Source of the DNA: Halioglobus sp.
Lineage (GTDB): Bacteria > Pseudomonadota > Gammaproteobacteria > Pseudomonadales > Halieaceae
Reading direction: 5' to 3'
Assembly (NCBI GenBank): GCA_036961205.1
Contig: JBALVI010000010.1
Location: 18,377 to 82,376 of the forward strand
DNA: 64,000 bases
Each line of letters starts with the position of its first letter. Positions within the stretch are counted from its first letter, which is position 1. The notes beneath the pieces were generated by a model that saw nothing but the letters and a program-made list of their open reading frames with translations, was not told where the DNA came from and did not search any database. Both the position numbers and the translations under genes were made by a program. Below are positions 1 through 64,000 of the stretch, piece by piece.

Positions 1-119
1 CGATCCAAGCAACGCTTGAATAGTTCATAGCATGCTCTCCCAGATATGACCCGTGAGCCAGCCCCGGCACCTTCGCGGCTAGACATACCTGCTATAGCTT
101 CTTTCCACGCATCAGACAT
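1..119 (-). CDS. hypothetical protein (N-terminal fragment; gene runs off the left edge)
   Basis: The frame is open from the ATG at 119 to position 1 on the minus strand. An AAAGGA lies about 9 nt upstream of the ATG. Translation begins MSDAWKEAIAGMSSREGAGAGSRVISGRACYELFKRCLD. No family recognised. Confidence 0.3.
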   Translation of the reverse strand, partial: MSDAWKEAIAGMSSREGAGAGSRVISGRACYELFKRCLD

Positions 120-396
120 TTCGTTGATCCTTTTAGGTTGACAGTTGATTCAACGAAACATTGAGCAAGCGCCGTACCAACTCACTAAGCCTATGAATTA
201 TCAGTATATTTTCAAGGTGAGTGAGTTCAGCGGAGAGCGGTTTTGCAAATCCAATTGCATTTTGCGTTTTTTTCTAAGAGACAGCGGCGCTATTGGTGTG
301 CTTAGCGCGCTCAATGCAAGATTGGATTACTCAATATGATTATATATTTAGGTAATTCAATAGGTTAGATGACTTCATGACCCTGGAAGAGCCGAT

Positions 397-411
397 TGGC
401 ACGGTCCCTGC
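397..411 (+). promoter_or_regulatory. sigma-54 (-24/-12) promoter candidate P1, upstream of the GT4 operon
   Basis: The sequence is TGGCACGGTCCCTGC(T), with GG at 398-399, N10, then GC at 410-411. It deviates once from the TGGCAC-N5-TTGCW consensus. It is intergenic and co-oriented with the downstream genes. Confidence 0.6.
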
Positions 412-598
412 TAACAATCGGCTAATAGAAACCAGACCACGACGTGAGCGGTAAACACATTATGACTGCTGAACAATTAAGCATTGTCACTTGCACTTAC
501 ACCCCCAACGTCAAGCGCTGTAAACGTCTGTGCAGCTTCGTAGACCGACTGCTTAGCCAGAGACATCAAATCGATCTTTTAATACGGACTCCAGCGAC

Positions 599-1846
599 AT
601 GAAAAAATTACTCTTTATCACTCCGGAACTTCCCTATCCCGCCCAGAGTGGCGGCAAAGTTAAAAGCCTGAAACTGTTGCACGCTCTGGCTGAAAAATAC
701 GAGGTGACGCTGGCCTGCCCTCTCAAGATGGAGGATGCACAGTACGTCGAGGAGTTTTATGCTATCTCACCCTGCGCCCACCACTTGCACCAGGAAGTTA
801 GCATACCGCGTACACCGGGCAACCTCATCCTGAGCTATCTTCGAGGCATCCCCTTAAATGTACATCGCACTTACAACGTGCAATTACAAAACAACATCGC
901 GGCTTTAGCCAGCGAGCAGGACGTCGTTTTCCTGGATCATTATGAGGTTTACCCCTACCTGCCAACCGACTACCAAGGGCTGGCTATTTATCACGCACAC
1001 AATGCCTATTTCAAGATGTGGGAGCGTTACGCTCAACTGCCGGGAAATCCAATAATGCGTGCGGCAGCCTATATGGAATCTAGGCGAGTAAAAAAGTATG
1101 AAACTCAGGTTTCCAACAATACAGACCTGTCTTTTGCCGCTCCAAATGATGCCTTGGAGCTGGCTAAAGCAGGCGCGTGCAAAGACAAGCTGCATGAAAC
1201 CTTTCACCTGGGTGACGACCAGCAGCTCGAACTGCCCGAGCTGCAGTATGCCGACACCGAGAAAAAACTTATGTATGTTGGAATTCTGGGATGGGAGCCT
1301 AACTCCCAGGGACTGTTATGGTTCATTGATCAGGTCTGGCCGAAGTTAGTCGAGCGCCATCCGGACTTACAACTAGATATTGTCGGCAAGGGCCCGGACC
1401 AGCGACTGCAAGATGCAGCAGCCAAGTGGGCAGGTATAACCCTGAGAGGTTTCGTTCCCGATCTTCAGGGGATTTATAAAAACAGCCGCGTTTCCGTGGC
1501 ACCTCTCACGTTCGGTAGTGGTATGAAAGTCAAAGTACTGGACTCTATGACGAGAGGTATGCCCACCGTAACAACCAGTGTTGGTGCGGAAGGTATTGAT
1601 GTTGAGCACGGTACGCACATGCTAATCGCCGACGAACCTGCAGAAATGGCAACATACATAAATCAGCTTTTGAACGACCCCGAATTGTGGCTACACCTGC
1701 AAAAGAACTCCCGTGAACTGATCACTGAACGCTATACCTGGCGACAGCTGTTCATCCAGATGCACCGCACTATCGAATCCGGCTTGCACGATAAAAGGAA
1801 TATAAGCTCTAGACAGACAGAGCAAGGGCTGCTGCATGCAGGCTGA
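599..1846 (+). CDS. glycosyltransferase, GT-B fold group 1 (GT4-like)
   Basis: 415 aa. The N-terminus MKKLLFITPELPYPAQSGGK and the C-terminal block GSGMKVKVLDSMTRGMPTVTTSVGAEG...ADEPAEM are typical of group 1 glycosyltransferases. It sits in an EPS gene context. Confidence 0.88.
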   Translation: MKKLLFITPELPYPAQSGGKVKSLKLLHALAEKYEVTLACPLKMEDAQYVEEFYAISPCAHHLHQEVSIPRTPGNLILSYLRGIPLNVHRTYNVQLQNNIAALASEQDVVFLDHYEVYPYLPTDYQGLAIYHAHNAYFKMWERYAQLPGNPIMRAAAYMESRRVKKYETQVSNNTDLSFAAPNDALELAKAGACKDKLHETFHLGDDQQLELPELQYADTEKKLMYVGILGWEPNSQGLLWFIDQVWPKLVERHPDLQLDIVGKGPDQRLQDAAAKWAGITLRGFVPDLQGIYKNSRVSVAPLTFGSGMKVKVLDSMTRGMPTVTTSVGAEGIDVEHGTHMLIADEPAEMATYINQLLNDPELWLHLQKNSRELITERYTWRQLFIQMHRTIESGLHDKRNISSRQTEQGLLHAG

Positions 1847-3212
1847 TCAGACCACCGGGGGCGTCATTGCGGCTACCACTGGAGAGCTTGGCGCGCGGAC
1901 ACAGAAACTAGCGCATCTCGTAAACAAGCTCCTTCCCGCGCTCAAACTGGTGGCCAGCCGCGGCAGCGCCATTCTCGCTCAGTTCGCCGCCCAATTGGTC
2001 GTGGGAACGATGGCTGGCGCAGGCGCATTGGGCGCCCTGCAGCTGCTCACATCCTGGACATGCATAGCGGGTGAAGTGTTGGGACTTGGCCTGCCCACTC
2101 GCGCAATGAGGCAAGTGTCCATTAGTTACGAGCAGCAACAGCCGAAGCAAATATTGCAGACCCTGCGCGAATCGCGCAGAAAAATTTTCCGGCTGTGGCT
2201 TACGCTGGCTCTGCTCGCCGCTTTACCCGCTATCTTTTTGGCGCGCAGCCAAGACACCGCCACCTGGACCGAATATAGCTGGCTGTTAATAGCCGCCGGT
2301 CTTGCTGCGCCGCTTTTCTCTCTGGTACGACTGTATGCGGAATCACTGAAAGCCACCGGCGCTGCCTTGGCGGCGGTAACGATCGAGAGCCTGACCTCAC
2401 CACTGGCATTGCTGCTGGCCTGCGCCTACTGCTGGCTAGCAGGACATCCAGTCGTTACTTTCACCCTCGTTATGACTTTCGGACTGAGCCTGGTTATCAC
2501 GCCCGTGGCGTTAAGCCACAGGCTCAAGCAGCAAATCGCAGGACTTGCACTGTCAGCCACCAAAACTCGCGACGCTCACGCCCCATCAAAAGTTGAGCGT
2601 GGCGACCTGTTCTATCTATGGAGTACTGGTGTACTCAGTATCAGTTTCATGCATTTACCTTTTCTGGTGATGCCGCTCTACATGGATACCGAGCAGATAG
2701 GTGTTTTTGCCGTCGCCCATAAATTAATAAATGTCATTACCACCCTACTGCTCTTGTTAGCCGCCGTATTTGGACCCTCATTCGCCCGTTACGCCGCCCA
2801 AGACAATTCACAAGCGTTATTGGGCCTACTGCGGCGCACACAACTTATCTCCACCGCTGTGTTCCTGCCAGTCTCGCTACTGCTGATAGCACTAGCGGAA
2901 CCACTGGCAGGACTGTTCGGTGAGGACTTCGGTAATCTGCAAATATACCTTGCCATACTAGCCGCTGGACACTTGGTCAATGCGGCGACCGGCCTATCTG
3001 GCGTGCTCATGAACATGGCCGGTGCCGCGTCCAAGGAAATGTACACGCTGATCATTGCCATGATCGCGGCACTGGCCGGCAGCGCCTGGGTTGGCCCGGA
3101 GTACGGCGCAATCGGACTCGCAATAGTCTTTAGCAGCAGTATCGCCCTGAAAAATATTGCCTCCTATCTACTGGCAATAAACCTCCTGAAACCAGCAAGA
3201 GAATCATCGTGA
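1836..3212 (+). CDS. polysaccharide biosynthesis protein / Wzx-like flippase (MOP superfamily)
   Basis: 458 aa with many (10 or more by eye) hydrophobic segments. Overlaps the upstream GT by 11 nt. Position in an EPS operon is consistent with the call. Confidence 0.75.
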   Translation: MQADQTTGGVIAATTGELGARTQKLAHLVNKLLPALKLVASRGSAILAQFAAQLVVGTMAGAGALGALQLLTSWTCIAGEVLGLGLPTRAMRQVSISYEQQQPKQILQTLRESRRKIFRLWLTLALLAALPAIFLARSQDTATWTEYSWLLIAAGLAAPLFSLVRLYAESLKATGAALAAVTIESLTSPLALLLACAYCWLAGHPVVTFTLVMTFGLSLVITPVALSHRLKQQIAGLALSATKTRDAHAPSKVERGDLFYLWSTGVLSISFMHLPFLVMPLYMDTEQIGVFAVAHKLINVITTLLLLLAAVFGPSFARYAAQDNSQALLGLLRRTQLISTAVFLPVSLLLIALAEPLAGLFGEDFGNLQIYLAILAAGHLVNAATGLSGVLMNMAGAASKEMYTLIIAMIAALAGSAWVGPEYGAIGLAIVFSSSIALKNIASYLLAINLLKPARESS

Positions 3213-4153
3213 AACCACTAGACTTCCTGATTGTCGGTGCGCAGAAATGCGCCACCACCGCTCTGTTTGAACATCTTCGCAGCCATCCCGATATCGCTAT
3301 GCCGCTGGAAAAGGAGGTGCCGTTCTTTACCGGCCAGAATTGCTCCCAGGAGAGCTGGGAGGCTTTCGCGGATGAACAATTTGGCGCCGAACAACACAAC
3401 AAGCTGTGGGCCAAGGCGAGCCCGCAATACATGTCAGACCCCGACGTGCCGGCGCGCATTAAAGAACTGATGCCCGAGGTCAAGCTCGTGGCTATTTTAC
3501 GTGACCCAATGGAGCGCAGCTGGTCCCACTTTCAGATGGGGCGCCGCCGAGATACCGAGCATCGCGAGTTCACTGCGTCCATTGAAGCACTTCTTACAGA
3601 AGAAGCACTGCAAAGGGGGCGCACACTCCCGGCACCAGAACATACCGGGGGCTACGAGTCAGAGGCTGACTTCTACGTTGCCTGGAGTGAGTACGGACGC
3701 ATCCTCACTGAATTCACTGCATCTTTTGACCCCAAGCAAATACTAGTACTGTATACAGAGGATCTGGAAAAAGAACCAGCGGCTACCCTGGACCGTCTAT
3801 TGGATTTTATCGGACTACCCTCCGGCTTTCGCCCGCCGGCACTGGGTGAAGTCATCCACCGCGGCGGTGGCTCCAACAAGCGCATACCGCAATCTGTGCG
3901 GGAGTGGCTGCGGAATCGCAAGATCTTGTATAGATTGTGGCAGAGCGTGCCGGACGCGCGCCGCGGTCGCCTGCGCTTTCAGTATGAGCAGTGGAATATC
4001 CGGCGCAGCGGCAATACCCACGGCAATGACATGCTGCTACCTGAAGACCTGCAGGAACAACTGCGCAGGCACTACACTGCGGACATCGAATCACTGCTGT
4101 CCCTGCCAATAGCCCCGCCTCCCTGGCTAGATCGGTATCTGGCCAGTAGCTAA
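3209..4153 (+). CDS. PAPS-dependent sulfotransferase family protein
   Basis: The GTG start overlaps the flippase stop. It has a 5'-PSB-like loop (LIVGAQKCATTAL) and a 3'-PB-like motif (ILRDPMERSWSHF). Confidence 0.82.
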   Translation: MKPLDFLIVGAQKCATTALFEHLRSHPDIAMPLEKEVPFFTGQNCSQESWEAFADEQFGAEQHNKLWAKASPQYMSDPDVPARIKELMPEVKLVAILRDPMERSWSHFQMGRRRDTEHREFTASIEALLTEEALQRGRTLPAPEHTGGYESEADFYVAWSEYGRILTEFTASFDPKQILVLYTEDLEKEPAATLDRLLDFIGLPSGFRPPALGEVIHRGGGSNKRIPQSVREWLRNRKILYRLWQSVPDARRGRLRFQYEQWNIRRSGNTHGNDMLLPEDLQEQLRRHYTADIESLLSLPIAPPPWLDRYLASS

Positions 4154-4344
4154 TGACCAGCGCGATATCCAGAATCTATGAGTGCCTCTTCATTGGCAAT
4201 CGCAGCTTACGACTTCCGAAATTCCGCATTTTGCGAAACTGAAACTACCGCATTTTGCGGATTATTTTGCAAACTTGCCTTTCTGACTTTAAACAAAACT
4301 CCATAACCCATTGTTTTAATTGAGATTTAATTACTTTTACAAGT

Positions 4345-4360
4345 TGGCATCGGTATTGCT
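4345..4360 (+). promoter_or_regulatory. sigma-54 (-24/-12) promoter candidate P2, upstream of the export gene
   Basis: The sequence is TGGCATCGGTATTGCT, with GG at 4346-4347, N10, then GC at 4358-4359. It lies 40 nt upstream of the ATG at 4400. Confidence 0.7.
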
Positions 4361-4399
4361 AATACACAGTGTATTCATTAATTTTCCCGAGCCAGCGCT

Positions 4400-7360
4400 A
4401 TGAGCAACGTACACCGCCCAACCATGCGAGCCGCCCTTGAGAAACTCGTGGCAGCACGCCAGTTCAGCGCAAGCCTGATCTCCTTATGCATCGCAGCAGT
4501 TGTCCTGTCCACACCAGCCATTGCCGTCAACGACGCTTACTTGTCCTATGTAGAACCCCTGCAATCCATTCAGGCAAGAAGCTATGCACAGTCCGCACCC
4601 CGAGGACAGGACGAGACCGTGCTGGACCCGGCTGAGCCAATACAGATACCGGTAGGCATCATTGAGAGAGAAGAATCCCGACTCGAGCAGATAGCCGATG
4701 AGAAAAGTGGCCCCCTGAACCTTGAGGAAACTCAACAGGAACAAGTGCTGCATTCCGACCTCACGCAATTTGGCTACGACATATTTAACCAGGTGCAGAG
4801 CGCGCCTGCTTCGGCATCGGGCATTCCCGTGCCACCCAACTACCTGATAGGCCCCGCGGACAACATCATCGTGCAGCTTTTCGGCAAGCGCAATGTGGAA
4901 TACAAGCTAATCGTAACCCGCGACGGCAACATCCTCGTACCTGAGTACGGCCCTATTAAAGTTGCCGGCATGACCTTCGACGAGGCAGAGCAGCTTATCA
5001 CTGTAGGTTTCGAACGACGGGTAATCGGTGCCAAAGTGGTGGTAACCATGGGGCAACTGCGCACTGTCCAGATACGACTCGCCGGAGATGTTACTCAACC
5101 TGGGGTCTACACCGTAGGCGGCCTCACCACCATGATAGACGCGCTGCTAACCACCGGTGGCGTACGACCCACCGGAACACTACGCAACATAGAACTAATC
5201 AGGGGCGGTGAGCGTATCGCTAGCCTGGATCTCTACGGCCTGCTATTGAACGGGCGCATCAACCAGGACTCTTATCTGGACCACAACGACACTATCTTCG
5301 TTCCACCCATCGGCCCTATCGTCTACGTGGGAGGCGAGGTACAACGCCCCGCTATCTACGAGATAAAAGGCGAAAAGACGGTGGGGCAGATAATCGGGAT
5401 GGCCGGCGGACTACTGCCGACCGCGTCACTGCAGCACTCACATATTGAGCGAATACAGGCAGCAGGTATTCGCACCCTGGTCGACTTTTCTACCACCAGC
5501 ACCCGCAGCCCCGAACAAGCAATTCTGGGCACTGCAGTCCAAACCGGAGATCTCCTGCGAATTTTGCCTCTGGAAGATGAATTGGAAGACATAATTTTAC
5601 TGTCGGGTCACGTTAAACGTCCCGGCGGGTTCCAATTCAGACCGGGTATGCGCATCTCCGACATTGTGCCCAGCGCCGAAGTTCTCCTGCCGGGTGCAGA
5701 CGTGGATTTCGTGCTCGTCAAAAGAGAAAACCTCAAAACCCTGCGCACCGAAGTGGTCTATGCCAACCTCATGCAGGCACTGACGAGCACCGGTGGCCAA
5801 GGTGATATTGAGCTGCAGTCACACGACCAAATCATGGTATTTAATCTGGCCAAAGATCGCGAACAGGTAGTGAACGACATTGTCCGGGAACTGGATATAC
5901 AGGCTACTCATCATCGTCCTGCCAGGGTCATCGAAGTTCGGGGAGCACTGCGCTACACCGGTAGGTTACCGCTAGAAGAAGGAGCCCGTCTGCTTGATAT
6001 TATCGCCCTGTCCGGGGGACTGCAGCCCGGCACGGAAATGTACTATGGCGTCATCGCACGCACCCGTTATCCCGAGCGGGATATCGAGGCCGTCCCATTC
6101 AAAATAGCCGCCGCCCTCGTCGATCCAGCAGCACCGGCTAACCTCGCCATCGAGCCGGGAGATCGGCTGTATTTCTTCGACGATCGGAGTGACCGCTCAG
6201 AATTATTGAACAGTGAAATCACCCGCCTGCGCCAACAAGCCAGTTATGGCGCGGATGAGCGCCTGGTGGCAATACAAGGTGAGGTGCTGCATTCGGGCAC
6301 CTACCCACTGGGGCACGATATGCGCGCCAGTGACTTGCTCTGCGCAGCTCGTGGCCTGACCCGCAAGGCTTATGGTTTGACCGCCGAGCTCTCACGCATA
6401 CAACGCAATGCCAGCAGCAGCAATGAGGTAAAGCACACAACACTGGACAGCTTGAAACTCCTGTCGCTTTGCGAACTCACAAAGCAGGCCGCAAGCGGGA
6501 GAATAAAGGTCACTGACAACAACGAATTACTCGCACTCTATGTCGATGAACACACTAACCCTATCCTGGCGCCCATGGACCAGCTAACTTTTACAGAGAA
6601 ATCAGGTTGGGTAGAGCGTGCCTCAGTAACGCTGTTTGGCGAAGTGCAGCGCCCAGGCGTATATGCCATAAATCGAGGTGAAACACTGTGCGAAGTTTTA
6701 CAACGCGCTGACGGCCTGACGCCCGAAGCCTATATCTTTGGCTCCGAATTCACCCGCGAATCGGTACGCGCCATGCAACAGGAAACTCTGGATGAACTGC
6801 AGGACCAACTAGACGACCTGATGATCGAGTTGTCTCTTTCCCATTCGTTCAACAACCGGGATAAAACAAGCCATGACTGGGCCGGCAGACAGGATTACAT
6901 CAAGACGATTCGCCAACTGGAGAGCGCTGAAGCCAATGGCCGCATGGTCATAAACCTGGAACGCGTAGTGGAATGCCGCAAGGGTGACCAACTGGCACTG
7001 GAAGACGGCGACACCCTGACCATACCGCATACACCGGACTACGTGCAGGTGTCGGGGCAGGTTTATGTACCCACTTCCCACTTATATGACGAAGACCGAA
7101 AGATCGGTGACTACGTTGAACTGAGCGGTGGTCATACGGTATTGGGCCGACTCAAGGATACCTTTGTGATTCAGGCTAATGGGGAAGTGCTCAACTACAA
7201 GGGGAGCCGGACCTCATCGCGGATCGCGCGCAAAACCGTTATGCCAGGGGCCAGGATCTATGTGCCACTGGATGTCGATCGCATGAATGGTACCGAGAAA
7301 GCACAGAGCTGGATTTCATCACTGATGCAGTCCGCAATACTCGCCGGCCTCCTTCTCTAG
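4400..7360 (+). CDS. polysaccharide export protein, Wza/SypC-like, with about seven SLBB-type repeats
   Basis: 986 aa with an N-terminal hydrophobic anchor. A Poly_export-like block is present (YLIGPADNIIVQLFG...DGNILVPEYGPIKVAGMTFDEAE). It is followed by repeated G-x-V-x-x-P-G-x-Y units: GDVTQPGVYTV, GEVQRPAIYEI, GHVKRPGGFQF, GALRYTGRLPL, GEVLHSGTYPL, GEVQRPGVYAI and GQVYVPTSHLY. Confidence 0.9.
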   Translation: MSNVHRPTMRAALEKLVAARQFSASLISLCIAAVVLSTPAIAVNDAYLSYVEPLQSIQARSYAQSAPRGQDETVLDPAEPIQIPVGIIEREESRLEQIADEKSGPLNLEETQQEQVLHSDLTQFGYDIFNQVQSAPASASGIPVPPNYLIGPADNIIVQLFGKRNVEYKLIVTRDGNILVPEYGPIKVAGMTFDEAEQLITVGFERRVIGAKVVVTMGQLRTVQIRLAGDVTQPGVYTVGGLTTMIDALLTTGGVRPTGTLRNIELIRGGERIASLDLYGLLLNGRINQDSYLDHNDTIFVPPIGPIVYVGGEVQRPAIYEIKGEKTVGQIIGMAGGLLPTASLQHSHIERIQAAGIRTLVDFSTTSTRSPEQAILGTAVQTGDLLRILPLEDELEDIILLSGHVKRPGGFQFRPGMRISDIVPSAEVLLPGADVDFVLVKRENLKTLRTEVVYANLMQALTSTGGQGDIELQSHDQIMVFNLAKDREQVVNDIVRELDIQATHHRPARVIEVRGALRYTGRLPLEEGARLLDIIALSGGLQPGTEMYYGVIARTRYPERDIEAVPFKIAAALVDPAAPANLAIEPGDRLYFFDDRSDRSELLNSEITRLRQQASYGADERLVAIQGEVLHSGTYPLGHDMRASDLLCAARGLTRKAYGLTAELSRIQRNASSSNEVKHTTLDSLKLLSLCELTKQAASGRIKVTDNNELLALYVDEHTNPILAPMDQLTFTEKSGWVERASVTLFGEVQRPGVYAINRGETLCEVLQRADGLTPEAYIFGSEFTRESVRAMQQETLDELQDQLDDLMIELSLSHSFNNRDKTSHDWAGRQDYIKTIRQLESAEANGRMVINLERVVECRKGDQLALEDGDTLTIPHTPDYVQVSGQVYVPTSHLYDEDRKIGDYVELSGGHTVLGRLKDTFVIQANGEVLNYKGSRTSSRIARKTVMPGARIYVPLDVDRMNGTEKAQSWISSLMQSAILAGLLL

Positions 7361-7424
7361 ACCGAAAGATTAGACAATTAGCTGGCAAAACTTAGAGAGC
7401 GCAACATAGCAAACATACTTATTA

Positions 7425-9026
7425 ATGGAGATATCTGACATGGCCACCATCACCTACCCGTCAACCCGGGACTGCTTTAACTCGCTGGGCATTCCCGTCG
7501 ACAACCTGTCACTGCAAGACGCAGTAGACCGAATCGTCGCGATGACAAAAGACTATAATGGAAGGACTCAGCTGGTTTCGACGCTAAACGTCGACTTCTT
7601 GGTGAATTCGCTGGGGTATGCGTTTACCCGGCCGCGCCATCCCGAACTGCTGAACGTATTGCGCTCATCGGATATGGTGACAGCGGATGGCTTCCCTATT
7701 ATCTGGTTAAGCAAAATCGTGGGTAAGCCCCTCAAGCAACGCGTCGCTGGCTCAGACCTGACACCGGCGCTGGCTGCGCGCGCAGCAAAAGAAGGGCTAT
7801 CACTTTTTCTGCTGGGAGGCGCTGAGGGACTGGCGGCCGCAGCGGCCAATGCCTTGCAGTTAGCAAACCCCACGTTGAAAATCGCCGGCACATCGGCGCC
7901 GTTCGTCAATACCCAGGGCCCCGCCCTGAAGGACTTCGCCGCAGATGACCAGGCCCTGCTGAAAAATATTAACAGTTCTGATGCTGACATATTGCTGGTA
8001 GGACTGGGCAATCCCAAGCAAGAGCTGTGGTTCAATCGCAATCGACATAAACTGCAGGTGCCTGTCGCTATTGGCGTGGGTGGCACTTTCGAGTTCATTA
8101 CCGGCACAGTCAAACGCGCACCCCGCTGGATGCAGAAATCCAATCTCGAGTGGCTATTTCGGATTACCCAGGACCCCGAACGGTTGTGGCGACGCTACGC
8201 AACGGGGATGATAAAACTCGCAGTACTGACAGCCCCGCTTATTTACTATCGCGCTAAAGAAAGTGTGTTTTACAGGCCCGCACCCGCTACCGAAGGACCC
8301 AGCATTGTCTGGCAATCTGTCTGGTCCTCTCGTAACCAATCACTGGCTGCGGTGCGACTCCCGCGTCTGGTCAGTGCCCGCTATCTGGAAAAACTGGTGT
8401 CTTCGTTGCAGCAAGAGCATGCCAGCACGGCACTGCGACTACTGGACTTCAGCAACGTCAAACATATTGAGATCGCCGGGCATCAGGAATTTTTTCGCCT
8501 TGCGCAGCTACTGACAGACCCGCAGAGCGATATTTCAGTACTGGGACTACCAAAGGCGGTTAAACGTCTGCTTGGCGCGTGTCGCATCATGGATGTAGTT
8601 GGCGAAAACCATAATGGCAACACACTTAGCACCTTGTCATATTCACCGCTCGACAAAAACGTACAGGAGACGGGCTGTAAAAGTTATGTCATGAGCAATA
8701 CGGCGCTTATGTTTCTGTCCGGCCGGGTCAACGGCGAGGGATTGGCAGGGATCGGCTTCGTGGAGTGCCTACTGCACGCCGCTCGAGACCGCACCTGTAT
8801 TGTCGATTTACGCAATGTAACACTACTGGAAAGTACGGCGATCGCCGAACTTGAACCGCTCATTGCGTCACACCAGACAAGTGGCGACGGTGCAATCATG
8901 GTCAGTGGGGCAGATGCCAATGCCCGTCAAATGTTCCGCATGACCGGGCTGGGCGAAAGCGTCATTTTTATTGACGATATAACCTTGCTGGCCAGCATCG
9001 CAGCTGAGGGCCAACATTATAAGTAA
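7425..9026 (+). CDS. WecB/TagA/CpsF-family glycosyltransferase fused to two C-terminal STAS-like domains
   Basis: The N-terminal ~270 aa carry TLNVDFLVNS, DGFPIIWLSK, LFLLGG, GLGNPKQELWF and GVGGTFEFITGTVKRAPRWMQKSNLEWLFRI. The C-terminal half has two segments resembling anti-sigma antagonist (STAS) cores: LDFSNVKHIEIAGHQEFFRL and DLRNVTLLESTAIAEL. The start may instead be the ATG at 7440, which has GGAG 9 nt upstream. Confidence 0.82.
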   Translation: MEISDMATITYPSTRDCFNSLGIPVDNLSLQDAVDRIVAMTKDYNGRTQLVSTLNVDFLVNSLGYAFTRPRHPELLNVLRSSDMVTADGFPIIWLSKIVGKPLKQRVAGSDLTPALAARAAKEGLSLFLLGGAEGLAAAAANALQLANPTLKIAGTSAPFVNTQGPALKDFAADDQALLKNINSSDADILLVGLGNPKQELWFNRNRHKLQVPVAIGVGGTFEFITGTVKRAPRWMQKSNLEWLFRITQDPERLWRRYATGMIKLAVLTAPLIYYRAKESVFYRPAPATEGPSIVWQSVWSSRNQSLAAVRLPRLVSARYLEKLVSSLQQEHASTALRLLDFSNVKHIEIAGHQEFFRLAQLLTDPQSDISVLGLPKAVKRLLGACRIMDVVGENHNGNTLSTLSYSPLDKNVQETGCKSYVMSNTALMFLSGRVNGEGLAGIGFVECLLHAARDRTCIVDLRNVTLLESTAIAELEPLIASHQTSGDGAIMVSGADANARQMFRMTGLGESVIFIDDITLLASIAAEGQHYK

Positions 9027-9078
9027 CAACGATAGACGATCGTCGGGCAAGCCCAGGAGCCAGCTCCGGCATCATTTT

Positions 9079-9114
9079 TCGCATATTGCCTTGCGTATTG
9101 CCTCGCATATTGCA
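9079..9114. repeat. three tandem 12-bp units carrying GCA-TAT-TGC half-palindromes (candidate activator binding sites)
   Basis: The units TCGCATATTGCC, TTGCGTATTGCC and TCGCATATTGCA are head to tail. They lie about 220-250 bp upstream of the activator gene start at 9332. Confidence 0.5.
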
Positions 9115-9331
9115 TTATAGAGAAACGAGCGGTTGACAGGGCAATGCTGAACCTACGTAAGGCAAAGCTGAAATAGAGCCTCTATCGTTAAAATATACAT
9201 ATAAAACAGAAGCTTGCGCGATTTCTTCAAATTGCATTTCATTTTGAGAAAGATGGCATACAACTTGATACTAGATAGGCAGCCTTACCAAACCTGAGGC
9301 TCAACAACGGGCGCAGAGCGGAGATAACATT

Positions 9332-10753
9332 ATGGACACACAGGCAAAAGTACTCATGGTGGAAGACAGCATCTCGCTGTCGGCCATCTATGAAGCCTAT
9401 CTGGCAGACACCGACTACAAACTAGTATGCGTTGAGACGCTCGGCTCAGCGCACGCAACATTGGGGGCCTTCCAGCCGGATATTATTCTGCTGGACATCG
9501 AACTGCCAGACGGCAATGGCATGGACTTTCTGGACGAAGCAGCTGCCCTGGAACCCGCACCCAAGATCATTATCATGACCGCACACGGCAGCTCGGATAT
9601 GGCGGTGGAGGCAATCCAGAAAGGCGCATTCGACTTCCTGACCAAACCATTTGATGCAGCCCGCCTTAGAGTGACATTGGACAACGCCGCCGCCCAACTA
9701 ACACTGGGTAAAAGAGCCGACAAACTGGCACAGCTTGAGCGAGATCACTACTGCAATTTCATTGGTAAATCACTGGCAATGCAATCAGTGTACAAAACTA
9801 TCGATTCTCTGGCCGCCAGCGATGCCACCGGCTTTATCGTCGGGGAAAGCGGCACAGGGAAGGAGTTGGCCGCGGAAGCCATCCACCAGCAAAGCCCGCG
9901 CCACGACGCCGAATTCATAGCCATCAACTGCGGCGCCATACCCGGTGAACTGATGGAAAGCGAGCTGTTCGGACACGTCAAGGGTGCGTTTACTGGAGCC
10001 AGCACCAACCGCGAAGGCGCCGCCAGCGTTGCCAATGGCGGTACTCTATTCCTGGATGAGATTTGCGAGATGAGCCTGGATTTGCAGAAAAAACTGCTGC
10101 GCTTCATCCAAACTGGAACTTTCCGCAAGGTGGGCAGTAATACATTGGAACAGGTGGATGTGCGCTTTGTATGCGCGACCAATCGGGATCCGTTGGTAGA
10201 AGTTCGCGAGGGGCGCTTTCGTGAAGACCTTTTTTATCGACTGCATGTTATACCGGTACGGATGCCGCCATTGCGCGAACGAGAGGCCGATGTGCTAATG
10301 ATCGCCAATCATTTCCTGCAGCAGTTCAGCGACCGTGAAGGCAAGCAGTTTGACGGCTTTTCAGAGGATGCGGCCGAGGCCATTCGTCGCTACCCCTGGC
10401 CAGGTAATGTGCGCCAGCTGCAGAACGCAATGCAGCAAGTTGTGGTGCTCAACGAAGGAACAGCAGTGGATTATCACATGCTTCCCGATCTGGTTATTAG
10501 CGGCAACCTGGAGCATGAGACGCCATTTACGGCCACAGTTTCTTCGATTACCAGTCCGCGCGAACCGGGGGCGCAACAGGCGCATATGACACGCCGACAG
10601 CAGATCGAACCGTTATGGCTCACTGAAAAAAATACTGTGGAGGCGGCGATTGATTCTTGCGATGGCAACATTAACCAGGCTGCCGGACTGCTTGAAGTAG
10701 CACCGTCAACCCTTTACCGAAAATTGCAGTCCTGGAAGAAAATGCAGGCCTGA
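9332..10753 (+). CDS. sigma-54-dependent response regulator (REC-AAA+-HTH), LuxO/SypG-like
   Basis: It has a receiver (DIILLDIELPDGNG), Walker A (GESGTGKE), the GAFTGA loop (HVKGAFTGAS) and a Fis-type HTH (INQAAGLLEVAPSTLYRKL). Long collinear blocks match Vibrio LuxO as recalled from memory: LLRFIQTGTF.KVGS, VDVRFVCATNRDP, EGRFREDL.YRL and PLW.TEK. Confidence 0.9.
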   Translation: MDTQAKVLMVEDSISLSAIYEAYLADTDYKLVCVETLGSAHATLGAFQPDIILLDIELPDGNGMDFLDEAAALEPAPKIIIMTAHGSSDMAVEAIQKGAFDFLTKPFDAARLRVTLDNAAAQLTLGKRADKLAQLERDHYCNFIGKSLAMQSVYKTIDSLAASDATGFIVGESGTGKELAAEAIHQQSPRHDAEFIAINCGAIPGELMESELFGHVKGAFTGASTNREGAASVANGGTLFLDEICEMSLDLQKKLLRFIQTGTFRKVGSNTLEQVDVRFVCATNRDPLVEVREGRFREDLFYRLHVIPVRMPPLREREADVLMIANHFLQQFSDREGKQFDGFSEDAAEAIRRYPWPGNVRQLQNAMQQVVVLNEGTAVDYHMLPDLVISGNLEHETPFTATVSSITSPREPGAQQAHMTRRQQIEPLWLTEKNTVEAAIDSCDGNINQAAGLLEVAPSTLYRKLQSWKKMQA

Positions 10754-10778
10754 TCACAACCAGCAAGGAAATTTTGCC

Positions 10779-11330
10779 ATGTACGGCTTAATAAATAATT
10801 CTCTAAAAAGTATGATACTCGAACAGTTCGGCGAGGAGCAGTGGCAGAAGGTGCTGTCGAGTTCTGGTGTTTCAGAAGATTCTTTTCTCACCATGCGCAG
10901 CTATGACGACAGTATTACTTACTCGCTGGCGGGTGCCGCAGCGGAAGTACTGGGCGCGCCGGTAGAAGTCTGCCTTGAGATGTTCGGTGAATATTGGGTA
11001 TTGGAAACCGCGACCAAATCATACGGCATGCTGCTCAATGCTACGGGGCAGGACATGATCGAATTTCTGGGTAATATGAATGCCCTGCATGATCGTATTA
11101 CCAGTACCTTCCTCAACTACACTCCCCCTGAGTTCTTTATCGAAACCAAGGAAAGCCACCATCTTATTCACTATGTGAGTCAGCGGGAGGGCTTAACGCC
11201 TTTTGTTGTGGGGCTACTTAAGGGCCTCGCGAAACGGTTTAACAGCACGCTCACCATCATATCGCAGAGCGAAGTGGCAGTAGATCATGGCGCACACACC
11301 ATTTTTGAAGTAGAGATATTAGCTGCATGA
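10779..11330 (+). CDS. hnoX: H-NOX (heme nitric oxide/oxygen binding) sensor protein
   Basis: 183 aa with N-terminus MYGLINNSLKSMILEQFGEE. It has a candidate proximal His in NALHDRITS, a conserved Pro region (YTPPEF) and the YxSxR heme-propionate motif as YVSQR. Its stop overlaps the kinase start (ATGA). Confidence 0.88.
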   Translation: MYGLINNSLKSMILEQFGEEQWQKVLSSSGVSEDSFLTMRSYDDSITYSLAGAAAEVLGAPVEVCLEMFGEYWVLETATKSYGMLLNATGQDMIEFLGNMNALHDRITSTFLNYTPPEFFIETKESHHLIHYVSQREGLTPFVVGLLKGLAKRFNSTLTIISQSEVAVDHGAHTIFEVEILAA

Positions 11331-13402
11331 ACCGGCCGCTGAACATCTGCTGGAAGGACTTGCACAGCCTGTTCTCTGTTGTGATGTGTATCGACGAATC
11401 CATGAACCTAATCTACGCTAGCGAAACACTCAGTAAGTGCTTACCTGAAACAAAGCATAAACCCAAACTGCTAGAGATATTCGATACCTTGCGACCAGCT
11501 TCACTAGCGACCTTCAATGATGGAATCAACGCCCTGGACTCGCTTTGCCTGCTAACGGCAAAGAATGGAAAATTCGCTATCAGGGGACAGCTATTACGCA
11601 CGCAGTATCAGGAGCAGGATGTTTTATGCTTCTGCGGAGCACCGTGGCTGTTCTGGATCAACACAAATTGTCCTGAAATCAAATTGGGCCTAAGTGACTT
11701 TTCAGCCCAGGATGTCCAGCTGGACCAGTTGTTCTTCATGTCCACAGAAAGACAAATGGTTGATGACCTGGAACAACTGAACACAGATCTAAAGGCCGCC
11801 AAACAACAGCTGGAAGAGGCGCAGGAAGCGCAAAGACAGTTCTTTGCCCAAATGAGTCATGAAATTCGAACACCGTTAAACGGTGTGGTTAGCGCCCTGT
11901 CGCTGCTGGACCATCACCCAACGGGCCCCGAACAGTTCAACCTCATTCGACTTGCTCGAAGTTCATCCGAAAATCTGATGCAGGTGATCAATTATGTACT
12001 GAACGTATCTAAACTGGAACTCTCACCCCATCGAGACCAGGAACTATTCAGCTGGCCAGACTTGATCCGCTCCTCGATCGATATTGTCGTAGCCAAAGCG
12101 GAAGAGAAATCATTGCAGGTTGAGCTCGACATTTCACCCGACTTACCAAACACCTGTTATGGCAATCCCGCCCGTTTAAGGCAAACTTTGTTAAATCTCG
12201 CCATCAATGCAATCAAGTTTACTGACACAGGCACGATCACTATCCGCGCGCTGCCTGTGCACCATGCACAAGACCATTGCATTCTGCGGCTGGAGGTCAT
12301 CGATACAGGAATTGGTATCCTGGAAGACCACTTACCCCATATCTTCGACCCTTTCTGGAGCTTTCAGCCGGACCGTACTGCCGCGCAAACTGACCGCCGC
12401 GCATATGACGAGGGCACTGGGCTCGGCCTGGATATCGTGAGGCGTAATGTTCGAAGCATGGGCGGGGAAGTCATGGTGAAATCCACACCAGGTCAAGGGG
12501 CAAAGTTCTGGTTCGAACTGCCAGTAACACTGCCACACGAAACCCAGTCGCCATCCGAGAACGCACCGGCGCAACAGGAACCAGACACGGTGGAACTTAC
12601 AGGCAGGGTCATGTTGGTAGACGACAATGAGACCAATTTGTTACTGGGCTCCATGATCCTGGAATCAATGGGACTTGAAGTAACCAAGGTCGACAGTGGT
12701 GGCGCCGCTGTAGCCACAGCGAGGCAACAACAATTCGACCTCGTACTGATGGATATCAGCATGCCAGACATCGATGGACTGGACGCCACCCGGCAAATTC
12801 GCGCCTTCGCCGGCAGCGACCTGCTGCCGATTGTTGCCCTAACGGCCCGTACAGACGATAAAGAGAAAGCAGCCTGCCTTGACATCGGAATGGATGATTA
12901 CCTGACCAAACCCATTGTCCGGGAGGAACTCCATAAAGCGCTAGCTACCTGGCTCGCTAAAGATAAAAAAACGCATTCAAACGAAGCTGCCGAAAGCATG
13001 AAATACGAGAGCAACGCAGTGGATACTGAACTTGTGACCCAAAGTGTCATAGATGAATTGATTCGACAAATAGGGCGTGACAACTTACGGATTGTAATCA
13101 GCAAAGTGCGAACCGAAGCTACCCAGCGCTGGGATGAACTGGTAACTGCCGACAAACAGGGCGATAGGGACGCGACACAGCGCCATGTGCATAGCCTGGC
13201 AAGTATTTTCCGCAGCGTAGGCCTCATGCCAGTGGGCGATGCACTCGGGGCGATAGAAGCCAAATTGCGCGCCGGCAAAGAAGTACCGTCGGGGTGGCTG
13301 AATGAGCTCGAGAAGCTAAAAACCGATAGTATCATCGCTTTGGCAGAGCAAATGGAAGAACAGTCAAAACCCTCGCCGAAAATTCAAACCGACACTAAAT
13401 AA
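11327..13402 (+). CDS. H-NOX-associated hybrid sensor histidine kinase (HisKA-HATPase-REC-Hpt)
   Basis: It has an H-box (FFAQMSHEIRTPLNGV), N box (LLNLAINAIKFT), G boxes (DTGIGI, GTGLGLDIV) and a receiver (VMLVDDNETN...LVLMDISMPDIDG...DDYLTKP). The C-terminal Hpt-like motif is HVHSLASIFRSVG. It has no obvious TM segments, so it is probably cytoplasmic. Confidence 0.9.
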   Translation: MNRPLNICWKDLHSLFSVVMCIDESMNLIYASETLSKCLPETKHKPKLLEIFDTLRPASLATFNDGINALDSLCLLTAKNGKFAIRGQLLRTQYQEQDVLCFCGAPWLFWINTNCPEIKLGLSDFSAQDVQLDQLFFMSTERQMVDDLEQLNTDLKAAKQQLEEAQEAQRQFFAQMSHEIRTPLNGVVSALSLLDHHPTGPEQFNLIRLARSSSENLMQVINYVLNVSKLELSPHRDQELFSWPDLIRSSIDIVVAKAEEKSLQVELDISPDLPNTCYGNPARLRQTLLNLAINAIKFTDTGTITIRALPVHHAQDHCILRLEVIDTGIGILEDHLPHIFDPFWSFQPDRTAAQTDRRAYDEGTGLGLDIVRRNVRSMGGEVMVKSTPGQGAKFWFELPVTLPHETQSPSENAPAQQEPDTVELTGRVMLVDDNETNLLLGSMILESMGLEVTKVDSGGAAVATARQQQFDLVLMDISMPDIDGLDATRQIRAFAGSDLLPIVALTARTDDKEKAACLDIGMDDYLTKPIVREELHKALATWLAKDKKTHSNEAAESMKYESNAVDTELVTQSVIDELIRQIGRDNLRIVISKVRTEATQRWDELVTADKQGDRDATQRHVHSLASIFRSVGLMPVGDALGAIEAKLRAGKEVPSGWLNELEKLKTDSIIALAEQMEEQSKPSPKIQTDTK

Positions 13403-13418
13403 TCGACCCCGCGTCACT

Positions 13419-13691
13419 ATGCCTGTTATCGAAAAAGTGTCTGGTGCTGCCGCTAGAAGAATAAGAGCTGCGCTTTTATTCCTATGGCTACTGTTGCTGA
13501 TATGGCGCCTGTTCGATTTAGTCGAGGAGGCTATAACCGGAACCCTAAAGATGAGCATAGGAACATGGGGCATTACAGGTGTTGATGCGGGAGTAGTGCA
13601 ATTAGTAATTGTCGGCGCTTTAGGTTGTATTGTTTTCATCGCCTACAGTCATACGCGACAAGAGCTCTCTCCTGGATCAAAAGACCCATAA
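13419..13691 (+). CDS. small hypothetical membrane protein
   Basis: 90 aa with two hydrophobic segments (ALLFLWLLLLIW and VVQLVIVGALGCIVFIAY). It starts 17 nt after the kinase stop. No clear Shine-Dalgarno. Confidence 0.3.
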   Translation: MPVIEKVSGAAARRIRAALLFLWLLLLIWRLFDLVEEAITGTLKMSIGTWGITGVDAGVVQLVIVGALGCIVFIAYSHTRQELSPGSKDP

Positions 13692-13762
13692 ACCAGAGAG
13701 CCTAAACCCACACTGCAACAGTGCGAACCTCAACTGCGCCTAGCAACCCCACTCTCAAGATT

Positions 13763-13775
13763 TTGCATTCTGCAA
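13763..13775. promoter_or_regulatory. perfect TTGCA-N3-TGCAA palindrome (candidate LuxO-type enhancer site)
   Basis: TTGCATTCTGCAA, centred about 90 bp upstream of the -24 GG of promoter P4. Confidence 0.5.
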
Positions 13776-13857
13776 CCTGATTTCGGCAACATTCGCAATA
13801 CGCTATTCTCGCAGCGCCAAATTAGGCAACTATCCCGCAATTACCACCCCATTCGGC

Positions 13858-13873
13858 TGGCACGCAACTTGCT
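13858..13873 (+). promoter_or_regulatory. sigma-54 (-24/-12) promoter candidate P4
   Basis: The sequence is TGGCACGCAACTTGCT, with GG at 13859-13860, N10, then GC at 13871-13872. This is a full consensus match. It is co-oriented with the ORF at 13966. Confidence 0.72.
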
Positions 13874-13965
13874 ATATCTCATGTAGACATAATTAAACGC
13901 CGGGTATATTCAGACCAATGGGCCTGGTAAGTAAAAACATCCACGCAAACCCAAGGAGATAAACC

Positions 13966-14220
13966 ATGCAAACCCTAACGGCACAACACAGCACATCATC
14001 CTCAGCTCAGCCCTATCGACGCCGCGCCTGTACAGACTCAGGGTATGTGATGGATCCACTAAGTCTGGCCCACTTGAATTTCGGTTTATTCGGGACTCTT
14101 TGCAAGCTTGGCACCTCACAGGAACGAATTTGTTCCGCCTTGAATATCAGCTATCGAGACTTCGACTATCTTCAGGAACTTACCTCTACTCAGCGTCAGA
14201 AATTAAGCGGCGGGGGCTAA
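13966..14220 (+). CDS. hypothetical small protein (84 aa) ending in SGGG
   Basis: It has a strong SD (AAGGAG, 7 nt spacer, ATG) and lies downstream of sigma-54 promoter P4. No family recognised. Confidence 0.55.
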   Translation: MQTLTAQHSTSSSAQPYRRRACTDSGYVMDPLSLAHLNFGLFGTLCKLGTSQERICSALNISYRDFDYLQELTSTQRQKLSGGG

Positions 14221-14594
14221 CCCCTATGCCTTGTACTTGAGGTAACACAGGTGCCAGACACCCTGCCCCACCTTACCAAAAAAATCTCCTTAGCTTTCTT
14301 CAGCTTGCTGGCCAGCCTCACCACACACCAGCCGACTCGTACTCAGCGGGTCGATTATTCCAATCACTCTGGACCCACCAGTTTCTTTGTTAGTCATAGC
14401 TAGAGCGTCGACTATGCGTAGTTGCCTATAGGTTGGTGTCGGTAGGTCGGTTAAACAATAGGGATGCATTCATTCGATGCTATTGCAGACCGCAATGCAG
14501 ATCTTATCCGTGTCCGGATTTCATCTAATAAATGCGTCCCCATTAATCCTCATCGCGCATTGTGTGGACTGCCGTCGACTACTTGAATTACACG

Positions 14595-15128
14595 CTATTC
14601 GTAGTTGTCCTTCAGCACAAAGAAGGCGGTAAAAAGCAAAGCCGCGCTAAAAGGAAGCGCAATCCAGATACCGTCAATTCCCAGCATGGTCTCGAAAGTC
14701 ACTTTGCCGAAATTGGCTGGCTTGATCAGTAAATTTTCCAGATAGGGGTATGCCAGAGAGAACAAAAAAGCTCCAGTAAATGCACCCGCCACAGTAAATA
14801 TAGCGTCTTTTTTACCTTCCGACGCGCCGACCACACAGGTGCCCGGACAATAGCCGGAGACGGCCCAACCGATGCCGAAGATAACGCCGCCGGCAATGAC
14901 ACCCCAGACGTAGGCGGGTTTGATGCTCATATTGGCCAAGCCACCCATATCGAGAAGGTAAATCCCCAATGTACCTACGCCGATGGCTGTCATCATTAGC
15001 TTTATAATCGCCATGTCTTTGAGCAGTAACGTGCCCAAAATCTTACGATAGCTGGAAGCGCCACCCAGGTATAGAATTGCGCCGAAGGCACAACCGATTG
15101 CAAATCCTATGAAAAGAGTCATTGTCAT
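14595..15128 (-). CDS. YeeE/YedE family sulfur-compound transporter half (C-terminal-type)
   Basis: 177 aa polytopic membrane protein with the SGYCPGTC motif. Overlaps its upstream partner by 4 nt. Confidence 0.82.
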   Translation of the reverse strand: MTMTLFIGFAIGCAFGAILYLGGASSYRKILGTLLLKDMAIIKLMMTAIGVGTLGIYLLDMGGLANMSIKPAYVWGVIAGGVIFGIGWAVSGYCPGTCVVGASEGKKDAIFTVAGAFTGAFLFSLAYPYLENLLIKPANFGKVTFETMLGIDGIWIALPFSAALLFTAFFVLKDNYE

Positions 15129-15661
15129 ACACCTCGCTTTCGGTAGAGGAATTTAGCCATAAGAATCGCCGCGCCAAACGTGGCAATGCCGAAGATAAAT
15201 GAACTCAGGGCCAATTGGGATATGCCGCTAATCATGTGCCCGCTGGTACATCCACCGGCGAGGCGAGCGCCAAATAAAAGTAGTACACCACCGAAAAACG
15301 CCGCTAGGTACCGCTTCGCGATCGAGGCGCCGAAGTTCTGTTTCCACATTGTCGGCATAGAACCCTTATCTGCTTCCGGCTGTCTGCCCCGAAAGAGCGT
15401 GGAGGTAACGGCGCCACCGACCAACATGCCGAGTACAAGCATCCAGCCATAGCCAATTCCCCAATCGGTTTTTTCACCATATTTTGACAAGTAGGTGTTT
15501 GCTTCCGCAAACTCAGGGGCGAGTTGGTGTACGATTGCCGCGTCTGATACTACAAATTGCGTCGAGACACCCAGTGGTTTGACCAGGGCTGTCGCGAGAA
15601 CAAGCAGCAGGCCAAGGGAAATACCTGCCGCCTTCCACGAGATGATGGGGTTATCGCTCAT
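15125..15661 (-). CDS. YeeE/YedE family sulfur-compound transporter half (N-terminal-type)
   Basis: 178 aa polytopic membrane protein with the GGCTSGHMISG motif characteristic of the Sulf_transp (YeeE/YedE) family. Confidence 0.82.
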   Translation of the reverse strand: MSDNPIISWKAAGISLGLLLVLATALVKPLGVSTQFVVSDAAIVHQLAPEFAEANTYLSKYGEKTDWGIGYGWMLVLGMLVGGAVTSTLFRGRQPEADKGSMPTMWKQNFGASIAKRYLAAFFGGVLLLFGARLAGGCTSGHMISGISQLALSSFIFGIATFGAAILMAKFLYRKRGV

Positions 15662-15692
15662 CTTATTCTCCGTCTGATTTGGGTTTGCATTC

Positions 15693-15716
15693 GAATATTA
15701 GAACTTTATAATATTC
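15693..15716. promoter_or_regulatory. perfect 8-bp inverted repeat (candidate ArsR-type operator) in the divergent yeeE / MBL promoter region
   Basis: GAATATTA-GAACTTTA-TAATATTC. It shares GAATATTAG / TATAATAT elements with the sites at 16735-16746 and 17107-17128. Confidence 0.45.
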
Positions 15717-15746
15717 TTTTAAACAAATATAACGCGGTAGCAAGCG

Positions 15747-16718
15747 ATGAACAAGCGGATTTTTGGCAACATACTCTTATTAGCTTTCATTTTGGCGGCT
15801 GTATTGCCCGCCCTATCGACGCGAGCCCAGAGTGCATCTGCATTTCAACTCGAAGTAACCCGGGTGTCGGACTCCGTATATGTAGCAGTGGGTGTAACCA
15901 AGCCTCCCGGCTATGAGAATGGCGGGCACAACAATAACCTGTCGTTCGTCATCACTACCGGTGGTGTATTGGTGGTCAATGGGGGCGACAACTACATGCT
16001 GGCAGAGACGCTACACCGGCAGATTAAACAGCGCACCGCGCAACCGGTGAAATGGGTGGTCAATGAAAATGGGCAGGGTCACGCCTTCCTCGGAAACAGC
16101 TATTGGGCCACACAAAAGGGCGTAGAGATTATTGCGCATGAGGATGCCATAGCCGAAATGGAGGTCCACGGAGAGGCCGCGCTGCGCCGCATGCAGGAGC
16201 TGCTGCGGGAAAAGGGTGATAAGACGACCATAAGCATACCCACGCAAAGCTTTGGTGCAGCAACAGACGACCGCTTTCTTATAGAGCTTGGTGGTACCCG
16301 AATAGAACTGCTGCGCTTTGGTGCAGCGCATTCACCCGGGGATATTTCAGTGTGGTTGCCACAGGACAATATCCTGATTGCCGGCGATATTGCCTTTCAC
16401 CAGCGCCTGCTGGGCATCTTCCCCGACACGGATGTGGCCGGCTGGATAGAATCTTTTCAGCGAATGACGGCGATGCAGCCCAAAATTATCATCCCAGGAC
16501 ACGGGGCACCCACCGATGTTGATACTCTGAACCGGGAAACCTTGGGATACCTGCTGTATCTGCGGACCGAGATCGAGAGAATACTCGATGAGGATGGTGA
16601 CCTTTCCGACGCATACTCGATCGATCAATCGGCCTACGAATATCTGGATACCTTTGAGGAGCTGGCCGTTAAAAATGCAGGCCGACTGTACCAGACCATG
16701 GAAATGGAGTACTTCTGA
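15747..16718 (+). CDS. periplasmic MBL-fold metallo-hydrolase-like protein (SoxH-like by context)
   Basis: It has a signal peptide (MNKRIFGNILLLAFILAAVLPALSTRAQS) and MBL-like blocks (LVVNGGDN, AAHSPGD, IIIPGHGAP). The canonical HxHxDH position reads NENGQGH. Confidence 0.75.
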   Translation: MNKRIFGNILLLAFILAAVLPALSTRAQSASAFQLEVTRVSDSVYVAVGVTKPPGYENGGHNNNLSFVITTGGVLVVNGGDNYMLAETLHRQIKQRTAQPVKWVVNENGQGHAFLGNSYWATQKGVEIIAHEDAIAEMEVHGEAALRRMQELLREKGDKTTISIPTQSFGAATDDRFLIELGGTRIELLRFGAAHSPGDISVWLPQDNILIAGDIAFHQRLLGIFPDTDVAGWIESFQRMTAMQPKIIIPGHGAPTDVDTLNRETLGYLLYLRTEIERILDEDGDLSDAYSIDQSAYEYLDTFEELAVKNAGRLYQTMEMEYF

Positions 16719-16773
16719 GCGCTGCCTTTTTTTATTTGAATATTAGTATCCATTGTAATCGCACATTAATTTT

Positions 16774-17076
16774 TTACTCATCCTCAGCGCAGTACAGCTC
16801 ATAAAGCAGTGAGACAATCTGGGTAACTTTATCGCCCGCGATGGAGTAATAGATGGTCTGGGCATCACGGCGGCTTTCGACAACGCCCATATGACGCATG
16901 CGTGCGAGGTGCTGGGACAGCGCAGACTGCTTGATTCCGACGCTTTCCGATAACTCTCCTACTGACTGCTCGCCCAATTTTAACTGGCACAACACCATCA
17001 GTCGGTCCGCGTGACCGAGTAATTTGAGCATCTCGCTTGCAGCCCGAGCTGAATTCTGCATTTTTTCCAAATCCAT
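16774..17076 (-). CDS. ArsR/SmtB-family transcriptional regulator, two-Cys (BigR/SqrR/SoxR-like)
   Basis: 100 aa with a wHTH (SVGELSESVGIKQSALSQHLARMRHMGVV). There is a Cys in LMVLCQL and a second near the C-terminus (LYCAEDE). It is divergent from soxC. Confidence 0.88.
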   Translation of the reverse strand: MDLEKMQNSARAASEMLKLLGHADRLMVLCQLKLGEQSVGELSESVGIKQSALSQHLARMRHMGVVESRRDAQTIYYSIAGDKVTQIVSLLYELYCAEDE

Positions 17077-17106
17077 AAACTGATCTCTAAAAATTGGTAG
17101 TTGCTT

Positions 17107-17128
17107 TATATTTGAATTTTATAATATA
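17107..17128. promoter_or_regulatory. AT-rich inverted repeat (candidate operator) between the arsR-like gene and soxC
   Basis: TATATT-TGAATTTTAT-AATATA. It contains a TATAAT hexamer at 17120-17125. Confidence 0.4.
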
Positions 17129-17174
17129 CTAATAAGCTGTGATTGAGAAGCCTTGAAAACAATAAGGATTTTGC

Positions 17175-18488
17175 ATGTCAAAACAACAGGAACTCGATGC
17201 CCTGGTGCAATCCATTGCGGTATCGGGCGAGCAGCTACCGGGCCTGGAACGAAGAAAATTCCTCAAGCAGGGAATTATCATGCTTGGAGCAGCGGGCGTT
17301 GCCAGCGCGACGGATGTTACCTCTGCAGGCTCTGGAACGCCACCCGATGTACCCCCCTGGACAAAGAGCCTGGGACCCGGCGTTGTCAGCAACCCCTACG
17401 GGGCCCCTTCCCCATTTGAGGCTCACGTTAAACGCCGAACGGTTGAATGGCTGACGGCGGATAAGATTGCCTCCATCAGCTTTACCCCCCTCGCAGATTT
17501 GAAGGGTATTATTACCCCCAGTGGCGTGGTCTTCGAGCGCTATCACGCCGGTGTTCCGGCCGTTGATCCCGGCATCCACAGGCTGATGATTCACGGCATG
17601 GTAGACCGCCCGATTATCCTTTCGATGGATGATCTGATGCGCTTTCCGTCCGTCAGTATGATCAGGTTTCTGGAATGTCCTGCCAATGGAGGAATGGAAT
17701 GGCGAGGCGCACAAATGGACAGACTGCAATTCAGCCATGGCATGCTCGCATGCTGTGAATGGACAGGCGTGCTGCTGTCTACCCTGCTACAGGAGGTTGG
17801 TGTACAAAAAGGTGCGGGGTGGGTGCTGGCAGAGGGGGCCGACGGTTCCCACATGAGTCGCAGTATCCCGATGGATAAGGCGATGGACGATGCGCTTATC
17901 GTCTACGCGCAGAATGGCGAAGCCCTGCGACCTGAACAAGGTTACCCCGTGCGGTTGATCAACCCTGGTTGGGAGGGCAATACCTGTGTCAAGTGGCTGC
18001 GGCGTCTCGAAATCGGTGATAAACCCTGGCATCACCGCGAGGAAACATCGAAGTACACTGACTTAATGCCCGATGGCAAAGCTCGCGAGTTCACCTACGT
18101 ACAAGAATGTAACTCCGTTGTCACCAGCCCCTGCCCGGAAAACCCATTGAGTAAGCCCGGCAAAGTCTGGGTGGAAGGACTTGCCTGGTCCGGTCGAGGA
18201 AAGATAAAACACGTCGATGTATCATTTGACGGCGGCGTTACCTGGCGGCCTACGCGCTTTACCAGCTCGGTATTGCCGCGCGCTCTGACACGGTTTGGGG
18301 TCGAGTGGGACTGGAATGGCAACACGGCGCTGGTGCAAAGTAGAGCCGTTGACGAGACCGGCTACGTACAGCCTACCTATGGTCAATTGCGTGATGTGCG
18401 GGGGTCTTCGTCGGTCTACCACAAGAATGCGATCCATACCTGGAGAGTCAACAGCAATGGGAGTGTGAGCAATGTGCAGATTTCCTAG
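17175..18488 (+). CDS. soxC: sulfane dehydrogenase molybdopterin subunit SoxC
   Basis: 437 aa with a Tat-like signal (ERRKFLKQG). It is sulfite-oxidase-family-like and lies directly upstream of, and overlapping, a diheme cytochrome (soxD) within a sox cluster. Confidence 0.88.
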   Translation: MSKQQELDALVQSIAVSGEQLPGLERRKFLKQGIIMLGAAGVASATDVTSAGSGTPPDVPPWTKSLGPGVVSNPYGAPSPFEAHVKRRTVEWLTADKIASISFTPLADLKGIITPSGVVFERYHAGVPAVDPGIHRLMIHGMVDRPIILSMDDLMRFPSVSMIRFLECPANGGMEWRGAQMDRLQFSHGMLACCEWTGVLLSTLLQEVGVQKGAGWVLAEGADGSHMSRSIPMDKAMDDALIVYAQNGEALRPEQGYPVRLINPGWEGNTCVKWLRRLEIGDKPWHHREETSKYTDLMPDGKAREFTYVQECNSVVTSPCPENPLSKPGKVWVEGLAWSGRGKIKHVDVSFDGGVTWRPTRFTSSVLPRALTRFGVEWDWNGNTALVQSRAVDETGYVQPTYGQLRDVRGSSSVYHKNAIHTWRVNSNGSVSNVQIS

Positions 18489-19386
18489 CGCTATTTCAGG
18501 GTTGTTTGTACTAGCGCTAACCGGGTTCAACGCCGCTGCGGCAGACACACCCAAGCAAGCGGCTTATTACGGCTATGGCGAACAGGCAACTGCTGAGCAG
18601 ATATCAGGTTGGGATATCGATGTGCGCCCTGACGGAAAAGGCCTGCCTCCCGGCAGTGGGTCTGTGGAAGATGGCGAGTATCTCTACGAGGAGCAATGCG
18701 CGGAATGCCACGGTTCCTTTGGCGAAGGTGAGGGGCAGTTCCCCGTGCTGGCCGGTGGTGAGGGCAGCTTGCAGGATGCCCGCCCACAAAAAACCGTGGG
18801 CAGTTTCTGGAACTACACGAGTACCTTGTGGGATTACATTCACCGAGCAATGCCGTTCACCCAACCTGAGTCGCTCAGTGATGACGAGGTCTATGCGGTG
18901 ACGGCTTACGTGCTATATCTCAATGAGCTGGTGGAAGATGATTTCGTATTGACGCAACAGAACCTGGCCGAAATCAAGCTGCCCAACGAGGCAAATTTTG
19001 TTCCCGATCCGCGACCGGATGTGCATAACACGCGTTGCATGAAAAATTGCAGGGATCCGAAAAAAATTACGATAATGTCTGAAGCTCCCCAGTATATCCC
19101 GGACCCTACTATACTTGAGGAGACTCCCCAGACGAGCGCCGGCTCGGTGGTATATCTGCAAAGCTGCGCCCTGTGTCACGACAGAGGATTGGGCGGTGCG
19201 CCGACGATTGGTAACGCAGCTCAATGGTCTGGCAGAGTTAGTCAGGGCACTGAAGTACTGTACAACCACGCTATCAATGGCTATCAAGGTGAGTTGGGGA
19301 TGATGCCGGCCAAGGGCGGCTTCGTGCAACTGTCAGATGATGAGGTCAAGGCGGCGGTGGATTACATAATGGAGCTCAGCCAGTGA
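18472..19386 (+). CDS. soxD: diheme cytochrome c SoxD
   Basis: It has a signal peptide and two CxxCH motifs (CAECH, CALCH). It is coupled to soxC. Confidence 0.85.
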   Translation: MCRFPSAISGLFVLALTGFNAAAADTPKQAAYYGYGEQATAEQISGWDIDVRPDGKGLPPGSGSVEDGEYLYEEQCAECHGSFGEGEGQFPVLAGGEGSLQDARPQKTVGSFWNYTSTLWDYIHRAMPFTQPESLSDDEVYAVTAYVLYLNELVEDDFVLTQQNLAEIKLPNEANFVPDPRPDVHNTRCMKNCRDPKKITIMSEAPQYIPDPTILEETPQTSAGSVVYLQSCALCHDRGLGGAPTIGNAAQWSGRVSQGTEVLYNHAINGYQGELGMMPAKGGFVQLSDDEVKAAVDYIMELSQ

Positions 19387-19766
19387 AAAATCGAACCGGA
19401 CAGCCCAGAGTTATGATGGTGATCCTCCACGGCCTAGGTGTGACCGCCATGACTTTGTTGGGCGGGCTCCCCTCCCTCGCACATGCGAGCCCCGAATCAA
19501 TCGCGGCTGGCGAGCAGGTTGCTTCCGACCGCAAGCTGGGAAATTGTTACTCATGCCATATGGTCGTTGGTGCCGAACTTGCTGGCAATGCCGGCCCCCC
19601 TCTAATACAGATGAAGAGCCGCTATCCGGACCGCGCAGTACTGCGGGCACAAATTGCCGACCCCCGCAGCCGTAACCCCAATACCATTATGCCGCCCTAT
19701 GGGGCGCACAACATTTTAACCGAACAGCAACTCGACCAACTGGTCGATTATGTGCTGTCACTTTAA
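19383..19766 (+). CDS. soxX: monoheme cytochrome c SoxX
   Basis: 127 aa with a single CYSCH and an IMPPYG motif. The GTG start overlaps the soxD stop, and the gene precedes soxYZA. Confidence 0.82.
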   Translation: MKNRTGQPRVMMVILHGLGVTAMTLLGGLPSLAHASPESIAAGEQVASDRKLGNCYSCHMVVGAELAGNAGPPLIQMKSRYPDRAVLRAQIADPRSRNPNTIMPPYGAHNILTEQQLDQLVDYVLSL

Positions 19767-19794
19767 ACCTGACCGAGACCACGAGGAGTATTCA

Positions 19795-20250
19795 ATGAAA
19801 CCGACCTACAAACGACGCCGCATGGTGCAGGGTCTTATGGCCTTCACCGCGATGGCCCTGCTGCCCATGCGCCTGTTTGCTGCCCGTAACGTGCCAGCAT
19901 TTAAAGCCACAGCTTACGATAATGCCGTGAAGGCCCTATTTGGGGACAAGTCCATCACTGCGTCTGACAAGGTCACACTGAAAGTGCCTGATATCGCTGA
20001 AAATGGCGCGGTAGTCCCTGCCACCGTATCGACCACCATGGAAGGGGTGAAGAGTATTACTCTATTGGTCGTCGAAAACCCCAACCCCCTGTCGGCGCGT
20101 TTCAACCTGACGCCCAATGTCTCCCCAGCGATATCTACGCGCATTAAAATGGGAAATAGCTCTGACGTTGTCGCAGCGGTGGAAACCGACAGTGGCGTAT
20201 TCACTGCAACAAAAAATGTAAAAGTCACCATCGGCGGATGTGGCGGTTAG
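19795..20250 (+). CDS. soxY: sulfur carrier protein SoxY
   Basis: The ATG at 19795 has GAGGAG 7-12 nt upstream. It has a Tat signal (KRRRMVQGL) and the C-terminal GGCGG swinging-arm motif. The track ORF starting at 19750 is judged too long. Confidence 0.92.
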   Translation: MKPTYKRRRMVQGLMAFTAMALLPMRLFAARNVPAFKATAYDNAVKALFGDKSITASDKVTLKVPDIAENGAVVPATVSTTMEGVKSITLLVVENPNPLSARFNLTPNVSPAISTRIKMGNSSDVVAAVETDSGVFTATKNVKVTIGGCGG

Positions 20251-20274
20251 CATAAACATATTAGGAGATTAGTC

Positions 20275-20586
20275 ATGGCAAAAGCTGTAAAGATACGCGC
20301 CAAATTGAAAGGGGACGTGGCGGCCGTCAAGTCACTCATGCCCCATCCGATGGAAACCGGTACACGTAAGGACGAGGCCGGCAATGTCATTCCGGCACAC
20401 TTCATTAAAACGGTGACATGCGAGCACAACGGAGAAGTAATCCTGGTGGCAGACTGGGGAGCTTCGGTGTCAAAAAACCCGTATTTCTCCTTCGAAGTTA
20501 AGGCTGCCAAGAGTGGTGATTCGATTAAAGTTGGTTGGGTGGATAACCTCGGTGAGACATCCAGTGGCGAAACCACTCTGAAATAG
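20275..20586 (+). CDS. soxZ: sulfur compound chelating protein SoxZ
   Basis: 103 aa with the HPMETG motif, directly after soxY. Confidence 0.9.
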   Translation: MAKAVKIRAKLKGDVAAVKSLMPHPMETGTRKDEAGNVIPAHFIKTVTCEHNGEVILVADWGASVSKNPYFSFEVKAAKSGDSIKVGWVDNLGETSSGETTLK

Positions 20587-20606
20587 ATTTAACAAAGAGA
20601 TTTCAT

Positions 20607-21434
20607 ATGAAGCTTTTGATACCCGGTGTTTTCCTGTCTCTGCTGATCGCCACACCTGTTTTGGCGGGCCCCGATGAAGATCTTGCAGCCTTCAAGGCGC
20701 TGTATACCAAACGTTTCCCGAGCATTGACTTACAAGCACACAAAGATGGCGCTTACGCACTCAATGAGGAAAAGCGCGAGCAGTGGTTGGAAATGGAGGA
20801 GTTTCCACCCTATGAAATTGCTGTAGATGAAGGGGTAGACCTATATTCCCAGGTGTTTCCAAATGGGGGAAGTTACGCTGACTGCCTCGGTGAAAGCGCG
20901 CCTGCCGTAAAACAGAACTATCCACGCTTTGACCAGAAAACCGGAGAAGTGGAGACGCTGGAGCAGAAGCTGAATGCCTGTAGGGTGGCAAACGACCTGA
21001 AGGCCCTGGAGTATGCGGGTGAAGCACTGGCCTCCATCGTTGCCTACATCGCGATGGAATCCAGGGGTAGCTTAACCAACGTGGTGGTTCCGGATGATGA
21101 CAGAGCTTTGGCCGCGTACACGGCCGGAAAACAGTATTACTATAAGCGGCGCGGACAACTGAACTTCGCTTGCAGTTCTTGCCATGTGCAAAATCCCGGC
21201 ATGAACTTGCGAGCGGAAACACTCAGCGCGGCGATTGGTCACACCACGCACTGGCCTGTTTATCGAGGTAAATGGGAAAGAGTGGGCTTGCTACACGAAC
21301 GGTTTCGGGAGTGTAACGAGCAGGTTCGCGCTGAACCACTGGCGCATCAAAGTGAAAGCTACCGCAACCTCGAGTACTTCTTGACGTTTATGAATAACGG
21401 GATGGAGCTCAATGGCCCCGCATCACGCAAATAA
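20607..21434 (+). CDS. soxA: monoheme cytochrome c SoxA
   Basis: 275 aa with a signal peptide, a single CSSCH, and a downstream conserved Cys (RFRECNEQ) as the candidate heme ligand. Confidence 0.88.
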   Translation: MKLLIPGVFLSLLIATPVLAGPDEDLAAFKALYTKRFPSIDLQAHKDGAYALNEEKREQWLEMEEFPPYEIAVDEGVDLYSQVFPNGGSYADCLGESAPAVKQNYPRFDQKTGEVETLEQKLNACRVANDLKALEYAGEALASIVAYIAMESRGSLTNVVVPDDDRALAAYTAGKQYYYKRRGQLNFACSSCHVQNPGMNLRAETLSAAIGHTTHWPVYRGKWERVGLLHERFRECNEQVRAEPLAHQSESYRNLEYFLTFMNNGMELNGPASRK

Positions 21435-21435
21435 C

Positions 21436-21777
21436 ATGGGAAGCAGCAGCATGTTGAATTTCGGAAAAAAAGCGAGATATGTATTACTGGGGTCTTTCCT
21501 CACAATGCTGTGTTCACAGGGCTCACATGCCACCTCGGTTGATGATGTAACAAAAATCATTGAACAGGCTGTTCACTCTCAGTCACAAGCTAGATCCGAG
21601 GGGTATGGATGGACGATAACTGCAACCTATATCGATCAGGCCAAATCGAAACTTGCCGCGGGGCAGACAGACTCGGCGATGGCGACGGCGCAACGCGCCC
21701 TGCTGGTGGCCAATAAATCCCTCGATCAGGCCCGAGCTGAAAAGACGGCCTGGCAGGCACGGGTACCAACACTTTAG
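21436..21777 (+). CDS. small secreted protein between soxA and soxB (SoxK / SoxAX-binding protein candidate by position)
   Basis: The ATG lies 1 nt after the soxA stop. It has a signal peptide (VLLGSFLTMLCSQGSHA) and a helical Ala/Gln-rich mature part. No sequence-level recognition. Confidence 0.5.
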   Translation: MGSSSMLNFGKKARYVLLGSFLTMLCSQGSHATSVDDVTKIIEQAVHSQSQARSEGYGWTITATYIDQAKSKLAAGQTDSAMATAQRALLVANKSLDQARAEKTAWQARVPTL

Positions 21778-21795
21778 ACACTATAGGACAGGCAA

Positions 21796-23559
21796 TTGAA
21801 TCGAAGAGAATTTATAGAACTGCTAATGCAGGGTGCCGTCGCTAGCGGAATTGCCGGCTATGGCTTATCAGCCGCCGCCGCGGGAAAAAGCTTTTATGAC
21901 TTCGCACCGTCGGGCAGCGCCCGTCTATTGCATATGACCGACACCCATGCTCAGTTATTACCTATTCATTTTCGTGAGCCGAATGTCAATATGGGCATCG
22001 GAGCCGCCAAGGGGCGAGTGCCACATCTTGTTGGTAAAAACCTGCTGGCTGCGATAGGTGATACTTCACCACAAATGTCCCACGCGCTGACCTATCTGGA
22101 TTTTACCGAGGCCTCTGAAAAGTACGGGCGAGTCGGCGGGTTTGCCCACTTGAGTACCCTGGTAAAGAAAATGCGTGGTGAAGTTGCCGATGGGTCCAGC
22201 TTGCTGCTCGACGGCGGCGACACCTGGCAGGGCTCCGGTACGGCGTTGTGGACTCGCGGCAGGGATATGGTCGGAGCGACTAACAAACTGGGCGTGGATG
22301 TCATGACCGGGCACTGGGAATTCACTTATCTAGAGAAGGAAATTTTGGCCAACGCCGCAGAATTTACGGGTGAGTTCGTTTCACAAAACACGCTGGCGAC
22401 GGAGGAAGCGCTATTTGATGGTGTGCCTGTTTATGACGAGGACACCGGCCATGTATTCAAACCCTACACCATGAAAGTGTTGAACGGTCGGCGGGTGGCT
22501 GTGGTGGGACAGGCATTTCCCTATACGCCCATCGCTAACCCCAAACGCTTTATACCCAATTGGACTTTTGGTATTCGCGAGGCGGAATTGTCAGAACTCG
22601 TCGCCAATATTCGAGCCAATGAATCTCCGGATGCGGTTGTACTGCTATCCCACAATGGCATGGATGTTGATATCAAGCTGGCCAGTCGTGTTTCCGGTAT
22701 CGATTTTATCCTCGGAGGGCACACCCACGATGGCGTACCCATACCGGTTGAGGTCCGTAACCCCGGTGGTAAAACGGTTGTAACCAATGCCGGCTCAAAC
22801 GGAAAATTTTTGGGCGTACTCGATATCAGCTTTGGCAAGTTGGGTGTGTCGGGCTACAGGTACAGGCTATTACCGGTTTACTCCAATTTACTGCCTGCAG
22901 ATAAGGATATGCAATCCTATATCGACGGCGTGCGGGCTCCCTACAAAAAACAACTCGACGAGGAGTTGGCGGTGGCCGATTCGCTACTGTACAGGCGCGG
23001 CAATTTTAACGGACCATTCGATCAATTGATTTGCGATGGTATGCGTGAAGTACTGGATGCGGAGATTGCCCTTTCACCGGGGTTCAGGTGGGGAACCTCC
23101 GTTCTACCCGGTGAGGCTATCACCATGGATCGCCTTCTTGACCAGACTTGCATGACCTACCCTGAAACCTATGTGCGAGATATGAAAGGTGGGGAACTGA
23201 AGACCATTCTTGAAAGTGTCGCTGACAACCTATTCAACCCCGACCCCTATTATCAACAGGGTGGCGATATGGTTCGTACCGGTGGTTTGAACTACCTCTG
23301 CGATCCATTGGCAAGCATGGGGAGCCGAATTACCGGCTTGACGCTCGCCAACGGCAAACCGGTCAATGCCAGCAAGAGTTATCGTGTGTCCGGATGGGCT
23401 ACGGTTGGGGCGCAATCCCCTGGTGCCCCCGTGTGGGATGTTGTTGCGGAGTACCTGCGTGATCAGAAAACCTACACCATGAAAAAACTCGAATCACCCG
23501 TGTTAAAAGGCATGGAATCCAACCCCGGCATCAGTGATTACGCACCCGGATTTTCCTGA
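21796..23559 (+). CDS. soxB: thiosulfohydrolase SoxB
   Basis: It has a TTG start, a Tat signal (NRREFIELL) and metallophosphoesterase motifs (LLHMTDTHAQ, DGGDTWQGS, GHWEF, SHNG, GGHTHD). The C-terminal region is 5'-nucleotidase-like. Confidence 0.93.
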   Translation: MNRREFIELLMQGAVASGIAGYGLSAAAAGKSFYDFAPSGSARLLHMTDTHAQLLPIHFREPNVNMGIGAAKGRVPHLVGKNLLAAIGDTSPQMSHALTYLDFTEASEKYGRVGGFAHLSTLVKKMRGEVADGSSLLLDGGDTWQGSGTALWTRGRDMVGATNKLGVDVMTGHWEFTYLEKEILANAAEFTGEFVSQNTLATEEALFDGVPVYDEDTGHVFKPYTMKVLNGRRVAVVGQAFPYTPIANPKRFIPNWTFGIREAELSELVANIRANESPDAVVLLSHNGMDVDIKLASRVSGIDFILGGHTHDGVPIPVEVRNPGGKTVVTNAGSNGKFLGVLDISFGKLGVSGYRYRLLPVYSNLLPADKDMQSYIDGVRAPYKKQLDEELAVADSLLYRRGNFNGPFDQLICDGMREVLDAEIALSPGFRWGTSVLPGEAITMDRLLDQTCMTYPETYVRDMKGGELKTILESVADNLFNPDPYYQQGGDMVRTGGLNYLCDPLASMGSRITGLTLANGKPVNASKSYRVSGWATVGAQSPGAPVWDVVAEYLRDQKTYTMKKLESPVLKGMESNPGISDYAPGFS

Positions 23560-24045
23560 CTACCAGTCTAGCGTATCGGCGATGATACTTTCCAGCAGGC
23601 TGTGTACGGGTGCATATTCTGCCACCTGGAGATCGGGCCTGCGAATACTGAGATAGATTGTATTCGGGTCGTCCACCAGCGTGTAAATCGAAATGCTGTA
23701 AGGGCATAGAACAAGGTTGTGCGGATTTGCGATAGTCAGTTCATAGGTGAGGCCGGCTTTGCAGAACAGGAGAATCTCTGCGTTCCCATAGGCTTTGGCT
23801 GAACTGCCGATCGCTTCAGACGTACGGGCCAGCATACTGGCCGCGTAAGCCGTGTAGGAAATCACAAGGCCTTGAGCTTCGATAGCATCTACGAGGTCAG
23901 ACTTCACATCCTGATAATTACCCTTAGTGCTGTAGACATGTGCAGCCCCGCTGGTAACGGGTTTTGGCAGAGCCCGCGCACTGGTGGCGGTAAGAAAAAT
24001 GCACAGACAGACGAGGATTGGCAGGGTTTGAATGTTTTTTTTCAC
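23560..24045 (-). CDS. DUF302 domain-containing periplasmic protein
   Basis: The GTG at 24045 has GGAG about 8 nt upstream. It has a signal peptide (VKKNIQTLPILVCLCIFLTATSARA) and a DUF302-like core (ILLFCKAGLTYELTIANPHNLVLCPYSISIY). Its stop abuts the soxB stop with no spacer. Confidence 0.72.
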   Translation of the reverse strand: MKKNIQTLPILVCLCIFLTATSARALPKPVTSGAAHVYSTKGNYQDVKSDLVDAIEAQGLVISYTAYAASMLARTSEAIGSSAKAYGNAEILLFCKAGLTYELTIANPHNLVLCPYSISIYTLVDDPNTIYLSIRRPDLQVAEYAPVHSLLESIIADTLDW

Positions 24046-24551
24046 GGTGAGTACTCCGAGATATTTGGTACAGTTTAACGCCAAAGGTTTGTGTTTGAAT
24101 AGTAGTTTTGAAGCTGCGGAATTTTTTCTTTTGCAGCCAATCATCGCCCCGAAAAGTTTACCCGACAGCTATCGTTAGGCACTGCCCAGCCGTCCAATTT
24201 CTATATGCAATATCCTGAAAATTAAAAACTCATAGGCCACTATTAAGTGAGGACTTTTCGAAAACTAAATTGCTGCCGACCAAAAAATCCAGCCAAAAAA
24301 TAAAACCACTACCGGGACAAGCATCAAAAGAATCATGTTTCTAAGCGATTTCATTTAGATAGCCTCTAATAGTTTAGATCAAAGCGATCAGAGTCGTTCG
24401 AAAATGCCAACGGGCCCACCGGAACCGAGCAGCTGTAGGCTGATGTCGGCACAGTCTGCGCCGGATAGCTGCGTCAAATTCTCGGAACAAAATATGTCAC
24501 GGAGCTAGAACGCTGGGCCGCGTTGCAGCGGTGCGAGGTTAGTAATCATCT

Positions 24552-24890
24552 CTAGCGGACAGCAATCAACTCGACTTCAAATATCAGAGTTGTATTGCCC
24601 GGAATCGGTCCCGCGCCATTGGCTCCGTAGCCAAGCTCGGGAGTTACAGTCAGTCGCCACTTGTCACCTTCCTTCATCATCTGTAAAGCTTCAGTCCAGC
24701 CAGCAATAACACCGTTCACAGGCAAATCAATGGGCTGGCCACGCTCGACAGAACTATCGAAGACTCGGCCATCCTCAAATGTTCCATGGTAGTGCGCGCT
24801 CACGGTATCGGTTGGTCCAGGAGTTGCCCCGCCGCCGCTCTCCAGAATTTCATACTTCAAGCCTGAAGCCGTGGTAATGATATCGCTCAT
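24552..24890 (-). CDS. FKBP-type peptidyl-prolyl cis-trans isomerase
   Basis: 112 aa with VSAHYHGTFEDGRVFDSS...GVIAGWTEAL..M.EGDKWRL..P.ELGYG....GPIPGNTTLIFEVELI. Confidence 0.92.
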   Translation of the reverse strand: MSDIITTASGLKYEILESGGGATPGPTDTVSAHYHGTFEDGRVFDSSVERGQPIDLPVNGVIAGWTEALQMMKEGDKWRLTVTPELGYGANGAGPIPGNTTLIFEVELIAVR

Positions 24891-25030
24891 TTTTTTGCTT
24901 CCAAATTAAAAAAGAAGGCACCATAACATAACAGCCCAAATTCAGGGGCAAGGTGACAATCGAACAACGGGAATTTTTTGCGAAACTAGACTATTCTTAG
25001 CATTCGCATTCTACGGAGAGGTCTGTTCCC

Positions 25031-26950
25031 ATGATTCTACGCAAACACCTGCTGACCGCTATTGCTTTCGGTCTTTTCACAGGCCTACCCGCGTTGGCTT
25101 CTGATGTTATCCCAGACAAGGATAAAATCGTTACTAATAAGCAGAATATTGTCCTGGATATTGGCCAGTCAGACTACTCGCCATATGTCGGGCGCGATTT
25201 TCCCACGCAATTACTCTGGGGGGACACTCACCTCCATACTGCAGTATCGGTAGATGCCGGCACCATGAATAGAATTGGTCAGGAAGACGCTTTTCGTTTC
25301 GCCCGAGGCGAAGAGGTTACCACTACTCACGGTCTTCGAGCTCGGCTCTCCAGGCCACTCGACTTTCTGGTGTTAACTGACCATGCAGAGATGTACGGCT
25401 TGATGCCACAGCTTCTGGCGGGTGACCCGGATATTCTCGCGTCAGAAAAGGGCCAGCGTTGGTACGACATGTTGATGACACAAGATCCAGACAAGATATT
25501 CGAAGCGGCCATGGAAATTGTAGCCTCGCTGTCCCAGAAAGAACCTCCGATCAACAACCCCGCTGCCACACGCAAGGCCTGGGAGGCCTACACAGAACTG
25601 GCAGACAAATACAACGACCCCGGCCGCTTTACAGCGCTTATCGGCTATGAGTGGACTGCGCAGGGTGGCAATAACCTGCACCGTAACGTTGTTTTCAAAG
25701 ACGACGGAGAGACGGCGCGCAAAACAATTCCCTTTTCCCAGTTTGACAGCCAGAACCCGGAAGACTTGTGGCGCGCGCTCGAGCAGTTCTCTGCTGAAAG
25801 CGGCGCACAGGTGTTGTCGATTCCCCACAATGGCAACCTCAGCAACGGTCGCATGTTCGCAGTGACCAACTTTGACGGCAGTCCGCTGACCAAAGAGCTG
25901 GCTGATCTGCGAGCACGTATGGAGCCGTTGATAGAGGTCACCCAGATCAAAGGAGACAGCGAGACTCATCCGTTTCTCTCCCCCGATGATGAATTTGCAG
26001 ACCATGAGACCTGGGACGCTGCCAACCTCAACGGTACCGAGCTGAAAGAGGACTCAATGTTCCAGTTCGAGTACACCCGTGAAGCTCTCAAAACTGGCTT
26101 GAAGTTGAAGAAAAGCCTCGGTGTGAACCCATACCGCTTTGGCATGGCCGGTGGCACGGACTCCCACACTTCTCTCACCGCAGTTGAGGAAGAAAATTTT
26201 TTCGGGAAGCACTCAGGTGTTGAACCCGAACCTCACCGCTGGGAGCATACTGTCATTAGCTCGCCGCTTGATCCTGACCTCACTATTCTGGGCTGGCAGC
26301 AGGCGGCCGCCGGCTATTCTGGCGTGTGGGCGACCGAAAATACGCGAGAGGCGATTTTCGAAGCTATGCAGCGCAAAGAAGTGTACGCCACCACTGGCCC
26401 ACGGATGACGGTGCGCTTGTTCGGCGGCTGGTCATTCACCGACGAAGACATTCAAAATCGTGTGCCGGCCTTCACCGGCTATAAAAAAGGCGTGCCCATG
26501 GGCGGCGAGCTGGGCAAGGCGGAATCAAAAGCGCCTTCCTTCCTCGTAGCAGCGGCTAAAGACCCCTACAGTGGCAACCTGGATCGCATCCAGATAGTGA
26601 AAGGCTGGATGGACAAAAAGGGTAAGACCCACGAAAAAGTCTACGACGTGGTGTGGTCAGACGACCGCAAGCCTAACCGCAACGGCAAGCTGCCACCGGT
26701 TGGCAATACGGTGAACGTCGAGAAGGCAACGTGGGCTAACAGTATTGGTGATCCGGAACTCATCACCGTGTGGAAGGACCCGGACTTCGACACAAAAGAA
26801 TCGGCTTTCTATTATGCCCGGGTAATTGAGATCCCAACCCCACGCTGGACGGCGTATGAAGCGAAGCGCTTTGGTATAAAAATGGATGACAACGTGCCTA
26901 TGACAACCCAGGAGCGCGCTTACACCTCGCCAATTTGGTATACGCCCTAG
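25031..26950 (+). CDS. DUF3604 domain-containing protein (secreted)
   Basis: It has a signal peptide, the WGDTHLHTAVSVDAG motif and a length of about 640 aa, typical of the family. Confidence 0.78.
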   Translation: MILRKHLLTAIAFGLFTGLPALASDVIPDKDKIVTNKQNIVLDIGQSDYSPYVGRDFPTQLLWGDTHLHTAVSVDAGTMNRIGQEDAFRFARGEEVTTTHGLRARLSRPLDFLVLTDHAEMYGLMPQLLAGDPDILASEKGQRWYDMLMTQDPDKIFEAAMEIVASLSQKEPPINNPAATRKAWEAYTELADKYNDPGRFTALIGYEWTAQGGNNLHRNVVFKDDGETARKTIPFSQFDSQNPEDLWRALEQFSAESGAQVLSIPHNGNLSNGRMFAVTNFDGSPLTKELADLRARMEPLIEVTQIKGDSETHPFLSPDDEFADHETWDAANLNGTELKEDSMFQFEYTREALKTGLKLKKSLGVNPYRFGMAGGTDSHTSLTAVEEENFFGKHSGVEPEPHRWEHTVISSPLDPDLTILGWQQAAAGYSGVWATENTREAIFEAMQRKEVYATTGPRMTVRLFGGWSFTDEDIQNRVPAFTGYKKGVPMGGELGKAESKAPSFLVAAAKDPYSGNLDRIQIVKGWMDKKGKTHEKVYDVVWSDDRKPNRNGKLPPVGNTVNVEKATWANSIGDPELITVWKDPDFDTKESAFYYARVIEIPTPRWTAYEAKRFGIKMDDNVPMTTQERAYTSPIWYTP

Positions 26951-27126
26951 CAACTCGGGGAGGGATAACGCTTTGGTGCGATCCTTCTGGAGGGCGCACC
27001 GGCTGAAGAAAGCTGGGATCTTCACCGAAACGAAGGTTTGCAATTATTATGCTTACTAAAAGTAGTGACATCGCCCAGAATTATGTTTTAGTTACTACTC
27101 TTTAAAGACCTCGGGTTAACGCATTA

Positions 27127-30100
27127 ATGAAATCAGAATCAAAGCGATTTGCTGTCGGCATTCGAGTGACTGTCGTTGGCGTATTCATGCTGGCCACGGC
27201 TCTCACCGCGACCTTAGCCATCGGGCTGCAGTATTATTTTGGCCGCACGCTGGCCTCAGAGGCAGCTACAGACCTCTACACCGCTGCTTCCTCTGCCATT
27301 GTTACCAAGTGGGACGCTATCGGTGATCAGAACGCTACCGTTATCACGCTGCTCTCGGACAATCCAACAATAACCAATCGTGATCAAACCGATAAGCACC
27401 TGACAACTTTCGCTAGCGTAATGAAACGCAACCCCCTTTACTACGGCATTTACCTTGGTCATGCAGATGGCAGCTTCTTTGAACTAATAAACCTGGACTC
27501 AAGCCAGACGGCGCGTAAGTCACTTAGCGCTACGCACAGCGACAAGTGGGTGGTGATCAGCATCGATGGGGCTGCTACCGACCGGATCCGGCGCTTCGAG
27601 TATCTGGATGCGTCGTTCAAGACAAGGATTGTTAGAACCGAGCCCACCGATTTTCTGGCAACCGCCAGACCCTGGTATATCGAGGCATTGAAAGCGGACA
27701 AGTCCTACGCGTCGGCGCCTTATTTATTCGCACAATTGGGTGTGCCTGGAAGAACCTTGTCGAAACAGATCGCGGGCACCGATTCGGTCATAGGTATCGA
27801 TATGACACTTGATACCCTCTCGGCATTTTTGCGAGAACAGGAAATTTCTTCGGAATCCGAGCTATTTATTTACAAAGCTGATGGAGAAATCATCGCCTCC
27901 AGCATAAAAGCAAAAGAAGGCAAGGCTCTACCAATACCCGCTTTTTCGCTGACGACGGAAGAACAGGACTATATCGCTTCATTACCGCCATTGGTCATAT
28001 CCAATGAAGCGAACTGGCCACCCATAGACTATACATTGCAGGGCAAGCCGCAGGGCTACTCTATCGACGTAATGCGTATGGTCGCCGCAATGACAGGACT
28101 GGAGATAACGTTTGAACAAGGCCTCACCTGGACCGACCTGGTGACGAAATTTAAAGAGGGAAAGATCGACTTATTGCACTCGGCGCGTTTTAGCGAAGAA
28201 TACGCCGAGTGGGGACTACCAACGAGTAGCTATGGGAAACTCCCCTGGACGCTCGTTACCCGCGAGGGCTCGCCTGCGATCACCAGCTTGGCAGAGTTAT
28301 CGGGGCGCAAAGTCGCTATTCCCTCTGGTTGGTCGATCATACCGTTGGTGGAAAAGCGCTTTCCGGACGTAGAAATTATTGAAACAAAAAACACCTTGGA
28401 TGGCATAGAGCGAGTGTTGGAGGGAAGCGTTGATGCCGCTATGGACGGTGATATGATCTTGCGATACCTCCAGAAGCATTATTTCATCACCGGCATTCAA
28501 TACAATATCGATATAGATATGGGCTCTGGTGATGTACCGGAAAATCTGCACATTATGGCCCAGCACGGTGAATCCCAGTTGGTCGGTATCATAGACAAAG
28601 CGATCGCAGCCCTTGGCCCTGAACAAAGGCAGTACCTTGACGATCAATGGTTGAACTATGAAGCAAGCACGGTTGCGCAGGAAACAGTGGCAGTCCCCTC
28701 TGATGATTTCATCAATGCAGCGAGTGACCCAACAATGCAGAAGAGGCTCCTGGAGGTTGAAATCGAAGGCCGGGAATACTTTGCCTATGCTGCGAATCTG
28801 GACGCATTCGTCCAAGGTACCCTGTCTCTGGGAATGCTAGTACCCAAAGAAGCCGTGATCGATCCATTCATGGACAAAGTTAAGCTGTCCAGCGCGGTCA
28901 CAGCCGGATTCCTCTTGTTGCTTTTACCACTAACGTGGGCGTTTGCTACTCCCATTGTACGTCCAATCAGACAGTTGGCCCGCGAAAACTACAAAGTAAG
29001 AAAGCGTCTTTATGATGAGGTTCAACGGGTGCCCTCTAGCATTAAAGAAATCTACCAGTTGTCAGAATCCATGGTGGAAATGGTGGAGGCGATCAAGGCC
29101 CATGAGATTGCGCAACGTGAGTTGATGGATGCTTTCATACAGCTTATCGCGCAAGCGATTGATGATAAGTCGGCCTATACAGGAGGCCATTGCGAACGCG
29201 TACCCGAACTTGCTCTGATGCTTGCGGAGCGTGCGTCTGCTAGCGCTGATAGCCCTTTCGATCAATTCAAATTGGATAGTGAGGACCAGTGGCGAGAATA
29301 CCGGATAGCCGCGTGGCTGCACGACTGCGGCAAAATCACAACGCCAGAGCATATTGTAGACAAGGGCAGCAAACTGGAAACAATCTACAATCGCATTCAC
29401 GAGGTACGCATGCGCTATGAGGCGCTTTGGAGAGATGCAGAAATCGACTTTTTGAAGGAGCTGATTGACCATCCCGACAAAGAGCAGTCGCTAAAAGAGC
29501 AACTAACGGCTCAGCGCGCCAGACTGCAGGAAGACTACGCGTTTATTGCCGAGTGTAACGTGGGTGGCGAGTTCCTCGACCCCCAAAAGCAGGAGAGGCT
29601 TCTGTCGATCGCAGAAGGTACCTGGGAGCGGCACTTCGATGACCGTATTGGCTTATCGCCCGTAGAAGAGCTCAAAACACCGCCAGCGCAAACAGCCGCC
29701 ATGCCCGTTACCGAACATCTGCTACAAGACCGCCCGGAACACATGATCGAAAGAACCCGTTCGACGGACTATCCGGCCGAGTACAAAATCAATATGGATG
29801 TACCAGAAAAACTTTATAATCTCGGCGAGATCTACAATCTATCGATCTCCCGAGGCACGCTTACTGCAGAAGACCGTTTCAAGATCAATGAGCATATGAT
29901 CAGCACTATAAAGATGCTGGAAAGTTTGCCTTTTCCGGAAGAACTAAAAAACGTGCCACGTTATGCATCGACTCACCATGAAACCATGCGGGGCTCTGGC
30001 TATCCGAGAAAACTACCAGGGGACCAGCTCAGTATTCCTGAACGGATTCTGGCGGTCGCCGACGTATTCGAGGCACTCACCGCCTCTGACCGACCCTATA

Positions 30101-30285
30101 AGAAAGCCAAGCCGATCAGCGTCGCAATTAATATTTTGCATAAGATGGTAGAGGACGAACATCTAGACAGGGACTGCTTTGAGCTATTTATTCGCGATAA
30201 AGTCTATCTGCAATACGCTGAGCGCTTCTTACCCGCTTCACAGATAGATGATGTGGATATCAGCAAGTATGTGACCGCAGCATAA
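27127..30285 (+). CDS. HD-GYP phosphodiesterase with a large periplasmic Cache-like + SBP_bac_3-like sensor region
   Basis: TM1 is near aa 10-35 and TM2 near aa 595-615 (VTAGFLLLLLPLTWAFATPIV). The periplasmic part contains a PBPb-like block (NWPPIDY...GYSIDVMR...). The cytoplasmic part has HD (AAWLHDCGK) and HHETMRGSGYPRKL. Confidence 0.88.
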   Translation: MKSESKRFAVGIRVTVVGVFMLATALTATLAIGLQYYFGRTLASEAATDLYTAASSAIVTKWDAIGDQNATVITLLSDNPTITNRDQTDKHLTTFASVMKRNPLYYGIYLGHADGSFFELINLDSSQTARKSLSATHSDKWVVISIDGAATDRIRRFEYLDASFKTRIVRTEPTDFLATARPWYIEALKADKSYASAPYLFAQLGVPGRTLSKQIAGTDSVIGIDMTLDTLSAFLREQEISSESELFIYKADGEIIASSIKAKEGKALPIPAFSLTTEEQDYIASLPPLVISNEANWPPIDYTLQGKPQGYSIDVMRMVAAMTGLEITFEQGLTWTDLVTKFKEGKIDLLHSARFSEEYAEWGLPTSSYGKLPWTLVTREGSPAITSLAELSGRKVAIPSGWSIIPLVEKRFPDVEIIETKNTLDGIERVLEGSVDAAMDGDMILRYLQKHYFITGIQYNIDIDMGSGDVPENLHIMAQHGESQLVGIIDKAIAALGPEQRQYLDDQWLNYEASTVAQETVAVPSDDFINAASDPTMQKRLLEVEIEGREYFAYAANLDAFVQGTLSLGMLVPKEAVIDPFMDKVKLSSAVTAGFLLLLLPLTWAFATPIVRPIRQLARENYKVRKRLYDEVQRVPSSIKEIYQLSESMVEMVEAIKAHEIAQRELMDAFIQLIAQAIDDKSAYTGGHCERVPELALMLAERASASADSPFDQFKLDSEDQWREYRIAAWLHDCGKITTPEHIVDKGSKLETIYNRIHEVRMRYEALWRDAEIDFLKELIDHPDKEQSLKEQLTAQRARLQEDYAFIAECNVGGEFLDPQKQERLLSIAEGTWERHFDDRIGLSPVEELKTPPAQTAAMPVTEHLLQDRPEHMIERTRSTDYPAEYKINMDVPEKLYNLGEIYNLSISRGTLTAEDRFKINEHMISTIKMLESLPFPEELKNVPRYASTHHETMRGSGYPRKLPGDQLSIPERILAVADVFEALTASDRPYKKAKPISVAINILHKMVEDEHLDRDCFELFIRDKVYLQYAERFLPASQIDDVDISKYVTAA

Positions 30286-30319
30286 GCACGCTGACATCAT
30301 TAATCACGAGTAGCTATCA

Positions 30320-31453
30320 TTGCCTGAAAATGCGACCCCGGAATTAGACAAAGAGATTGGCCCCAATTGGTTCGCCTCTGTTATGGGCACTGGCATTACT
30401 GCCACAGCTGCCGTTGGCCTGCCGCTGTTCGGTGAACACTTAAACTATGTCGGCTTAGGCATATGGCTACTTGCCTCGTTGATGTTGGTAGTAATACTGA
30501 TATTAAAAATCCTTCAAACCGTGTTCAAGCCACATGTCATCAAACGCCAGTTTGACGATCCTGTTATGGCACAATTTTTTGGCGCGCCACCAATGGCGCT
30601 ATTAACGATTGCCGGCGGTACACTTTTACTGGGTCATTATGTGATGGCGCAAGAAACCGCTATCACCATCGCCTGGACATTATGGATACTGGGCACGCTA
30701 GGCGGTATAGCGGCAGCCATTATAATTCCTTATCGCTTGTTTACCCATTTTGAAGTCCGCGAAGACGCCGCTTTTGGTGGTTGGCTCATGCCCGTGGTAC
30801 CACCGATGGTTTCTGCGGCTATTGGCGCAATGCTTATCCCTTATGCTTCTGGCATAGAGCTACAACAAACCCTGTTATACGGCTGCTACGCATTGTTTGG
30901 CATCAGCCTTGTCGCGGCGATGATTATTATCACCTTGATCTGGAGCCGCCTGGCCTACTCAGGTACATCAGGTGGCGCTAGAGTGCCTACGCTATGGATT
31001 ATCCTGGGGCCTTTAGGCCAATCTATAACCGCAGCAGGAGCGTTAGGTACAGCCGCATTACTGGTCGTTGATCAACCAATCGCCAATGGCATGAAAACCT
31101 TCGCGATTCTTTATGGCGTGCCTATTTGGGGTTTTGCGGTTTTTTGGTCGATCATGGCCGGGATGCTAACCTTACGTGCGCTACGAAAAAAAATGCCCTT
31201 TGCTTTAACCTGGTGGGCCTTTACCTTCCCTGTTGGCACTTGCGTGACTGGCACTACACAACTAGCGCTACACACCGGCTTGGCAGCCTTTGAATGGGCT
31301 GCGGTGCTGTCTTTTGCAGGTCTGGTGGTAGCTTGGGGCATTGCCGCGATAGGCACCATTAAGGGCTTCAAAGGGGGGCATATTTTACGCACGCCAACTG
31401 CCTCTGCGCATGTTGTAGCAAAGAAAAACCACTCATACAGAAACCCTAAATAG
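30320..31453 (+). CDS. TDT family (TehA/Mae1-like) anion transporter
   Basis: It has a TTG start, about 10 hydrophobic segments and an N-terminal NWFASVMGTGI motif. Confidence 0.75.
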   Translation: MPENATPELDKEIGPNWFASVMGTGITATAAVGLPLFGEHLNYVGLGIWLLASLMLVVILILKILQTVFKPHVIKRQFDDPVMAQFFGAPPMALLTIAGGTLLLGHYVMAQETAITIAWTLWILGTLGGIAAAIIIPYRLFTHFEVREDAAFGGWLMPVVPPMVSAAIGAMLIPYASGIELQQTLLYGCYALFGISLVAAMIIITLIWSRLAYSGTSGGARVPTLWIILGPLGQSITAAGALGTAALLVVDQPIANGMKTFAILYGVPIWGFAVFWSIMAGMLTLRALRKKMPFALTWWAFTFPVGTCVTGTTQLALHTGLAAFEWAAVLSFAGLVVAWGIAAIGTIKGFKGGHILRTPTASAHVVAKKNHSYRNPK

Positions 31454-31534
31454 ACGACACTAGTTAAATATCGATAATACAGTCTGGCCGATTGATGTTC
31501 TGCCAGAGTTAGCATGTGACCACCAAACGAGGCA

Positions 31535-32026
31535 ATGAATAGCATGATAGAAGTTGACGTACACCGTGATGCCGATCTTTCAGCCGAGGCAGTCTGGGAG
31601 GAAATTCGTCACTTTGACAGAGTGTTGAAATGGGTCCCGGGCGGCGATAAAAGCACCATCAGTGTGAAAGGCGAAGGGGTTGGTGCGATCAGAGATATAC
31701 AGCTGTCTACTCAGGGCTATGTGCAGCATCGCCTGGTCGCTTTCGACGACGAGCAGCGGATGTTTTCCTACGAACTTACGCAGGGCAAACCTATTGGCAT
31801 GCAGGACTATATCGTTGTCGCCAGTGTGACACCTATTGACGAAACGCATTGCAGGATTCGTTGGACTGGTAAAATGACGGCCGACTCAAGCCTCGAAGAA
31901 AGCAAGACTGCCAATGCACTTGAAGTGGCGCTGGGCAATATGATTGTCGGGATCATCGCGCTTCTCAAAGGAGAAGCGCCAGAGTATACGCAGCAGCCAA
32001 ACGAAGATTGGCAGTTGCGCCGTTAG
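31535..32026 (+). CDS. SRPBCC family protein (polyketide cyclase/dehydrase-like)
   Basis: 163 aa with the pattern VWEEIRHFDRVLKWVPG...HRLVAFDDEQRMFSYEL. Confidence 0.65.
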   Translation: MNSMIEVDVHRDADLSAEAVWEEIRHFDRVLKWVPGGDKSTISVKGEGVGAIRDIQLSTQGYVQHRLVAFDDEQRMFSYELTQGKPIGMQDYIVVASVTPIDETHCRIRWTGKMTADSSLEESKTANALEVALGNMIVGIIALLKGEAPEYTQQPNEDWQLRR

Positions 32027-32137
32027 GGCGCTTTGCTGTCTCTCACTACTCAGCCACTTTTTCTGATATCAGGCTATGGTGGTTGCCCTTCAGGTAAAAC
32101 CTGTCGAACCACCACCATGCCAGCCTCTAATCACGCA

Positions 32138-34360
32138 CTAGAATGAATAACTAACACTTGCTGTAACAATCCGCGGGTGCCCATGCGTGCCGATAATGAT
32201 GCCCGCAGGGCCCTCGCCGGTCAGCCCATCTATTCCGAGGTTTGGAAATGGTTGTAAATCCGTGTAGTACTCCTCGTCAGTGAGATTGTCGACATTGACC
32301 ATAAACTCCCAATTGTCACTGACCATCCCGATTTGTATATCGGCCACGGTGTAACTGGGATTGGTGACACTTCCCCCGGGCGAGCCGCCCTCCATTTCAC
32401 CGTTGTAGCTAATTTGCAGGTCCGCTATGAGATTAAATCCGCTCGATAACGGCATATTAAAGCTGGTGGTAAAACTGGCACTTTCGCCTACGATGTTTGG
32501 TGGTTCGTCTCCGCTGAGATCTACACCATCTGGATTTATGGTGCCGCTATCCCACTCTGAATCGATATAGCCTGCAGCAGCGGTTAAAAGAACGTACTCA
32601 TGAGCTTGTAACGCCCCGGTAAATTCGATGCCCATTTGCTCAGAATCACCTACATTGACGATGCCCTCAACCAAGGTGCCATCACCACTGGGGTTAGGTA
32701 CGATGAACTCAAATTGGCGATCATCATAATCGTTGTAAAATATTGCCACGGTAGCGGATGCTCTGCCATCGAGAAGTTCACCCTTCCAACCAAGCTCGTA
32801 TTGCGTGGCCTCTTCGGGGTCAAAGCCTGCGAGCGTCTTGTTACCATTTTTGTCGAAAACCGGTGGCGCGCCGTCTGCAATCGTATTCCAGCCGCCGGGC
32901 TCATAGCCCTCAGAGGCGGTAAAGTAAGCCATACTACCGTTGTCAAAATTTCGGGTAATGGACAAGCGCGGCAACACTTCGGTTTCTTCGCGCGATGCAC
33001 GGTGGCTGTTGCCTGGTGCACCCACGTTGTAATTTATTTCCTCTGAGTCCCAGCGATCAACACGCACGCCGGCGCCAAACTCCCAGGCGTTCCAGTCGTA
33101 GGTAATATTGCCGAATGCGGCCAGATTACTCTTGTCCTCTTTTCTGGTTTCGAAGGGAATTTCGAGAGTGAAAGACGGGTCATCCGATCCCACGGGAAGC
33201 GGGCCTAAAGTCTGTGTGGAGTTCATTGTTTCTTCAAACTCACGCGCATACACGCCGGCAATCCAATTCAGGTTGCCGTCGCCTGTAGAGCTCAAGCGAA
33301 ATTCCTGTGTTATAACCTCTACGGTTTCCGGTCGCGTGGTCTTAACAAAGTATAATTGAGTTAAATCGACGTCAGTGATACGTGTGCTGTCGGTATCGGT
33401 GTAAGAGGTAATCGAGGTGACATCGAAGTTATCCAACTCCCAGACCAGTTCAAGATTCACGCCAGTCGTATCTCTTTCATGCGTAGGGTTTGTGTTGGTA
33501 TCGAGCTTTTTGGAATAATTCATATTCGACGGTTGGCCTAACTCGCGAGACCAGTTATTAACTGGACCGTCATATTCGTTATAGCGTACCGCGGCAAGAA
33601 GTGACAAGTTGTCAGTGATATCTCCTGCTATCGCCACTCGTCCACCGATCTCATCGTATGCGCCAACGTCCTTATCCTGATTGGAAAGCTGTCCAAAAAC
33701 AGGTCCAGGGCTGTTGGGGTTGGTCATAAAACCGTCGTCGCTCCTGGCGAAGCCAAAGGCTCTGACCGCCCAATTATCGCTAAGAGGGATATTGATGCTG
33801 CCTTCGCCATCGACAATACTTTGCTCTCCGGCAAGCAATTTGACCTTACCTGAGAGCGCTTCGGTTGAAGGCCTCACGCTGACATACTTGACCGCGCCGC
33901 CAATATTGCTGCCGCCATAAAGTACACCCTGTGGCCCCTTGAGCACCTCTATACGGTCTAAATCGCCAAATCGCGATGAAGCATCACCAAACAATTGCAC
34001 ATCGTCCAGATAAAAGCCCACGCCCTGAGTCAATCCGAAAGCACCAACCCCGCGAATTGAAACATTCGGGTAGCCATCCGCGCGCATTGACAGGTTCATG
34101 TTGGGTACAGTGAGCCCTATCTTATTCAGGCTCTTGATATTCTGACGCTCAATATTTGCGCCAGATATCGCTACAACAGACTCGGGGATATCAAGCAGAC
34201 TTTCCTGACGCTTGCGCGCCGTCACAAGGATCTCTTCAAGTACTAAAGAGGATTCCTGTGCGTACGCCTGGTGCATGAAGGGGCCGGCGGTCAATAGGCC
34301 AATGGCAGCGGGCAACGCCAGGAGTCGGAAAGCAAAATTACCATATATGTCTTTTGTCAT
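32138..34360 (-). CDS. TonB-dependent receptor
   Basis: 740 aa with a signal peptide, a plug region (LEEILVTARKRQESLLDIPESV, IEVLKGPQGVLYGGSNIGG) and a beta-barrel ending in SVSYSF. Confidence 0.93.
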   Translation of the reverse strand: MTKDIYGNFAFRLLALPAAIGLLTAGPFMHQAYAQESSLVLEEILVTARKRQESLLDIPESVVAISGANIERQNIKSLNKIGLTVPNMNLSMRADGYPNVSIRGVGAFGLTQGVGFYLDDVQLFGDASSRFGDLDRIEVLKGPQGVLYGGSNIGGAVKYVSVRPSTEALSGKVKLLAGEQSIVDGEGSINIPLSDNWAVRAFGFARSDDGFMTNPNSPGPVFGQLSNQDKDVGAYDEIGGRVAIAGDITDNLSLLAAVRYNEYDGPVNNWSRELGQPSNMNYSKKLDTNTNPTHERDTTGVNLELVWELDNFDVTSITSYTDTDSTRITDVDLTQLYFVKTTRPETVEVITQEFRLSSTGDGNLNWIAGVYAREFEETMNSTQTLGPLPVGSDDPSFTLEIPFETRKEDKSNLAAFGNITYDWNAWEFGAGVRVDRWDSEEINYNVGAPGNSHRASREETEVLPRLSITRNFDNGSMAYFTASEGYEPGGWNTIADGAPPVFDKNGNKTLAGFDPEEATQYELGWKGELLDGRASATVAIFYNDYDDRQFEFIVPNPSGDGTLVEGIVNVGDSEQMGIEFTGALQAHEYVLLTAAAGYIDSEWDSGTINPDGVDLSGDEPPNIVGESASFTTSFNMPLSSGFNLIADLQISYNGEMEGGSPGGSVTNPSYTVADIQIGMVSDNWEFMVNVDNLTDEEYYTDLQPFPNLGIDGLTGEGPAGIIIGTHGHPRIVTASVSYSF

Positions 34361-34901
34361 TTTAATGCACCTTATTTAATTGAGTCAGGTATTTCCGGCA
34401 CGCTCTCACTGCGTTTACGCGCAGTAACAACAACTTCTTCGCATTACAGAGCCGTATCAGCTGCCAGCGTGATGCCGGAAAAGCGGCATCCAGCTAACCC
34501 TGTGTCTGCAATCTAACAAATGCTTGGTTTTTTTGTAGCTTTTATTGATCGGAACTACCCTCTTATTCATTTCACATCGATTATTTTTATTTAACGGAGC
34601 AACCAAATTCACGGGCTTGTGTCGCTATTATTACGGCCTCGTGAGAACTGCATATCTGAGGTACCACTAGGGTAGTCCGTTGAGCCTCGACTAATCCTAG
34701 CGATGTGCCATTTGCTTGTGGTAGTAACAGACTACTACTACTGAGGATTACATTTTGAATGGACTAGAGAGGCAAAATATCGCCTGATACCTTGGTGCAG
34801 CGGAGAGCTGTAGCGAATGTTTTTAAGCGCGGGGGGTTGATCGATATTAAGCGGACCCTCCCGGTTGATTCAGAGGGCGAATGCAGCTTGCGAGGCGCTG
34901 A

Positions 34902-35231
34902 CTAAGCGCTACGGAGAATGGCTGCGGGCTGGTCCTGTTTCGTATTAGACAATTCATTAGCCAACTCAGCCTGCTCATGGGTGAGATAGTTGAGGCAGGC
35001 TACACGCAACACAGAGCTCAAGTTGCTTACACCGCCTGTCTTGACTAGTGCTTCGCGATAAAGCTCCGAGATGAACTGTGACAGTTTCATATCTTGCTGG
35101 ATGGAAATTCGGTCTAGCAAGTCCCAGTAAATGACCTCTAAACAGACACTGGTGACATGACCGTCAATCCGCATAGAGCGGGACTTCTTCCCAAATAAAG
35201 CTACGTCACCTCTCAAGAATATTTCACACAC
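34902..35231 (-). CDS. ribbon-helix-helix domain protein (RHH_4-like)
   Basis: The blocks SMRIDGHVTSVCLEVIYWDLLDRI...LSQFISEL...NLSSVLRVACLNYL match my recollection of the PF13467 family. The start codon is uncertain. Confidence 0.55.
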   Translation of the reverse strand: MCEIFLRGDVALFGKKSRSMRIDGHVTSVCLEVIYWDLLDRISIQQDMKLSQFISELYREALVKTGGVSNLSSVLRVACLNYLTHEQAELANELSNTKQDQPAAILRSA

Positions 35232-35324
35232 AGAACGTCCCCGCCAAGATAAGCATTTGACCCAAGATAGTAGCCTTAACGCCTAAACCATGCAACTTTG
35301 CCTATATGCTTGTATTAATAGGGA

Positions 35325-35345
35325 AAGTAGCAACCCTCTACTACC
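35325..35345. promoter_or_regulatory. 21-bp palindromic box (AGTAG-N7-CTACT core), candidate operator
   Basis: AAGTAGCAACCCTCTACTACC matches the box at 40033-40053 at 18 of 21 positions. It lies about 120 bp upstream of the SnoaL/Rieske operon. Confidence 0.35.
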
Positions 35346-35465
35346 ACCCGTTAACACACCATAGCTACTGTAAACAGATGAGATAGAATATGCTAAGGAC
35401 GACTAACTCGGGCTTTAACTTCACCCCGGGACGTAGTTTTAGACTTAAGCAATAGGAAAAATATA

Positions 35466-36020
35466 ATGACAGAACTTGAAAGTATCTTGCACAGATTAGA
35501 TCACCTGGAGTCGCTTCAAGCGATTAGAACGCTGGCTTCGACGTATGCGATTGCCTGCGACGAGCATGACATCCCGACTTTGGCTGACTTGTTCTCTACG
35601 GATGCGGTTTTTTGCTCCCCCAATGGGTCCATGGTCTCCACAGGCCGTGACGCCATCCGTGAAATGTTTACCGCCATCTTGAAAACCCGCGGCCCCGGAT
35701 TCCACTGGACTCATGACGTTCATGCAACTATGGACCCGGATAATGTCGATCGCGCGACCGGCCTGGTATACAGCCATGCGGAAACGACTCCAAATGGCGT
35801 CGTTAGCCTGGCGGCAATGAAGTACAAGGATAGTTATCTCCGGGAGGACGGCGTCTGGCGTTTTAGTCGGCGAGAGATCAACTTTTTCTACTATGTCCCA
35901 TTGACCAAATATAGTGAGGGCCTTAATCAGACTGATCGAGTTTATATCGACGGCGATTGGCATACCGCAGATTTCCCCGAGAGTCTGGAGAGTTGGCAGC
36001 GGTTTGAGGCCGGGGAATAG
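35466..36020 (+). CDS. NTF2-like / SnoaL_4 family protein
   Basis: 184 aa with DLFSTDAVF...GRDAIREMF...HWTHD...YKDSYLREDGVWRFSRRE. Ends 2 nt before the Rieske oxygenase gene. Confidence 0.8.
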   Translation: MTELESILHRLDHLESLQAIRTLASTYAIACDEHDIPTLADLFSTDAVFCSPNGSMVSTGRDAIREMFTAILKTRGPGFHWTHDVHATMDPDNVDRATGLVYSHAETTPNGVVSLAAMKYKDSYLREDGVWRFSRREINFFYYVPLTKYSEGLNQTDRVYIDGDWHTADFPESLESWQRFEAGE

Positions 36021-36022
36021 CA

Positions 36023-37207
36023 ATGAGCAGCGAATTTATGGCGCTGGCGGATCGAGCGTTAGCGCATTTTACCGATAAAACCACCGATCAAGCTGAATCA
36101 ACAATGGAGATTCCTCTATCAGCCTATCGGGACCCAGACCGATATGCTGCTGAAATAGAGCGCGTTTTCAAACATCTACCTCTGGCTGCAGCGCTTAGCC
36201 TTGAATTGCCAGAGGCCGGCAACTACCGTGCAATGACTCTGCTGGGTGTGCCTCTATTACTTGTTCGTGGTGAGGATATGCGCGTTAGAGCCATGCTCAA
36301 TGTATGCAGCCATCGCGGTGCCCAGCTGTGTGAAGAAGGGGCTGGCAGTCGGCGGAGGATTACCTGCCCTTATCACGCCTGGAGCTACGACCATAAAGGC
36401 AATTTGGTCGATCGATACGGTGGCAATACTTTTGGCGAAATCGATAGTGACAAATATGGCCTGACCAGACTTCATTGTGAGGAGAAGTCAGGTATTGTCT
36501 GGGTTTCTCTTACCCTGGGCGAGGCGTTTGATATCGACGACTGGCTGGGCGACTTTGGCGATGAATTAGATACCCTGGATCTCGCTAACTGGCATATGCA
36601 TGAGCAGCGAGACATAGCGGGGCCTGGCTGGAAGGTCACGATGGATGGCTATTTGGAGGCTTATCATCATCAGCTGGTACATCGGGAAACCGTTGGTAAG
36701 TATACGGTTGGAAATCTACTGGTTCTGGATACGTATGGCCCTCACCAGCGCCTCACCTTTGGGCGTAAGTCTCTGCATGACCTGGCCAGTCAACCGCGGG
36801 ATCAATGGCAGCCAGAAGAGCACATTCGATTGATCCATTCAGGCTTCCCAAATCTCTCTATCTCCGGAATTCTCGGTGATCACTGTCTGGTGAGTCAGGT
36901 TTTTCCCGGGGAAACACCGACCACCACCCTCACCCGCCAGACTGTTTTGGTCGCCAAAAAGCCAGAAACAGCAGAGCAAATCGAAGCGACGGAAGCTTTT
37001 AGCGCGCTGACCCTCAAGGCAGTGCAAAACGAAGACTACGGGATTGGCTTTTCCATACAATCGGGCCTGGATTCAGGGGCGAATAATCATTTCCTGTTTG
37101 GTCGCAACGAACCGGCGGTACAGAACTACCATAACTGGATAGCGAAGTTTATGGATTTACAAAATGGTGCCTGGCAGAGACCCATACGAGAGTCTTATAA
37201 AAAATAA
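36023..37207 (+). CDS. Rieske non-heme iron oxygenase, alpha subunit type
   Basis: It has a Rieske motif (CSHRGAQL...CPYHAWSY) and a mononuclear iron motif (EAYHHQLVH). Confidence 0.9.
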   Translation: MSSEFMALADRALAHFTDKTTDQAESTMEIPLSAYRDPDRYAAEIERVFKHLPLAAALSLELPEAGNYRAMTLLGVPLLLVRGEDMRVRAMLNVCSHRGAQLCEEGAGSRRRITCPYHAWSYDHKGNLVDRYGGNTFGEIDSDKYGLTRLHCEEKSGIVWVSLTLGEAFDIDDWLGDFGDELDTLDLANWHMHEQRDIAGPGWKVTMDGYLEAYHHQLVHRETVGKYTVGNLLVLDTYGPHQRLTFGRKSLHDLASQPRDQWQPEEHIRLIHSGFPNLSISGILGDHCLVSQVFPGETPTTTLTRQTVLVAKKPETAEQIEATEAFSALTLKAVQNEDYGIGFSIQSGLDSGANNHFLFGRNEPAVQNYHNWIAKFMDLQNGAWQRPIRESYKK

Positions 37208-37261
37208 TGAAGGACAACTGCCGCCAACACTTAATGCCAATAACTGAAAGAGAATAAACCA

Positions 37262-38593
37262 ATGAATCGGTCTTATCTGATCAACAATGCCAAAGTAATC
37301 TCGGGGGGGCAGCAAACTGCCACTTCGGTGCTTATCGAGCAGGATCGCATCGTTGCCCTTGGCGACAAAGCCACTGCGGCACCATCCGAGACGACTACAA
37401 TTATCGATGGTTCTGGCTGCACCCTTATTCCTGGCCTCATCGATGCTCACTGTCATATTAGCTTTGATCGGCCCAGGTCCAACGATGAGCTATTTTTCCA
37501 TCGCCGACCCGGTCTTGCCAGTATTGTCGCCTCAGTCAACGCGCAAAGAGTATTGCGGGCCGGGGTCACCAGTTTTTTCGATGCCGACTGCATATTCGAT
37601 GTTGGTATTGATCTACGAGACGCGATGGAAGCTGGGGTCGTAGAAGGCCCTCGCATGGCCACAGGAGGCAATGTGTTGATCACCAGTGTGGGCGGCACTG
37701 CCGGTCGATTATTGCCCGATAGCGGCAAACTGGGTTATGCGGTTATCGTCCAAACTAATGATGAAATCGTTCGAGAAATTCGCTGCCAGGTCAAAGCCGG
37801 CTGTGACTGGATCAAGGTGCATGTCAGTGGACTTCCCGTGCGTAAAACGCCAATGCATGGCGACGGCGAAATTCAGGCCTGGACATTAGACGAACTGCGA
37901 CTTGTTTGTGACACGGCGCATGCCCTGGGGGTTCCTGTCGTTGGTCACTGCCGCAATGCTTCCAGCACACGAGACGCTGCTCTGGCCGGTTTTGACATGA
38001 TATTACACGCCTCTTATATGGACGAAGAGGCTCTAGAGGTGGTGGTCGACAAAGGCGTCCCTCTGGTACCAACGTTCACGTTCTTGGCTAACTTAATCGA
38101 TCATGGCGATAAAATTGGTTCAGATCCTGGACTGCAAAAGATATTTAGCAATGAGATCGCGCAGAGCTCCGGTATGTTGCGCCGCGCCTATGATGCCGGT
38201 GTACCGCTAATGTGCGGCAGCGAGAGTGGCTTTTCTGTGACGCCCTACGGCGACTGGCATTATCGTGAGATGGGTTTGTTTGTTGAGCATCTAGGCCTGA
38301 CTCCACTTCAGGCTATTGCCTGCGCTACCGGAGCAGGAGCGAGTATTTTTGGCCTGCAAGACGAATTGGGGTGCATAGAGGAAGGCTATATTGCCGATCT
38401 GGTATTGGTTGAGGGAGACCTTGAGGCAGATATTAGCTTGCTAGGACAGAAAGATAATATTCGGGCGATCTTCAAGGCGGGCAAGCTCGTCAATACTGAC
38501 CAGCCTTTACCCCGCGATTGGTCCATACCAGGCTGGCGAGCTGGGCAGTACTCCACTGATATCTTGACCTATGACCTGGCCCATAAACAATGA
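37262..38593 (+). CDS. amidohydrolase family protein
   Basis: 443 aa with PGLIDAHCHI (HxH metal site) and later HCRN / HASY / GSESG blocks. Confidence 0.82.
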   Translation: MNRSYLINNAKVISGGQQTATSVLIEQDRIVALGDKATAAPSETTTIIDGSGCTLIPGLIDAHCHISFDRPRSNDELFFHRRPGLASIVASVNAQRVLRAGVTSFFDADCIFDVGIDLRDAMEAGVVEGPRMATGGNVLITSVGGTAGRLLPDSGKLGYAVIVQTNDEIVREIRCQVKAGCDWIKVHVSGLPVRKTPMHGDGEIQAWTLDELRLVCDTAHALGVPVVGHCRNASSTRDAALAGFDMILHASYMDEEALEVVVDKGVPLVPTFTFLANLIDHGDKIGSDPGLQKIFSNEIAQSSGMLRRAYDAGVPLMCGSESGFSVTPYGDWHYREMGLFVEHLGLTPLQAIACATGAGASIFGLQDELGCIEEGYIADLVLVEGDLEADISLLGQKDNIRAIFKAGKLVNTDQPLPRDWSIPGWRAGQYSTDILTYDLAHKQ

Positions 38594-38633
38594 TGACTGA
38601 CGACAAGCCTGTGACCCAGGCAGAGATAAAGCT

Positions 38634-39374
38634 ATGAGAAGAGCAATTATAACCGGTGGTGCCAGCGGGTTGGGGGCAGACATGGCCGCGGCCTTGGTCG
38701 CAGCTGGCTATCAAGTCGGCATTATGGATCTCGATAGGCAGCAAACTGAAACGACCGCCAGCCGCCTTGGCAATGCAATACCATTAGTGGCGAGTGTTAG
38801 TGATAGTGAAGCAGTCGAAGCGGCTTTTGCGGAGTTCGGTGAGGCTCCCGATCTGTTGATCAATAATGCCGGCATCGTTCGCATAGGCCCGCTGCATGAA
38901 CAGACTGTCTCAGATTACACTCAGGTGATAGAAACTAATCTATTGGGCCCAAGCCTGTGTTCACGAGTTGCTGCGAAAGGCATGATTGCCAGAGGGTCGG
39001 GACACATAATCAATATAACGTCGGTCAACGGAATTCACCCTTCGCCGGGCTGTGGTCTGTATGCGGCCACCAAGGCGGCGCTGCACTCTTTGACCCAATT
39101 AATGTCAATTGAATGGGGCCCGCTGGGTATTCGCGTCAACTCCATCGCCCCCGGATTTATCGATGCAGGAATGTCGAAAACGTTTTTTGAAAATCCAAAA
39201 GTGCGTGAGAAACGCAGCAGCGGTGTACCGTTACGCTCGTTAGGGGGCGCCAGTGATATCACCAATACGGTGTTGTTTTTAGACTCTGACGCAGCTCAGT
39301 ACATAACAGGCAATGAAATTGTTGTCGACGGAGGCGTAACCAACAGTGTGTTCGCGCATCTCCCCCGAGAGTAG
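38634..39374 (+). CDS. SDR family oxidoreductase
   Basis: It has TGGASGLG, NNAG and YAATKAA (YxxxK). Confidence 0.92.
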   Translation: MRRAIITGGASGLGADMAAALVAAGYQVGIMDLDRQQTETTASRLGNAIPLVASVSDSEAVEAAFAEFGEAPDLLINNAGIVRIGPLHEQTVSDYTQVIETNLLGPSLCSRVAAKGMIARGSGHIINITSVNGIHPSPGCGLYAATKAALHSLTQLMSIEWGPLGIRVNSIAPGFIDAGMSKTFFENPKVREKRSSGVPLRSLGGASDITNTVLFLDSDAAQYITGNEIVVDGGVTNSVFAHLPRE

Positions 39375-39481
39375 TTAATAACACACCTGATAACCACCCG
39401 TTACATAAGGTTATGATCTGTTACTAGATCAATATGTAACACGGCATATGTTGAATCAAGAATAATAAGTGGCTCTAGATA

Positions 39482-40009
39482 ATGACAAACCCTAATACGC
39501 AAGATTACAAGCTAACGCAGACGATGATGCGCATCAAAGATCCAGCGATTTCGATTCCTTTTTATCGCGATGTATTGGGGATGACCTTATTGGATCAATA
39601 TGACTTCGACAGCATGGACTTTTCACTTTATTTTTTCGCTTACCAGGATGCGCTGGTTGGCGAACCACCAGCGGCCGGGCCGGACAAGGTTGCCTGGGTA
39701 TTCAGTCAAATAGGCACCATTGAGCTGACGCATAACTGGGGCACAGAAACAGACGAAAATTTTGACGGTTATCACTCGGGAAATGACGAACCAAAGGGTT
39801 TTGGGCATATTGGTATTACGGTGCCAGATGTTTACGCCGCCTGTGAGCGCTTCGATGAACTCGGAGTAGAGTATGTGAAGCGGCCCGATGATGGTTCAAT
39901 GAAAGGATTGGCATTTATCAAAGACCCCGATGGCTATTGGATAGAGATACTCTCTGCACGGGGCCTTGCCAAAATTATTATTGCAAACACTGTGGGCAAT
40001 AAAGGGTGA
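39482..40009 (+). CDS. gloA: lactoylglutathione lyase (glyoxalase I), long eukaryote-like type
   Basis: It has [39 protein letters not shown] and [13 protein letters not shown]. Confidence 0.78.
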
Positions 40010-40032
40010 TTTATTTTGGCGCGGGGGTATGT

Positions 40033-40053
40033 TAGTAGTATCCCTCTACTACC
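40033..40053. promoter_or_regulatory. 21-bp palindromic box (GTAGTAG-N7-CTACTAC), candidate operator
   Basis: TAGTAGTATCCCTCTACTACC has perfect 7-bp arms. It lies about 80 bp upstream of the cupin gene start. Confidence 0.35.
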
Positions 40054-40129
40054 TAAAGCTTACAAAGTTAGTTTAAGTTTTTGATACGAAATAATCTAAA
40101 CCCAAAAATATGTGCGAGTGAGGGAACCT

Positions 40130-41215
40130 ATGAGTCAAGCAACAGAACAACATAATCCAGAGTACGATCCCACCGGTATAGAAGGCGGAGTCGATACCAA
40201 TTTGTTGCCCTGGATCGCGATCCCGGAAGTGCCAGGGATGTCGCTGAAAACCATGAGAGCCAGTGCCGAAACGGGCTCCTATTCAGTTATCGTAAAACTC
40301 GATGCTGGTGCAAAAATGCCAGCTGCGGTTTATCTAAGCGGCATGGATCTGACATTATTATCTGGCCAAATTACCTATAGACAGGATGATCAGGAAAGCG
40401 TGGTGACGCCTGGCACTTGGGGCTATATTTCAGCGAATTCAAAGGTCGCGGAAATGCGCGCTGACGAAGAGTCGGAGTTTCTGGCAAACTTCTATGGTGC
40501 TGTGGCTTTTTTAGATGAGCAGCACGCGATAGCCTGCCTCCTGACTAGCGTTGATATAATGCGCCTGGCAATACAGCATGGTGTGACGCTGGTGCCTAGC
40601 ACTCTTGCCGAGTGTATGCAGGAGCGCCCAGCGGAATTGAAAAATAGTCCGGAGCCACTTGCCATTGCTGGCCAAAATTCGCAAAAGTTGGTCGACTCTG
40701 CGCCGGGTGAAACTGGAAATACTGGAAACTACAATCATCCGCACTTCGTAGACACTAAGCAGGTGCCCTGGCTGGTTAACCCTGGCCTGCCAGAGATTGG
40801 TTTGAAACTATTGCGGGTTAGTGAAGACAATGGCGTTATCTCATTGATCGTGCGACAAAATGGCGTTGCGTCGGGACACACCCACATTGGCGCCAGTGAT
40901 TTTTTGATTCTTAGCGGACAGATTGGTTATCGTGCCGGGCCTCCAGAGGGATACGGTCCGGGCGTATGGTTCTTTGAACCCTCAGGCGCTCGCCACGAAG
41001 CGACCCAGCGGTTGACTGACGAAGATTTGATTTATACAGCCAATGTCTACGGCCCCCTTATTTTCGATGAAGGTAAAGGGACGCCCGTCTCTGCCGTACT
41101 CTCATGGATTGAGTATAAAGAGCTGGCAGCAGCCTTTGGCGTTGAGTTGATTCCTAGCGCGAACCCCAATGACACAACGCTATTAGCGTCGAGTATGTTA
41201 AAGGCGCAGGCCTAA
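40130..41215 (+). CDS. tandem ChrR-like cupin (Cupin_7 / 2,4'-dihydroxyacetophenone dioxygenase-like) protein
   Basis: The ATG at 40130 follows GAGGGAA. There are two internal repeats (LPWIAIPEVPGMSLKTMR... and VPWLVNPGLPEIGLKLLR...). Only the second keeps His-rich ligand-like residues (GHTHIG...ARHEA). Confidence 0.68.
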   Translation: MSQATEQHNPEYDPTGIEGGVDTNLLPWIAIPEVPGMSLKTMRASAETGSYSVIVKLDAGAKMPAAVYLSGMDLTLLSGQITYRQDDQESVVTPGTWGYISANSKVAEMRADEESEFLANFYGAVAFLDEQHAIACLLTSVDIMRLAIQHGVTLVPSTLAECMQERPAELKNSPEPLAIAGQNSQKLVDSAPGETGNTGNYNHPHFVDTKQVPWLVNPGLPEIGLKLLRVSEDNGVISLIVRQNGVASGHTHIGASDFLILSGQIGYRAGPPEGYGPGVWFFEPSGARHEATQRLTDEDLIYTANVYGPLIFDEGKGTPVSAVLSWIEYKELAAAFGVELIPSANPNDTTLLASSMLKAQA

Positions 41216-41270
41216 GCCTGCGAGTGTTTGGCTTTGCACGCACGCGACCAGCTTGCGTTAGCCACCAATG

Positions 41271-41307
41271 GCCGTCGCTAATACTTTAGCGGCGGCTTTA
41301 ATTTTTA
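41271..41307 (+). terminator. rho-independent terminator candidate
   Basis: The stem is GCCGTCGCT / AGCGGCGGC (one G-U pair), the loop is 8 nt, and TTTAATTTTT follows. It lies 55 nt after the cupin stop. Confidence 0.6.
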
Positions 41308-41332
41308 TGTCTAGCAGTGTTTGAAAGAAATT

Positions 41333-41623
41333 ATGCCCCTTCAACATATAGTGTGGTTAAAGAAAAAAGATGCATGTAGTCAGCAACAGATGGACGATCT
41401 ATTGCAAGAAGTCCACAGCTTGGCCAATGTCATTTCACAGATACAAAGTGTTAGTAGCGGAATAAATATAACTGATCGCGCCAATGGTTTTACCCACGGC
41501 ATCATAGTCACAGTGGCCGATCAACAAGCTCTCCAAACTTATATTAGCCATCCTGCCCATGTCGCTGTTGGTAAAAAGCTGGTTGCGAACGCTGATATCC
41601 TGGCCATGGATTATGAGTGTTAA
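41333..41623 (+). CDS. Dabb (stress-responsive alpha/beta barrel) family protein
   Basis: MPLQHIVWLKKK...GFTHGIIVTVADQQALQTYISHPAHVAV. The track ORF begins 12 nt earlier at a TTG. Confidence 0.78.
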   Translation: MPLQHIVWLKKKDACSQQQMDDLLQEVHSLANVISQIQSVSSGINITDRANGFTHGIIVTVADQQALQTYISHPAHVAVGKKLVANADILAMDYEC

Positions 41624-41804
41624 CTGCTATTTATCTCTGTCTCGAAGCGACAGTGAAATAGCGTTAATGAAGACTCTAAAAATTGCTATGGACCCCAAGG
41701 CAGTACTCAATCGAGGTCGCGTCTTTACATAAATTTACGGATGCGCCCCCCGATCGCGTCCTGATGCTACCGCGCGTCATCGAGGGTAGAGTTGGTGCTC
41801 CAGC

Positions 41805-42095
41805 CTATACGGAGTCGCAGAGCTTGATGCTTGGTGCGCCCGCGAGGCACCCGGCAAGTTTGGCAGCAACGACTTTGAATTCGTCGGACTTGCCGTGAAG
41901 GTCTAGTGCTGCCTGATCCACATACTGCTCCATTACGAAGTAGGTGTTTTCCTCGTCTCTTGAGCGATACAGATCGTAGTAATTGTTGCCGGGTTCCTGG
42001 TCACCAACAATGGCCATGAGTTCCTTGAAAGTTTCCTCGAATTCGGAAGCCTTTTCCGCTTTTACCATGAGTGTTGCGTTGATGCCGACTGCCAT
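41805..42095 (-). CDS. antibiotic biosynthesis monooxygenase (ABM) family protein
   Basis: 96 aa with INATLMVKAEKASEFEETFKEL...FVMEQYVDQAALDLHGKSDEF. Confidence 0.78.
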   Translation of the reverse strand: MAVGINATLMVKAEKASEFEETFKELMAIVGDQEPGNNYYDLYRSRDEENTYFVMEQYVDQAALDLHGKSDEFKVVAAKLAGCLAGAPSIKLCDSV

Positions 42096-42279
42096 AGGGT
42101 GCCCCTTTTAGAAATACACAAATCAAATATAAGAAGTAGAACCGCGGTATTGTAAAGGAATCTAGCTGTGCATGGCGAGTTCTATCAATTACAACGACTT
42201 AACTAGTGATACCTTTTAATGATAATCGCTTTCACATAACATATGGCCACCAACTCAATATACGCCAAGAGACTTCAAT

Positions 42280-43593
42280 ATGGACGACGCCATCCCTGTA
42301 GTGCAGTCCCGAGAGCACAGGCTAGACAAGTCCATCAATAACGTCAGCAAACAACGCTACATCAGCCAAGCCTGGATGAACCGGGAGTGGGAGACAGTCT
42401 GGACAAAGCACTGGCAAGCGGCCGCACATATCAGTGATTTGCGCGAGAGCGGCGACTACGTTGTCTACGATATCGGCAGGGAAAGTATTCTGCTTACCTG
42501 TGCAGAGGACGGTGAAATTCGTGCTTTTTACAATGTCTGCCAGCATCGGGGTTTACGCCTGGTAGACAGCCATTGCGGACACACCGACACCGTGCGCTGC
42601 CCCTATCACAGCTGGCGCTACAACATGGACGGAGCGTTGAACTTCGCCCCCGGGGAAGAATTGTTTCAGCAGGGCCTACCAGCCGATAAAACTTCTCTAA
42701 AACCAGTGCGCTGCGAAGTAGCCTTGGGCTTTGTGTGGATCGTATTGGATTCCGATAGCGAAAGTTTGACGGATTATCTGGAGCACATGCTCCCCATTAT
42801 GTCGCATTATCAATTTGAAACTATGACCCTGACATTGGATCAGACTGTTTCGGTCAACTGTAATTGGAAAGCGGTGCAGGACAACTTCAGCGAACTCTAC
42901 CACGTACCCTACTTACACCCGCAACACAGGCGCTTTGTGGATTGCGCTAGCGCCAGCAATGATCTCTATCCCAGCGGTCACAGCCGAGTGCGTGTGCCCG
43001 GAGGCACTACCGATACTGGCTTCGCTATACCCGAATCGCCTACGGACATACTCTCGATGCAACTCACATCATTGGGTCTTTCGGCGAGCGACTACACGGG
43101 GCGGGTTGAAGATGTTCAAGCCGCTATTCGCGATGCCAAGCGAGCCCTGGGCGAATCGTCCCTGCCCTACTACAAACAATTTACCGACGAGGAACTCTCA
43201 GACGTGATTCAAACAAACGTCTTTCCAAACACCATCTTCAGCTATAGCACCGACATGTGCTGGCTACTCCGCATGCGCCCCCATCCGACAGACCCGAACC
43301 AATGCTATCTCGACAAGCTGTCTTTGGAAAAACTGGACTCTACGGTAGAAAGTCAACATCCTGCGCCCGATACAGAAAAGCAAGACCGGCCCATTCACGA
43401 TAGCTTCGACTACTCCGACGTTATCGCCGGACGCAAGACCATGACCGATACCATAGACCAGGATTTAAGCCTGCTACAACACGCTCAGCAAGGCATGCAG
43501 TCTGACGGCTTTAAAGAGCTTTGGTTGTCTGAAGCCGAGTGCAGAATATCGCACTTTCACGAGCAACTTGATCGATGTATGGACAAGGATTAA
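42280..43593 (+). CDS. Rieske non-heme iron oxygenase, alpha subunit type
   Basis: It has CQHRGLRL...CPYHSWRY, FSELYHVPYLHPQH and a C-terminal ECRISHFHEQLD block. Confidence 0.9.
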   Translation: MDDAIPVVQSREHRLDKSINNVSKQRYISQAWMNREWETVWTKHWQAAAHISDLRESGDYVVYDIGRESILLTCAEDGEIRAFYNVCQHRGLRLVDSHCGHTDTVRCPYHSWRYNMDGALNFAPGEELFQQGLPADKTSLKPVRCEVALGFVWIVLDSDSESLTDYLEHMLPIMSHYQFETMTLTLDQTVSVNCNWKAVQDNFSELYHVPYLHPQHRRFVDCASASNDLYPSGHSRVRVPGGTTDTGFAIPESPTDILSMQLTSLGLSASDYTGRVEDVQAAIRDAKRALGESSLPYYKQFTDEELSDVIQTNVFPNTIFSYSTDMCWLLRMRPHPTDPNQCYLDKLSLEKLDSTVESQHPAPDTEKQDRPIHDSFDYSDVIAGRKTMTDTIDQDLSLLQHAQQGMQSDGFKELWLSEAECRISHFHEQLDRCMDKD

Positions 43594-43683
43594 CGGTTAA
43601 CGGAGCCAACACCTACGCGCAGGTGACTGGGTCGGTTCCCGGACCTGAATTTGCCCGGGATATTTGTCCGTTGTATTGATCCG

Positions 43684-44196
43684 CTAAAGTTTCCGCCGGT
43701 TTTCCCGCTGGTACACCGCGTCATCCTGTCGACCACCGCGCAGGCAGTCAGGCGCGAGCTCAAAATAGCTGTCTTGGGTGGGCTCGGTACGACTCCAGTC
43801 GACGCGCTCGCTGCGGTAGGTGAATTTCCATATGCCGTCGCGCTTCTCATAGCGGTCCAGATAGCGTCCGGCGATGACGATGTCCTCGAAGCCGGACTCG
43901 CCTTTCACCTTGTGGTAGGCCTGAAAGTAAACCTCGCCATATGCCTCGTTGCCTTCCAGTTCAATAAGAACATTGCCGATCATGTGCTGATTAGCCTCGT
44001 GATCCTGCAGGGCGGTGACACAGTATTTAGCAAATTCGGTGGCCGAGCCCTCGGTAAAACCGTAATCACACCAGGCATCTTCGAAGAAGACTGATTGCAA
44101 GAGGCTTTCATCGAGGCGGTCCAGCCCGCGCATGTATTTACAGGACAGTTCGTATATATCCTGTTTGTCCAGAAGAGCTTCCAGGCGTTCGCTCAC
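43684..44196 (-). CDS. NTF2-like / SnoaL_4 family protein
   Basis: 170 aa with IYELSCKYMRGLDRLD...HMIGNVLIEL...GRYLDRYEKRDGIWKFTYR. Confidence 0.8.
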   Translation of the reverse strand: MSERLEALLDKQDIYELSCKYMRGLDRLDESLLQSVFFEDAWCDYGFTEGSATEFAKYCVTALQDHEANQHMIGNVLIELEGNEAYGEVYFQAYHKVKGESGFEDIVIAGRYLDRYEKRDGIWKFTYRSERVDWSRTEPTQDSYFELAPDCLRGGRQDDAVYQRENRRKL

Positions 44197-44213
44197 AGTG
44201 TTTTACCTCGCTG

Positions 44214-44741
44214 TTATCGTGCTTTAAGGAAAGGGTAAAGTGGGTCGTTATCGATATGTGCGCCCTTGGCGAGATCGGCAAAAGCTTCACTGCTGCGCTC
44301 ATCGACAACCGGGATGCGTTTGCTCCAGTCTATGACGACCTGTCGATGCATAATCTTCCACTGACCGTTGCGTTTTTCCAGCCTGTCCAGATAACGACCA
44401 TAGAACAGCATCTCCTCCTGTGCACCCAAGAGTAGGTGGCCTGCGGTTACGCAGGATTCAGAGCATGCGATATTATCCGTGAACTCGACCAGCGTGTTGC
44501 TCAGTAAGTGGCGGGTGAGCTCATATTGACCCGCAAGAGCCCCCACTACCAGCTCTGCGAAATTATGCGCCCCACCTTTGTAGCTGCCGTAATCGACCTC
44601 TGCCTCAGGCCAGTACGCGGCCTGGATGGTAGCCTGGTCCAGACGATCAAGACCCCGGCTGTGCAGGCTGAGAATATCGTGAATGGCGAGCTGGTCTGCG
44701 ACCCGATCAGGGTTTGCAGCTGTACCTGTTTCTGTCGTCAT
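44214..44741 (-). CDS. NTF2-like / SnoaL_4 family protein (paralog of the preceding gene)
   Basis: 175 aa with IHDILSLHSRGLDRLD...HLLSNTLVEF...GRYLDRLEKRNGQWKIMHR. Confidence 0.8.
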   Translation of the reverse strand: MTTETGTAANPDRVADQLAIHDILSLHSRGLDRLDQATIQAAYWPEAEVDYGSYKGGAHNFAELVVGALAGQYELTRHLLSNTLVEFTDNIACSESCVTAGHLLLGAQEEMLFYGRYLDRLEKRNGQWKIMHRQVVIDWSKRIPVVDERSSEAFADLAKGAHIDNDPLYPFLKAR

Positions 44742-44905
44742 GGGCTATGGTCTCAATTTTCCGTTTGGTGATTGTGAATGCTTGCAATGACCTCCCAAAG
44801 AAGCACATAATAAAAAACAGTCGATCCTGATTGTAATATCAGAAGGGCGACAAAGTCTACCCAACCGGCCTAAACAGGCGATTACAGGACAGAGCTGACA
44901 AACCC

Positions 44906-46306
44906 ATGACCCAGGACACTACACCACCAAAACCCGGTGAGGCCCGCGCCAGCGGCCCCTCGGTAGCAGATACCCTGGCATCAGACCGGCATCCACCACC
45001 CCAGCCATTGCTGGAAAATAGCTACGATTTTCTCGGCGATGAAGACATACCCTTTGAGCGTTACACCTCGGCTGATTTTTTTGAGCGAGAGATACGCGAA
45101 ATGTGGGCGCGCAGTTGGCAATGGGCCTGCCGTGAGGAACACCTGCCTGATGTAGGGGACAACTACGTATACGATATCGGCCCGTACTCGGTCATCGTGG
45201 TGCGCTCCGGTGAAGACACCATCGAGGCTTTCCTCAATACCTGTACTCACCGGGGAACGCGCCTGCTGGCCGCCGAGGGCAGTGGATACAGCGCTGCTTT
45301 TACCTGTCCTTTCCATGGATGGTCATGGGAGCTCGACGGGGCTATCCGCAATATTCCCGGACGCTGGGATTTTCCCCACGTTTGTAATGAAACCCATAAT
45401 CTGCAGCGAGTTAGTTGTGAACGCTGGGGTGGTTTCGTATTTATCAATATTGACCCGGATGCGAAGCCCCTGGCTGATTACCTGGACGTATTGCCGGAAC
45501 ACTTCAAACACTTCCCACTGGAACGTCGGCGCATCAAGGCCCATGTACAGAAGACGCTGCCGGCCAACTGGAAGGCCGCGCAGGAGGCATTCATGGAGGC
45601 CTATCATAACTTTGAGACACACGACTCCCCCAACGGCAGCAACGCCCAGTACGATATTTTTGGCAAGTATGTCAGTCGCTTTTTACACAACATAGGTAAC
45701 TACAGCCCGCAGTCGCTAGACGATTATCCCGGTGACAAATGGCGTAGGCCGGCCATGACCGAGGAAGAGCAGCTGGATTTTCTCGGGGTTTTCGGGCTTG
45801 AACACACCGGTATTGAGGAAGGCGAAACAGCCCGCAGTATCATTGCCGATAAGCTGCGCGAGCATTTTAGCGCGACCCTGGGTATCGACATGTCAAGCGT
45901 CAGTGAAAGTCTGATGCTGGACTCGATTGAGTACCATATGTTCCCGAATATGTTTTTCTTCGCCGGCATTAATGTCCCTATGGTTTATCGTTTCCGCCCC
46001 AACGGGAATGATGTAGATAGCAGTATTCTGGATATACTGATCATGGAACCCCTTGCAGAGGGCGCTGAGCATCCCGAACCGCCGGAGCCGGTGTCACTGA
46101 CTGTGGAGCAGTCCTATACCGAGGCCGAAGTACTGGGTTGGCTGGCACCTGTCTACGATCAAGATACAGCGAACCTGGCACAGCAACAGCAGGGTTTCAA
46201 GATCAGCCGTAAACCGGGGCTTACACTGGGTAATTATCAGGAGGCGAGAATACGCCGTGTACACCTGACCCTGGATGAATTCCTGTCTGGCAATCCGGAC
46301 GATTAG
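44906..46306 (+). CDS. Rieske non-heme iron oxygenase, alpha subunit type
   Basis: It has CTHRGTRL...CPFHGWSW and EAFMEAYHNFETHD. Confidence 0.9.
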   Translation: MTQDTTPPKPGEARASGPSVADTLASDRHPPPQPLLENSYDFLGDEDIPFERYTSADFFEREIREMWARSWQWACREEHLPDVGDNYVYDIGPYSVIVVRSGEDTIEAFLNTCTHRGTRLLAAEGSGYSAAFTCPFHGWSWELDGAIRNIPGRWDFPHVCNETHNLQRVSCERWGGFVFINIDPDAKPLADYLDVLPEHFKHFPLERRRIKAHVQKTLPANWKAAQEAFMEAYHNFETHDSPNGSNAQYDIFGKYVSRFLHNIGNYSPQSLDDYPGDKWRRPAMTEEEQLDFLGVFGLEHTGIEEGETARSIIADKLREHFSATLGIDMSSVSESLMLDSIEYHMFPNMFFFAGINVPMVYRFRPNGNDVDSSILDILIMEPLAEGAEHPEPPEPVSLTVEQSYTEAEVLGWLAPVYDQDTANLAQQQQGFKISRKPGLTLGNYQEARIRRVHLTLDEFLSGNPDD

Positions 46307-46319
46307 GAGGGATTATTTT

Positions 46320-46652
46320 TTGAACGATAAGCTGTATCAAAAAGTAGCGCAGGAACAGGATGTTCCCAGGGGAAAAACACTTTGTGTGGAAGTACAGGGG
46401 CGCGAAGTTCTGCTGTGCCATACCGCCGATGGGTACTTTGCAGTAGACAACCTGTGTACTCATGCCGATGCCAGGTTGTGTGAAGGCAAGCTCAAGGGCA
46501 ACCGAATCCTCTGTCCGTTACACGGTGCTGCGTTTGATGTACGTGACGGCAGTGCGCTGTCCCGCCCAGCCTCCATTCCCCTGGCCACATATCCGGTACG
46601 AGCGGATGAGGATGGTATCGCAGTCTTAGTGGATACAAACGGCGAAGGCTAA
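46320..46652 (+). CDS. Rieske [2Fe-2S] ferredoxin component
   Basis: The TTG at 46320 has AGGAGG at 46305-46310. It carries CTHADARL...CPLHGAAF. The track ORF start at 46275 would overlap the upstream gene and lacks an SD. Confidence 0.82.
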   Translation: MNDKLYQKVAQEQDVPRGKTLCVEVQGREVLLCHTADGYFAVDNLCTHADARLCEGKLKGNRILCPLHGAAFDVRDGSALSRPASIPLATYPVRADEDGIAVLVDTNGEG

Positions 46653-46869
46653 TGGCACAGACCGCCAAGTAAACGACATTTTGAAATCATGCGGGAATTG
46701 GTGGCGTTGGTCTGTATTCATCCCTGAATTATCTCTTGGCGCGATTTTACTTGGCAGTACCATTTCACTGATTGTTTGAATTACTGATTGCCGCTTCAAT
46801 TGGGAATTCAACAGGGACAGGTTTATACTGAGAGTGTGTAATTCAAGTCCACTGTAACGGAGTAAGACT

Positions 46870-47124
46870 ATGCCAGTAGAAAATCTAAAAGCCCTGATCG
46901 GTGAGTTGCATGACAGTTTTGGGGATAATGAAACCAGCACGCAACAGCAGCAATTAATGGAACAACTGCAAACTTACATACACGACATTGATACAGCTGA
47001 ACCGGTTCCACCCGGCCTTATAGAATCCGCAGAAATCCTGTTAGAGGAAGTGGAAGAAGGTTACCCCCAAACAGCTGCCAGCATAAGACAGGTCATCAAC
47101 GCTCTCGGTAATATGGGCATTTAG
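46870..47124 (+). CDS. small acidic protein (DUF4404-like)
   Basis: 84 aa with GGAG upstream. LKALIGELHDSFGDNE...LLEEVEEGYPQTAASIRQVINALGNMGI resembles DUF4404 as I recall it. Confidence 0.55.
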   Translation: MPVENLKALIGELHDSFGDNETSTQQQQLMEQLQTYIHDIDTAEPVPPGLIESAEILLEEVEEGYPQTAASIRQVINALGNMGI

Positions 47125-47254
47125 AAAGTCCTGGCAGGTTTTGACCCGTTGAAGACTGAGGCTCGCAGAGACGCCATCCTCAGCGTGAAGTAACCCCCCC
47201 TACCCTATTCTTCATACGCACTTTACAATAGCGCATGGATTACAGGAGACTTAC

Positions 47255-50200
47255 ATGACGCCGGTGACTCAAATTCGCGGTTTCATGCCTTTTACCGCCG
47301 TTGTCTTGCTGCAGGCCGCGGTCGCGCTGGGCCATTCGACAGTTATTTACACTGCAATTTCCCGAGGCTATACCGGCCAACACCCGTTGGCGCTAACGGC
47401 ACTTGCCAACGCCCTGGTGATATTGCCAATGGTGCTAATGTTCTCCCCGGCGGGCTACCTCACCGACCGCTTGCCGAAATCCCTTGTTATGCGATGGGCA
47501 AGCCTGGCCGGTTTGATTGCCAGTGTTCTTATCGCGGGCAGCTATTACCTCGGTTGGTTTTGGGGTGCATTCGCCCTGACCCTGTTGCTATCTGTACAGA
47601 ATGTGTTCTTCTCCCCGGCAAAATACAGCCATATTCGCGAACTGGTGGACAATGCAGGCCTGTCGCGCGCCAATAGTGTTATTCAGGTTGCCAGTGTCAT
47701 TGGTTTGCTGGCAGGTGCACTACTGCTCTCCTCGTTTTGTGCCGCCTGGTTGAGTGGAACATCTGAGCTGAACAGCGGCCAGGTATTGCTTGCGGTTGCT
47801 CCAGCAGGCTGGATTCTGGTGGCGCTGTCTGGCGTGGCCTGGTTACTCAGTTTTCGCCTGGTGGAACACGTAGAAGTCGCCAGCGACACACGTTTTGATG
47901 CGCGAAAGTACCTGAAATTACGTTACCTGCGGCAAAACTTGAAGCTGCTGCGACAGCAGCGTTCGATACGCTCAGCTGTCGTTGGACTCGCGACGTTCTG
48001 GACCATTGCTCAAATCATACTCATAGCCATGCCCGCCCTGATCGGGCAGTTGCCGATAAGCGTCAACGGCATGAACGGCCCAGCTGTTCTGACCTTTTCC
48101 TGCCTGGGATTGGCGTCAGGCGCGCTGCTGGCAGGACGCATTTCCCGCAACCACCTTGAAATCGGCCTGATCCCATTCAGTGCCCTGGGGATCGCCGTAT
48201 TACTGGCATTGGCCCCCTCATTGGAAAGCATGCCAAGCCTGGCGGCGACACTGGTGGCCACCAGCTTTCTTGGCGGCCTGTTCGTGGTGCCGCTCAACGC
48301 ATTAATCCAGTTTCAGGCACCACCGGGACAATTGGGCACGATTTCCGCGGGACGCAACTGGTTCCAGGCCATTGGTATGTTAATTGGACTGGGCCTGGGT
48401 GTGGTTGCAAATATGCAGGGCGTGGATGCCGCCAGCCTCTTCTACGCCTTGGCACTGGTGGCAGCAGTTGGGGCCGGCTACTGCGTGCGAGAATTGCCAC
48501 ACTCACTGACCCGCACCATCGCCCGGGCCATTCTCAAGCGTCGCTTTCGACTGGAGGTACTCGGTTTTGAAAACCTGCCCAGCTCAGGCGCAGTACTGTT
48601 GCTTGGTAATCACACTTCCTGGGTGGACTGGGCAATGGTGCAGGTCGCATGTCCCAGACAGGTGCGCTTCGTATTACAGCGAGATGTCTCCAATAATTGG
48701 TTCATGAAACTGTTTTTCCGTCTGACAGGTACGGCGGCGATCTCGACCCAGGGCGAAGAAGGCTGCAATGACAGAGTCACCGAGCTATTACAGCAGGGAC
48801 GAGTTGTTTGCATGTTTCCGGAGCGCGGGATCAGCGGCAACGGTCAGCTTGGAGAGTTTCTAAACGACTTTGAAAATGCAGTACAGTCGGTAGAAGACGG
48901 CGTCATCATACCCTTCTACCTTAGGGGGCTGTGGGGCACACGCTTTTCCCGGTCCGATGAGGGCCTGCGGGATTCGCGCTCACCCAGCTTGCGCCGGGAC
49001 CTGATCGTCGCTTTCGGCAAGCCCCTGCCATTGGACACGCGAGCAGGTAACCTGAAACAGAAAGTCTTCGACCTGTCGATCACTGCCTGGGAGTCTTATA
49101 CCAAGACACTCGACCCGCTCCCTCTGGCCTGGCTGAAGAGGGTCAAGCGCAAACCTGGCGACATATGCATAGTGGACGCCTCTGAAGTAAAACTGACGAG
49201 ACGCCGTTTTGGGGCTGCTACACTCGCTTTTTCCGGCGCTATGAATCTGGACCCGGTAGCGGAAAACGTTGGACTGTTGCTGCCCGCGAGTAATGCAGCT
49301 TCGATCGCCAACATGGCAGTGATGCTCATGGGTAGAGCTGCCGTTAATCTCAACTTCAGTGCATCACCTGCCGCAGTCAATGCCGGAATTGTCGAGGCGG
49401 GTATTAAGCAGGTATTTACCTCGCGCCAATTTGAGGCCCGCCTGGATGCGCGCGGTGTTGATTTTTCTGCGATGCTGACCGGCGCCGAAATCATCTACAT
49501 GGAGGACATCAAGGAGGCTATTCCAAAATGGCGCCTGATCCTGTCTCTACTGCAAATACAGCTGTTGCCCGCCGGCCTGATTTACGCGCTAAAGGGAGTG
49601 CCCTCAACGCTGGAAGACCCAGCCGCCATTCTTTTCTCCAGTGGCAGCGAGGGCAAGCCCAAGGGCGTAGTGCTTTCGCACCGAAATATTCAATCTAACT
49701 GCAAACAAATTTCTGACGTGCTCAACACCCGGGTTGACGATGTGGTGATAGCCTCTCTGCCACCATTTCACGCCTTTGGACTCACGGTCACCCTGATTAT
49801 GCCTTTGATAGAAGGCGTGCCGGTAGCCTGTCACCCTGACCCTACCGATGTGCTGGGTATTGCCCAGACCGTGGCCAAGTACCGCGCCACCATACTGTTT
49901 GGTACAGCGACGTTTCTCAGCCTGTATGCCCGCAACCGCAAGGTAGCGCCAGTAATGCTGGATTCATTACGTTTCGTGGTGGCCGGTGCCGAGAAGCTGC
50001 CGGAGAAAGTGCGCCAGGATTTTCAGCTCAAGTTCAACAAATTCATTCTTGAAGGCTACGGCGCTACAGAGACTACCCCGGTCGCCAGTGTCAACGTCCC
50101 GGATGCAGTCGATACCAGCGACTGGAAAATCCAGGTGGGTGGTCTTAAGGGCAGTGTGGGCATGCCGTTACCGGGCACCAGCTTTAAAGTCGTTGACCCC

Positions 50201-50719
50201 GACACCCGGCGAGAGCTGCCGTTGGGCGAAGATGGCATGATTCTCATATCTGGTAACCAGGTAATGCTGGGCTACCTTAATGATGATGCGAAAACCAGTG
50301 AAGTGATATTCGAGCAGGATGGCATGCGCTGGTATGTGACGGGTGACAAGGGTCACATCTCTCCAGAGGGTTTTTTGATGATCGTTGATCGCTATTCGCG
50401 TTTCGCCAAGATTGGCGGCGAAATGGTGAGCCTGGGCGCGGTAGAGGAAGCGGCACGCAGTGTGCTCGAAGAGGACTCGGAGGCAGACCTTGCTGCAGCG
50501 GCTGTGCCGGACGCTAAAAAGGGAGAGAAAATCGTTATGCTGGTCACCAGCAACGATCTGGAAAACGAACTGCGCGACAAAATGATTGCCGCAGGCGTTG
50601 CTCCGATGATGTTACCAAGCCAGGTGATCCGCGTGGAGGAAGTGCCCAAACTAGGCAGCGGGAAAACCGATTTTAGCGCGCTTAACCAACTGGCCGGGGA
50701 ACTGACGCAGCGTGAATAA
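47255..50719 (+). CDS. LplT-like MFS transporter / PlsC acyltransferase / acyl-ACP synthetase (Aas) triple fusion
   Basis: 1154 aa. The N-terminal ~420 aa are polytopic and MFS-like. It has an HX4D acyltransferase motif (NHTSWVDW) and an AMP-binding motif (LFSSGSEGKPKGV), plus later GYGATETTP and GDKG blocks. Confidence 0.88.
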   Translation: MTPVTQIRGFMPFTAVVLLQAAVALGHSTVIYTAISRGYTGQHPLALTALANALVILPMVLMFSPAGYLTDRLPKSLVMRWASLAGLIASVLIAGSYYLGWFWGAFALTLLLSVQNVFFSPAKYSHIRELVDNAGLSRANSVIQVASVIGLLAGALLLSSFCAAWLSGTSELNSGQVLLAVAPAGWILVALSGVAWLLSFRLVEHVEVASDTRFDARKYLKLRYLRQNLKLLRQQRSIRSAVVGLATFWTIAQIILIAMPALIGQLPISVNGMNGPAVLTFSCLGLASGALLAGRISRNHLEIGLIPFSALGIAVLLALAPSLESMPSLAATLVATSFLGGLFVVPLNALIQFQAPPGQLGTISAGRNWFQAIGMLIGLGLGVVANMQGVDAASLFYALALVAAVGAGYCVRELPHSLTRTIARAILKRRFRLEVLGFENLPSSGAVLLLGNHTSWVDWAMVQVACPRQVRFVLQRDVSNNWFMKLFFRLTGTAAISTQGEEGCNDRVTELLQQGRVVCMFPERGISGNGQLGEFLNDFENAVQSVEDGVIIPFYLRGLWGTRFSRSDEGLRDSRSPSLRRDLIVAFGKPLPLDTRAGNLKQKVFDLSITAWESYTKTLDPLPLAWLKRVKRKPGDICIVDASEVKLTRRRFGAATLAFSGAMNLDPVAENVGLLLPASNAASIANMAVMLMGRAAVNLNFSASPAAVNAGIVEAGIKQVFTSRQFEARLDARGVDFSAMLTGAEIIYMEDIKEAIPKWRLILSLLQIQLLPAGLIYALKGVPSTLEDPAAILFSSGSEGKPKGVVLSHRNIQSNCKQISDVLNTRVDDVVIASLPPFHAFGLTVTLIMPLIEGVPVACHPDPTDVLGIAQTVAKYRATILFGTATFLSLYARNRKVAPVMLDSLRFVVAGAEKLPEKVRQDFQLKFNKFILEGYGATETTPVASVNVPDAVDTSDWKIQVGGLKGSVGMPLPGTSFKVVDPDTRRELPLGEDGMILISGNQVMLGYLNDDAKTSEVIFEQDGMRWYVTGDKGHISPEGFLMIVDRYSRFAKIGGEMVSLGAVEEAARSVLEEDSEADLAAAAVPDAKKGEKIVMLVTSNDLENELRDKMIAAGVAPMMLPSQVIRVEEVPKLGSGKTDFSALNQLAGELTQRE

Positions 50720-50792
50720 GATTAGGGACTGGCATTATCGACAACTTACAAAAGTGTATTTAGCAAAGCACGTAGCCGGGTAGCAGTCCGCA

Positions 50793-51425
50793 ATGCCAAA
50801 AAAAATTCCCAAGTCGCAATTATCCAAGATCGAAACCATCACCGTGGGACATTATGAGAACAATGCCTCATCTTTTTGGCTGGGGACGAAGGATCACGAT
50901 GTCACTCAAAACTACGACAAGTTCCTCAGTCAATTCCCTGAAGGGCGCGAGCTCGATATCCTGGATTTCGGCTGCGGCCCGGGTCGCGACCTGGCCTATT
51001 TCGAATCTCTGAATCATCGACCGGTCGGTCTGGACGGCAGTGAAGCCTTTTGCGACATGGCGCGGGCCAATAGTGGCTGTCCGGTTCTGCATCAGCAGTT
51101 CCTGTCGCTGAACTTGCCCGATGAGGCCTTCGACGGCGTCTTCGCCAATGCCTCGCTATTCCACATTCCAGGTCAGGAACTGCCGCGGGTTCTGAAGGAA
51201 CTGCACAGTACGCTGCGTCCGAAGGGGATTCTGTTTTCATCGAACCCGCGCGGCAATAGCGAGGGCTGGTCTGATCAACGCTATGGTCATTTTATCGAGT
51301 TTGAAGAGTCACTGGCTAATCTGGAGGCCGCCGGCTTCGAGGTACTGGAACATTACTATCGACCCGCCGGTGCACCACGCTCCGAGCAGCCATGGTTGGC
51401 CGTTGTCAGTCGTCGGGTTGGTTAA
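50793..51425 (+). CDS. class I SAM-dependent methyltransferase
   Basis: Motif I is ILDFGCGPGRD and the post-I region is LDGSEAF. Confidence 0.85.
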   Translation: MPKKIPKSQLSKIETITVGHYENNASSFWLGTKDHDVTQNYDKFLSQFPEGRELDILDFGCGPGRDLAYFESLNHRPVGLDGSEAFCDMARANSGCPVLHQQFLSLNLPDEAFDGVFANASLFHIPGQELPRVLKELHSTLRPKGILFSSNPRGNSEGWSDQRYGHFIEFEESLANLEAAGFEVLEHYYRPAGAPRSEQPWLAVVSRRVG

Positions 51426-51583
51426 TTCCGGCGCGCTCTGTTGGTATCAGTAGCCCCAGACGCGTATCCCCCGCCTGCCCCAAACATTCAGGTTTGGTGG
51501 ACTTTAGAAAACATTACATCTAGTCTAATTTACTCGCTGGCTTCACTTATCCCTACAATAGAAAACGCACAGGACACGCAACC

Positions 51584-52813
51584 ATGTCGGATCAAGATGC
51601 CATGTCACAAGCAATCCCTGAATACGCAGGCTGGTTTGGCGCAGATCCTGATTTGCCCGGTTTCAAACTGAACCCTCACGGGCTTTATCGACATTTGAGA
51701 GAAACCGCACCAGTAAACCTCACTCCAAACGAGATGTGGAGATTGACTCGCTACGAAGATATACAGCGTTTGCTTAAACACACGCCCGCCGGCATGCGAG
51801 ATTCCGAAGGCCTGGTTGCGGGCATGACAAGGGAAGAGAGCGATGCCAACCGATTTATACTGCAGATGGACCCGCCTGACCATGACAGGATACGTCGTCT
51901 GGTCAGCAAGGCCTTTACCCCGCCGGCACTTACTGCACTTAGACCGCTTGTGCAGCAAAGTATTGATCAGGTGCTGGAGCAAATTGACCCCAGTGACACC
52001 ACGATTGATGTAGTCCCCCAGTTGGCGTTACCTGTCCCCGCTGCGTCAATTTGTGCCATGTTAGGTGTGCCCTTTAGCGATAAAGAGTTGCTGTCTGAAT
52101 GGGTCTCGTTGGCAACCTTTCGGATCGCTGCCGGCGCTTATCCTGAAATGCAGGAAAAAGCGGCTGAAGCGCTGCAAAACCTTATTGGCTATATGATGGT
52201 GTTAATAGAGGAGCGCCGAAAAAATCCGACAGAGGATATTCTTGGGGCGTTGGTAAGTGCGGAAGAAGAAGGCGATCGCCTGGATATAGAGGAGCTTGTA
52301 TTTAACAGTATTGGCCTGCTGATTGCCGGATTAGAAACAACCATAGGATTGATAGGCCATGCAATGCGTTGTTTTGCAAGATTTCCTGATCAATGGGAGC
52401 TGTTATACCAGCAACCTGAATTACTCGATTCTGCGATCGAGGAGTGCCTGCGTTTTGAGCCTTCAGTGCCTCTTACAATTCGTACTTTGCATGAAGATAC
52501 CGAGTTTGGCGGTATTATGATTCCTAAAGACAACCGCGTGATGGCTGTATTGATAGCTGGAAATCGCGACCCTGCAGTGTTCAGTAATCCTGACAATTTT
52601 GATATCACCCGCAACGAGGGCAGACATTGCTCGTTTGGTGGCGGCATCCATTTTTGTCTGGGTTCGCACCTGGCCAGGCTTAATACTGAAATAGCCCTTT
52701 CTTCAATGGTCAGTCGGTTTACCAATCTTCAACTAAACGATGAAGATATAGAATGGGCACCATCCTTGTTTAGAATACCCTCAAAGATGCCGCTGCAGTT
52801 TACACGCCGTTAG
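51584..52813 (+). CDS. cytochrome P450
   Basis: The heme-thiolate loop is FGGGIHFCLG and the ExxR is in AIEECLRFEP. The I-helix-like segment is LLIAGLETT. Confidence 0.93.
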   Translation: MSDQDAMSQAIPEYAGWFGADPDLPGFKLNPHGLYRHLRETAPVNLTPNEMWRLTRYEDIQRLLKHTPAGMRDSEGLVAGMTREESDANRFILQMDPPDHDRIRRLVSKAFTPPALTALRPLVQQSIDQVLEQIDPSDTTIDVVPQLALPVPAASICAMLGVPFSDKELLSEWVSLATFRIAAGAYPEMQEKAAEALQNLIGYMMVLIEERRKNPTEDILGALVSAEEEGDRLDIEELVFNSIGLLIAGLETTIGLIGHAMRCFARFPDQWELLYQQPELLDSAIEECLRFEPSVPLTIRTLHEDTEFGGIMIPKDNRVMAVLIAGNRDPAVFSNPDNFDITRNEGRHCSFGGGIHFCLGSHLARLNTEIALSSMVSRFTNLQLNDEDIEWAPSLFRIPSKMPLQFTRR

Positions 52814-52832
52814 TCACTGATCAGAGAGTTAC

Positions 52833-55800
52833 CTATTGGCGCACCAACCATCTATCCATCAAGGAATAAGCCACCGGCACCACCAGCAGCGTCAATAGCG
52901 TAGAACTCACCACCCCGCCAATCACCGCCACCGCCAGCGGGCCGTACTGGCCAGCGCCCTCGCCCACCCCGACCGCAGCTGGCAACATCGCCAGCACAAT
53001 GGTTAACGATGTCATCAGCACTGGTCGCATCCGCCGCGGGCAGGCCTCCCGGATAGCAGTTGCGGTATCCATGCCGTCATTGCGGTAACGGTTGATCAAA
53101 TCTACCAGCAGGATGGAGTTCTTTGATACCAGCCCCACCAACAGCACCAGACCAATCATCGAATAAATATTCAGGGTATGGCCCGCCACCCACAACCCTA
53201 TGACGCCGCCGACAATAGCCAGCGGTTGGGCCAGCATCACCAGCACCGGTTGCAGGAATGAATTGAACTGGCTAGCCAGCACCATGTAGATCAGGATCAG
53301 GCCGGTGGCGAACACGAACAAGATGGCAGTGACCGATTTACCCAGTTCCTCGGCCTGGCCTGCCAGCGCAATGCGGTAGCCCGGCGGCAGTAGTTCATCG
53401 CCCAGGGCCTCGAACTCACTCACAGCCTGGCCCAGGTCCATCTGCGGGGTCGAGCTGAATTCAGCGGCGAAGGCCAGGTCAAAGCGGTTAACACTGGCCG
53501 GACCCAACGATTCCCTGATGTCGACCACGGAACCCAGGGGCAGTAATTCATTCGCCGGACCCTGCAGGTAAACGTTCTCCAGGTCGCGGGCCCGTTGCAT
53601 GCTGTCGCGCCGGGCCGCCAGACGCACATCGTAGCGCTCACCGTCGCCGGGCAGCGTATTGTATTTGGCGATATCCGCGCCACCCGCCAGTACACGCACA
53701 GTGTCGCCGATCTGCTGGGTGCTGATGCCAAGTGCCTGGGCTCGATTGCGGTCAACATCAAAATACAATTGTGGCCTATCCATTTTCAGCTCCATGCGCA
53801 CATCGCCGAAGTCCGGGATTTGTTTCAGACGCTGCTCCATCGCCCCCGCCAGCTCCGCCACGCGGTATAAATCCGGCCCGGTAATAAACGCAACAAAGGG
53901 TTCGCCAGTAGAGCCAAACATGGGATAAGCGCCAACAAAGCCCTGGACACCGGTTACCCGCTGCACCAACGTTCGCACCTGGGTCATGATCGCCTGCTGT
54001 GAGCGATCGCGGTCAGTCTGCGCCGACAGCAACACATTAAGTGTCGCTTGATTCACCTCACTGCCCTGGCCGCTGCCGACCGTACTCAGTACCCGTTGCA
54101 CCTCGGGCACATCGGCCAGTATCAATTCGACCTGGTCGATTTTTGTTTCCATATAGTCAATCGAGGATCCCAGCGGCGTCTTCAACTTGACCAGGAAACG
54201 CGATTCATCATCGCCGGGAAAAAACTCACTGCCAAGCTGCCCCATAAACCACCCGGTAGACCAGACCAGCATTGCAGTAAGACCCAGCACGATCACACGA
54301 TGGCTCAGGCTAAAACCCAACAGCCGACGGTAGAGTGTTTCCAGGCCCTGGTGGAAACCGGTAATACGCTTGCCCAGCCAGCCTGGTTCGCGCGTCTCTT
54401 GCTTCAAAAACCGTGCGCACAGTGCCGGGGTCAAACTCAGTGATACAAACAACGACGCCACCACCCCTACCGACACCACCACCGCAAAGGAACGCATGAA
54501 CACACCGATCATGCCTTGCATAAAAATTACCGTGGCAAAGATGCATACCAGAGTCAGGGTCGCCGCCAGTACAGCAAAGACCACTTCATTGGTGCCGTCG
54601 ATCGCCGCCTGTTCATAATCGGTTTCACCGGCCTCGATATGGCGATGAATATTTTCCAGCACCACAATGGCGTCATCGACCACCACCCCGATCAACAGCA
54701 ACAGGCCGCTGAGGGTCATAATATTAAAGGTATACCCCCCAAAGAACATCATCACCACCGCGCCCGCCAGTGACACCGGAATTGCCGTGGTAATAATGGC
54801 GGTGGCCGGCAGGTTCAGCAGGAATAACCACACCACCAGCGCTGCCAACAGCGTGCCTTCCAAAATGTGGTTCTTGAGCGCATTGGCCGTGCCGGAAATA
54901 ATGCCAGAGGCATCGGTGGCTACCACCAGTTCCACCCCATCGGGCAGGGACGGGATAATCACCTCGTTCAGACGCTCATTGATTTCATCGACAATCGCCA
55001 CGGTATTGGAATTTCTGACCTTGCGTACGGCGATCGCCAGCGCGTCTTCGCCGTTGAACCGGGACACACTGCGCTTGTCATCCAGGCCATCACTGATCGC
55101 CGCAATCTCAGACAACTTCACTGGCACCTGCTCTCGCCACATCACCACCAGGTCGGCCAGCTCCGCGGTGCTGTGAAACTCCAAATCCAGGTACAGCAGT
55201 TTTTCCAGCATACCGCCAACCAGGTAACCACCCGGTAACTGCACGTGTTCACGAGTAAAGGCCGCCATCACATCCTGGGCGGTGATGCCTAGCGCCGCCA
55301 TACGCGATAGATCCAGGTCGACACGTATCTTGCGTTCACGGCCGCCACCGATACTAACCCCACCTACGCCATTCACGTTTTCCAACTGGCGTTTAATCCG
55401 GGTCCGCGCTATCTGGTTCAGCTCGCTGAGCGCCCGATCACCTTTAAGTACCAACCACACGATGGGCTCGGCATTCATATCCATTTTCGCGACGATGGGC
55501 GTTTCCGCCTCGCGGGGCAGGTCATTGATGACCTGGTTCACCTTGGACTGGACCTCGTTAAAAGCCACATCCGGATTCTTGGTGAATACAAATTGAACCA
55601 CCACCTCCGATACACCCGGCGTAGACACCGACTGGATGTGCTCAATACCCGCCACCGCATTGACCGCCGATTCGAGTACTGAACTGACACTGGCGTCCAT
55701 CACTTCCGGACTGGCGCCCGGGTTCACCGTGGTGACGGTGATCATCGGGGGATTCACATTGGGCAGTCGGTCCAGGCCGACGCCGCGCAGACCGATAAAG

Positions 55801-55874
55801 CCAAACAACAGTAATGCCGCACTGAGCATATAGGCCAGTACCCGTCGGCGAACGAATAATTCGATAATATTCAC
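52833..55874 (-). CDS. RND efflux transporter permease (AcrB/HAE1-type)
   Basis: 1013 aa with a 12-TM architecture and two large loops. Overlaps the upstream adaptor gene by 4 nt. Confidence 0.95.
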   Translation of the reverse strand: MNIIELFVRRRVLAYMLSAALLLFGFIGLRGVGLDRLPNVNPPMITVTTVNPGASPEVMDASVSSVLESAVNAVAGIEHIQSVSTPGVSEVVVQFVFTKNPDVAFNEVQSKVNQVINDLPREAETPIVAKMDMNAEPIVWLVLKGDRALSELNQIARTRIKRQLENVNGVGGVSIGGGRERKIRVDLDLSRMAALGITAQDVMAAFTREHVQLPGGYLVGGMLEKLLYLDLEFHSTAELADLVVMWREQVPVKLSEIAAISDGLDDKRSVSRFNGEDALAIAVRKVRNSNTVAIVDEINERLNEVIIPSLPDGVELVVATDASGIISGTANALKNHILEGTLLAALVVWLFLLNLPATAIITTAIPVSLAGAVVMMFFGGYTFNIMTLSGLLLLIGVVVDDAIVVLENIHRHIEAGETDYEQAAIDGTNEVVFAVLAATLTLVCIFATVIFMQGMIGVFMRSFAVVVSVGVVASLFVSLSLTPALCARFLKQETREPGWLGKRITGFHQGLETLYRRLLGFSLSHRVIVLGLTAMLVWSTGWFMGQLGSEFFPGDDESRFLVKLKTPLGSSIDYMETKIDQVELILADVPEVQRVLSTVGSGQGSEVNQATLNVLLSAQTDRDRSQQAIMTQVRTLVQRVTGVQGFVGAYPMFGSTGEPFVAFITGPDLYRVAELAGAMEQRLKQIPDFGDVRMELKMDRPQLYFDVDRNRAQALGISTQQIGDTVRVLAGGADIAKYNTLPGDGERYDVRLAARRDSMQRARDLENVYLQGPANELLPLGSVVDIRESLGPASVNRFDLAFAAEFSSTPQMDLGQAVSEFEALGDELLPPGYRIALAGQAEELGKSVTAILFVFATGLILIYMVLASQFNSFLQPVLVMLAQPLAIVGGVIGLWVAGHTLNIYSMIGLVLLVGLVSKNSILLVDLINRYRNDGMDTATAIREACPRRMRPVLMTSLTIVLAMLPAAVGVGEGAGQYGPLAVAVIGGVVSSTLLTLLVVPVAYSLMDRWLVRQ

Positions 55875-56944
55875 TGCGCAGTGGTATCCACTTCGATACG
55901 ACTGCCGTCACTGAGCAGACCGGCACCTTCAATCACAATCTGGTCAGTCGCGGTAATGCCGCTAACAATTTCGACCCAACTCGCCTCGCGCCAACCGGAT
56001 GTAACAGGCGTCGCGCGAGCCTGACTACCATCCACCACAAACACCACCTGACTACCATCGCGGGTGACGATCGCCATCAGCGGCACCGTCAGGGCCTGCT
56101 CACGTCGCTCCACCACCAAGGTGGCATCAGTACTGGCGCCGGGCAGCCAACCTCCGGGGTTATCAAATTCAACGCTGATCTCTACCGCGCGGTTATGCAC
56201 CTTGATCTGGGGGTTCACCGCCGCCACCTCACCGATTGCCATCACACCGGGCGCCGCCGGGGTTGTCAGCTGCACCTCCTTGCCCACTGCTATACGGGCA
56301 GCATCCTGTTCAGGAAAGGCAATACGGGCGCGCAAACGATCCACGCTGACCAGATCGAACAAGGGCTGGCCAGCGATAACATAATCACCGGGCGAGATAT
56401 GTCGTCTAGTGACCAACCCATCCAGCGGCGCTACGATACGCGTTTTCGATTCCATGTACTGGTGCTGTTCCCACTGTTTGTTGGCAATATCGCGTTGCGC
56501 TGCCAGTATTTCCAGTTGTGCCTGCTCGTCTTCCAGCTTGTCACGGGACACGGACTGGGTTTCAGTTAGCTGTTGCAGGCGCTTCACTTCACTGTCCTGG
56601 TTGTCTACCAGCACACCGTAGCGCCTAACTTCTGCGGCGGCCTTGGCCGACTCGATCGCATGCAGGGTGCTGTCCAGAGCGGCGAGTAATTGACCCGCCT
56701 CTACCCGGTCACCCTCTCGCACCAAAATCTGCTCCACCTGTCCCGAGGCTTGTGCGGAGACGGTGGGGTCATTGATGCTCTCAACACTACCCAGTGCCGT
56801 TAATACATCATCGATATCGCGCTGCCGCGGCTGCGCCACTACTACAGACGTCACCCTCTCCTGGGCCTGTGGGGCCGCCTCCTGCGCTGAATCGCCACAG
56901 GCAGTGATAAAAACAAACAGGATTAAAGCCGATAGTAACTTCAC
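55871..56944 (-). CDS. RND efflux periplasmic adaptor (MFP) lipoprotein
   Basis: It has a lipobox (FITACG) and a coiled-coil middle region, with the typical HlyD_D23-like C-terminus. Confidence 0.9.
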   Translation of the reverse strand: MKLLSALILFVFITACGDSAQEAAPQAQERVTSVVVAQPRQRDIDDVLTALGSVESINDPTVSAQASGQVEQILVREGDRVEAGQLLAALDSTLHAIESAKAAAEVRRYGVLVDNQDSEVKRLQQLTETQSVSRDKLEDEQAQLEILAAQRDIANKQWEQHQYMESKTRIVAPLDGLVTRRHISPGDYVIAGQPLFDLVSVDRLRARIAFPEQDAARIAVGKEVQLTTPAAPGVMAIGEVAAVNPQIKVHNRAVEISVEFDNPGGWLPGASTDATLVVERREQALTVPLMAIVTRDGSQVVFVVDGSQARATPVTSGWREASWVEIVSGITATDQIVIEGAGLLSDGSRIEVDTTAQ

Positions 56945-57522
56945 GGTGTTCGTACTCCATTGAGTAGCAGGGCGACGATATGCTCTGCCAGATAGGGTAA
57001 TTTCTGATGCTTGGCGCGCCCGGTGTCCATTTGCGCCGACAACTTCCTGGCTTCAAGGTGGTGAAAGATCAGCCCGGTCAGGTCGAGAACCATCAGGTGG
57101 CTGTCCATATGCGGTGCCAGCTCTTGCATTAAGTCGATCAGGAACTGGTGGATCTCTGGAAACACACCGTCGGCCAATAGCTTCAACCGTTTCTGGTCGC
57201 CATCGAGCAGTTCACGAAAATAGATGCGGCGAAACTGGGTTTGTTTATCGAACAACTCAAGCAGACTGGACACAGTGACCGCCAATTGCGACTCGGGGTC
57301 TTGCTGCTGGCTGGCCATGCTGACCAGTTCCACCGTCTGGCCTTCGTAGAGGTATTCCACCGCGGCTATATACAGCGCTTCCTTACTGGTGAAGTGATGG
57401 TATATCGCGGCCTGGGTGATACCCGCGTTGCGAGAAATCTCGCGCATCGACACGCCGGTGAAACCGCGGTCGGCAAAAAGCTCGGCTGAAATGCCAAGAA
57501 GTTTCTTTTGGGTGGCTTCCAT
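56941..57522 (-). CDS. TetR/AcrR family transcriptional regulator
   Basis: The N-terminal HTH is FADRGFTGVSMREISRNAGITQAAIYHHFTSKEALY. It is the first gene of the efflux operon. Confidence 0.9.
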   Translation of the reverse strand: MEATQKKLLGISAELFADRGFTGVSMREISRNAGITQAAIYHHFTSKEALYIAAVEYLYEGQTVELVSMASQQQDPESQLAVTVSSLLELFDKQTQFRRIYFRELLDGDQKRLKLLADGVFPEIHQFLIDLMQELAPHMDSHLMVLDLTGLIFHHLEARKLSAQMDTGRAKHQKLPYLAEHIVALLLNGVRTP

Positions 57523-57776
57523 TAACTCTACCGACTGAACGTTCGTTTAGGAGAGTAATCGTTTATGCTTTTCAGGTCAATCTACGACAGGGTTTACAGG
57601 ACGGTTAACCAATGTCGCGTGGCGGGCTGAGGGGGCGCAGACCTAACACTAGACATTCACTGCGTACACTATCCGATCGATCCGACGCTGAAGTCATATC
57701 CTTAGACGCGCGTAGAAGCGTGTTTAATCTGTATAATCGCCGTTCACGCCCCCGCCACTCAATTAGACAGAGACCA

Positions 57777-58235
57777 ATGAGTAAGAAGACGATAGCCCTA
57801 CCCCAGCAATTTATATTCTCCACAGAGTACGACGTGCTCTATTCGGATGTGAACTCGGTCAACCATCTTGGTGCGGATCGCGTGCTACCCATCGCCATGG
57901 AAGCTCAGCTGCGATTTATCAAACATCTGGGCTACAGTGATGCCACCGCCTTTGAGGATGCAGGACTGATCATGGCGCACTCAGAGGTACTGTATCTTGC
58001 TGAGGCCCAGTACAGTGACCGACTGAAAATTGAATTGGCGACAGATAACTTTAAGCAAAAGAGCTTCGAGCTAATTTACCGAATCACAAATCTTTCCAGA
58101 GGTAGCGAGATGGCACGCGTGGCAACCACCCTCCTGTTCTTCAATTATCAGAATAAAAGCGTTATTGCCGTTCCGGAAACCTTTCTTGAGAGAATCAGAA
58201 AGGTAGAGACTGAACCCATCGTCGACCCGGCTTGA
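57777..58235 (+). CDS. hotdog-fold acyl-CoA thioesterase-like protein
   Basis: The ATG at 57777 (MSKKTIALPQQF...) is preferred, because the Arg/Ser-rich N-terminal extension of the track ORF looks non-coding. It carries YSDVNSVNHLGADRVL. Confidence 0.65.
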   Translation: MSKKTIALPQQFIFSTEYDVLYSDVNSVNHLGADRVLPIAMEAQLRFIKHLGYSDATAFEDAGLIMAHSEVLYLAEAQYSDRLKIELATDNFKQKSFELIYRITNLSRGSEMARVATTLLFFNYQNKSVIAVPETFLERIRKVETEPIVDPA

Positions 58236-58239
58236 TGCT

Positions 58240-58737
58240 ATGGATGGTGACTCTACAATGCCAGACAAGGAACCTTTCACTACTTACACCGAAGTGAAGC
58301 CAGAGTGGATCGACTTCAACGGCCACATGAACATGGGCTATTACCTGGTCGCTTTCGATCATATCGCCACTGACCGGTTCTACGACTCAATGAACATTGG
58401 CGTGGCTAACAATCGCGCACTGGGAACGACCACTTTCACCCTGGGCGCCAATATCGACTTCACCCGCGAAGTCATGAGCGGCAATAAGCTCCGCCTAACC
58501 AGCCAGCTGGCAGATTTCGATCACAAGCGCCTGCACTACATCCATTGTATGTACCACGCAGAAGAAGGCTATCTGGCGGCTACCAATGAATGCCTGGGTA
58601 TGTACATCGATCTTGAAACGCGCCGCAGCACCAGCTTCAACGATGAACAGATGGCCCGTTTCCAGCAGGAATTGGATCGAGGCCAGCAGTTCCCGCTACC
58701 GGAAGGGTTTGCACGCAAGCTGGGTATCCGGCGCTGA
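58240..58737 (+). CDS. thioesterase family protein (4HBT_2-like hotdog fold)
   Basis: It carries EWIDFNGHMNMGYYLVAFDHIATDRF. The start could be the ATG at 58258. Confidence 0.72.
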   Translation: MDGDSTMPDKEPFTTYTEVKPEWIDFNGHMNMGYYLVAFDHIATDRFYDSMNIGVANNRALGTTTFTLGANIDFTREVMSGNKLRLTSQLADFDHKRLHYIHCMYHAEEGYLAATNECLGMYIDLETRRSTSFNDEQMARFQQELDRGQQFPLPEGFARKLGIRR

Positions 58738-58774
58738 CCTGAATACAGGGAGATTGCCAGTACTCAACGAAGGA

Positions 58775-59539
58775 TTAGTTCGCGTTCGCGCAGACTACCC
58801 AGGTCGAGCCGGCGGCACTGAAAGTACTTCCACTACTTCTGTAGCGGACCTCCCAGCCACCGCCGTCAGGACGCGGGACACTACTATCCATAAACCAACT
58901 CGGATCGGCCACCGTTCCACCACCACCCAAAGCCTGCTTGCCGGCAGGACAGAACACCTGGCCGATGACGCTGTTACTGTTGACGGTGGCAAAAGCGTTC
59001 TGCACGATTTGATATCCGGGGATCGGTGCCGATGGGAAAAAATACCCCTGCACGTCGATCACCACGTTCTCGTCAGAATTCCTTGCGATGATGCCCAGTT
59101 CCCCACCAACGGGGCAATCCTCTGCGCTGCAGGCCGTGACAATCGTAGTATTGCCTATGGGCACTGAACCAAAATTGACCGTGGTCCCTGAACCAACGGG
59201 CGGAATGTCCTGGTCCGAGGGATAGGCAGACAGCGCTCCTCTGCCCGAGGAACTATCGGTTGGCACTGCGATAATATAAGCAGCGACAGCCACAGGTTTC
59301 TGCGCTTTAGGGTTCAGGCAGTCAACTTTCCCGCCCTGCCCCGCCAACTGCTCCGATGTACCTGCCACGCGAAAGTTGCGGTTGGTGTTCGCTTTGATAA
59401 AGCCCTCGCTGGCAATTCGAGTATCTGCAATCCGACAGGGCTCAACCGCAACGTAGATGAGGTCATCCTGCGCTTGAGCAGAATTGAAGCCAATAATCGC
59501 AAGGGTTACCCCGGCGGAAAAAGATAGCGTTTTTCGCAT
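58775..59539 (-). CDS. secreted hypothetical protein
   Basis: The ATG at 59539 has GGAG about 8 nt upstream. It has a signal peptide (MRKTLSFSAGVTLAIIGFNSAQA). It is Gly/Ser/Val-rich with several Cys. No family recognised. Confidence 0.6.
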   Translation of the reverse strand: MRKTLSFSAGVTLAIIGFNSAQAQDDLIYVAVEPCRIADTRIASEGFIKANTNRNFRVAGTSEQLAGQGGKVDCLNPKAQKPVAVAAYIIAVPTDSSSGRGALSAYPSDQDIPPVGSGTTVNFGSVPIGNTTIVTACSAEDCPVGGELGIIARNSDENVVIDVQGYFFPSAPIPGYQIVQNAFATVNSNSVIGQVFCPAGKQALGGGGTVADPSWFMDSSVPRPDGGGWEVRYRSSGSTFSAAGSTWVVCANAN

Positions 59540-59881
59540 GTTAAACTCCATGTATTGTGCAATTGTAATGTTTGTTATCCATGCTCGAAGCGCCATCAGT
59601 GTATTGTGCTTGCATAGTAACGCAATTTTTCTAAAGCACGTTATTAGACGAAGGTAGTCTTTTGCCGTATTCGCTTTCACGCGCTGAACCAGTTTGAGCT
59701 AATGGCCCCTTTTCGACTCATTTGGGACATTAGGATAGACTCTGGACAGCGTCTACTTGTTACTCACAGCGAGGCTTCACGAAAACACAGGTCGCCGCTT
59801 TTCATGAGAAACTTTCTATGCAGCAAACTGTTATGTGCAAGTTCACAGAATTCAGAGTATTAAACTAAGGGATGAAATTGA

Positions 59882-60286
59882 ATGAGTGATGTGTTTTTGA
59901 TCTTAGGATGCTTGATTTTCATATTATTGGGATCACTTCATTGGCATGGAGTCGCCTTTACAAACAAATTTGAACCGAAGGATGATTCACTTCTTGCAAA
60001 GCTTAAATCTAACTATTCGATAGTTACTGATCAGACGAGTATTTGGAATGGTATGGTCGGATTTCATATGAGCCATAGTTTAGGGCTAATCGTATTTGGT
60101 TTGTTCTATATTTCGTTGGTTCTCGAGAATCCCGCCTATTTGCAAGATTCTGTAGTATTGAATGTAGGGCTAATTTTCATCCCAATAATCTATATCCTTC
60201 TTGCTCACAAATATTGGTTTAGCATTCCAAGAAATGGATTTATTCTTAGTTTAGTTCTATTCATTACTTCGATAGTTTTGAGGTAG
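59882..60286 (+). CDS. hypothetical membrane protein in a low-GC islet
   Basis: 134 aa with four hydrophobic segments. GC is about 35% by hand count on the first 130 nt, against the mid-50s elsewhere. No family recognised. Confidence 0.55.
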   Translation: MSDVFLILGCLIFILLGSLHWHGVAFTNKFEPKDDSLLAKLKSNYSIVTDQTSIWNGMVGFHMSHSLGLIVFGLFYISLVLENPAYLQDSVVLNVGLIFIPIIYILLAHKYWFSIPRNGFILSLVLFITSIVLR

Positions 60287-60310
60287 AACACGTAACAAGG
60301 CGATAGAAAT

Positions 60311-60667
60311 CAAGGGGTCAGATTCCTTGGTCCTGGTTACGAGCTCTAGATCAGCTAACTCTCCCCATCCGGAAAATTGCGCAGCTCGATTGGCAAGCAG
60401 CACTACACTCTGGAAAAATCCCTCCCAAAAGGCCCAGCCTTTATTGGTCAATGATCTCAATTTCACCGGCACATATTCAGGGATACACTCGTCAAGCTTC
60501 GCTCTGCACTCAGCCTGCCGGGCATCTGCTATGACGCCTGGCACGGGGGATACTCGCTTCTACCTCATCCGAAGAACTCGAGTAATGCGAGATTAGCGGA
60601 TAGTTGAACAGTCAGAATTTTAGGTTGGAAGCCCAGAGTCGTTTATTTCAAGGACTCTGACCCCTTG
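60311..60667. repeat. pair of inverted 19-bp hairpin-forming repeats (18/19 identical) about 320 bp apart, plus an adjacent 12-bp tandem duplication
   Basis: The reverse complement of 60311-60329 (CAAGGGGTCAGATTCCTTG) matches 60649-60667 (CAAGGACTCTGACCCCTTG) with one mismatch. GACCCCTTGCAT is duplicated in tandem at 60659-60682. Confidence 0.5.
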
Positions 60668-60690
60668 CATGACCCCTTGCATAATTTGCT

Positions 60691-61350
60691 TTATCTCAGA
60701 CCTGAAGGCGCTCGCGGAACACCCAAGATAGCATTCGGTGAAATGGCACAGGGCTTACTGGACTCGTCCACTAGCTGAAAGGACGGGTTGCGCACCTGGA
60801 ACGTTCCATCAGCCTGGTGCGCAAAGCCTACATCCACTGTGCTGCTGTTTCCAGGGACTTTGAACACGACTTGCACTGGATACCAATCAGTCTTTCCGCT
60901 GCGAATCTCATGATCCATTATCGAGCGCAGAAGCAGCTTCCGCCCCTGCGACCTAGCGGCTATATTTAGACCATTACCTCTAACAAAATTCTCAGATCTC
61001 GTCGGCGGATGCTGCATGTTAAGCTTCAGCTCAGCGGTAAGTGCCATTTTTTTCCCAGCCAGCTTTTTGGCAGCGACGTTTTGCCTGAAGTAAAACCAGG
61101 GCTGTGTCCCTGTCTTATTGATCGTGAGTTCCCCATCATCAATCACCACTTCAAAGGAAGGCTCTCCTGCATGCTGGCTACTCTTCCAATACTTGAGATG
61201 CCCCGCTGAATTTCGCTCAACGAATATTGGGTCTTGCAGCAAATTTTCCGCCATCACCTCACAAAATTCGCCTTCCGCAGCACTGCCATAAGAGATCAAT
61301 GACAAAATAATAGCTGCCATCACTGGTTTCTTGCCTAAAGCCATAATCAT
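60691..61350 (-). CDS. secreted hypothetical protein (possible beta-sandwich / carbohydrate-binding-like fold)
   Basis: It has a signal-like N-terminus (MIMALGKKPVMAAIILSLISYGSAA). The start is uncertain (61350, 61344 or the track start 61416). No family recognised with confidence. Confidence 0.5.
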   Translation of the reverse strand: MIMALGKKPVMAAIILSLISYGSAAEGEFCEVMAENLLQDPIFVERNSAGHLKYWKSSQHAGEPSFEVVIDDGELTINKTGTQPWFYFRQNVAAKKLAGKKMALTAELKLNMQHPPTRSENFVRGNGLNIAARSQGRKLLLRSIMDHEIRSGKTDWYPVQVVFKVPGNSSTVDVGFAHQADGTFQVRNPSFQLVDESSKPCAISPNAILGVPRAPSGLR

Positions 61351-61454
61351 TGTTGTGATGCCTGCTGAATTTACTAGTGGAATCATACCGCACCTCACGC
61401 CGAATTCAGCGGCCACCTTACCACCCTGTTCATTTGATCGCCCCTAGTATCGAC

Positions 61455-62531
61455 CTACATCTGTGTAATCGTCTGATCAACGGTCATGAGTGCGCCTTCC
61501 AGATAACCGGCTTCAAGCTGGGCAAATTCGCTAGCTACCAGATGCAACTTTAAGGCTCCAAGCTCCTGTGTAAACTGTTTAATAAAAAACGCTGCGTGCC
61601 TTGGCGATTCCGAGCGGTCTTGCTCGGTAGCTACCCAATGATCTGCCGCCCAATCTGTCAGATAGGTCACATCTGGCTTGGCGGCCTGCTGGCCAAAAAG
61701 CTGTACTAATTGCGCCAGACACTTGCCTTTAAGTAGCTCTGCTGACATCTGATCCCGCAATGCCCAGGGAAGCCCCAAAAACCCAAACAGGGCGTGCCCC
61801 GTGTCGGGCATAGAAGAGGCGTCGTGTACTTCTACCAGCGGGCCAACTTGGCTGAAAGCCTGCCCCGCAAGGCCCTGCTTTCTCCAAAAAGGCTGGCTGT
61901 ATACCGCTACAAATTTGGCCTGGGCCGACATCCATGTTTGCTCTTTGCCAAGTGCATTGCATAGTTCTACTGAAAGATACCTTTCAGGACCAAGGGTGCT
62001 TGATATAATTCTGGGTGGTACCGCAAGCACAAGTTGCTCAGCTTGAAAGGTGTGTGTATTGCCGTCCTGCAGTGCCAATATACGCCACTGCCCGTCCACT
62101 TTTTGAATTTGTGAAACGGCATATCCGGTTTTGATCGTAGAGGTTTTCAAACTATCAGAAAGTGCAGTGATTAGTTTTTGCATACCGCCTTCTACGCGAT
62201 AGGATCGCATAGCTCCCGACCCTGCAGAGCGACTCGGCGCTTGATCTGCCCGTATTTGGTAAAGCACTTCGCCGGCAGTATATTGTTCAAACCATCCTAG
62301 ATTCAATTCCTCAAGCAAGTGCTTCATTCTGATTTGATGCGGCCAAAACCAGGTTGGGCCAAGGTCGACACCTAGTTTTGGATCCACCATAGTCGGCTTA
62401 CTTGAGATTCTGCCACCGAGGATCGATTTGGCTTCCAGTAATAAGAAAGGAGTACCTTGTTGCTGTAAACGCCAGGCGGCATAGAGGCCGGAGATCCCAC
62501 CACCTATGATTAACGTGTGTGTTTTTTGCAT
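61455..62531 (-). CDS. FAD-dependent amine oxidase family oxidoreductase
   Basis: The N-terminal dinucleotide fold is TLIIGGGISGLYAAWRLQQQGTPFLLLEAKSILGGR. Confidence 0.83.
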   Translation of the reverse strand: MQKTHTLIIGGGISGLYAAWRLQQQGTPFLLLEAKSILGGRISSKPTMVDPKLGVDLGPTWFWPHQIRMKHLLEELNLGWFEQYTAGEVLYQIRADQAPSRSAGSGAMRSYRVEGGMQKLITALSDSLKTSTIKTGYAVSQIQKVDGQWRILALQDGNTHTFQAEQLVLAVPPRIISSTLGPERYLSVELCNALGKEQTWMSAQAKFVAVYSQPFWRKQGLAGQAFSQVGPLVEVHDASSMPDTGHALFGFLGLPWALRDQMSAELLKGKCLAQLVQLFGQQAAKPDVTYLTDWAADHWVATEQDRSESPRHAAFFIKQFTQELGALKLHLVASEFAQLEAGYLEGALMTVDQTITQM

Positions 62532-62770
62532 TAAAATTTCTCTGAACCAGGGAAACCCGGCTAAGACTCAGCTTGAAGCGAAAGTATAGTCGGACTGCAT
62601 AGCTGATTATATCCGGTGAGAACCTGTGTCGCTCGTATGTATTGATCTGCCGACTCTATCGGGATCGGTGACTTAACTTGGCAATATCCTCTGATTAGTC
62701 AAATACGCCGTGCATCAATTATTGCGGCAAGCGATACTGCAGTTCTTGGCCCAATTATCGAACCCTCATT

Positions 62771-63247
62771 ATGCATTATCTGGTTAGCGCCATTGTTCAG
62801 AAACTACAGCTCGAACTCAGCACTGCTGTAGCTGCCAGTCAGCAAGCGCACGACAGTGCCACCCATTCTGAAAATATTGCCGCCAATAAGTATGACACCC
62901 TCGCTGTGGAAGCCGCCTATCTCGCCCATGGACAATCCATGCGTATTGCCGAACTCAAGCAATCAATAGCCCTCTACCAGCATTTCCAACGGCCCACCTT
63001 TAACGCGCGCGCCACTATTCAACTGGGCGCACTGGTCTGCATAGAAGATGATCAAGGACAACAAAGGCGCTTTCTGATTGGACCTGCCGCTGGCGGCTTG
63101 AGTATTGATAGTGAGCAAGGGGCCATACAGGTCATCACCCCTACGACTCCATTAGGGCAGGCATTAATGGGTAAACGTGTTGATGATGAGGTGGACTGGC
63201 AGATTAATCAGCGCAAAGAGTCTTACCGTGTTATGGCTATCGAGTAA
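62771..63247 (+). CDS. GreA/GreB-family (Rnk-like) protein
   Basis: 158 aa. The C-terminal block (VITPTTPLGQALMGKRVDDEV) resembles the GreA/B C-terminal domain. The N-terminal helical part has NKYDTLAVEAAYLAHGQ. Confidence 0.7.
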   Translation: MHYLVSAIVQKLQLELSTAVAASQQAHDSATHSENIAANKYDTLAVEAAYLAHGQSMRIAELKQSIALYQHFQRPTFNARATIQLGALVCIEDDQGQQRRFLIGPAAGGLSIDSEQGAIQVITPTTPLGQALMGKRVDDEVDWQINQRKESYRVMAIE

Positions 63248-63440
63248 AACGAACGGACATGGTGGCCTTCATGCTGGGGGTTCCGTCCGTGGAGCCAACT
63301 GGTACTGAAACCAGTCGTGCGTTGCTTCTAAAGGCGCGCCGTAAGCTATACGCGACGAGTTTTGATACACATGAGCAAGAGATTCGGGATCAACTGCAGG
63401 GCGTACTCGGTGAGCACGGATTCAATCATGAAACCGACAT

Positions 63441-64000
63441 TCACTTAAGCTTTTGCCCTTTTCCATCCTCTTGCAACGGCTGAAGTTTCGGTACAACTCG
63501 CAGGTGTTCAGGAATGTTCTCTATGCCGATGACTTGATCGACATATTCGTGAAAATGGTAGATGCGCCTTTCCTGGTATGACAGAGGGACGCCTTTCAAA
63601 GCACCCGATTCGATTGAGCGCTGAATCCAAGGCAAGTTTTCGTTGTCCTCGTTAAGTACAACATTGAATCCGGCGACTTTTTCTTGCCAATAGGCGCTGT
63701 CCTTGTCGACGTCATCACCTCGTCCAAAGAAGGTCACTTCGAAGCGAGTCGTGCTTTTTGAGGTGGGCCAAAATTGAAGGTAGGGAAATTCGGAAGCACT
63801 AATCGGTGTCACTATGTTGGGAAACATATTGTATGACAGTGACCCGCTTCGAACCATTTCGTGTTGGTCCCCTTCATCCAGCATGGATGCTGCAGGGATT
63901 GATGTAAACGTCTCACGGCCTGTTTTTGCAGGCACCATCATGCGCGAGCTGCCCTGCGGAAATAGTGCCATGGAGGCACCTCGGTGATCGAGGTTTGCAT
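63441..64000 (-). CDS. Rieske-type oxygenase alpha subunit, C-terminal catalytic part (gene runs off the right edge)
   Basis: The frame stays open upstream of the first Met to position 64000. The blocks YNMFPNI and ERRIYHFHEYVDQ parallel NVFPNT / ECRISHFHEQLD in the 42280 paralog. Confidence 0.55.
   Translation of the reverse strand, partial: ANLDHRGASMALFPQGSSRMMVPAKTGRETFTSIPAASMLDEGDQHEMVRSGSLSYNMFPNIVTPISASEFPYLQFWPTSKSTTRFEVTFFGRGDDVDKDSAYWQEKVAGFNVVLNEDNENLPWIQRSIESGALKGVPLSYQERRIYHFHEYVDQVIGIENIPEHLRVVPKLQPLQEDGKGQKLK

Follow-up and report, generated by a model that had tools for sequence, protein, structure and literature searches.

Positions 4200-4400 of the window, that is, of the whole 64-kb stretch of DNA analyzed here, are likely to hold a complete enhancer-dependent sigma-54 module. 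The module would be bound by an activator encoded in the same locus and would take its input from nitric oxide (NO) through an H-NOX sensor and a histidine kinase. The region is most likely a conserved switch of a well-known type, run by the LuxO-like regulator and the nitric-oxide sensor that are encoded downstream. The promoter, P2, stands in front of a gene for a 986-aa polysaccharide export protein, and the following elements were read in and around it, from the most upstream box to the start codon:

4200-4212, no strand: possible weak third box, the most upstream one, TCGCAGCTTACGA, 24 bp 5' of box 1, with 7 of 8 core positions
4224-4236, no strand: activator box 1 (predicted UAS), CCGCATTTTGCGA, starting 121 nt 5' of TGGCA; rank 4 in the 64 kb with the weight matrix described below
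4248-4260, no strand: activator box 2 (predicted UAS), CCGCATTTTGCGG, starting 97 nt 5' of TGGCA; matrix rank 7
4266-4273, no strand: half-site TTTGCAAA, about 12 bp beyond the centre of box 2; conserved form TTGCRAA
4304-4316, minus strand: IHF-like bending site, TAACCCATTGTTT, the reverse complement of WATCAANNNNTTR with one mismatch
4345-4360, plus strand: predicted sigma-54 promoter P2, TGGCATCGGTATTGCT, reading TGGCAT-CGGTA-TTGCT, with the GG of the -24 and the GC of the -12 element
4391-4395, plus strand: GAGCC, a weak and conserved ribosome-binding element, 5-9 nt 5' of the ATG

A preliminary description of this DNA had reported the two boxes, the half-site and the -24/-12 element, and direct reading of the sequence agreed with it on every coordinate, including the 24 bp from centre to centre of the boxes and the 40 nt that separate the last -12 base of P2 from the ATG of the 986-aa ORF at 4400. 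The half-site also matches the form TTGCRAA that is conserved in relatives. The description was right that the two boxes share a stretch of sequence, but this stretch is the 12-mer CCGCATTTTGCG and not a 10-mer, and box 2, which it called a perfect palindrome, is strictly not one, as its 5-bp arms form a perfect inverted repeat but enclose a TTT that is not palindromic. Two elements, the conserved IHF-like site and the degenerate third box, had been overlooked. The IHF-like site sits between the enhancer boxes and the promoter, near -41 from TGGCA, while the third box is regarded as tentative because its matrix score is low and falls outside the top 30. P2 is an exact match to TGGCAYN5TTGCW, its GG and GC lying exactly ten bases apart, and from the usual distance between -12 and +1 its transcript would start near 4370-4372. 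The ribosome-binding element of the export gene is weak and consists of GAG only.

The window gave unequal support to the different motifs when it was taken by itself. For the exact pattern TGGCAYN5TTGCW, 0.22 matches would be expected in 64 kb and two are present, both in intergenic DNA before a plus-strand ORF, and a 12-mer repeated within 40 bp was found at only three places. In contrast, relaxed -24/-12 matches with one mismatch numbered 8 against 6.8 expected, and the counts of loose or degenerate motifs within the window alone were no better than those in shuffled sequences. Since these loose counts are not significant, significance was drawn from orthologues. The comparison set comprised 18 orthologous loci from a scan of one genome per species, all from Halieaceae or close relatives (Halioglobus, Haliea, Oceanicoccus, Litorirhabdus), which together with the window make 19 sequences. 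The export proteins of the 18 loci share 47-91% identity with that of the window, and in eight loci the N-terminal alignment begins with the first residue.

An element TGGCAY-N5-TTGCW was found at the equivalent position before the orthologous export gene in all 19 sequences, and in the closer relatives it lies 39-41 nt from the ATG. The layout as a whole is likewise that of all 18 related loci: 13-bp dyads, two or three in number and spaced by about 24 bp, are followed by an IHF-like site, by TGGCAY-N5-TTGCW and by the start codon. In most loci the dyads start 121-125 nt and 97-101 nt 5' of TGGCA and are 24 bp apart, and better third sites were found at -144 to -149 in L005, L008, L013, and L014. 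The close relative L002 has a core mismatch in both boxes, so the quality of the individual sites turns over. The half-site after box 2 could be aligned as TTGCGAA, TTGCAAA, or TGCGGA in L002-L005, L015, and L017. The IHF-like site (YAANNNNTTGATW, the reverse complement of WATCAANNNNTTR), counted at fixed positions 31 or 41-43 nt 5' of TGGCA, is present with at most one mismatch in 10 of the 19 sequences, where 0.12 would be expected. The invariant columns of alignment A1 cluster in the box cores, in the IHF-like block, in GTTGGCA...ATTGC, and in GAG...ATG, whereas the DNA around the exact -24/-12 element diverges, with a mean column identity of 68%. Furthermore, the 150-bp zones 5' of the 19 promoters contain 33 strict boxes of the form YGCA-N3-TGCR, against about one expected by our own arithmetic from a background of 0.37 per kb over about 2.85 kb. 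At the level of sequence comparison, this conservation confirms the predicted boxes and promoter of P2 as genuine and is the decisive evidence for them. The central claim of the preliminary description, a pair of phased boxes with an internal sigma-54 promoter, has therefore held well, as Halieaceae whose export proteins are as little as 47% identical still share the boxes, their spacing, their distance from the promoter and the -24/-12 element.

The recognition sequence was derived from 60 sites, which were picked solely on eight core positions and gave the family consensus TYGCAWWWTGCRA. Positions outside the selection are also kept: 44 of the 60 sites have T at position 1, 53 have A at position 13, and the spacer is rich in A/T. 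In 53 of the 60 sites, G occupies position 3 of the 13-mer. For LuxO, the UAS given in the literature is TTGCAWWWTGCAA (PMC10162802), and the SypG enhancer, the SE motif, is TTCTCANNNTGMDWN, with T at position 3 (as quoted in PMC10162802). By this comparison, the family consensus is essentially equal to the LuxO UAS and includes the LuxO consensus. The boxes of the window itself are less typical: box 1 agrees with the LuxO UAS at 10 of 13 positions and box 2 at 9 of 13. Both keep all six bases of the GCA/TGC core as well as the A/T spacer, and their outer positions depart from the family consensus (C-C...G-A/G versus T-Y...R-A), for which reason box 2 scores just 10.5 of 20.6 bits. A weight matrix was trained solely on orthologous sites, none of them from the window, and was then run over the 64 kb, where the sites ranked in the order 13763, 255, 9103, 4224, 12277 (inside the kinase gene), 7854, and 4248. 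The top four are all intergenic and all within the locus; those at 13763, 255, and 4224 lie 5' of sigma-54-type promoters, and the one at 9103 lies 5' of the activator gene.

The P2 boxes are hence members of a larger set, and the same boxes stand 5' of at least three further sigma-54-type promoters (P0/P1 and P4) and 5' of the activator gene. The corresponding features are:

164-179, minus strand: sigma-54-like promoter P0, TGGTACGGCGCTTGCT
255-267, no strand: box TTGCATTTTGCGT, common to the divergent P0 and P1, 87 nt before P0 and 141 nt before P1; matrix rank 2
397-412, plus strand: sigma-54-like promoter P1, TGGCACGGTCCCTGCT, before the unit of glycosyltransferase, flippase, and sulfotransferase genes
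9079-9115, no strand: three overlapping boxes in 12-bp steps 5' of the activator gene, the 12-bp units spanning 9079-9114
9254-9269, plus strand: conserved element resembling -24/-12, 5' of the activator gene, where TTGA replaces TTGC
13763-13775, no strand: best LuxO-type site in the window, TTGCATTCTGCAA; matrix rank 1
13858-13873, plus strand: predicted sigma-54 promoter P4, TGGCACGCAACTTGCT, a perfect pattern match before an 84-aa ORF at 13966-14220

The geometry of P0, box, and P1 recurs in L003, L004, L007, L014, and L016, and in relatives P0 faces a priming sugar transferase of the Bac_transf family. Tandem boxes were found at the equivalent place 5' of the activator gene in L002, L007, and L018; in the window, two of the three 12-bp units at 9079-9114 carry CGCATATTGC, as had been described before. 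For P4, the loci L026 and L027 encode a 79-aa homologue of the 84-aa ORF, with the promoter TGGCACGCATCTTGCT, and beyond this small ORF they contain more EPS genes with further box-plus-promoter modules. The conserved 79-84-aa protein behind P4, the strongest module, could be a new downstream effector.

The genes between P2 and P4 include the candidate regulators and are arranged in one direction:

4400-7360, plus strand: 986-aa Wza/EpsE-like protein for polysaccharide export (Poly_export and SLBB domains), encoded at the head of the P2 unit
7425-9026, plus strand: WecG/TagA-family glycosyltransferase with a C-terminal STAS domain, after a gap of 64 nt
9332-10753, plus strand: sigma-54 activator of the LuxO/SypG subfamily, with a receiver, an AAA+ domain carrying GAFTGA, and a Fis-type HTH
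10779-11330, plus strand: H-NOX haem nitric-oxide sensor (Pfam HNOB, E = 2e-45)
11327-13402, plus strand: hybrid histidine kinase with HNOBA, HisKA, HATPase, receiver, and Hpt domains

Searching for an identical copy of the export protein returned no match. A GT4 glycosyltransferase, a flippase-like protein, and a sulfotransferase are encoded 5' of its gene. The 64-nt gap between the export and WecG-STAS genes contains no convincing terminator, and the WecG-STAS gene is probably co-transcribed from P2. In relatives the gene order is kept from the GT4 gene to the kinase gene, with export, WecG-STAS, activator, H-NOX, and kinase genes in succession. Sulfur-oxidation (sox) genes occupy the window from about 14.6 kb onward.

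The activator is the only sigma-54 activator encoded in the 64-kb window and the best-conserved protein of the cluster, with 75-93% identity in relatives. It scores 619 bits with the NCBIfam LuxO model and 403 bits with that of NtrC; its best match among solved structures is LuxO (5EP0, 444 bits versus 312 bits for NtrC1). The protein retains its receiver Asp, both Walker motifs (A and B), GAFTGA, and the HTH in intact form, and its likeness to LuxO extends over the full length, the HTH included. A homologue search returned only relatives of at least 71% identity, mostly metagenome sequences, and the named ones were chiefly from Halieaceae. The H-NOX gene lies directly 5' of the hybrid kinase gene, an arrangement of the HnoX-HahK or HqsK type, and the kinase gene begins, at 11327, before the H-NOX gene has ended. 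The H-box, the receiver Asp, and the Hpt His of the kinase can all be read in the sequence, and the H-NOX/kinase pair is conserved in L001-L004, L009, L015, L017, L026, and L027.

From these elements a mechanism can be proposed, in which the identity of the box binder, the dependence on sigma-54 and IHF, the flow of phosphate and the direction of the nitric-oxide effect are what we infer from sequence. Dimers of the phosphorylated activator (9332-10753) would bind the 13-bp dyads at 4224-4236 and 4248-4260, to which binding the half-site at 4266-4273 and the weak third box at 4200-4212 may contribute, and would there assemble into an active AAA+ ring. IHF at 4304-4316 would bend the DNA and bring this ring to the sigma-54 RNA polymerase, which would wait as a closed complex at 4345-4360 until ATP hydrolysis opened the promoter. 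The resulting transcript, with its 5' end near 4371, would cover the export gene and probably also the WecG-STAS gene. The phosphate of the activator would come from the adjacent hybrid kinase through its His, Asp, and Hpt sites, and the kinase in turn would be controlled by the adjacent H-NOX nitric-oxide sensor; it is the conserved adjacency of these genes, by itself, that suggests a kinase-to-activator phosphotransfer modulated by NO. In this way nitric oxide would set the expression of the whole EPS locus via at least four modules, namely P0 and P1, which share one box, P2, and P4.

The first point at which this mechanism could fail is the identity of the binder. The boxes may be the enhancer of a sigma-54 promoter and yet be bound by an activator encoded elsewhere, for instance a true quorum-sensing LuxO, while the neighboring regulator has other targets. 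Such an arrangement would be compatible with a box consensus that equals the LuxO UAS of Vibrio, with a view limited to 64 kb of the genome, and with the fact that the paralogues LuxO and SypG of V. fischeri share sites at qrr1 (PMC10162802). We nevertheless consider it unlikely, given that every locus of sufficient length shows the activator gene in synteny with the boxes, that no other gene of the cluster is as well conserved, that boxes are also found 5' of the activator's own gene, and that the window contains no second activator gene. A different doubt concerns the promoter. The export gene could be transcribed from a sigma-70 promoter or by read-through from P1, in which case TGGCA-N6-TTGC would have no function and the boxes would be the target of a repressor or activator of the classical kind. 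Loose -24/-12 matches are indeed common, as the count of one-mismatch matches given above indicates. The exact -24/-12 element is kept in 19 of 19 sequences while its surroundings diverge, however, and the boxes, the IHF-like site, and the promoter together form the classical sigma-54 layout; moreover, a pattern scan, which is crude for sigma-70, detected no sigma-70-like promoter in 3900-4600. Transcription of this kind therefore appears very unlikely, and the enhancer-dependent sigma-54 promoter is preferred.

Two further readings deny the boxes a regulatory role. Box 2 and the T-rich run after it (4248-4270) might be a small intrinsic terminator of the upstream glycosyltransferase/flippase/sulfotransferase operon, with box 1 as an accidental duplicate. 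CCGCATTTTGCGG followed by ATTATTTTGC was in fact flagged as terminator-like, at the scan minimum of 5 pairs, and its hairpin energy is -5.3 kcal/mol. The orthologous 13-mers, however, fold at only 0 to -3.9 kcal/mol and have lost the T-run (1-5 T in 10 nt); what is kept is the base identity of GCA and TGC and the distance from the promoter rather than the strength of a stem, and boxes are also present between the divergent P0 and P1, where no gene ends. On the grounds of conservation and hairpin energy, the terminator was rejected as extremely improbable. It could finally be held that the repeats arose by chance or by neutral local duplication and have no function, in line with the degenerate motif counts of the window, which do not exceed those of shuffled sequences. 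This is contradicted already by the comparative data and has practically no likelihood left: the 33 strict boxes in 19 zones stand against about one expected, their position is conserved, and a matrix built free of the window recovers them. The boxes are accordingly best read as predicted activator sites of a sigma-54 promoter.

Halieaceae are abundant marine gammaproteobacteria (the OM60/NOR5 group), and the family is widespread in the sea and genetically little studied. No paper linking Halieaceae and LuxO was found in a literature search. As the architecture of the module is textbook, the value of the present result lies in a known design in a new lineage and in a clean comparative footprint, and not in a new mechanism. 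It provides a testable regulatory map of an EPS locus, on which the boxes, the IHF site and the promoters are placed together with a probable regulator and a probable signal, and it leads to the prediction that nitric oxide governs aggregation or the production of biofilm matrix in Halieaceae. The LuxO recognition sequence would thus appear to be used beyond the Vibrionaceae and directly before structural genes, which bears on the divergence and the site sharing of the vibrio paralogues LuxO and SypG. A wider reading, on which we lean slightly more to doubt than to belief, is that Halieaceae may possess a self-contained NO-to-EPS circuit. In it, an H-NOX protein, an Hpt-bearing hybrid kinase, and a LuxO-family activator encoded in the EPS locus would act on five or more sigma-54 promoters via LuxO-type enhancers and without Qrr; the locus would be a living intermediate between the quorum-sensing regulator LuxO and the biofilm regulator SypG of vibrios, and direct control of a probably sulfated polysaccharide would be an ancestral role of this regulator family.

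The general design is that of the NtrC/glnAp2-type promoters, such as nifH and glnHp2, in which tandem dyads 80-150 bp upstream are combined with an IHF bend and a -24/-12 element, and the P2 module has the same three-part layout. It differs from them in recognition sequence, regulator subfamily, pathway, and signal, the latter being proposed here as nitric oxide in place of nitrogen status. The spacing is also different. The 24 bp between the Halieaceae boxes correspond to about 2.3 helical turns, so that neighboring dimers would be turned toward different sides of the helix, unlike those at the classical NtrC sites with their three-turn spacing. Some likeness was further seen to the PEP-CTERM/exosortase EPS loci with PrsK/PrsR, as the export protein and the first glycosyltransferase gave sub-threshold matches to XrtA/PEP-CTERM-system models and the activator matched PrsR with 384 bits. 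All matches of this kind are below the curated cut-offs, and the cluster encodes no exosortase or PEP-CTERM protein; with the LuxO model scoring far higher (619 versus 384 bits), membership in this group was rejected.

The LuxO-Qrr circuit of vibrios is closer. The activator is most similar to LuxO, the UAS is near-identical, and two sites lie 5' of a sigma-54 promoter in both cases. On the other hand, the targets in Halieaceae are protein-coding polysaccharide genes and not Qrr small RNAs, no separate luxU adjoins the activator gene, and the sites are spaced by 24 bp, compared with about 34 bp in V. fischeri qrr1 (counted in primer sequences, PMC10162802). Rfam reported no Qrr and no other RNA over the 64 kb at the gathering score, and at E <= 1 over positions 1-15000 it again gave no Qrr, the sole match being a chance-level RsmY inside the kinase gene; for this reason, a Qrr-type target of the LuxO-like regulator was dropped. 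Since the activator scores below the cut-off of the NCBIfam LuxO equivalog NF041946 (619 versus 800 bits), no Qrr was found, and there is no separate LuxU, the locus is not regarded as a LuxO-Qrr circuit.

The preliminary description had likened the locus to the syp locus of V. fischeri, where phosphorylated SypG activates four syp promoters (PMC3843225). There, NO and HnoX control the kinase HahK, from which the signal passes either via the Hpt of SypF or via LuxU to SypG, and in V. harveyi H-NOX/HqsK likewise feeds LuxO via LuxU (V. harveyi as mentioned in the same source; PMC12369376). Several differences separate the two loci. The host belongs to the Halieaceae (Cellvibrionales) and not to the Vibrionaceae, and the H-NOX and kinase genes lie inside the locus. 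The Halieaceae kinase has its own Hpt, so neither SypF nor LuxU would be needed. The boxes, TYGCAWWWTGCRA, have G at position 3 and are of the LuxO type, whereas the SE motif TTCTCANNNTGMDWN has T; in the window, the boxes have TCCGCA or ACCGCA as their left half and do not agree with SE. Domain and family searches within 1-14.3 kb of the window gave no SypE-like partner-switch gene, the STAS domain is found solely as a C-terminal fusion to the WecG glycosyltransferase, and the gene content includes a sulfotransferase and the 986-aa export protein. The disagreement with SE, the absence of SypE, and the fusion of STAS to a glycosyltransferase are the reasons why the locus is not considered a syp orthologue. 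With these corrections the comparative evidence supports the syp-like reading. As in syp, an EPS locus is split into several sigma-54 units, each with predicted sites for a single LuxO/SypG-subfamily activator that the locus itself encodes; a hybrid kinase is paired with H-NOX, with an Hpt route to the activator that is suggested here by the genes; and a STAS domain occurs in both loci. It is on account of this one locus-encoded LuxO/SypG-family activator serving several sigma-54 units that the Halieaceae locus would work like syp, and the twist proposed at the level of the circuit is a direct wiring from NO through a LuxO-like regulator to EPS outside the Vibrionaceae.

The strongest regulatory module of the exopolysaccharide (EPS) locus lies behind the hybrid histidine kinase gene, and the features discussed here are as follows.

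7425-9026, WecG/TagA-family glycosyltransferase with a fused C-terminal STAS (anti-sigma-antagonist-like) domain
9079-9115, three overlapping LuxO-type boxes in 12-bp steps, ~140-175 nt upstream of the promoter element of the activator gene
9254-9269, the activator gene's own -24/-12-like element, reading TGGCATACAACTTGAT
12277-12289, LuxO-type site TTGCATTCTGCGG, matrix score 13.4 bits, rank 5
13763-14220, the strongest module, comprising the best box, a sigma-54 promoter and a small ORF; equivalents at 11481-11988 in L026 and 11182-11491 in L027 (orthologous Halieaceae loci)

In this module, the best LuxO-type box of the locus, TTGCATTCTGCAA (13763), is paired with a perfect sigma-54 promoter, which is followed by a small ORF. 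This ORF encodes 84 aa, is preceded by a good Shine-Dalgarno sequence and has no match in Pfam or NCBIfam. Homologues of 79 aa with the same promoter in front are found in two relatives (L026 and L027), and the three share the motif MDP..LAHL.F.LF..L.KLG.S.E. The product of this ORF may be a regulatory effector.

The EPS locus of the same two relatives extends beyond the small ORF and includes genes for an acyltransferase, a 317-aa protein, a DUF6492 protein and a GT2 glycosyltransferase, each gene block being accompanied by further sigma-54 promoters and boxes. This extension is missing from 14300-24000 of the window, which carries instead a sulfur-oxidation cluster (Sulf_transp halves, SoxCD-like, SoxY, SoxA and SoxB-like). 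A DUF6492 sequence lies near P1, the sigma-54-like promoter ahead of the GT4 unit, where 462-554 encodes only the ~31 N-terminal residues (48% identity to L007, E = 3e-9). This fragment is a deletion remnant in the Halioglobus sp. genome, because most relatives have a full-length 300-aa DUF6492 gene between P1 and the GT4 gene.

Further sites and repeats were observed in the window. The coding sequence of the kinase contains the TTGCATTCTGCGG site and, at 12258, another strict box; no promoter element was seen near these two boxes. The 13-mer CCTGACTACCATC occurs twice in a coding region, at 56020 and 56047 (27 bp apart; 56020-56060), and the minus-strand ORF 60691-61416 is followed, directly past its 3' end, by an exact 12-bp tandem duplication, TGACCCCTTGCA-TGACCCCTTGCA (60658-60682).

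Upstream of the activator gene, the -12 part of the -24/-12-like element is TTGA, whereas the canonical form is TTGC, and this TGGYAY-N5-TTGA form is kept in ~10 orthologous loci. A sigma-70-like TTGAGA-17-GATACT (9244-9272) overlaps it; sigma-54 may use the element as a weak promoter, may occlude a sigma-70 promoter at this place, or may do both. The three boxes at 9079-9115 have counterparts, likewise tandem or overlapping, ahead of the activator gene in L002, L007 and L018. Since LuxO-type boxes lie upstream of its own gene, autoregulation of the activator from 9079-9115 is suggested, as is known for LuxO. The Vibrio fischeri SypA is a free-standing STAS protein for post-transcriptional control of the Syp biofilm, whereas the STAS domain of the Halioglobus locus is fused to the glycosyltransferase, a fusion kept in all relatives, which by analogy hints that SypA-like control could be exerted directly on the enzyme.

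Follow-up and report, generated by a model that had tools for sequence, protein, structure and literature searches.

What might a pair of STAS domains do when they are joined to the end of an exopolysaccharide (EPS) glycosyltransferase? The question is raised by a gene in a 64-kb stretch of DNA (the window; 64,000 nucleotides, with the genes described here and the control region at 4226..4360 on the plus strand) from a Halioglobus MAG. At 7425..9026 an earlier note had recognized a WecB/TagA/CpsF glycosyltransferase (GT) followed by two STAS segments, and had proposed that the STAS module acts directly on a WecG/TagA-type step in a syp-like locus. The composite architecture was borne out, as Pfam, NCBIfam, family profiles and AlphaFold/Foldseek comparisons agree on it. 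The longest open reading frame encodes 533 amino acids, and the coding sequence probably begins at the second ATG (7440, M6), giving 528 amino acids, since a GGAG stands at 7427-7430, ~9 nt 5' of this ATG, and the homologues of the fusion are annotated as proteins of 528 amino acids beginning MATIT.

The catalytic core, of the GT26 (WecB/TagA/CpsF) family, occupies 7473..8174 (residues ~17-250). The Pfam profile Glyco_tran_WecG (PF03808) was matched end to end (positions 1-168 of 168) by residues 82-258, with an E-value of 1.6e-61 and 207.5 bits (cut-off 27.4), and the NCBIfam family wecG_tagA_cpsF (TIGR00696) was matched with an E-value of 5e-47 (159.9 bits, cut-off 69). The NCBIfam equivalogs that define named orthologue groups scored below their cut-offs (EpsA 148 vs 500 bits, TarA 117 vs 350 and WecG, PRK03692, 96 vs 323), and so the protein belongs to the GT26 superfamily and lies outside the WecG, TarA and EpsA orthologue groups. 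It shares its fold and catalytic residues with TagA/TarA of Thermoanaerobacter italicus and Bacillus subtilis (5WB4, 5WFG, 7MPK, 7N41): the fusion-family profile matched the solved TagA 7mpk with an E-value of 4e-49, and the full-length AlphaFold model (pLDDT 82, pTM 0.78) matched 7mpk and 5wfg in Foldseek with TM scores of 0.92-0.93, an rmsd of 1.7 Å and ~30% identity. When compared to the catalytic and appendage residues named for TagA (PMC6493773), T53, N55, D88, R106, Q199 and E200 correspond to T37, N39, D65, R83, Q167 and E168 of the catalytic site, and R246, R253 and R256/257 to R214, R221 and R224 of the appendage, all of them invariant or at least 90% conserved among 112 homologues.

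The equivalent of the TagA C-terminal appendage, with its conserved Arg residues, spans 8124..8270 (residues ~234-282). It contains an amphipathic helix (muH 0.6-0.7 at residues 242-262) that is prolonged up to residue 282 as one long helix. We considered whether a transmembrane helix connects the GT to the STAS domains, as is predicted for the cyanobacterial protein All4160 (see below), and rejected this, the 19-residue hydropathy maximum being 1.51, below the usual threshold, and the segment amphipathic. The appendage of TagA contributes the missing part of the active site and brings about the transition from an inactive cytoplasmic dimer to an active membrane-bound monomer. Given an Arg-bearing, membrane-binding appendage in both proteins, the fusion GT is predicted to be, like TagA, a catalytically competent, peripheral-membrane GT26 enzyme that acts on a lipid-linked sugar. 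The two differ in length and setting: TagA stops after the appendage, at ~244 amino acids, whereas the fusion has ~250 further residues that constitute the two STAS domains, and TagA serves wall teichoic acid synthesis whereas the fusion stands in a Gram-negative sulfated-EPS locus.

Both STAS motifs quoted in the earlier note lie where it had placed them, the first (LDFSNVKHIEIAGHQEFFRL) at nt 8442-8501 and the second (DLRNVTLLESTAIAEL) at nt 8805-8852. The first domain, STAS-1 (8310..8600, residues ~296-392), is divergent and MlaB/STAS_2-like, and is separated by a poorly conserved linker of low model confidence (8601..8672, residues 393-416) from STAS-2 (8673..9008, residues ~417-528), which resembles anti-sigma antagonists and bears the motif D461-L-R463...L-E469-S470-T471-A-I. 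As single sequences, STAS-1 fell below the cut-off of Pfam STAS_2 (PF13466; 22.9 vs 29.2 bits) and STAS-2 was borderline over the gathering score of Pfam STAS (PF01740; 23.3 vs 22.6 bits); the domains orthologous to STAS-2 in distant fusions scored 57-83 bits. Family profiles matched MlaB (E 2.7e-4, the best PDB sequence match) and 4hyl (E 8.7e-4) for STAS-1, and the SpoIIAA-like 4hyl (E 4.5e-6), TM1442 (5e-5), MlaB and SpoIIAA for STAS-2, while the two profiles matched each other in hhalign with 93% probability (E 3e-7). Furthermore, jackhmmer seeded by an unrelated free STAS domain recovered both units in every family member. In the full-length model the STAS match to SpoIIAA/RsbV reached TM scores of 0.79-0.86 in Foldseek, and the order of secondary-structure elements in STAS-2 is the canonical one. 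STAS-1 modelled separately (pLDDT 81) found SpoIIAA, TM1442 and RsbV as its best matches (TM 0.6-0.68), its 14 best Foldseek matches all being STAS proteins or of SpoIIAA-like fold. Within the window's clade, mean identity is 46-47% in STAS-1 and STAS-2 vs 24% in the linker, and no truncated form of the fusion was found among its 36 species. Profile searches and predicted structures thus confirm that the C-terminal half consists of two true STAS domains.

The two domains differ at the position that is phosphorylated in canonical STAS proteins, as had been claimed. In STAS-1 the serine is lost, the position being I350 (L/M/I/F across homologues), and in STAS-2 it is kept as S470 (codon 8832..8834), which N-caps helix alpha-2, stands at the N-terminus of helix 470-486 in the predicted model and is a candidate for the phospho-acceptor or switch. 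Among the 112 homologues, 109 have Ser or Thr at position 470 (102 Ser, 7 Thr), and of the 63 fusion genomes described below 56 encode Ser there and one Thr. A serine at the N-terminus of helix alpha-2 with an acidic residue before it is also the arrangement in SpoIIAA and RsbV. This conservation is by itself no proof of phosphorylation, since MlaB, a non-phosphorylated STAS protein, also keeps Ser/Thr at the equivalent position.

We then asked how widely the fusion occurs and which genes accompany it. A phmmer search with the STAS half as a single sequence against 1.84 billion representatives gave 32 clusters, all from Gammaproteobacteria apart from one weak Planctomycetota multi-STAS protein. 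A reading of the fusion as a rare, lineage-restricted module was dropped, as a profile-based genome scan showed the phmmer result to be a sensitivity limit. The scan found GT26-STAS-STAS fusions in 63 species genomes from several phyla, namely Gammaproteobacteria, Desulfobacterota, Nitrospira and the PVC group (Chlamydiae, Lentisphaerae, Planctomycetes), and the 63 loci comprise 36 of the Halieaceae-type clade to which the window belongs and 27 of other clades. Complete Halieaceae genomes with the fusion include those of Halioglobus maricola (CP036422.1), Congregibacter variabilis (NZ_CP136864.1), C. brevis (NZ_CP136865.1) and NOR5-3, and Pseudomaricurvus alkylphenolicus is another culturable carrier. 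Outside the Halieaceae-type clade the fusions carry DSSGLG in both STAS domains and give two STAS matches well over the Pfam cut-off.

The loci of these other clades also carry the enzymes of a partner-switching system, with a REC-PP2C (SpoIIE) phosphatase linked in 10 of the 27 and an RsbW-like HATPase_c_2 kinase in 8. Five gammaproteobacterial loci share the gene order fusion, REC-SpoIIE, RsbW-like kinase; chlamydial loci encode a REC-SpoIIE-HATPase_c_2-STAS protein upstream of the fusion; in a Phycisphaerales locus the genes directly upstream code for a kinase and a free STAS protein; and the fusion loci of Contendobacter and Desulfobacteraceae carry sensor-SpoIIE proteins. A free STAS protein lies beside the fusion in many non-Halieaceae loci (L040, L043, L054, L068 and L072). 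In the PVC group, unfused WecG orthologues were found within 10 kb of REC-SpoIIE-HATPase_c_2 proteins, whose domain content is that of SypE, and also within 10 kb of STAS proteins of 107-126 amino acids. Three states were therefore found: a fusion in which both sites are canonical, a fusion in which one of them is degenerate, and an unfused WecG beside a free STAS and a SypE-like protein. At the level of gene and domain content, the occurrence of WecG and STAS both fused and separate is a true Rosetta-stone pattern. In the gammaproteobacterial clade with a linked kinase, STAS-2 always reads DS[TA]GL and STAS-1 varies at the site (S/T/F/P), and so STAS-2, rather than STAS-1, is indicated as the phospho-acceptor.

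Cis control by STAS is not new in kind, since STAS-Bac_transf fusions have been described in the cyanobacterial proteins All4160, All2285 and XssP, where both genetics and in vitro work support control by phosphorylation (Harada, Matsuoka and Ehira 2026, PMC13555669). All4160 is controlled by an RsbW-type kinase and the REC-SpoIIE phosphatase HenR, and the family is reported to be largely confined to cyanobacteria (PMC13555669). In these proteins, as in the fusion, STAS is covalently joined to an early lipid-linked EPS sugar transferase, the kinase and phosphatase of All4160 are of the types encoded beside many non-Halieaceae GT26-STAS-STAS fusions, and XssP, like the window's gene, belongs to a sulfated-EPS pathway. 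The differences lie in the enzyme, a priming phosphoglycosyl transferase as opposed to a predicted GT26 second-step transferase, and in the arrangement, a single N-terminal STAS as opposed to a tandem C-terminal pair. The explanation that we consider reasonably likely for the window's protein, taken as a whole, is a GT26 second-step enzyme gated in cis by a tandem STAS switch of partner-switching ancestry.

The window's own clade departs from the pattern of its relatives. An RsbW-like kinase or PP2C phosphatase was found within 10 kb in none of the 36 clade loci, and the earlier statement that the window holds no SypE-like kinase or phosphatase was upheld, both by Pfam (ORFs up to 45 kb) and by PP2C and RsbW profiles run over all stop-to-stop ORFs of at least 60 amino acids in the 64 kb. 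The linked kinase and phosphatase genes were, we infer, lost in this lineage. Thus, the proposal that STAS acts directly on a WecG/TagA step stood as a general idea, given the linked kinases and phosphatases elsewhere, but partner-switching of the window's protein is unproven, because none of the clade loci is linked and STAS-1 is degenerate. Both of these observations also suit a scaffold, in which the Halieaceae-type tandem STAS would be a constitutive docking module independent of phosphorylation, as MlaB is on MlaF, that would tether the GT to the priming transferase, the flippase, a Wzz-like protein or the exporter, or stabilize an oligomeric or membrane state. MlaB, of the MlaFEDB lipid transporter, regulates its enzyme by binding, without phosphorylation, and it is this protein that the Ser-less STAS-1 matches best; it is, however, a free subunit on an ABC ATPase, and an ABC transporter is absent from the fusion locus. 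In this clade specifically, DSSGL in the STAS-2 motif has given way to ESSAI (in its general form ES[ST][AG]I) and R463 has become invariant, which could mean a changed, phosphorylation-independent role. In addition, a Wzz-like gene (~300-318 amino acids) overlaps the start of the fusion in many clade members, suggesting a stoichiometric partner. What speaks against a mere scaffold is that S470 remains 97% Ser/Thr though STAS-2 drops to ~20% identity in the clade, while the STAS-1 equivalent drifted freely, and that a sister clade has the linked kinase/phosphatase pair. Moreover, the kinase and phosphatase of All4160 are likewise encoded away from its gene, and so the lack of linkage does not equal a lack of the enzymes. 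Overall, we regard the scaffold as possible, though doubtful.

Classical STAS antagonists such as SpoIIAA and RsbV operate by titrating their kinase, and the STAS domains of the fusion match both structurally, so that signalling might also run in reverse. The membrane-tethered STAS pair would then serve as the antagonist of a partner switch and sequester or release an RsbW-type kinase or an anti-sigma factor according to the substrate or membrane state of the GT, and the output would be EPS assembly status fed back on transcription, not control of the enzyme. The free STAS proteins that lie beside the fusion in the five loci listed above are compatible with competition for one kinase. Yet SpoIIAA and RsbV are free proteins that release a sigma factor, whereas the window's STAS domains reside in an enzyme with no sigma/anti-sigma pair nearby; genes for a sigma factor or an anti-sigma target were found in none of the fusion loci examined, the kinase is never linked in the window's clade, and the genetics of All4160 indicate control of the enzyme itself. 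We consider such reverse signalling very unlikely.

The genes around the fusion indicate the pathway in which a cis-gated enzyme would work. Upstream of it lie EPS genes for a GT4/GT1 glycosyltransferase (599-1846), a Wzx-like flippase (1836-3212), a sulfotransferase (3209-4153) and a SypC-like polysaccharide export protein with Poly_export and SLBB domains (4400..7360), the last of which is directly upstream and co-oriented and probably shares an operon with the fusion gene. The conserved upstream context was taken from the loci of relatives, where Bac_transf, Wzx-like, sulfotransferase and exporter genes are conserved around the fusion; in Geobacteraceae, Nitrospira and Desulfobacteraceae loci the Bac_transf gene overlaps the fusion start. 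A sulfotransferase is present in 32 of the 36 clade loci. The apparent sulfated product is one of the observations in keeping with a ligand sensor, in which a small molecule bound by STAS (a nucleotide or nucleotide-sugar, a lipid, or sulfate/PAPS) would adjust the activity of the enzyme by allostery; STAS-1 also weakly resembles the STAS domain of SLC26/SulP transporters in profile and fold, and the fusion of one relative (L045) bears an extra C-terminal NUDIX domain. The nearest structure and sequence matches are nevertheless anti-sigma antagonists and not transporter STAS domains, the family's ancestral partners are protein kinases and phosphatases, and no binding-site motif was identified in the domains, making a ligand sensor highly improbable.

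Downstream of the fusion lies a regulatory triad consisting of a LuxO/SypG-like sigma-54 response regulator (9332-10753; its top NCBIfam match is LuxO, with 619 bits, under the cut-off of 800), an H-NOX protein (10779-11330) and a hybrid histidine kinase with REC and Hpt (11327-13402). The triad is conserved in the window's clade, within the sulfated-EPS locus. Ahead of the exporter gene, at 4345-4360, is a candidate sigma-54 promoter with one mismatch (TGGCATCGGTATTGCT), preceded by GCATTTTGCG repeats at 4226-4235 and 4250-4259; together these elements (4226..4360) may control the operon of the exporter and the fusion. A second one-mismatch -24/-12 site, at 397-412, likewise has GCATTTTGCG upstream. 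Window-wide counts of sigma-54 promoter and LuxO-box matches are not beyond chance; what is suggestive is where the matches lie, and the GCATTTTGCG repeat: the repeat occurs three times, each time upstream of one of these two sites, vs 0.45 occurrences expected. A perfect sigma-54 promoter match is found at 13858, and a Qrr-like sRNA behind it was considered and dismissed, since Rfam gave no match and the promoter is followed by a small ORF that has a good ribosome-binding site.

These features bear on the designation of the locus as syp-like, of which part held and part did not. SypA is a STAS protein that controls Vibrio fischeri polysaccharide below the level of transcription; in the same system the REC domain of SypE is fed by a hybrid-kinase/Hpt relay, and SypG (LuxO-like, sigma-54) and H-NOX/HahK provide inputs. 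What the window appears to share with syp is limited to the exporter, which is SypC-like, a LuxO/SypG-like regulator and the pairing of H-NOX with a hybrid kinase, but SypA (a free STAS) and SypE (kinase-REC-PP2C) were found neither in the window nor in the loci of the clade relatives. The syp parts do exist as separate genes in PVC-group relatives of the fusion family. The order in the neighbouring proteins seen here is REC-PP2C-kinase as opposed to the kinase-REC-PP2C of SypE, and SypA is a free single domain whereas the window's STAS pair is fused to GT26.

One could go further and take the fusion to name the TagA/WecG-type step as the target of SypA itself. The PVC-group loci in which WecG stands unfused, accompanied by a free STAS protein and by a REC-SpoIIE-HATPase_c_2 protein, would fit this, as would the parallel between the window's regulators and SypG and HnoX/HahK. 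However, the enzymes of the syp locus are of the GT4/GT2 families together with a Bac_transf (SypR), and to our knowledge no GT26 enzyme is encoded there, and so the fusion cannot name the target of SypA. The other known STAS fusion, moreover, involves Bac_transf, the family of SypR, and therefore the fusions indicate an early lipid-linked step and not TagA/WecG specifically. Neither do homologues of SypA or SypE occur in the 64-kb window. Descriptions of the SypA target, as unknown in 2015 and as lying below syp transcription in 2025, do leave room for such an assignment, which we nonetheless judge unlikely.

Returning to the GT26 enzyme gated in cis by its STAS pair, the following course of events appears plausible. 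As judged only from family membership and gene order, which also bear on its sugar specificity, the enzyme would most likely add the second sugar onto the undecaprenyl-diphosphate-sugar that the small priming enzyme of the locus, a Bac_transf, produces, in a Wzx-dependent pathway leading to a sulfated exopolysaccharide, with transcription apparently from sigma-54 promoters under the LuxO/SypG-like regulator and with input from the H-NOX protein and the hybrid kinase. The tandem STAS would be a cis-acting switch whose ancestor was controlled by a partner-switching kinase/phosphatase pair. The module is joined directly behind the C-terminal appendage, and as it follows the very segment that activates TagA, it would be placed to gate the membrane-activation step. 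STAS-2, with S470 kept, would be the regulatory unit, and STAS-1, with the serine lost, a structural or adaptor partner. With no linked kinase or phosphatase left in this lineage, S470 would either be a substrate of enzymes encoded elsewhere or stay unphosphorylated throughout. If SypA and All4160 are a guide, it is the form without the phosphate that would be active.

A broader version of this reading can be put forward, though we hold it tentatively and think it rather unlikely in its entirety. It posits a cross-phylum GT26-STAS-STAS class that gates the second lipid-linked EPS step via the appendage, together with a rewiring in Halieaceae and an extension to SypA-type systems. In the rewired Halieaceae, an NO-responsive H-NOX/hybrid-kinase-Hpt relay would drive transcription through the LuxO/SypG-like activator, and the same relay would also determine whether S470 is phosphorylated, by way of a REC-PP2C phosphatase encoded elsewhere in the genome. 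If this were true, one signal would govern enzyme synthesis and enzyme activity alike, and by extension a free STAS protein that regulates EPS, such as SypA, would have its target among the early lipid-linked transferases of the pathway to which it belongs.

How STAS proteins control polysaccharide without a sigma factor has been an open question since SypA and SypE were described. The first direct answer came in 2026 from the STAS-priming transferase fusion of Anabaena, and the family described here extends that logic to a predicted GT26 second-step transferase; in the literature we found no paper that mentions STAS together with WecG/TagA/CpsF. The family offers testable targets in the early lipid-linked steps and in the TagA-type membrane-activation appendage, and constitutes a natural evolutionary series for the fate of a switch domain after kinase loss. 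For the abundant marine Halieaceae (OM60/NOR5 group), the locus suggests an NO-linked, sigma-54-dependent production of sulfated EPS.

A GGAG at 7427-7430 (+) lies ~9 nt ahead of a second ATG at 7440 in the fusion ORF (7425-9026 (+), 533 aa), and homologues are annotated as 528-aa proteins beginning MATIT, so the true start is probably M6 (ATG 7440) rather than ATG 7425 of the longest ORF, from which residues are numbered here. Residues 82-258 matched Glyco_tran_WecG in Pfam (E 1.6e-61), and in NCBIfam the protein matched wecG_tagA_cpsF (5e-47) and was assigned to no named orthologue group (neither WecG, TarA nor EpsA). A profile of 112 homologues matched the solved TagA at E 4e-49, and Foldseek aligned the full-length AlphaFold model with TagA at TM 0.92-0.93. 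The residues important in TagA, T37, N39, D65, R83, Q167 and E168 (Kattke et al., PMC6493773), align with T53, N55, D88, R106, Q199 and E200 of the fusion, and R214, R221 and R224 of the TagA C-terminal appendage, also named important (PMC6493773), align with R246, R253 and R256/257. Each of these is shared by at least 90% of the 112 homologues or by all of them, and the enzyme half looks active. The TagA appendage completes the active site and governs whether the enzyme is an inactive dimer in the cytoplasm or an active monomer on the membrane (PMC6493773). We found no transmembrane helix in the fusion protein (top 19-residue hydropathy, 1.51); its residues 242-262 are strongly amphipathic, as expected for the membrane-binding appendage of TagA, and the STAS module is joined directly to the end of this TagA-type element.

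The earlier note had proposed that the C-terminal half contains two STAS-like domains, and both profiles and predicted structures bore this out. Pfam matched residues 447-514, in the STAS-2 stretch, to PF01740 at 23.3 bits (cut-off 22.6) and residues 319-383, in the STAS-1 stretch, to PF13466 under its cut-off, and NCBIfam gave a weak ant_ant_sig match. The C-terminal part of the 112-homologue profile matched SpoIIAA-like 4hyl (4.5e-6), TM1442, MlaB and SpoIIAA. In the AlphaFold model built from the 112-homologue alignment (pLDDT 82.3, pTM 0.78), the GT core (residues 17-250) is followed by a long helix (251-282), STAS-1 as a beta-alpha unit (296-392), a disordered linker (395-412) and STAS-2 (417-528), where S470 opens helix 470-486; Foldseek of the full model matched SpoIIAA/RsbV at TM 0.79-0.86. 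The STAS-1 profile on its own matched MlaB (2.7e-4), 4hyl (8.7e-4) and the STAS domains of YtvA and SLC26, hhalign aligned it with the STAS-2 profile at 93% probability (E 3e-7), and a stand-alone STAS-1 model (pLDDT 81) best matched SpoIIAA, TM1442 and RsbV (TM 0.6-0.68). A jackhmmer search begun from an unrelated free STAS domain recovered both units in all family members.

The two motifs on which that proposal was based are present at nt 8442-8501 and 8805-8852, and its reading of them, with the switch site lost in STAS-1 and kept in STAS-2, holds for the whole clade. Of the 112 homologues, 102 have Ser and 7 have Thr at position 470, the equivalent of SpoIIAA S58, and 105 have one or the other at position 471; E469 and R463 are almost or fully invariant, and residue 350, the STAS-1 counterpart of S470, is L, M, I or F. 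R463 (8811-8813) is invariant in 112/112 Halieaceae-type homologues and S, T, E, H or another residue in other clades, and E469 (8829-8831) is a Glu in place of the canonical Asp ahead of the Ser; these clade-specific changes beside S470 may reflect a switch that works in a changed way. The STAS domains are under constraint all the same, with a mean identity within the clade of 46-47% versus 24% in the linker and no truncated forms.

A protein identical to that of the window carries a Halioglobus sp. MAG annotation, and close relatives of the fusion occur in Halieaceae, Congregibacter, Pseudomaricurvus and related marine Gammaproteobacteria. A single-sequence search with the STAS half returned just 32 clusters among 1.84 billion representatives. 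Taken as the true distribution this figure is misleading, as a scan guided by profiles, with one genome taken for each species (204 relatives, 80 loci kept), found the same GT26-STAS-STAS architecture across at least five phyla, full-length in 59 of the 80 kept loci and in 63 loci once the relatives L001-L004 are included. Outside the window's own Halieaceae-type clade (36 loci), the fusion was found in Contendobacter, Thiohalomonas and bivalve symbionts among Gammaproteobacteria, and in Desulfobacterales, Geobacteraceae, Nitrospira, Victivallales, Chlamydiales and Parachlamydiaceae, and Phycisphaerales. Single-sequence counts greatly understate the spread of fast-evolving regulatory domains. 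Databases annotate the fusion proteins as plain WecB/TagA/CpsF glycosyltransferases, and our literature search returned no paper mentioning STAS together with WecG, TagA or CpsF.

Several variant architectures were also seen. A 697-aa Contendobacter fusion carries an additional C-terminal NUDIX domain (L045:9995-12088), a 931-aa metagenomic protein (P0034) has a GT4/GT1 domain N-terminal to the GT26-STAS-STAS unit, and STAS-less GT4-WecG fusions occur in Kiritimatiellia and Lentisphaeria (L073, L074). Some "unfused" PVC-group WecG proteins (those of L069, L070, L075 and L084, with ORFs of 339-360 aa) end in a short C-terminal remnant that matches part of STAS_2 (28 bits in L084) and could be intermediates or decayed versions of the fusion.

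In nearly all fusions of the other clades (27 loci) both STAS domains show the antagonist motif in its canonical form (e.g. FIDSSGLG, FVDSSGLV), and both lie far over the Pfam threshold. Their partner-switching neighbours were all verified with Pfam. In five gammaproteobacterial loci (L042, L052, L053, L055, L057) the fusion is followed at ~50 bp or less by a REC-SpoIIE gene and then by an RsbW-like HATPase_c_2 kinase, and a PAS hybrid kinase lies directly upstream in L053 (with PAS, REC and Hpt in Pfam) and L059. A REC-SpoIIE-HATPase_c_2-STAS protein heads the operon in two chlamydial loci, a kinase and a free STAS lie immediately upstream of the fusion in a Phycisphaerales locus, Cache-HAMP-SpoIIE and PAS-SpoIIE proteins occur in the Contendobacter locus and one Desulfobacteraceae locus, respectively, and Geobacteraceae loci hold free STAS proteins, a hybrid kinase and an Hpt protein. 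Overall, PP2C genes were found in 10 of the 27 loci and kinase genes in 8, many of the loci being on short contigs. Because STAS-2 always reads DS[TA]GL in the gammaproteobacterial clade with one linked kinase, while STAS-1 varies (S/T/F/P), the alignment points to STAS-2 as the phospho-acceptor. The closest unfused WecG orthologues come from Lentisphaeria, Kiritimatiellia, Victivallales and Parachlamydiales, and in 8 of the 13 such loci examined a REC-SpoIIE-HATPase_c_2 protein and/or a free STAS of 107-126 aa lies within 10 kb. With the parts fused in some genomes and separate in others, the pattern is that of a classical Rosetta stone and supports the view that GT26 transferases and partner-switching modules are functionally linked.

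The start codon of the fusion is overlapped in Geobacteraceae, Nitrospira and Desulfobacteraceae by the gene of a small Bac_transf priming transferase (L040, L043, L050, L049, L041), and an NTP_transferase-hexapeptide-Bac_transf protein comes after the fusion; this arrangement fits the two transferases working on consecutive steps.

The 64-kb window is free of PP2C and RsbW-like genes, in line with the earlier note, which saw no SypE-like kinase or phosphatase there, and none lies within 10 kb of the fusion in any of the 36 Halieaceae-type loci. In a rough neighbour-joining tree this clade is sister to the gammaproteobacterial clade with linked phosphatase and kinase, a position that makes the lost linkage, the missing Ser of STAS-1 and the change of DSSGL into ESSAI derived states. 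S470 might still be phosphorylated in Halieaceae by enzymes encoded elsewhere, a tentative reading to which we give somewhat less than an even chance. The main rival, which we regard as rather unlikely, is that the STAS module has turned into a docking domain that, like MlaB, works without phosphorylation; the MlaB matches and the missing linkage are in keeping with it, and the retained Ser or Thr at 470 is not. Reverse signalling, in which the tethered STAS would titrate a kinase, is less likely, as is ligand sensing by the STAS domains. We favour, as probable, a reading in which the fusion protein would act as an active second-step transferase, regulated in cis by its tandem STAS tail through the membrane-activation appendage; the switch would lie in STAS-2, with its S470, and STAS-1 would serve as an adaptor.

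The Halieaceae-type locus is remarkably constant in gene order: Bac_transf (divergent), GT4, Wzx-like flippase, sulfotransferase and SypC-like exporter, then a Wzz-like gene (some members), the fusion, GT2 and an unknown gene (some members), and lastly a sigma-54 response regulator, H-NOX and a hybrid kinase with REC and Hpt. The regulator and H-NOX are each present in 34 of the 36 loci, the exporter in 33, and the kinase and sulfotransferase each in 32. In the window this regulatory triad occupies 9332-13402 and comprises a LuxO-like sigma-54 response regulator (LuxO being its best NCBIfam match, at 619 bits, under the equivalog cut-off), H-NOX and an HNOBA-HisKA-HATPase-REC-Hpt kinase; it adjoins the EPS genes in 32-34 of the 36 loci. 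SypG, the sigma-54 regulator of the Vibrio fischeri syp polysaccharide system, is a relative of LuxO, and the triad suggests that in the OM60/NOR5 group a sulfated EPS is under NO-responsive control of the LuxO/SypG type. Both types of clade have a hybrid kinase with an Hpt relay, H-NOX-linked in 32/36 Halieaceae-type loci and present in 9/27 others (PAS-type where Pfam was run), whereas the receiver-domain output differs, being REC-PP2C in other clades and REC-AAA+, LuxO-like, in the Halieaceae type; V. fischeri has both, as SypE (REC-PP2C type) and SypG (LuxO-like). The sequence GCATTTTGCG occurs three times in the 64 kb (257-266, 4226-4235, 4250-4259) against 0.45 expected, each copy 85-140 bp upstream of a one-mismatch sigma-54 promoter-like site (397-412, 4345-4360), and these stand before both EPS operons; the copies are candidate enhancer sites for a LuxO/SypG-like activator.

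A perfect sigma-54 -24/-12 element, TGGCACGCAACTTGCT, lies at 13858-13873, preceded by a perfect TTGCA-N3-TGCAA palindrome in the form of a LuxO box (13763-13775). Behind it comes an 84-aa ORF whose ribosome-binding site is strong (13966-14220). No Rfam family matches, so this is no recognisable Qrr sRNA, and the ORF may encode a small protein targeted by the LuxO-like regulator. The closest relatives (e.g. L004:386-862, 91% identity) encode a BLUF blue-light sensor at the edge of the EPS locus, beside the divergent Bac_transf gene; it is not conserved among the more distant clade members examined. The window also encodes a 1052-aa Cache/SBP sensor with HD-GYP-type HD_5 domains (27127-30285), possibly a c-di-GMP phosphodiesterase, and a sox-type sulfur-oxidation cluster (17175-23559: molybdopterin oxidoreductase, cytochromes c, SoxY, SoxA-like, SoxB-like).

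The idea that a STAS domain acts in cis on an EPS transferase has already been published for Anabaena All4160 (STAS-Bac_transf), which is under the control of HenR, a phosphatase, and Alr3423, a kinase, and has homologues including All2285 and XssP of the sulfated EPS synechan; its authors call the architecture rare outside cyanobacteria (PMC13555669). The target of SypA, the free STAS protein of syp, is still described only as below transcription. We know of no GT26 enzyme in syp, so the fusion cannot name that target. The earlier note's interpretation is partly supported, in its Rosetta-stone link of STAS switching with GT26 transferases; its specific extension to SypA is among the readings that we consider less likely. 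Together, the fusion and All4160 narrow the SypA-target hypothesis to early lipid-linked steps. GT26-STAS-STAS is a broad family, undescribed so far, in which the copy in the window is derived and has no linked kinase, and the family as a whole is of more interest than this single copy.

Follow-up and report, generated by a model that had tools for sequence, protein, structure and literature searches.

The window, meaning the whole 64-kb stretch of DNA that was analysed, comes from a marine Halioglobus-type bacterium and carries three consecutive genes on its plus strand at 9332-13402, which encode a sigma-54 activator, a 183-aa H-NOX protein, and a 691-aa hybrid kinase. The activator and hnoX genes are 25 bp apart, the hnoX stop overlaps the kinase start as ATGA, and a gap of 16 bp separates the kinase gene from orf90 (13419..13691, +), a conserved 90-aa membrane ORF directly 3′ of it. 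Homologs of orf90 also come after the kinase gene in the related loci L089, L002, L084, and L001, and it is probably the fourth gene of the activator-hnoX-kinase operon. When the coordinates were checked, the reading frames, lengths, and ATGA overlap fell exactly where the initial annotation had placed them, and all the details of that observation that were checked proved right, with the position relative to the exopolysaccharide (EPS) genes corrected separately below.

Gene content of the locus and its relatives

Two EPS operons precede the trio. The first (599..4153, +) was assigned by Pfam to a GT1 gene (599-1846), a 458-aa polytopic membrane protein (1836-3212), and a sulfotransferase (3209-4153), and its orthologs keep an identical gene order in three relatives, L082, L083, and L084. 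The second (4400..9026, +) encodes a 986-aa Poly_export/SLBB outer-membrane exporter (4400-7360) and WecG-STAS (7425-9026), a WecG-family glycosyltransferase with a STAS domain at its C-terminus; orthologs in the same three relatives are 54-75% identical. Downstream of the trio, Pfam recognized sulfur and sox genes following orf84 (13966..14220, +), which has a strong Shine-Dalgarno sequence and encodes a conserved small cytoplasmic protein, possibly a small HTH protein. A large HD-GYP protein is also encoded in the window, at 27127-30285. The trio had been described as embedded in an EPS locus, which holds for relatives only, with EPS genes on both sides in three of the eight related loci examined; here the EPS genes (599-9026) lie only upstream, and the trio sits at their downstream end. 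Since the downstream EPS half is missing from the window, the regulon is smaller here than in the relatives.

The activator (9332..10753, +) is a 473-aa LuxO-like sigma-54 enhancer-binding response regulator with REC-AAA+-HTH_8 architecture (Pfam Response_reg at 8.6e-24, Sigma54_activat at 1.7e-66, AAA_lid_14, and HTH_8), GAFTGA at residue 218, and a predicted phospho-acceptor, Asp55, in LLDIELPD. The suggestion that it is LuxO-like and not NtrC-like agrees with three independent libraries: NCBIfam (LuxO 619 bits, NtrC 403), the PDB (LuxO 444, NtrC1 312), and a set of 1.84 billion representatives, in which the third-best hit is a genuine LuxO, from Enterovibrio. Identity to genuine LuxO is 53% overall and 38 of 48 residues (about 79%) in the HTH, where the recognition helix is near-identical to that of LuxO. 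JGI/KEGG annotation labels its orthologs "LuxO". We considered and rejected LuxO orthology because the score of 619 bits lies under the NCBI equivalog cutoff of 800 and because the protein falls in its own Cellvibrionales clade, outside the Vibrionaceae/Aeromonas LuxO group, in a tree whose deep nodes have bootstrap values below 35%. Given this separate clade and these deep nodes, LuxO-like DNA specificity rests on the HTH similarity, which agrees with the LuxO consensus of the local boxes, and on the boxes themselves.

The H-NOX protein (10779..11330, +) matches PF07700 at 2e-45 and is of the Nostoc/sGC-beta1 type, with 138 bits to Nostoc H-NOX and 98 bits to sGC beta1 as its best sensor matches, whereas the characterised Shewanella and Vibrio sensors are only distantly similar at about 29 bits. 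Both motifs that had been picked out by eye, the YxSxR (YVSQR at 132) and a candidate proximal His (in NALHDRI at 101), are intact, and Y132-S134-R136 and His104 align exactly with Y134-S136-R138 and His105 of Nostoc H-NOX. The same alignment places a Phe at the position of Nostoc Met144, which corresponds to the position where Thermoanaerobacter H-NOX has its O2-stabilising Tyr; Phe at this position is typical of NO-selective, O2-excluding sensors. We infer that the 183-aa protein binds heme and NO.

The kinase (11327..13402, +) is a soluble hybrid histidine kinase in which Pfam finds an HNOBA-like N-terminus (a partial match, 35.8 bits), HisKA with His178, HATPase_c, a receiver with Asp476, and an Hpt domain with His622. 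It is assigned to the cytoplasm because no hydrophobic segment is present (maximum KD19 1.19), and the cytoplasmic enzyme with H-box, N/G boxes, receiver, and Hpt of the initial annotation is thus recovered. The identity of the C-terminal region as an Hpt is secured by a Pfam score of 27.2 bits against a gathering cutoff of 24.6, by His622, which lies in HVHSLASIFRSVG (beginning at residue 620) and is invariant across orthologs of 44-74% identity, and by an AlphaFold model of pLDDT 92.8 whose top PDB fold matches are HptB (TM 0.78/0.86, rmsd 1.9 Å), a Shewanella HPt domain, and the ArcB HPt. The Hpt is found in this kinase family throughout Halieaceae, Congregibacter litoralis included, and with the Hpt fused to the kinase there is no separate luxU.

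The adjacency of sensor, kinase, and activator extends to the related loci: L001, L002, L003, L081, L082, L083, and L084 all keep the trio, and L089 keeps it in part; together these loci span Halieaceae, Oceanicoccus, and one Pseudomaricurvus-type genome, at least two families. More distant LuxO-like activators, in L015 and Azospirillum, are directly followed by a hybrid kinase with a fused Hpt. Extra hybrid kinases that lack an Hpt adjoin the trio in L084, L001, and L081, which suggests that H-NOX is one among several inputs to the relay. The term self-contained may be too strong given these additional kinases.

Sigma-54 promoters and LuxO-type boxes

Strict matches to a sigma-54 -24/-12 promoter occur only three times in the 64 kb, at 397, 4345, and 13858. 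The first, TGGCACGGTCCCTGCT (397..412, +), serves the GT1/458-aa protein/sulfotransferase operon and has a LuxO-type box, TTGCATTTTGCGT (255..267, +; 11/13), 142 bp upstream, with an equivalent box in L082, L083, and L084. The second, TGGCATCGGTATTGCT (4345..4360, +), lies 55 bp upstream of the exporter gene, at -52 to -55 in those relatives, and is preceded by two tandem boxes (4224..4260, +), CCGCATTTTGCGA at 4224 and CCGCATTTTGCGG at 4248, that are likewise paired at the matching position in all three. The third, TGGCACGCAACTTGCT (13858..13873, +), is downstream of the kinase gene and conserved in L001, L002, and L082; its box, TTGCATTCTGCAA (13763..13775, +), matches at 12/13, and in L001 and L002 the corresponding site has perfect 13/13 boxes. 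All three promoters thus have a LuxO-type box 95-142 bp upstream, where simulation gave 0.01 expected pairs. Exact GCAWWWTGC cores number five in the 64 kb, all within the locus's three intergenic regions, and the total count of box cores is at chance level, so that placement alone is significant. These promoter-linked boxes fit the published LuxO UAS palindrome, TTGCAWWWTGCAA (PMC10162802), rather than the SypG enhancer, TTCTCANNNTGMDWN.

Upstream of the activator gene, a cluster of boxes, TCGCATATTGCCT, TTGCGTATTGCC, and TCGCATATTGCAT (9079..9115, +), sits at about -250 to -229 and is likely the activator's autoregulatory site; all eight compared loci have a box at -200 to -237 before this gene. 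A proximal variant box, TTTCATTTTGAGA (9222..9272, +; 10/13 by our own count), overlaps a sigma-70-like promoter, TTGAGA-17-GATACT, and on the opposite strand matches the SypG enhancer perfectly, as TTCTCAAAATGAAA. In L001, L002, L003, L081, L083, and L084, boxes lie at -85 to -110 from the activator gene.

Across the loci, nearly all EPS operon starts are preceded by a sigma-54 promoter that is accompanied by a LuxO-consensus box, usually some 95-165 bp upstream. Similar geometry, with spacings of 65-167 bp, appears at GT1, exporter, orf84-type, DUF6492, and Wzz operon starts in L082, L083, L084, L001, and L002, and orf84 always lies within a transcription unit of this kind. The start codons of EPS operons follow the conserved boxed promoters by 42-202 bp. 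The boxed sigma-54 promoters ascribed to the EPS operons in this window thus recur in other genera. The starts of WecG-STAS, GT2, and some further genes lack both a promoter and a box, which points to control per operon and not per gene. A Rfam search for Qrr or other RNA families detected none in the window or in four syntenic relatives, in keeping with the proposal that no Qrr sRNA serves as an intermediate.

A proposed relay from H-NOX to EPS genes

Taken together, the domain architecture, catalytic residues, Hpt fold, synteny, and conserved promoter/box geometry seen in the sequence and in the comparison of loci make it likely that the four-gene operon encodes a full His-Asp-His-Asp phosphorelay controlling the adjoining EPS locus directly through sigma-54 promoters. 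The heme protein H-NOX would bind NO and dock on the HNOBA-like N-terminal region of the kinase, altering autophosphorylation at His178, from which phosphate would pass to Asp476, to His622 of the fused Hpt, and on to the receiver of the adjacent activator. The phosphorylated activator would then bind T(T/C)GCA-WWW-TGC(A/G)A boxes, which in most cases lie some 95-165 bp before the sigma-54 promoters, and directly drive the GT1/membrane protein/sulfotransferase and exporter/WecG-STAS operons plus orf84, and it would probably autoregulate through the boxes before its own gene. Since the NO-bound sensor inhibits its kinase in every H-NOX/kinase pair characterised so far, the same is expected here, and NO would turn the EPS genes down, although applying this rule is an extrapolation because a Nostoc/sGC-type H-NOX is far from the Shewanella and Vibrio sensors.

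Other readings of these genes start from the same features. H-NOX and the kinase could be neighbours of the activator without being cognate to it, the Hpt feeding mainly another regulator such as a c-di-GMP enzyme while other kinases phosphorylate the activator. All biochemically characterised H-NOX kinases outside quorum sensing do signal to c-di-GMP enzymes, as in Shewanella, V. cholerae, and Pseudoalteromonas (PMC8738867), and both the extra hybrid kinases beside the trio in L084, L001, and L081 and the HD-GYP protein at 27127-30285 fit such a split. We nevertheless regard it as unlikely, since the activator-hnoX-kinase order is strictly kept, with minimal or overlapping gaps, in all eight related loci, from at least two families, and no GGDEF, EAL, or HD-GYP gene lies inside any of the syntenic loci. 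The L015 and Azospirillum arrangement further argues that activator and HK-REC-Hpt kinase are a co-inherited cognate module.

The ligand might also be something other than NO (O2, CO, or heme redox/thiol state), in which case EPS production would respond through this circuit to oxygen or redox status and not to NO. The closest sensors, Nostoc H-NOX and sGC beta1, bind CO too, the V. cholerae H-NOX reportedly senses redox, and sox genes adjoin the locus in a host that is a marine heterotroph and aerobic; the intact proximal His and YxSxR, and the Phe typical of O2-excluding, NO-selective sensors, make this quite improbable. Less probable still is a displaced Vibrio-type quorum-sensing pathway, its main targets being Qrr-like sRNAs or a master regulator elsewhere and its EPS boxes secondary or non-functional. 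The "LuxO" label of the orthologs, the match of the boxes to the LuxO UAS, the box before the activator gene, which resembles the LuxO autoregulation reportedly seen in V. harveyi work, and orf84 as a conceivable downstream regulator would suit that pathway, but the Rfam result for the window and four syntenic loci, the fusion of the Hpt in place of a separate luxU, the sub-cutoff score and tree position of the activator, and the conserved boxed promoters 42-202 bp ahead of the start codons of protein-coding EPS operons all count against it.

Relation to characterised H-NOX systems

The literature searched yielded no description of H-NOX wiring of this kind outside Vibrionaceae, as the initial annotation had supposed. 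An H-NOX-gated hybrid kinase acting through an Hpt on a LuxO-family REC-AAA+-HTH activator is known from V. harveyi and V. parahaemolyticus, in which H-NOX/HqsK signals through LuxU to LuxO (PMC8738867) and thence to Qrr. The HTH identity of about 79% and the boxes matching TTGCAWWWTGCAA upstream of sigma-54 promoters extend that likeness. Those species have a separate LuxU, whereas here the Hpt is fused, no Qrr was detected, the promoters precede and would directly drive protein-coding EPS operons, no autoinducer receptors are encoded near the trio, and the activator (619 bits against the 800-bit LuxO cutoff) forms a separate clade. The HnoX-HnoK-HnoB/C/D systems of Shewanella oneidensis and V. 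cholerae, H-NOX-HahK-Hpt-DGC of Pseudoalteromonas atlantica, and the dual H-NOX/HK of Saccharophagus degradans, also a member of Cellvibrionales, share an operon that joins hnoX to a soluble histidine kinase gene, and the expectation that NO inhibits autophosphorylation (PMC8738867). Their H-NOX proteins are distant, scoring about 29 bits where Nostoc H-NOX scores 138, and the output in the first three species is c-di-GMP metabolism in place of a sigma-54 activator. Nostoc Alr2278 and sGC beta1 provide the best sensor matches (138 and 98 bits), with exactly aligned proximal His and YxSxR, and likewise pair H-NOX with an HNOBA-type region, from which a helix leads into a catalytic module; in the present locus two separate proteins carry H-NOX and HNOBA, and a histidine kinase relay takes the place of the cyclase as output.

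In V. fischeri, HnoX inhibits HahK, which acts through the SypF Hpt domain or LuxU on SypG and the syp locus (PMC12369376). That circuit follows the same logic: a single operon holds the genes for H-NOX and a soluble hybrid kinase, the relay is of the His-Asp-His-Asp type, the gene for a LuxO-family sigma-54 activator lies inside an EPS locus, and that locus has several sigma-54 promoters, every one of them with an enhancer upstream. The polysaccharide genes in common encode a large Poly_export/SLBB exporter, a STAS domain, a Bac_transf priming transferase, and several glycosyltransferases (PMC12369376, PMC10162802). It differs in that HahK has no Hpt and borrows that of SypF or LuxU and that its components are at separate loci, whereas here the H-NOX-associated kinase has its own Hpt and an HNOBA-like N-terminus, and sensor, kinase, and activator form one operon. 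The present locus has a Nostoc/sGC-type H-NOX, no SypE/SypF equivalent, a STAS domain fused to a WecG glycosyltransferase, boxes that fit the LuxO palindrome and not TTCTCANNNTGMDWN, and a host in Cellvibrionales. If the proposed relay is correct, it would be a compact version, outside Vibrionaceae, of a circuit that Vibrio spreads over several loci.

Gene trio and its exopolysaccharide locus

The trio comprises genes for a 473-aa LuxO-like activator (9332-10753), a 183-aa H-NOX protein (10779-11330), and a 691-aa hybrid kinase (11327-13402). A gap of 25 bp separates the activator gene from hnoX, and the hnoX stop overlaps the kinase start as ATGA; both the coordinates and the overlap reproduce those of the initial annotation exactly. 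Every motif quoted there was located again (GAFTGA at residue 218 of the activator, YVSQR at 132 and NALHDRI at 101 of H-NOX, and SHEIRTPLNG at 177 and HVHSLASIFRSVG at 620 of the kinase), and the HMM scan that it proposed returned HNOB, HisKA, HATPase_c, Response_reg, Hpt, and Sigma54_activat from Pfam. Homologs of the trio occur in Halieaceae (Halioglobus, Haliea, Congregibacter, and IMCC isolates), Oceanicoccus, and Pseudomaricurvus. The activator-hnoX-kinase order is kept in the related syntenic loci L001, L002, L003, L081, L082, L083, and L084, and adjacency of hnoX and the kinase gene in 7/7 loci that cover both. Within L001-L003, the activator is the most conserved of the three proteins (77-82% identity), followed by H-NOX (about 70%) and the kinase, which diverges fastest (46-56%). 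A contig scan with the kinase recovered just three true orthologs, its back-translated peptides being too specific to the query, and the other 77 loci carry generic hybrid kinases. An exact look-up in the contig index gave no match to the window H-NOX or to P0418, the protein identical to orf84.

The full locus can be seen in L082 (IMCC14734), L083 (Pseudomaricurvus-type), and L084 (an Oceanicoccus MAG). It begins with a divergently transcribed Bac_transf gene, followed by genes for GT1, a membrane protein of about 450 aa, a sulfotransferase, a Poly_export/SLBB exporter of about 985 aa, and WecG-STAS. The activator, hnoX, and kinase genes come next, and more exopolysaccharide (EPS) genes lie beyond them (DUF6492, GT2, Wzz, acyltransferase, and rhamnose synthesis). 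The window and L089, which is closely related to it, lack this downstream EPS half and have unrelated genes after the small gene orf84. The initial description of the trio as embedded in an EPS locus is therefore literal for the relatives, but in the window the EPS genes lie only upstream and the trio stands at the edge. The sulfotransferase gene (3209-4153), within the EPS operon predicted to be under sigma-54 control, is kept in L082, L083, and L084, and the product of the locus is likely a sulfated exopolysaccharide. A WecG/TagA/CpsF-family glycosyltransferase with a fused C-terminal STAS domain, anti-sigma-antagonist-like, is encoded at 7425-9026, and the fusion is kept in relatives. No SypE-like kinase or phosphatase is present at the EPS locus of the window.

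At least five loci have an ORF of about 90 aa directly 3' of the kinase gene (window 13419-13691; L001 7373-7654; L002 6532-6726; L084 14111-14356; L089 2044-2313). Its product matches no Pfam family and carries a hydrophobic segment and a conserved WRL(F/L)DL(V/L)EE motif; the operon probably includes this membrane ORF as its fourth gene.

Other parts of the window hold gene sets of separate interest. A sulfur-oxidation cluster (14595-21434) sits directly 3' of the regulatory module, where relatives have the second EPS half, and encodes a split Sulf_transp pair, a metallo-beta-lactamase-fold protein, a SorA-like molybdopterin oxidoreductase with a dihaem cytochrome c, SoxY, and SoxA. Unlinked to the H-NOX locus, a 1052-aa protein (27127-30285) combines a Cache/SBP_bac_3 sensor with HD/HD_5 (HD-GYP-type) domains and is possibly a c-di-GMP phosphodiesterase. 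Several Rieske/ring-hydroxylating oxygenase alpha subunits, together with SnoaL-like proteins, an amidohydrolase, an SDR, and a glyoxalase, make up an apparent island for the degradation of aromatics or hydrocarbons (35466-46306 and 63441-63971).

Sensor, kinase, and activator

The H-NOX assignment is secure at the family level, with HNOB (PF07700) scoring 155.1 bits against a gathering cutoff of 25.5 over residues 2-160 (E = 2e-45). The protein is closest to Nostoc Alr2278 (138 bits) and then to the H-NOX domain of sGC beta1 (98 bits), and it shows a remote likeness, at about 29 bits, to the Shewanella and Vibrio H-NOX structures. His104 and Y132/S134/R136 align residue by residue to Nostoc His105 and Y134/S136/R138. 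At the position of Nostoc Met144 the window protein has Phe, a residue that suggests an NO/CO sensor excluding O2. Partial HNOBA similarity (35.8 bits) was found at the N-terminus of the kinase, ahead of HisKA, HATPase_c, Response_reg, and Hpt. Given the likeness of the sensor and this HNOBA-like region, the H-NOX/kinase pair resembles an H-NOX/HNOBA unit of the sGC type whose two parts are carried on separate polypeptides.

No hydrophobic (TM) segment was detected in the kinase, which is predicted to be soluble and operonic with hnoX, as are the H-NOX-associated kinases HnoK, HqsK, and HahK. Its C-terminal region had been proposed as an Hpt domain, and three kinds of evidence bear this out. 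The Pfam Hpt model (PF01627) scores 27.2 bits against a gathering cutoff of 24.6. Six orthologs (44-74% identity) and every member of a 33-sequence alignment keep His622 and the H-x-L-x-S-x-x-R-S-x-G-L pattern around it unchanged. The AlphaFold model of the last 127 residues is a helical bundle (pLDDT 92.8) whose best PDB matches are almost all Hpt proteins, led by HptB 7c1i, 3myf, and ArcB 1a0b; a Shewanella hybrid-kinase HPt is among them, as are examples from plants and fungi, and superposition on Pseudomonas aeruginosa HptB gives TM scores of 0.78/0.86 and an rmsd of 1.9 A. Also invariant in the orthologs are His178, N290/N294, DTGIGI at 326, GTGLGL at 363, Asp476, and Lys528. With His178, Asp476, and Lys528 preserved alongside the Hpt, the kinase accounts for three of the four stations of a His-Asp-His-Asp relay.

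Pfam divides the activator into Response_reg, Sigma54_activat (1.7e-66), AAA_lid_14, and HTH_8, and it thereby has the REC - AAA+ (GAFTGA) - Fis-type HTH architecture of LuxO. Among the 102 NCBIfam families that match it, the best is LuxO (NF041946), a Vibrionaceae equivalog for the quorum-sensing sigma-54 regulator; the score is 619.2 bits over positions 1-462 of 463, which lies below the curated equivalog cutoff of 800 bits. An NtrC/ZraR identity was considered and rejected, since the NtrC family follows at 403 bits and identity to GlnG (37%) and ZraR (41%) is low. Solved structures rank in the same order, with Photobacterium LuxO (5EP0) at 444 bits and NtrC1 at 312. When 1.84 billion representatives were searched exhaustively, the leading hits were a Luminiphilus paralog (55% identity, 515 bits) and, at 54% identity and 509 bits, an Enterovibrio protein named LuxO by NCBI; the named cluster members of the matches are LuxO, Luminiphilus, Sinimarinibacterium, and Aestuariispira only. 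Aligned pairwise, the activator and the Enterovibrio LuxO are 53% identical overall and share 38/48 residues in the C-terminal HTH region, with recognition helices reading PSTLYRKLQSW and PSTIYRKLQSW, respectively. In a bootstrapped neighbor-joining tree of 118 sequences, the Cellvibrionales orthologs form a clade of their own (100% bootstrap) inside a poorly supported radiation of LuxO-like activators. Bootstrap values at the nodes that join this clade to those of LuxO and Aeromonas stay under 35%, so we claim no sister relationship to LuxO. Taken together, the scores, structures, HTH region, and clade indicate that the LuxO/SypG-type label first given to this protein holds in the sense of a LuxO-like rather than NtrC-like activator but does not extend to LuxO orthology.

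The trio was also initially called self-contained. This wording may be an overstatement in some genomes, as Hpt-less HK-REC hybrid kinases adjoin the trio in L084 (15061-16932, CHASE8-HAMP), L001 (10445-12880, minus strand), and L081 (14077-15780, minus strand). None adjoins the trio in the window. These neighbors hint that a single Hpt may collect the output of several kinases. Such convergence is familiar from LuxN, LuxQ, and CqsS, which funnel into LuxU, and from RscS and HahK, which funnel into SypF.

Sigma-54 promoters, LuxO-type boxes, and their targets

Strict matches to the sigma-54 -24/-12 element occur at only three places in the 64 kb (397, 4345, and 13858), all of them intergenic and on the plus strand, and each has a LuxO-type box 95-142 bp upstream. 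Markov simulations predict 0.01 box-promoter pairs where the window has three, which bears out the initial proposal that these promoters carry LuxO-type boxes. Enrichment by count can be ruled out as an argument, because GCAWWWTGC cores are just as numerous in the window as expected by chance, yet 5/5 cores fall in the three intergenic regions of the locus. The case for the boxes rests instead on their placement, their pairing with promoters, and their conservation across species. Across six loci, boxes scoring 10-13/13 sit 65-167 bp upstream of 17 sigma-54 promoters. The geometry recurs at the starts of the GT1, exporter, orf84-type, DUF6492, and Wzz operons of L082, L083, and L084, and also 3' of the kinase gene in L001 and L002. 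The consensus is T(T/C)GCA-WWW-TGC(A/G)A, and several boxes in other genera are perfect 13/13 matches to the LuxO UAS motif, TTGCAWWWTGCAA (PMC10162802). At the level of sequence, this points to LuxO-type recognition of TTGCAWWWTGCAA sites upstream of sigma-54 promoters.

The activator gene itself has no sigma-54 promoter. Boxes lie at about -225 in 8/8 loci and at about -100 in 6/8, and in the window a weaker site at about -95 (10/13, read by eye) overlaps a sigma-70-like promoter. LuxO of V. harveyi autoregulates, and the upstream boxes are consistent with autoregulation of this activator as well. Recognition of the SypG type was considered by searching for the SypG enhancer, TTCTCANNNTGMDWN. 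Its sole perfect match in the 64 kb, TTCTCAAAATGAAA at 9237-9250 on the minus strand, is about 85-95 bp upstream of the activator gene, away from the sigma-54 promoters, and overlaps both the proximal LuxO-like half-box and the -35 of the sigma-70-like promoter. The promoter-linked boxes fit the LuxO palindrome.

The sigma-54 promoters precede protein-coding operons, with start codons 42-202 bp downstream. An output through Qrr was tested with Rfam, which found neither Qrr nor any other family in the window or in L001, L082, L083, and L084, in agreement with the initial suggestion that no Qrr intermediate is involved. We reject the idea that the promoter at 13858 serves Qrr or another sRNA, given the lack of an Rfam match and the conserved ORF with a strong Shine-Dalgarno sequence that follows. 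A weak RsmY hit inside the kinase gene was put down to chance (E = 0.15; 21 bits, where the gathering score is 57).

That ORF is orf84 (13966-14220), preceded in the window by the promoter just 3' of the kinase gene. In L001, the promoter at the same site precedes genes for two secreted proteins (CarboxypepD_reg-like and DUF4842) and then an orf84 homolog. The corresponding secreted-protein genes, CarboxypepD_reg-like and DUF4842/LruC-like, lie at 7849-10093 in L001 and 18272-18505 in L084 and are missing in the window. Homologs of orf84 were placed in L082 (14252-14491), L084 (18547-18792), L001 (about 10131-10385), and L089 (2635-2889), always in a transcription unit with a sigma-54 promoter and a LuxO box. 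The product is a hypothetical protein limited to Halieaceae, with a 100% identical counterpart in a Halioglobus sp. MAG, the invariant core YVMDP..LA.L.F.LF.TL.KLGTS..RICSA and no Pfam family. The conserved core is predicted to form four short helices, and the Foldseek matches are all HTH domains. With a moderate AlphaFold pLDDT (68.6) and no significant match (best E = 0.6), we treat an HTH fold as a hint. The protein could be a downstream regulator.

Proposed circuit and comparison with known systems

Of the models considered, the best supported is a phosphorelay from H-NOX to the EPS promoters, built on the observed architecture, residues, synteny, and cis-elements. We infer its biochemical steps and the sign of the NO response as follows. 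H-NOX would modulate autophosphorylation of the kinase through the HNOBA-like region, and phosphate would pass from His178 to Asp476, on to His622, and finally to the activator, where the receiver residue Asp55, assigned from its position in LLDIELPD, would accept it. The activator would then oligomerize on the boxes and remodel the sigma-54 holoenzyme at the EPS promoters. Activators of the LuxO family work in their phosphorylated state. In all characterized pairs, NO-bound H-NOX inhibits the kinase (PMC8738867; PMC12369376). These two properties combined lead to the prediction that NO lowers EPS expression, as for syp in V. fischeri.

Distant LuxO-like activators also lie directly 5' of fused-Hpt hybrid kinases in an Azotimanducaceae MAG (L015, 2475-5901; 48% identity; REC-HK-REC-Hpt) and on Azospirillum lipoferum plasmid p5 (L085, 8980-14213; 49% identity; GAF-PAS-HK-REC-Hpt), both loci being without H-NOX. 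The activator plus HK-REC-Hpt thus looks like a recurrent cassette with exchangeable sensors. A broader reading, which we regard as tentative and rather doubtful in its entirety, is that the LuxO-type activator with TTGCA-N3-TGCAA recognition is not a Vibrionaceae quorum-sensing invention but belongs to an older, widespread cassette with interchangeable sensors (H-NOX in Cellvibrionales, GAF/PAS in Azospirillum, and REC in Azotimanducaceae), that it provides a direct, sRNA-free switch from NO to sulfated EPS in the abundant marine OM60/NOR5 clade (Halieaceae), and that orf84 is a new effector, possibly a mini HTH regulator. If this were true, the Vibrio LuxO-Qrr and SypG-syp systems would be derived specializations of a direct EPS-control circuit.

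Most of what is understood about H-NOX signaling comes from c-di-GMP enzymes or from the multi-input LuxU/LuxO and SypF/SypG networks of Vibrio, where cross-talk makes the NO branch hard to isolate. The Halioglobus locus places sensor, kinase, Hpt, activator, and target promoters with recognizable boxes within about 14 kb, and the arrangement is kept in cultured relatives such as Congregibacter and Pseudomaricurvus, offering a minimal system for end-to-end study of NO control over polysaccharide production. Candidate LuxO-like DNA recognition at protein-coding EPS promoters outside Vibrionaceae bears on the evolution of the LuxO/SypG family and of quorum sensing. A further suggestion from the locus is that aggregation and the production of sulfated EPS in an abundant clade of coastal bacterioplankton may be regulated by NO, such as that released by phytoplankton or denitrifiers. 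The interest is that of the specialist, in a minimal testable NO-to-EPS circuit and in LuxO/SypG family evolution, and the circuit is not categorically new. The Saccharophagus degradans pair is the only Cellvibrionales H-NOX system studied, and no output has been assigned to it (PMC8738867). As initially supposed, we found no description of the present wiring outside Vibrionaceae in the literature searched.

The same logic is found in the V. fischeri pathway HnoX-HahK-SypF(Hpt)/LuxU-SypG-syp and is shared in part by H-NOX/HqsK-LuxU-LuxO. SypG is likewise a sigma-54 activator inside a polysaccharide locus whose operons have a sigma-54 promoter and enhancer, but the boxes at the EPS promoters here look LuxO-type rather than SypG-type. 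In V. fischeri syp, SypA is a separate, phosphorylation-controlled STAS regulator, whereas here STAS is fused to a WecG-family enzyme. Vibrio LuxO receives phosphate from the separate LuxU and activates qrr; in Halioglobus the Hpt is fused to the kinase, and Qrr is absent by Rfam from the window and four syntenic loci. In contrast to the known Vibrio circuits, the sensor is of the sGC/Nostoc type with an HNOBA-bearing kinase, the host order is Cellvibrionales, and the system is arranged as a single operon beside or inside its target locus.
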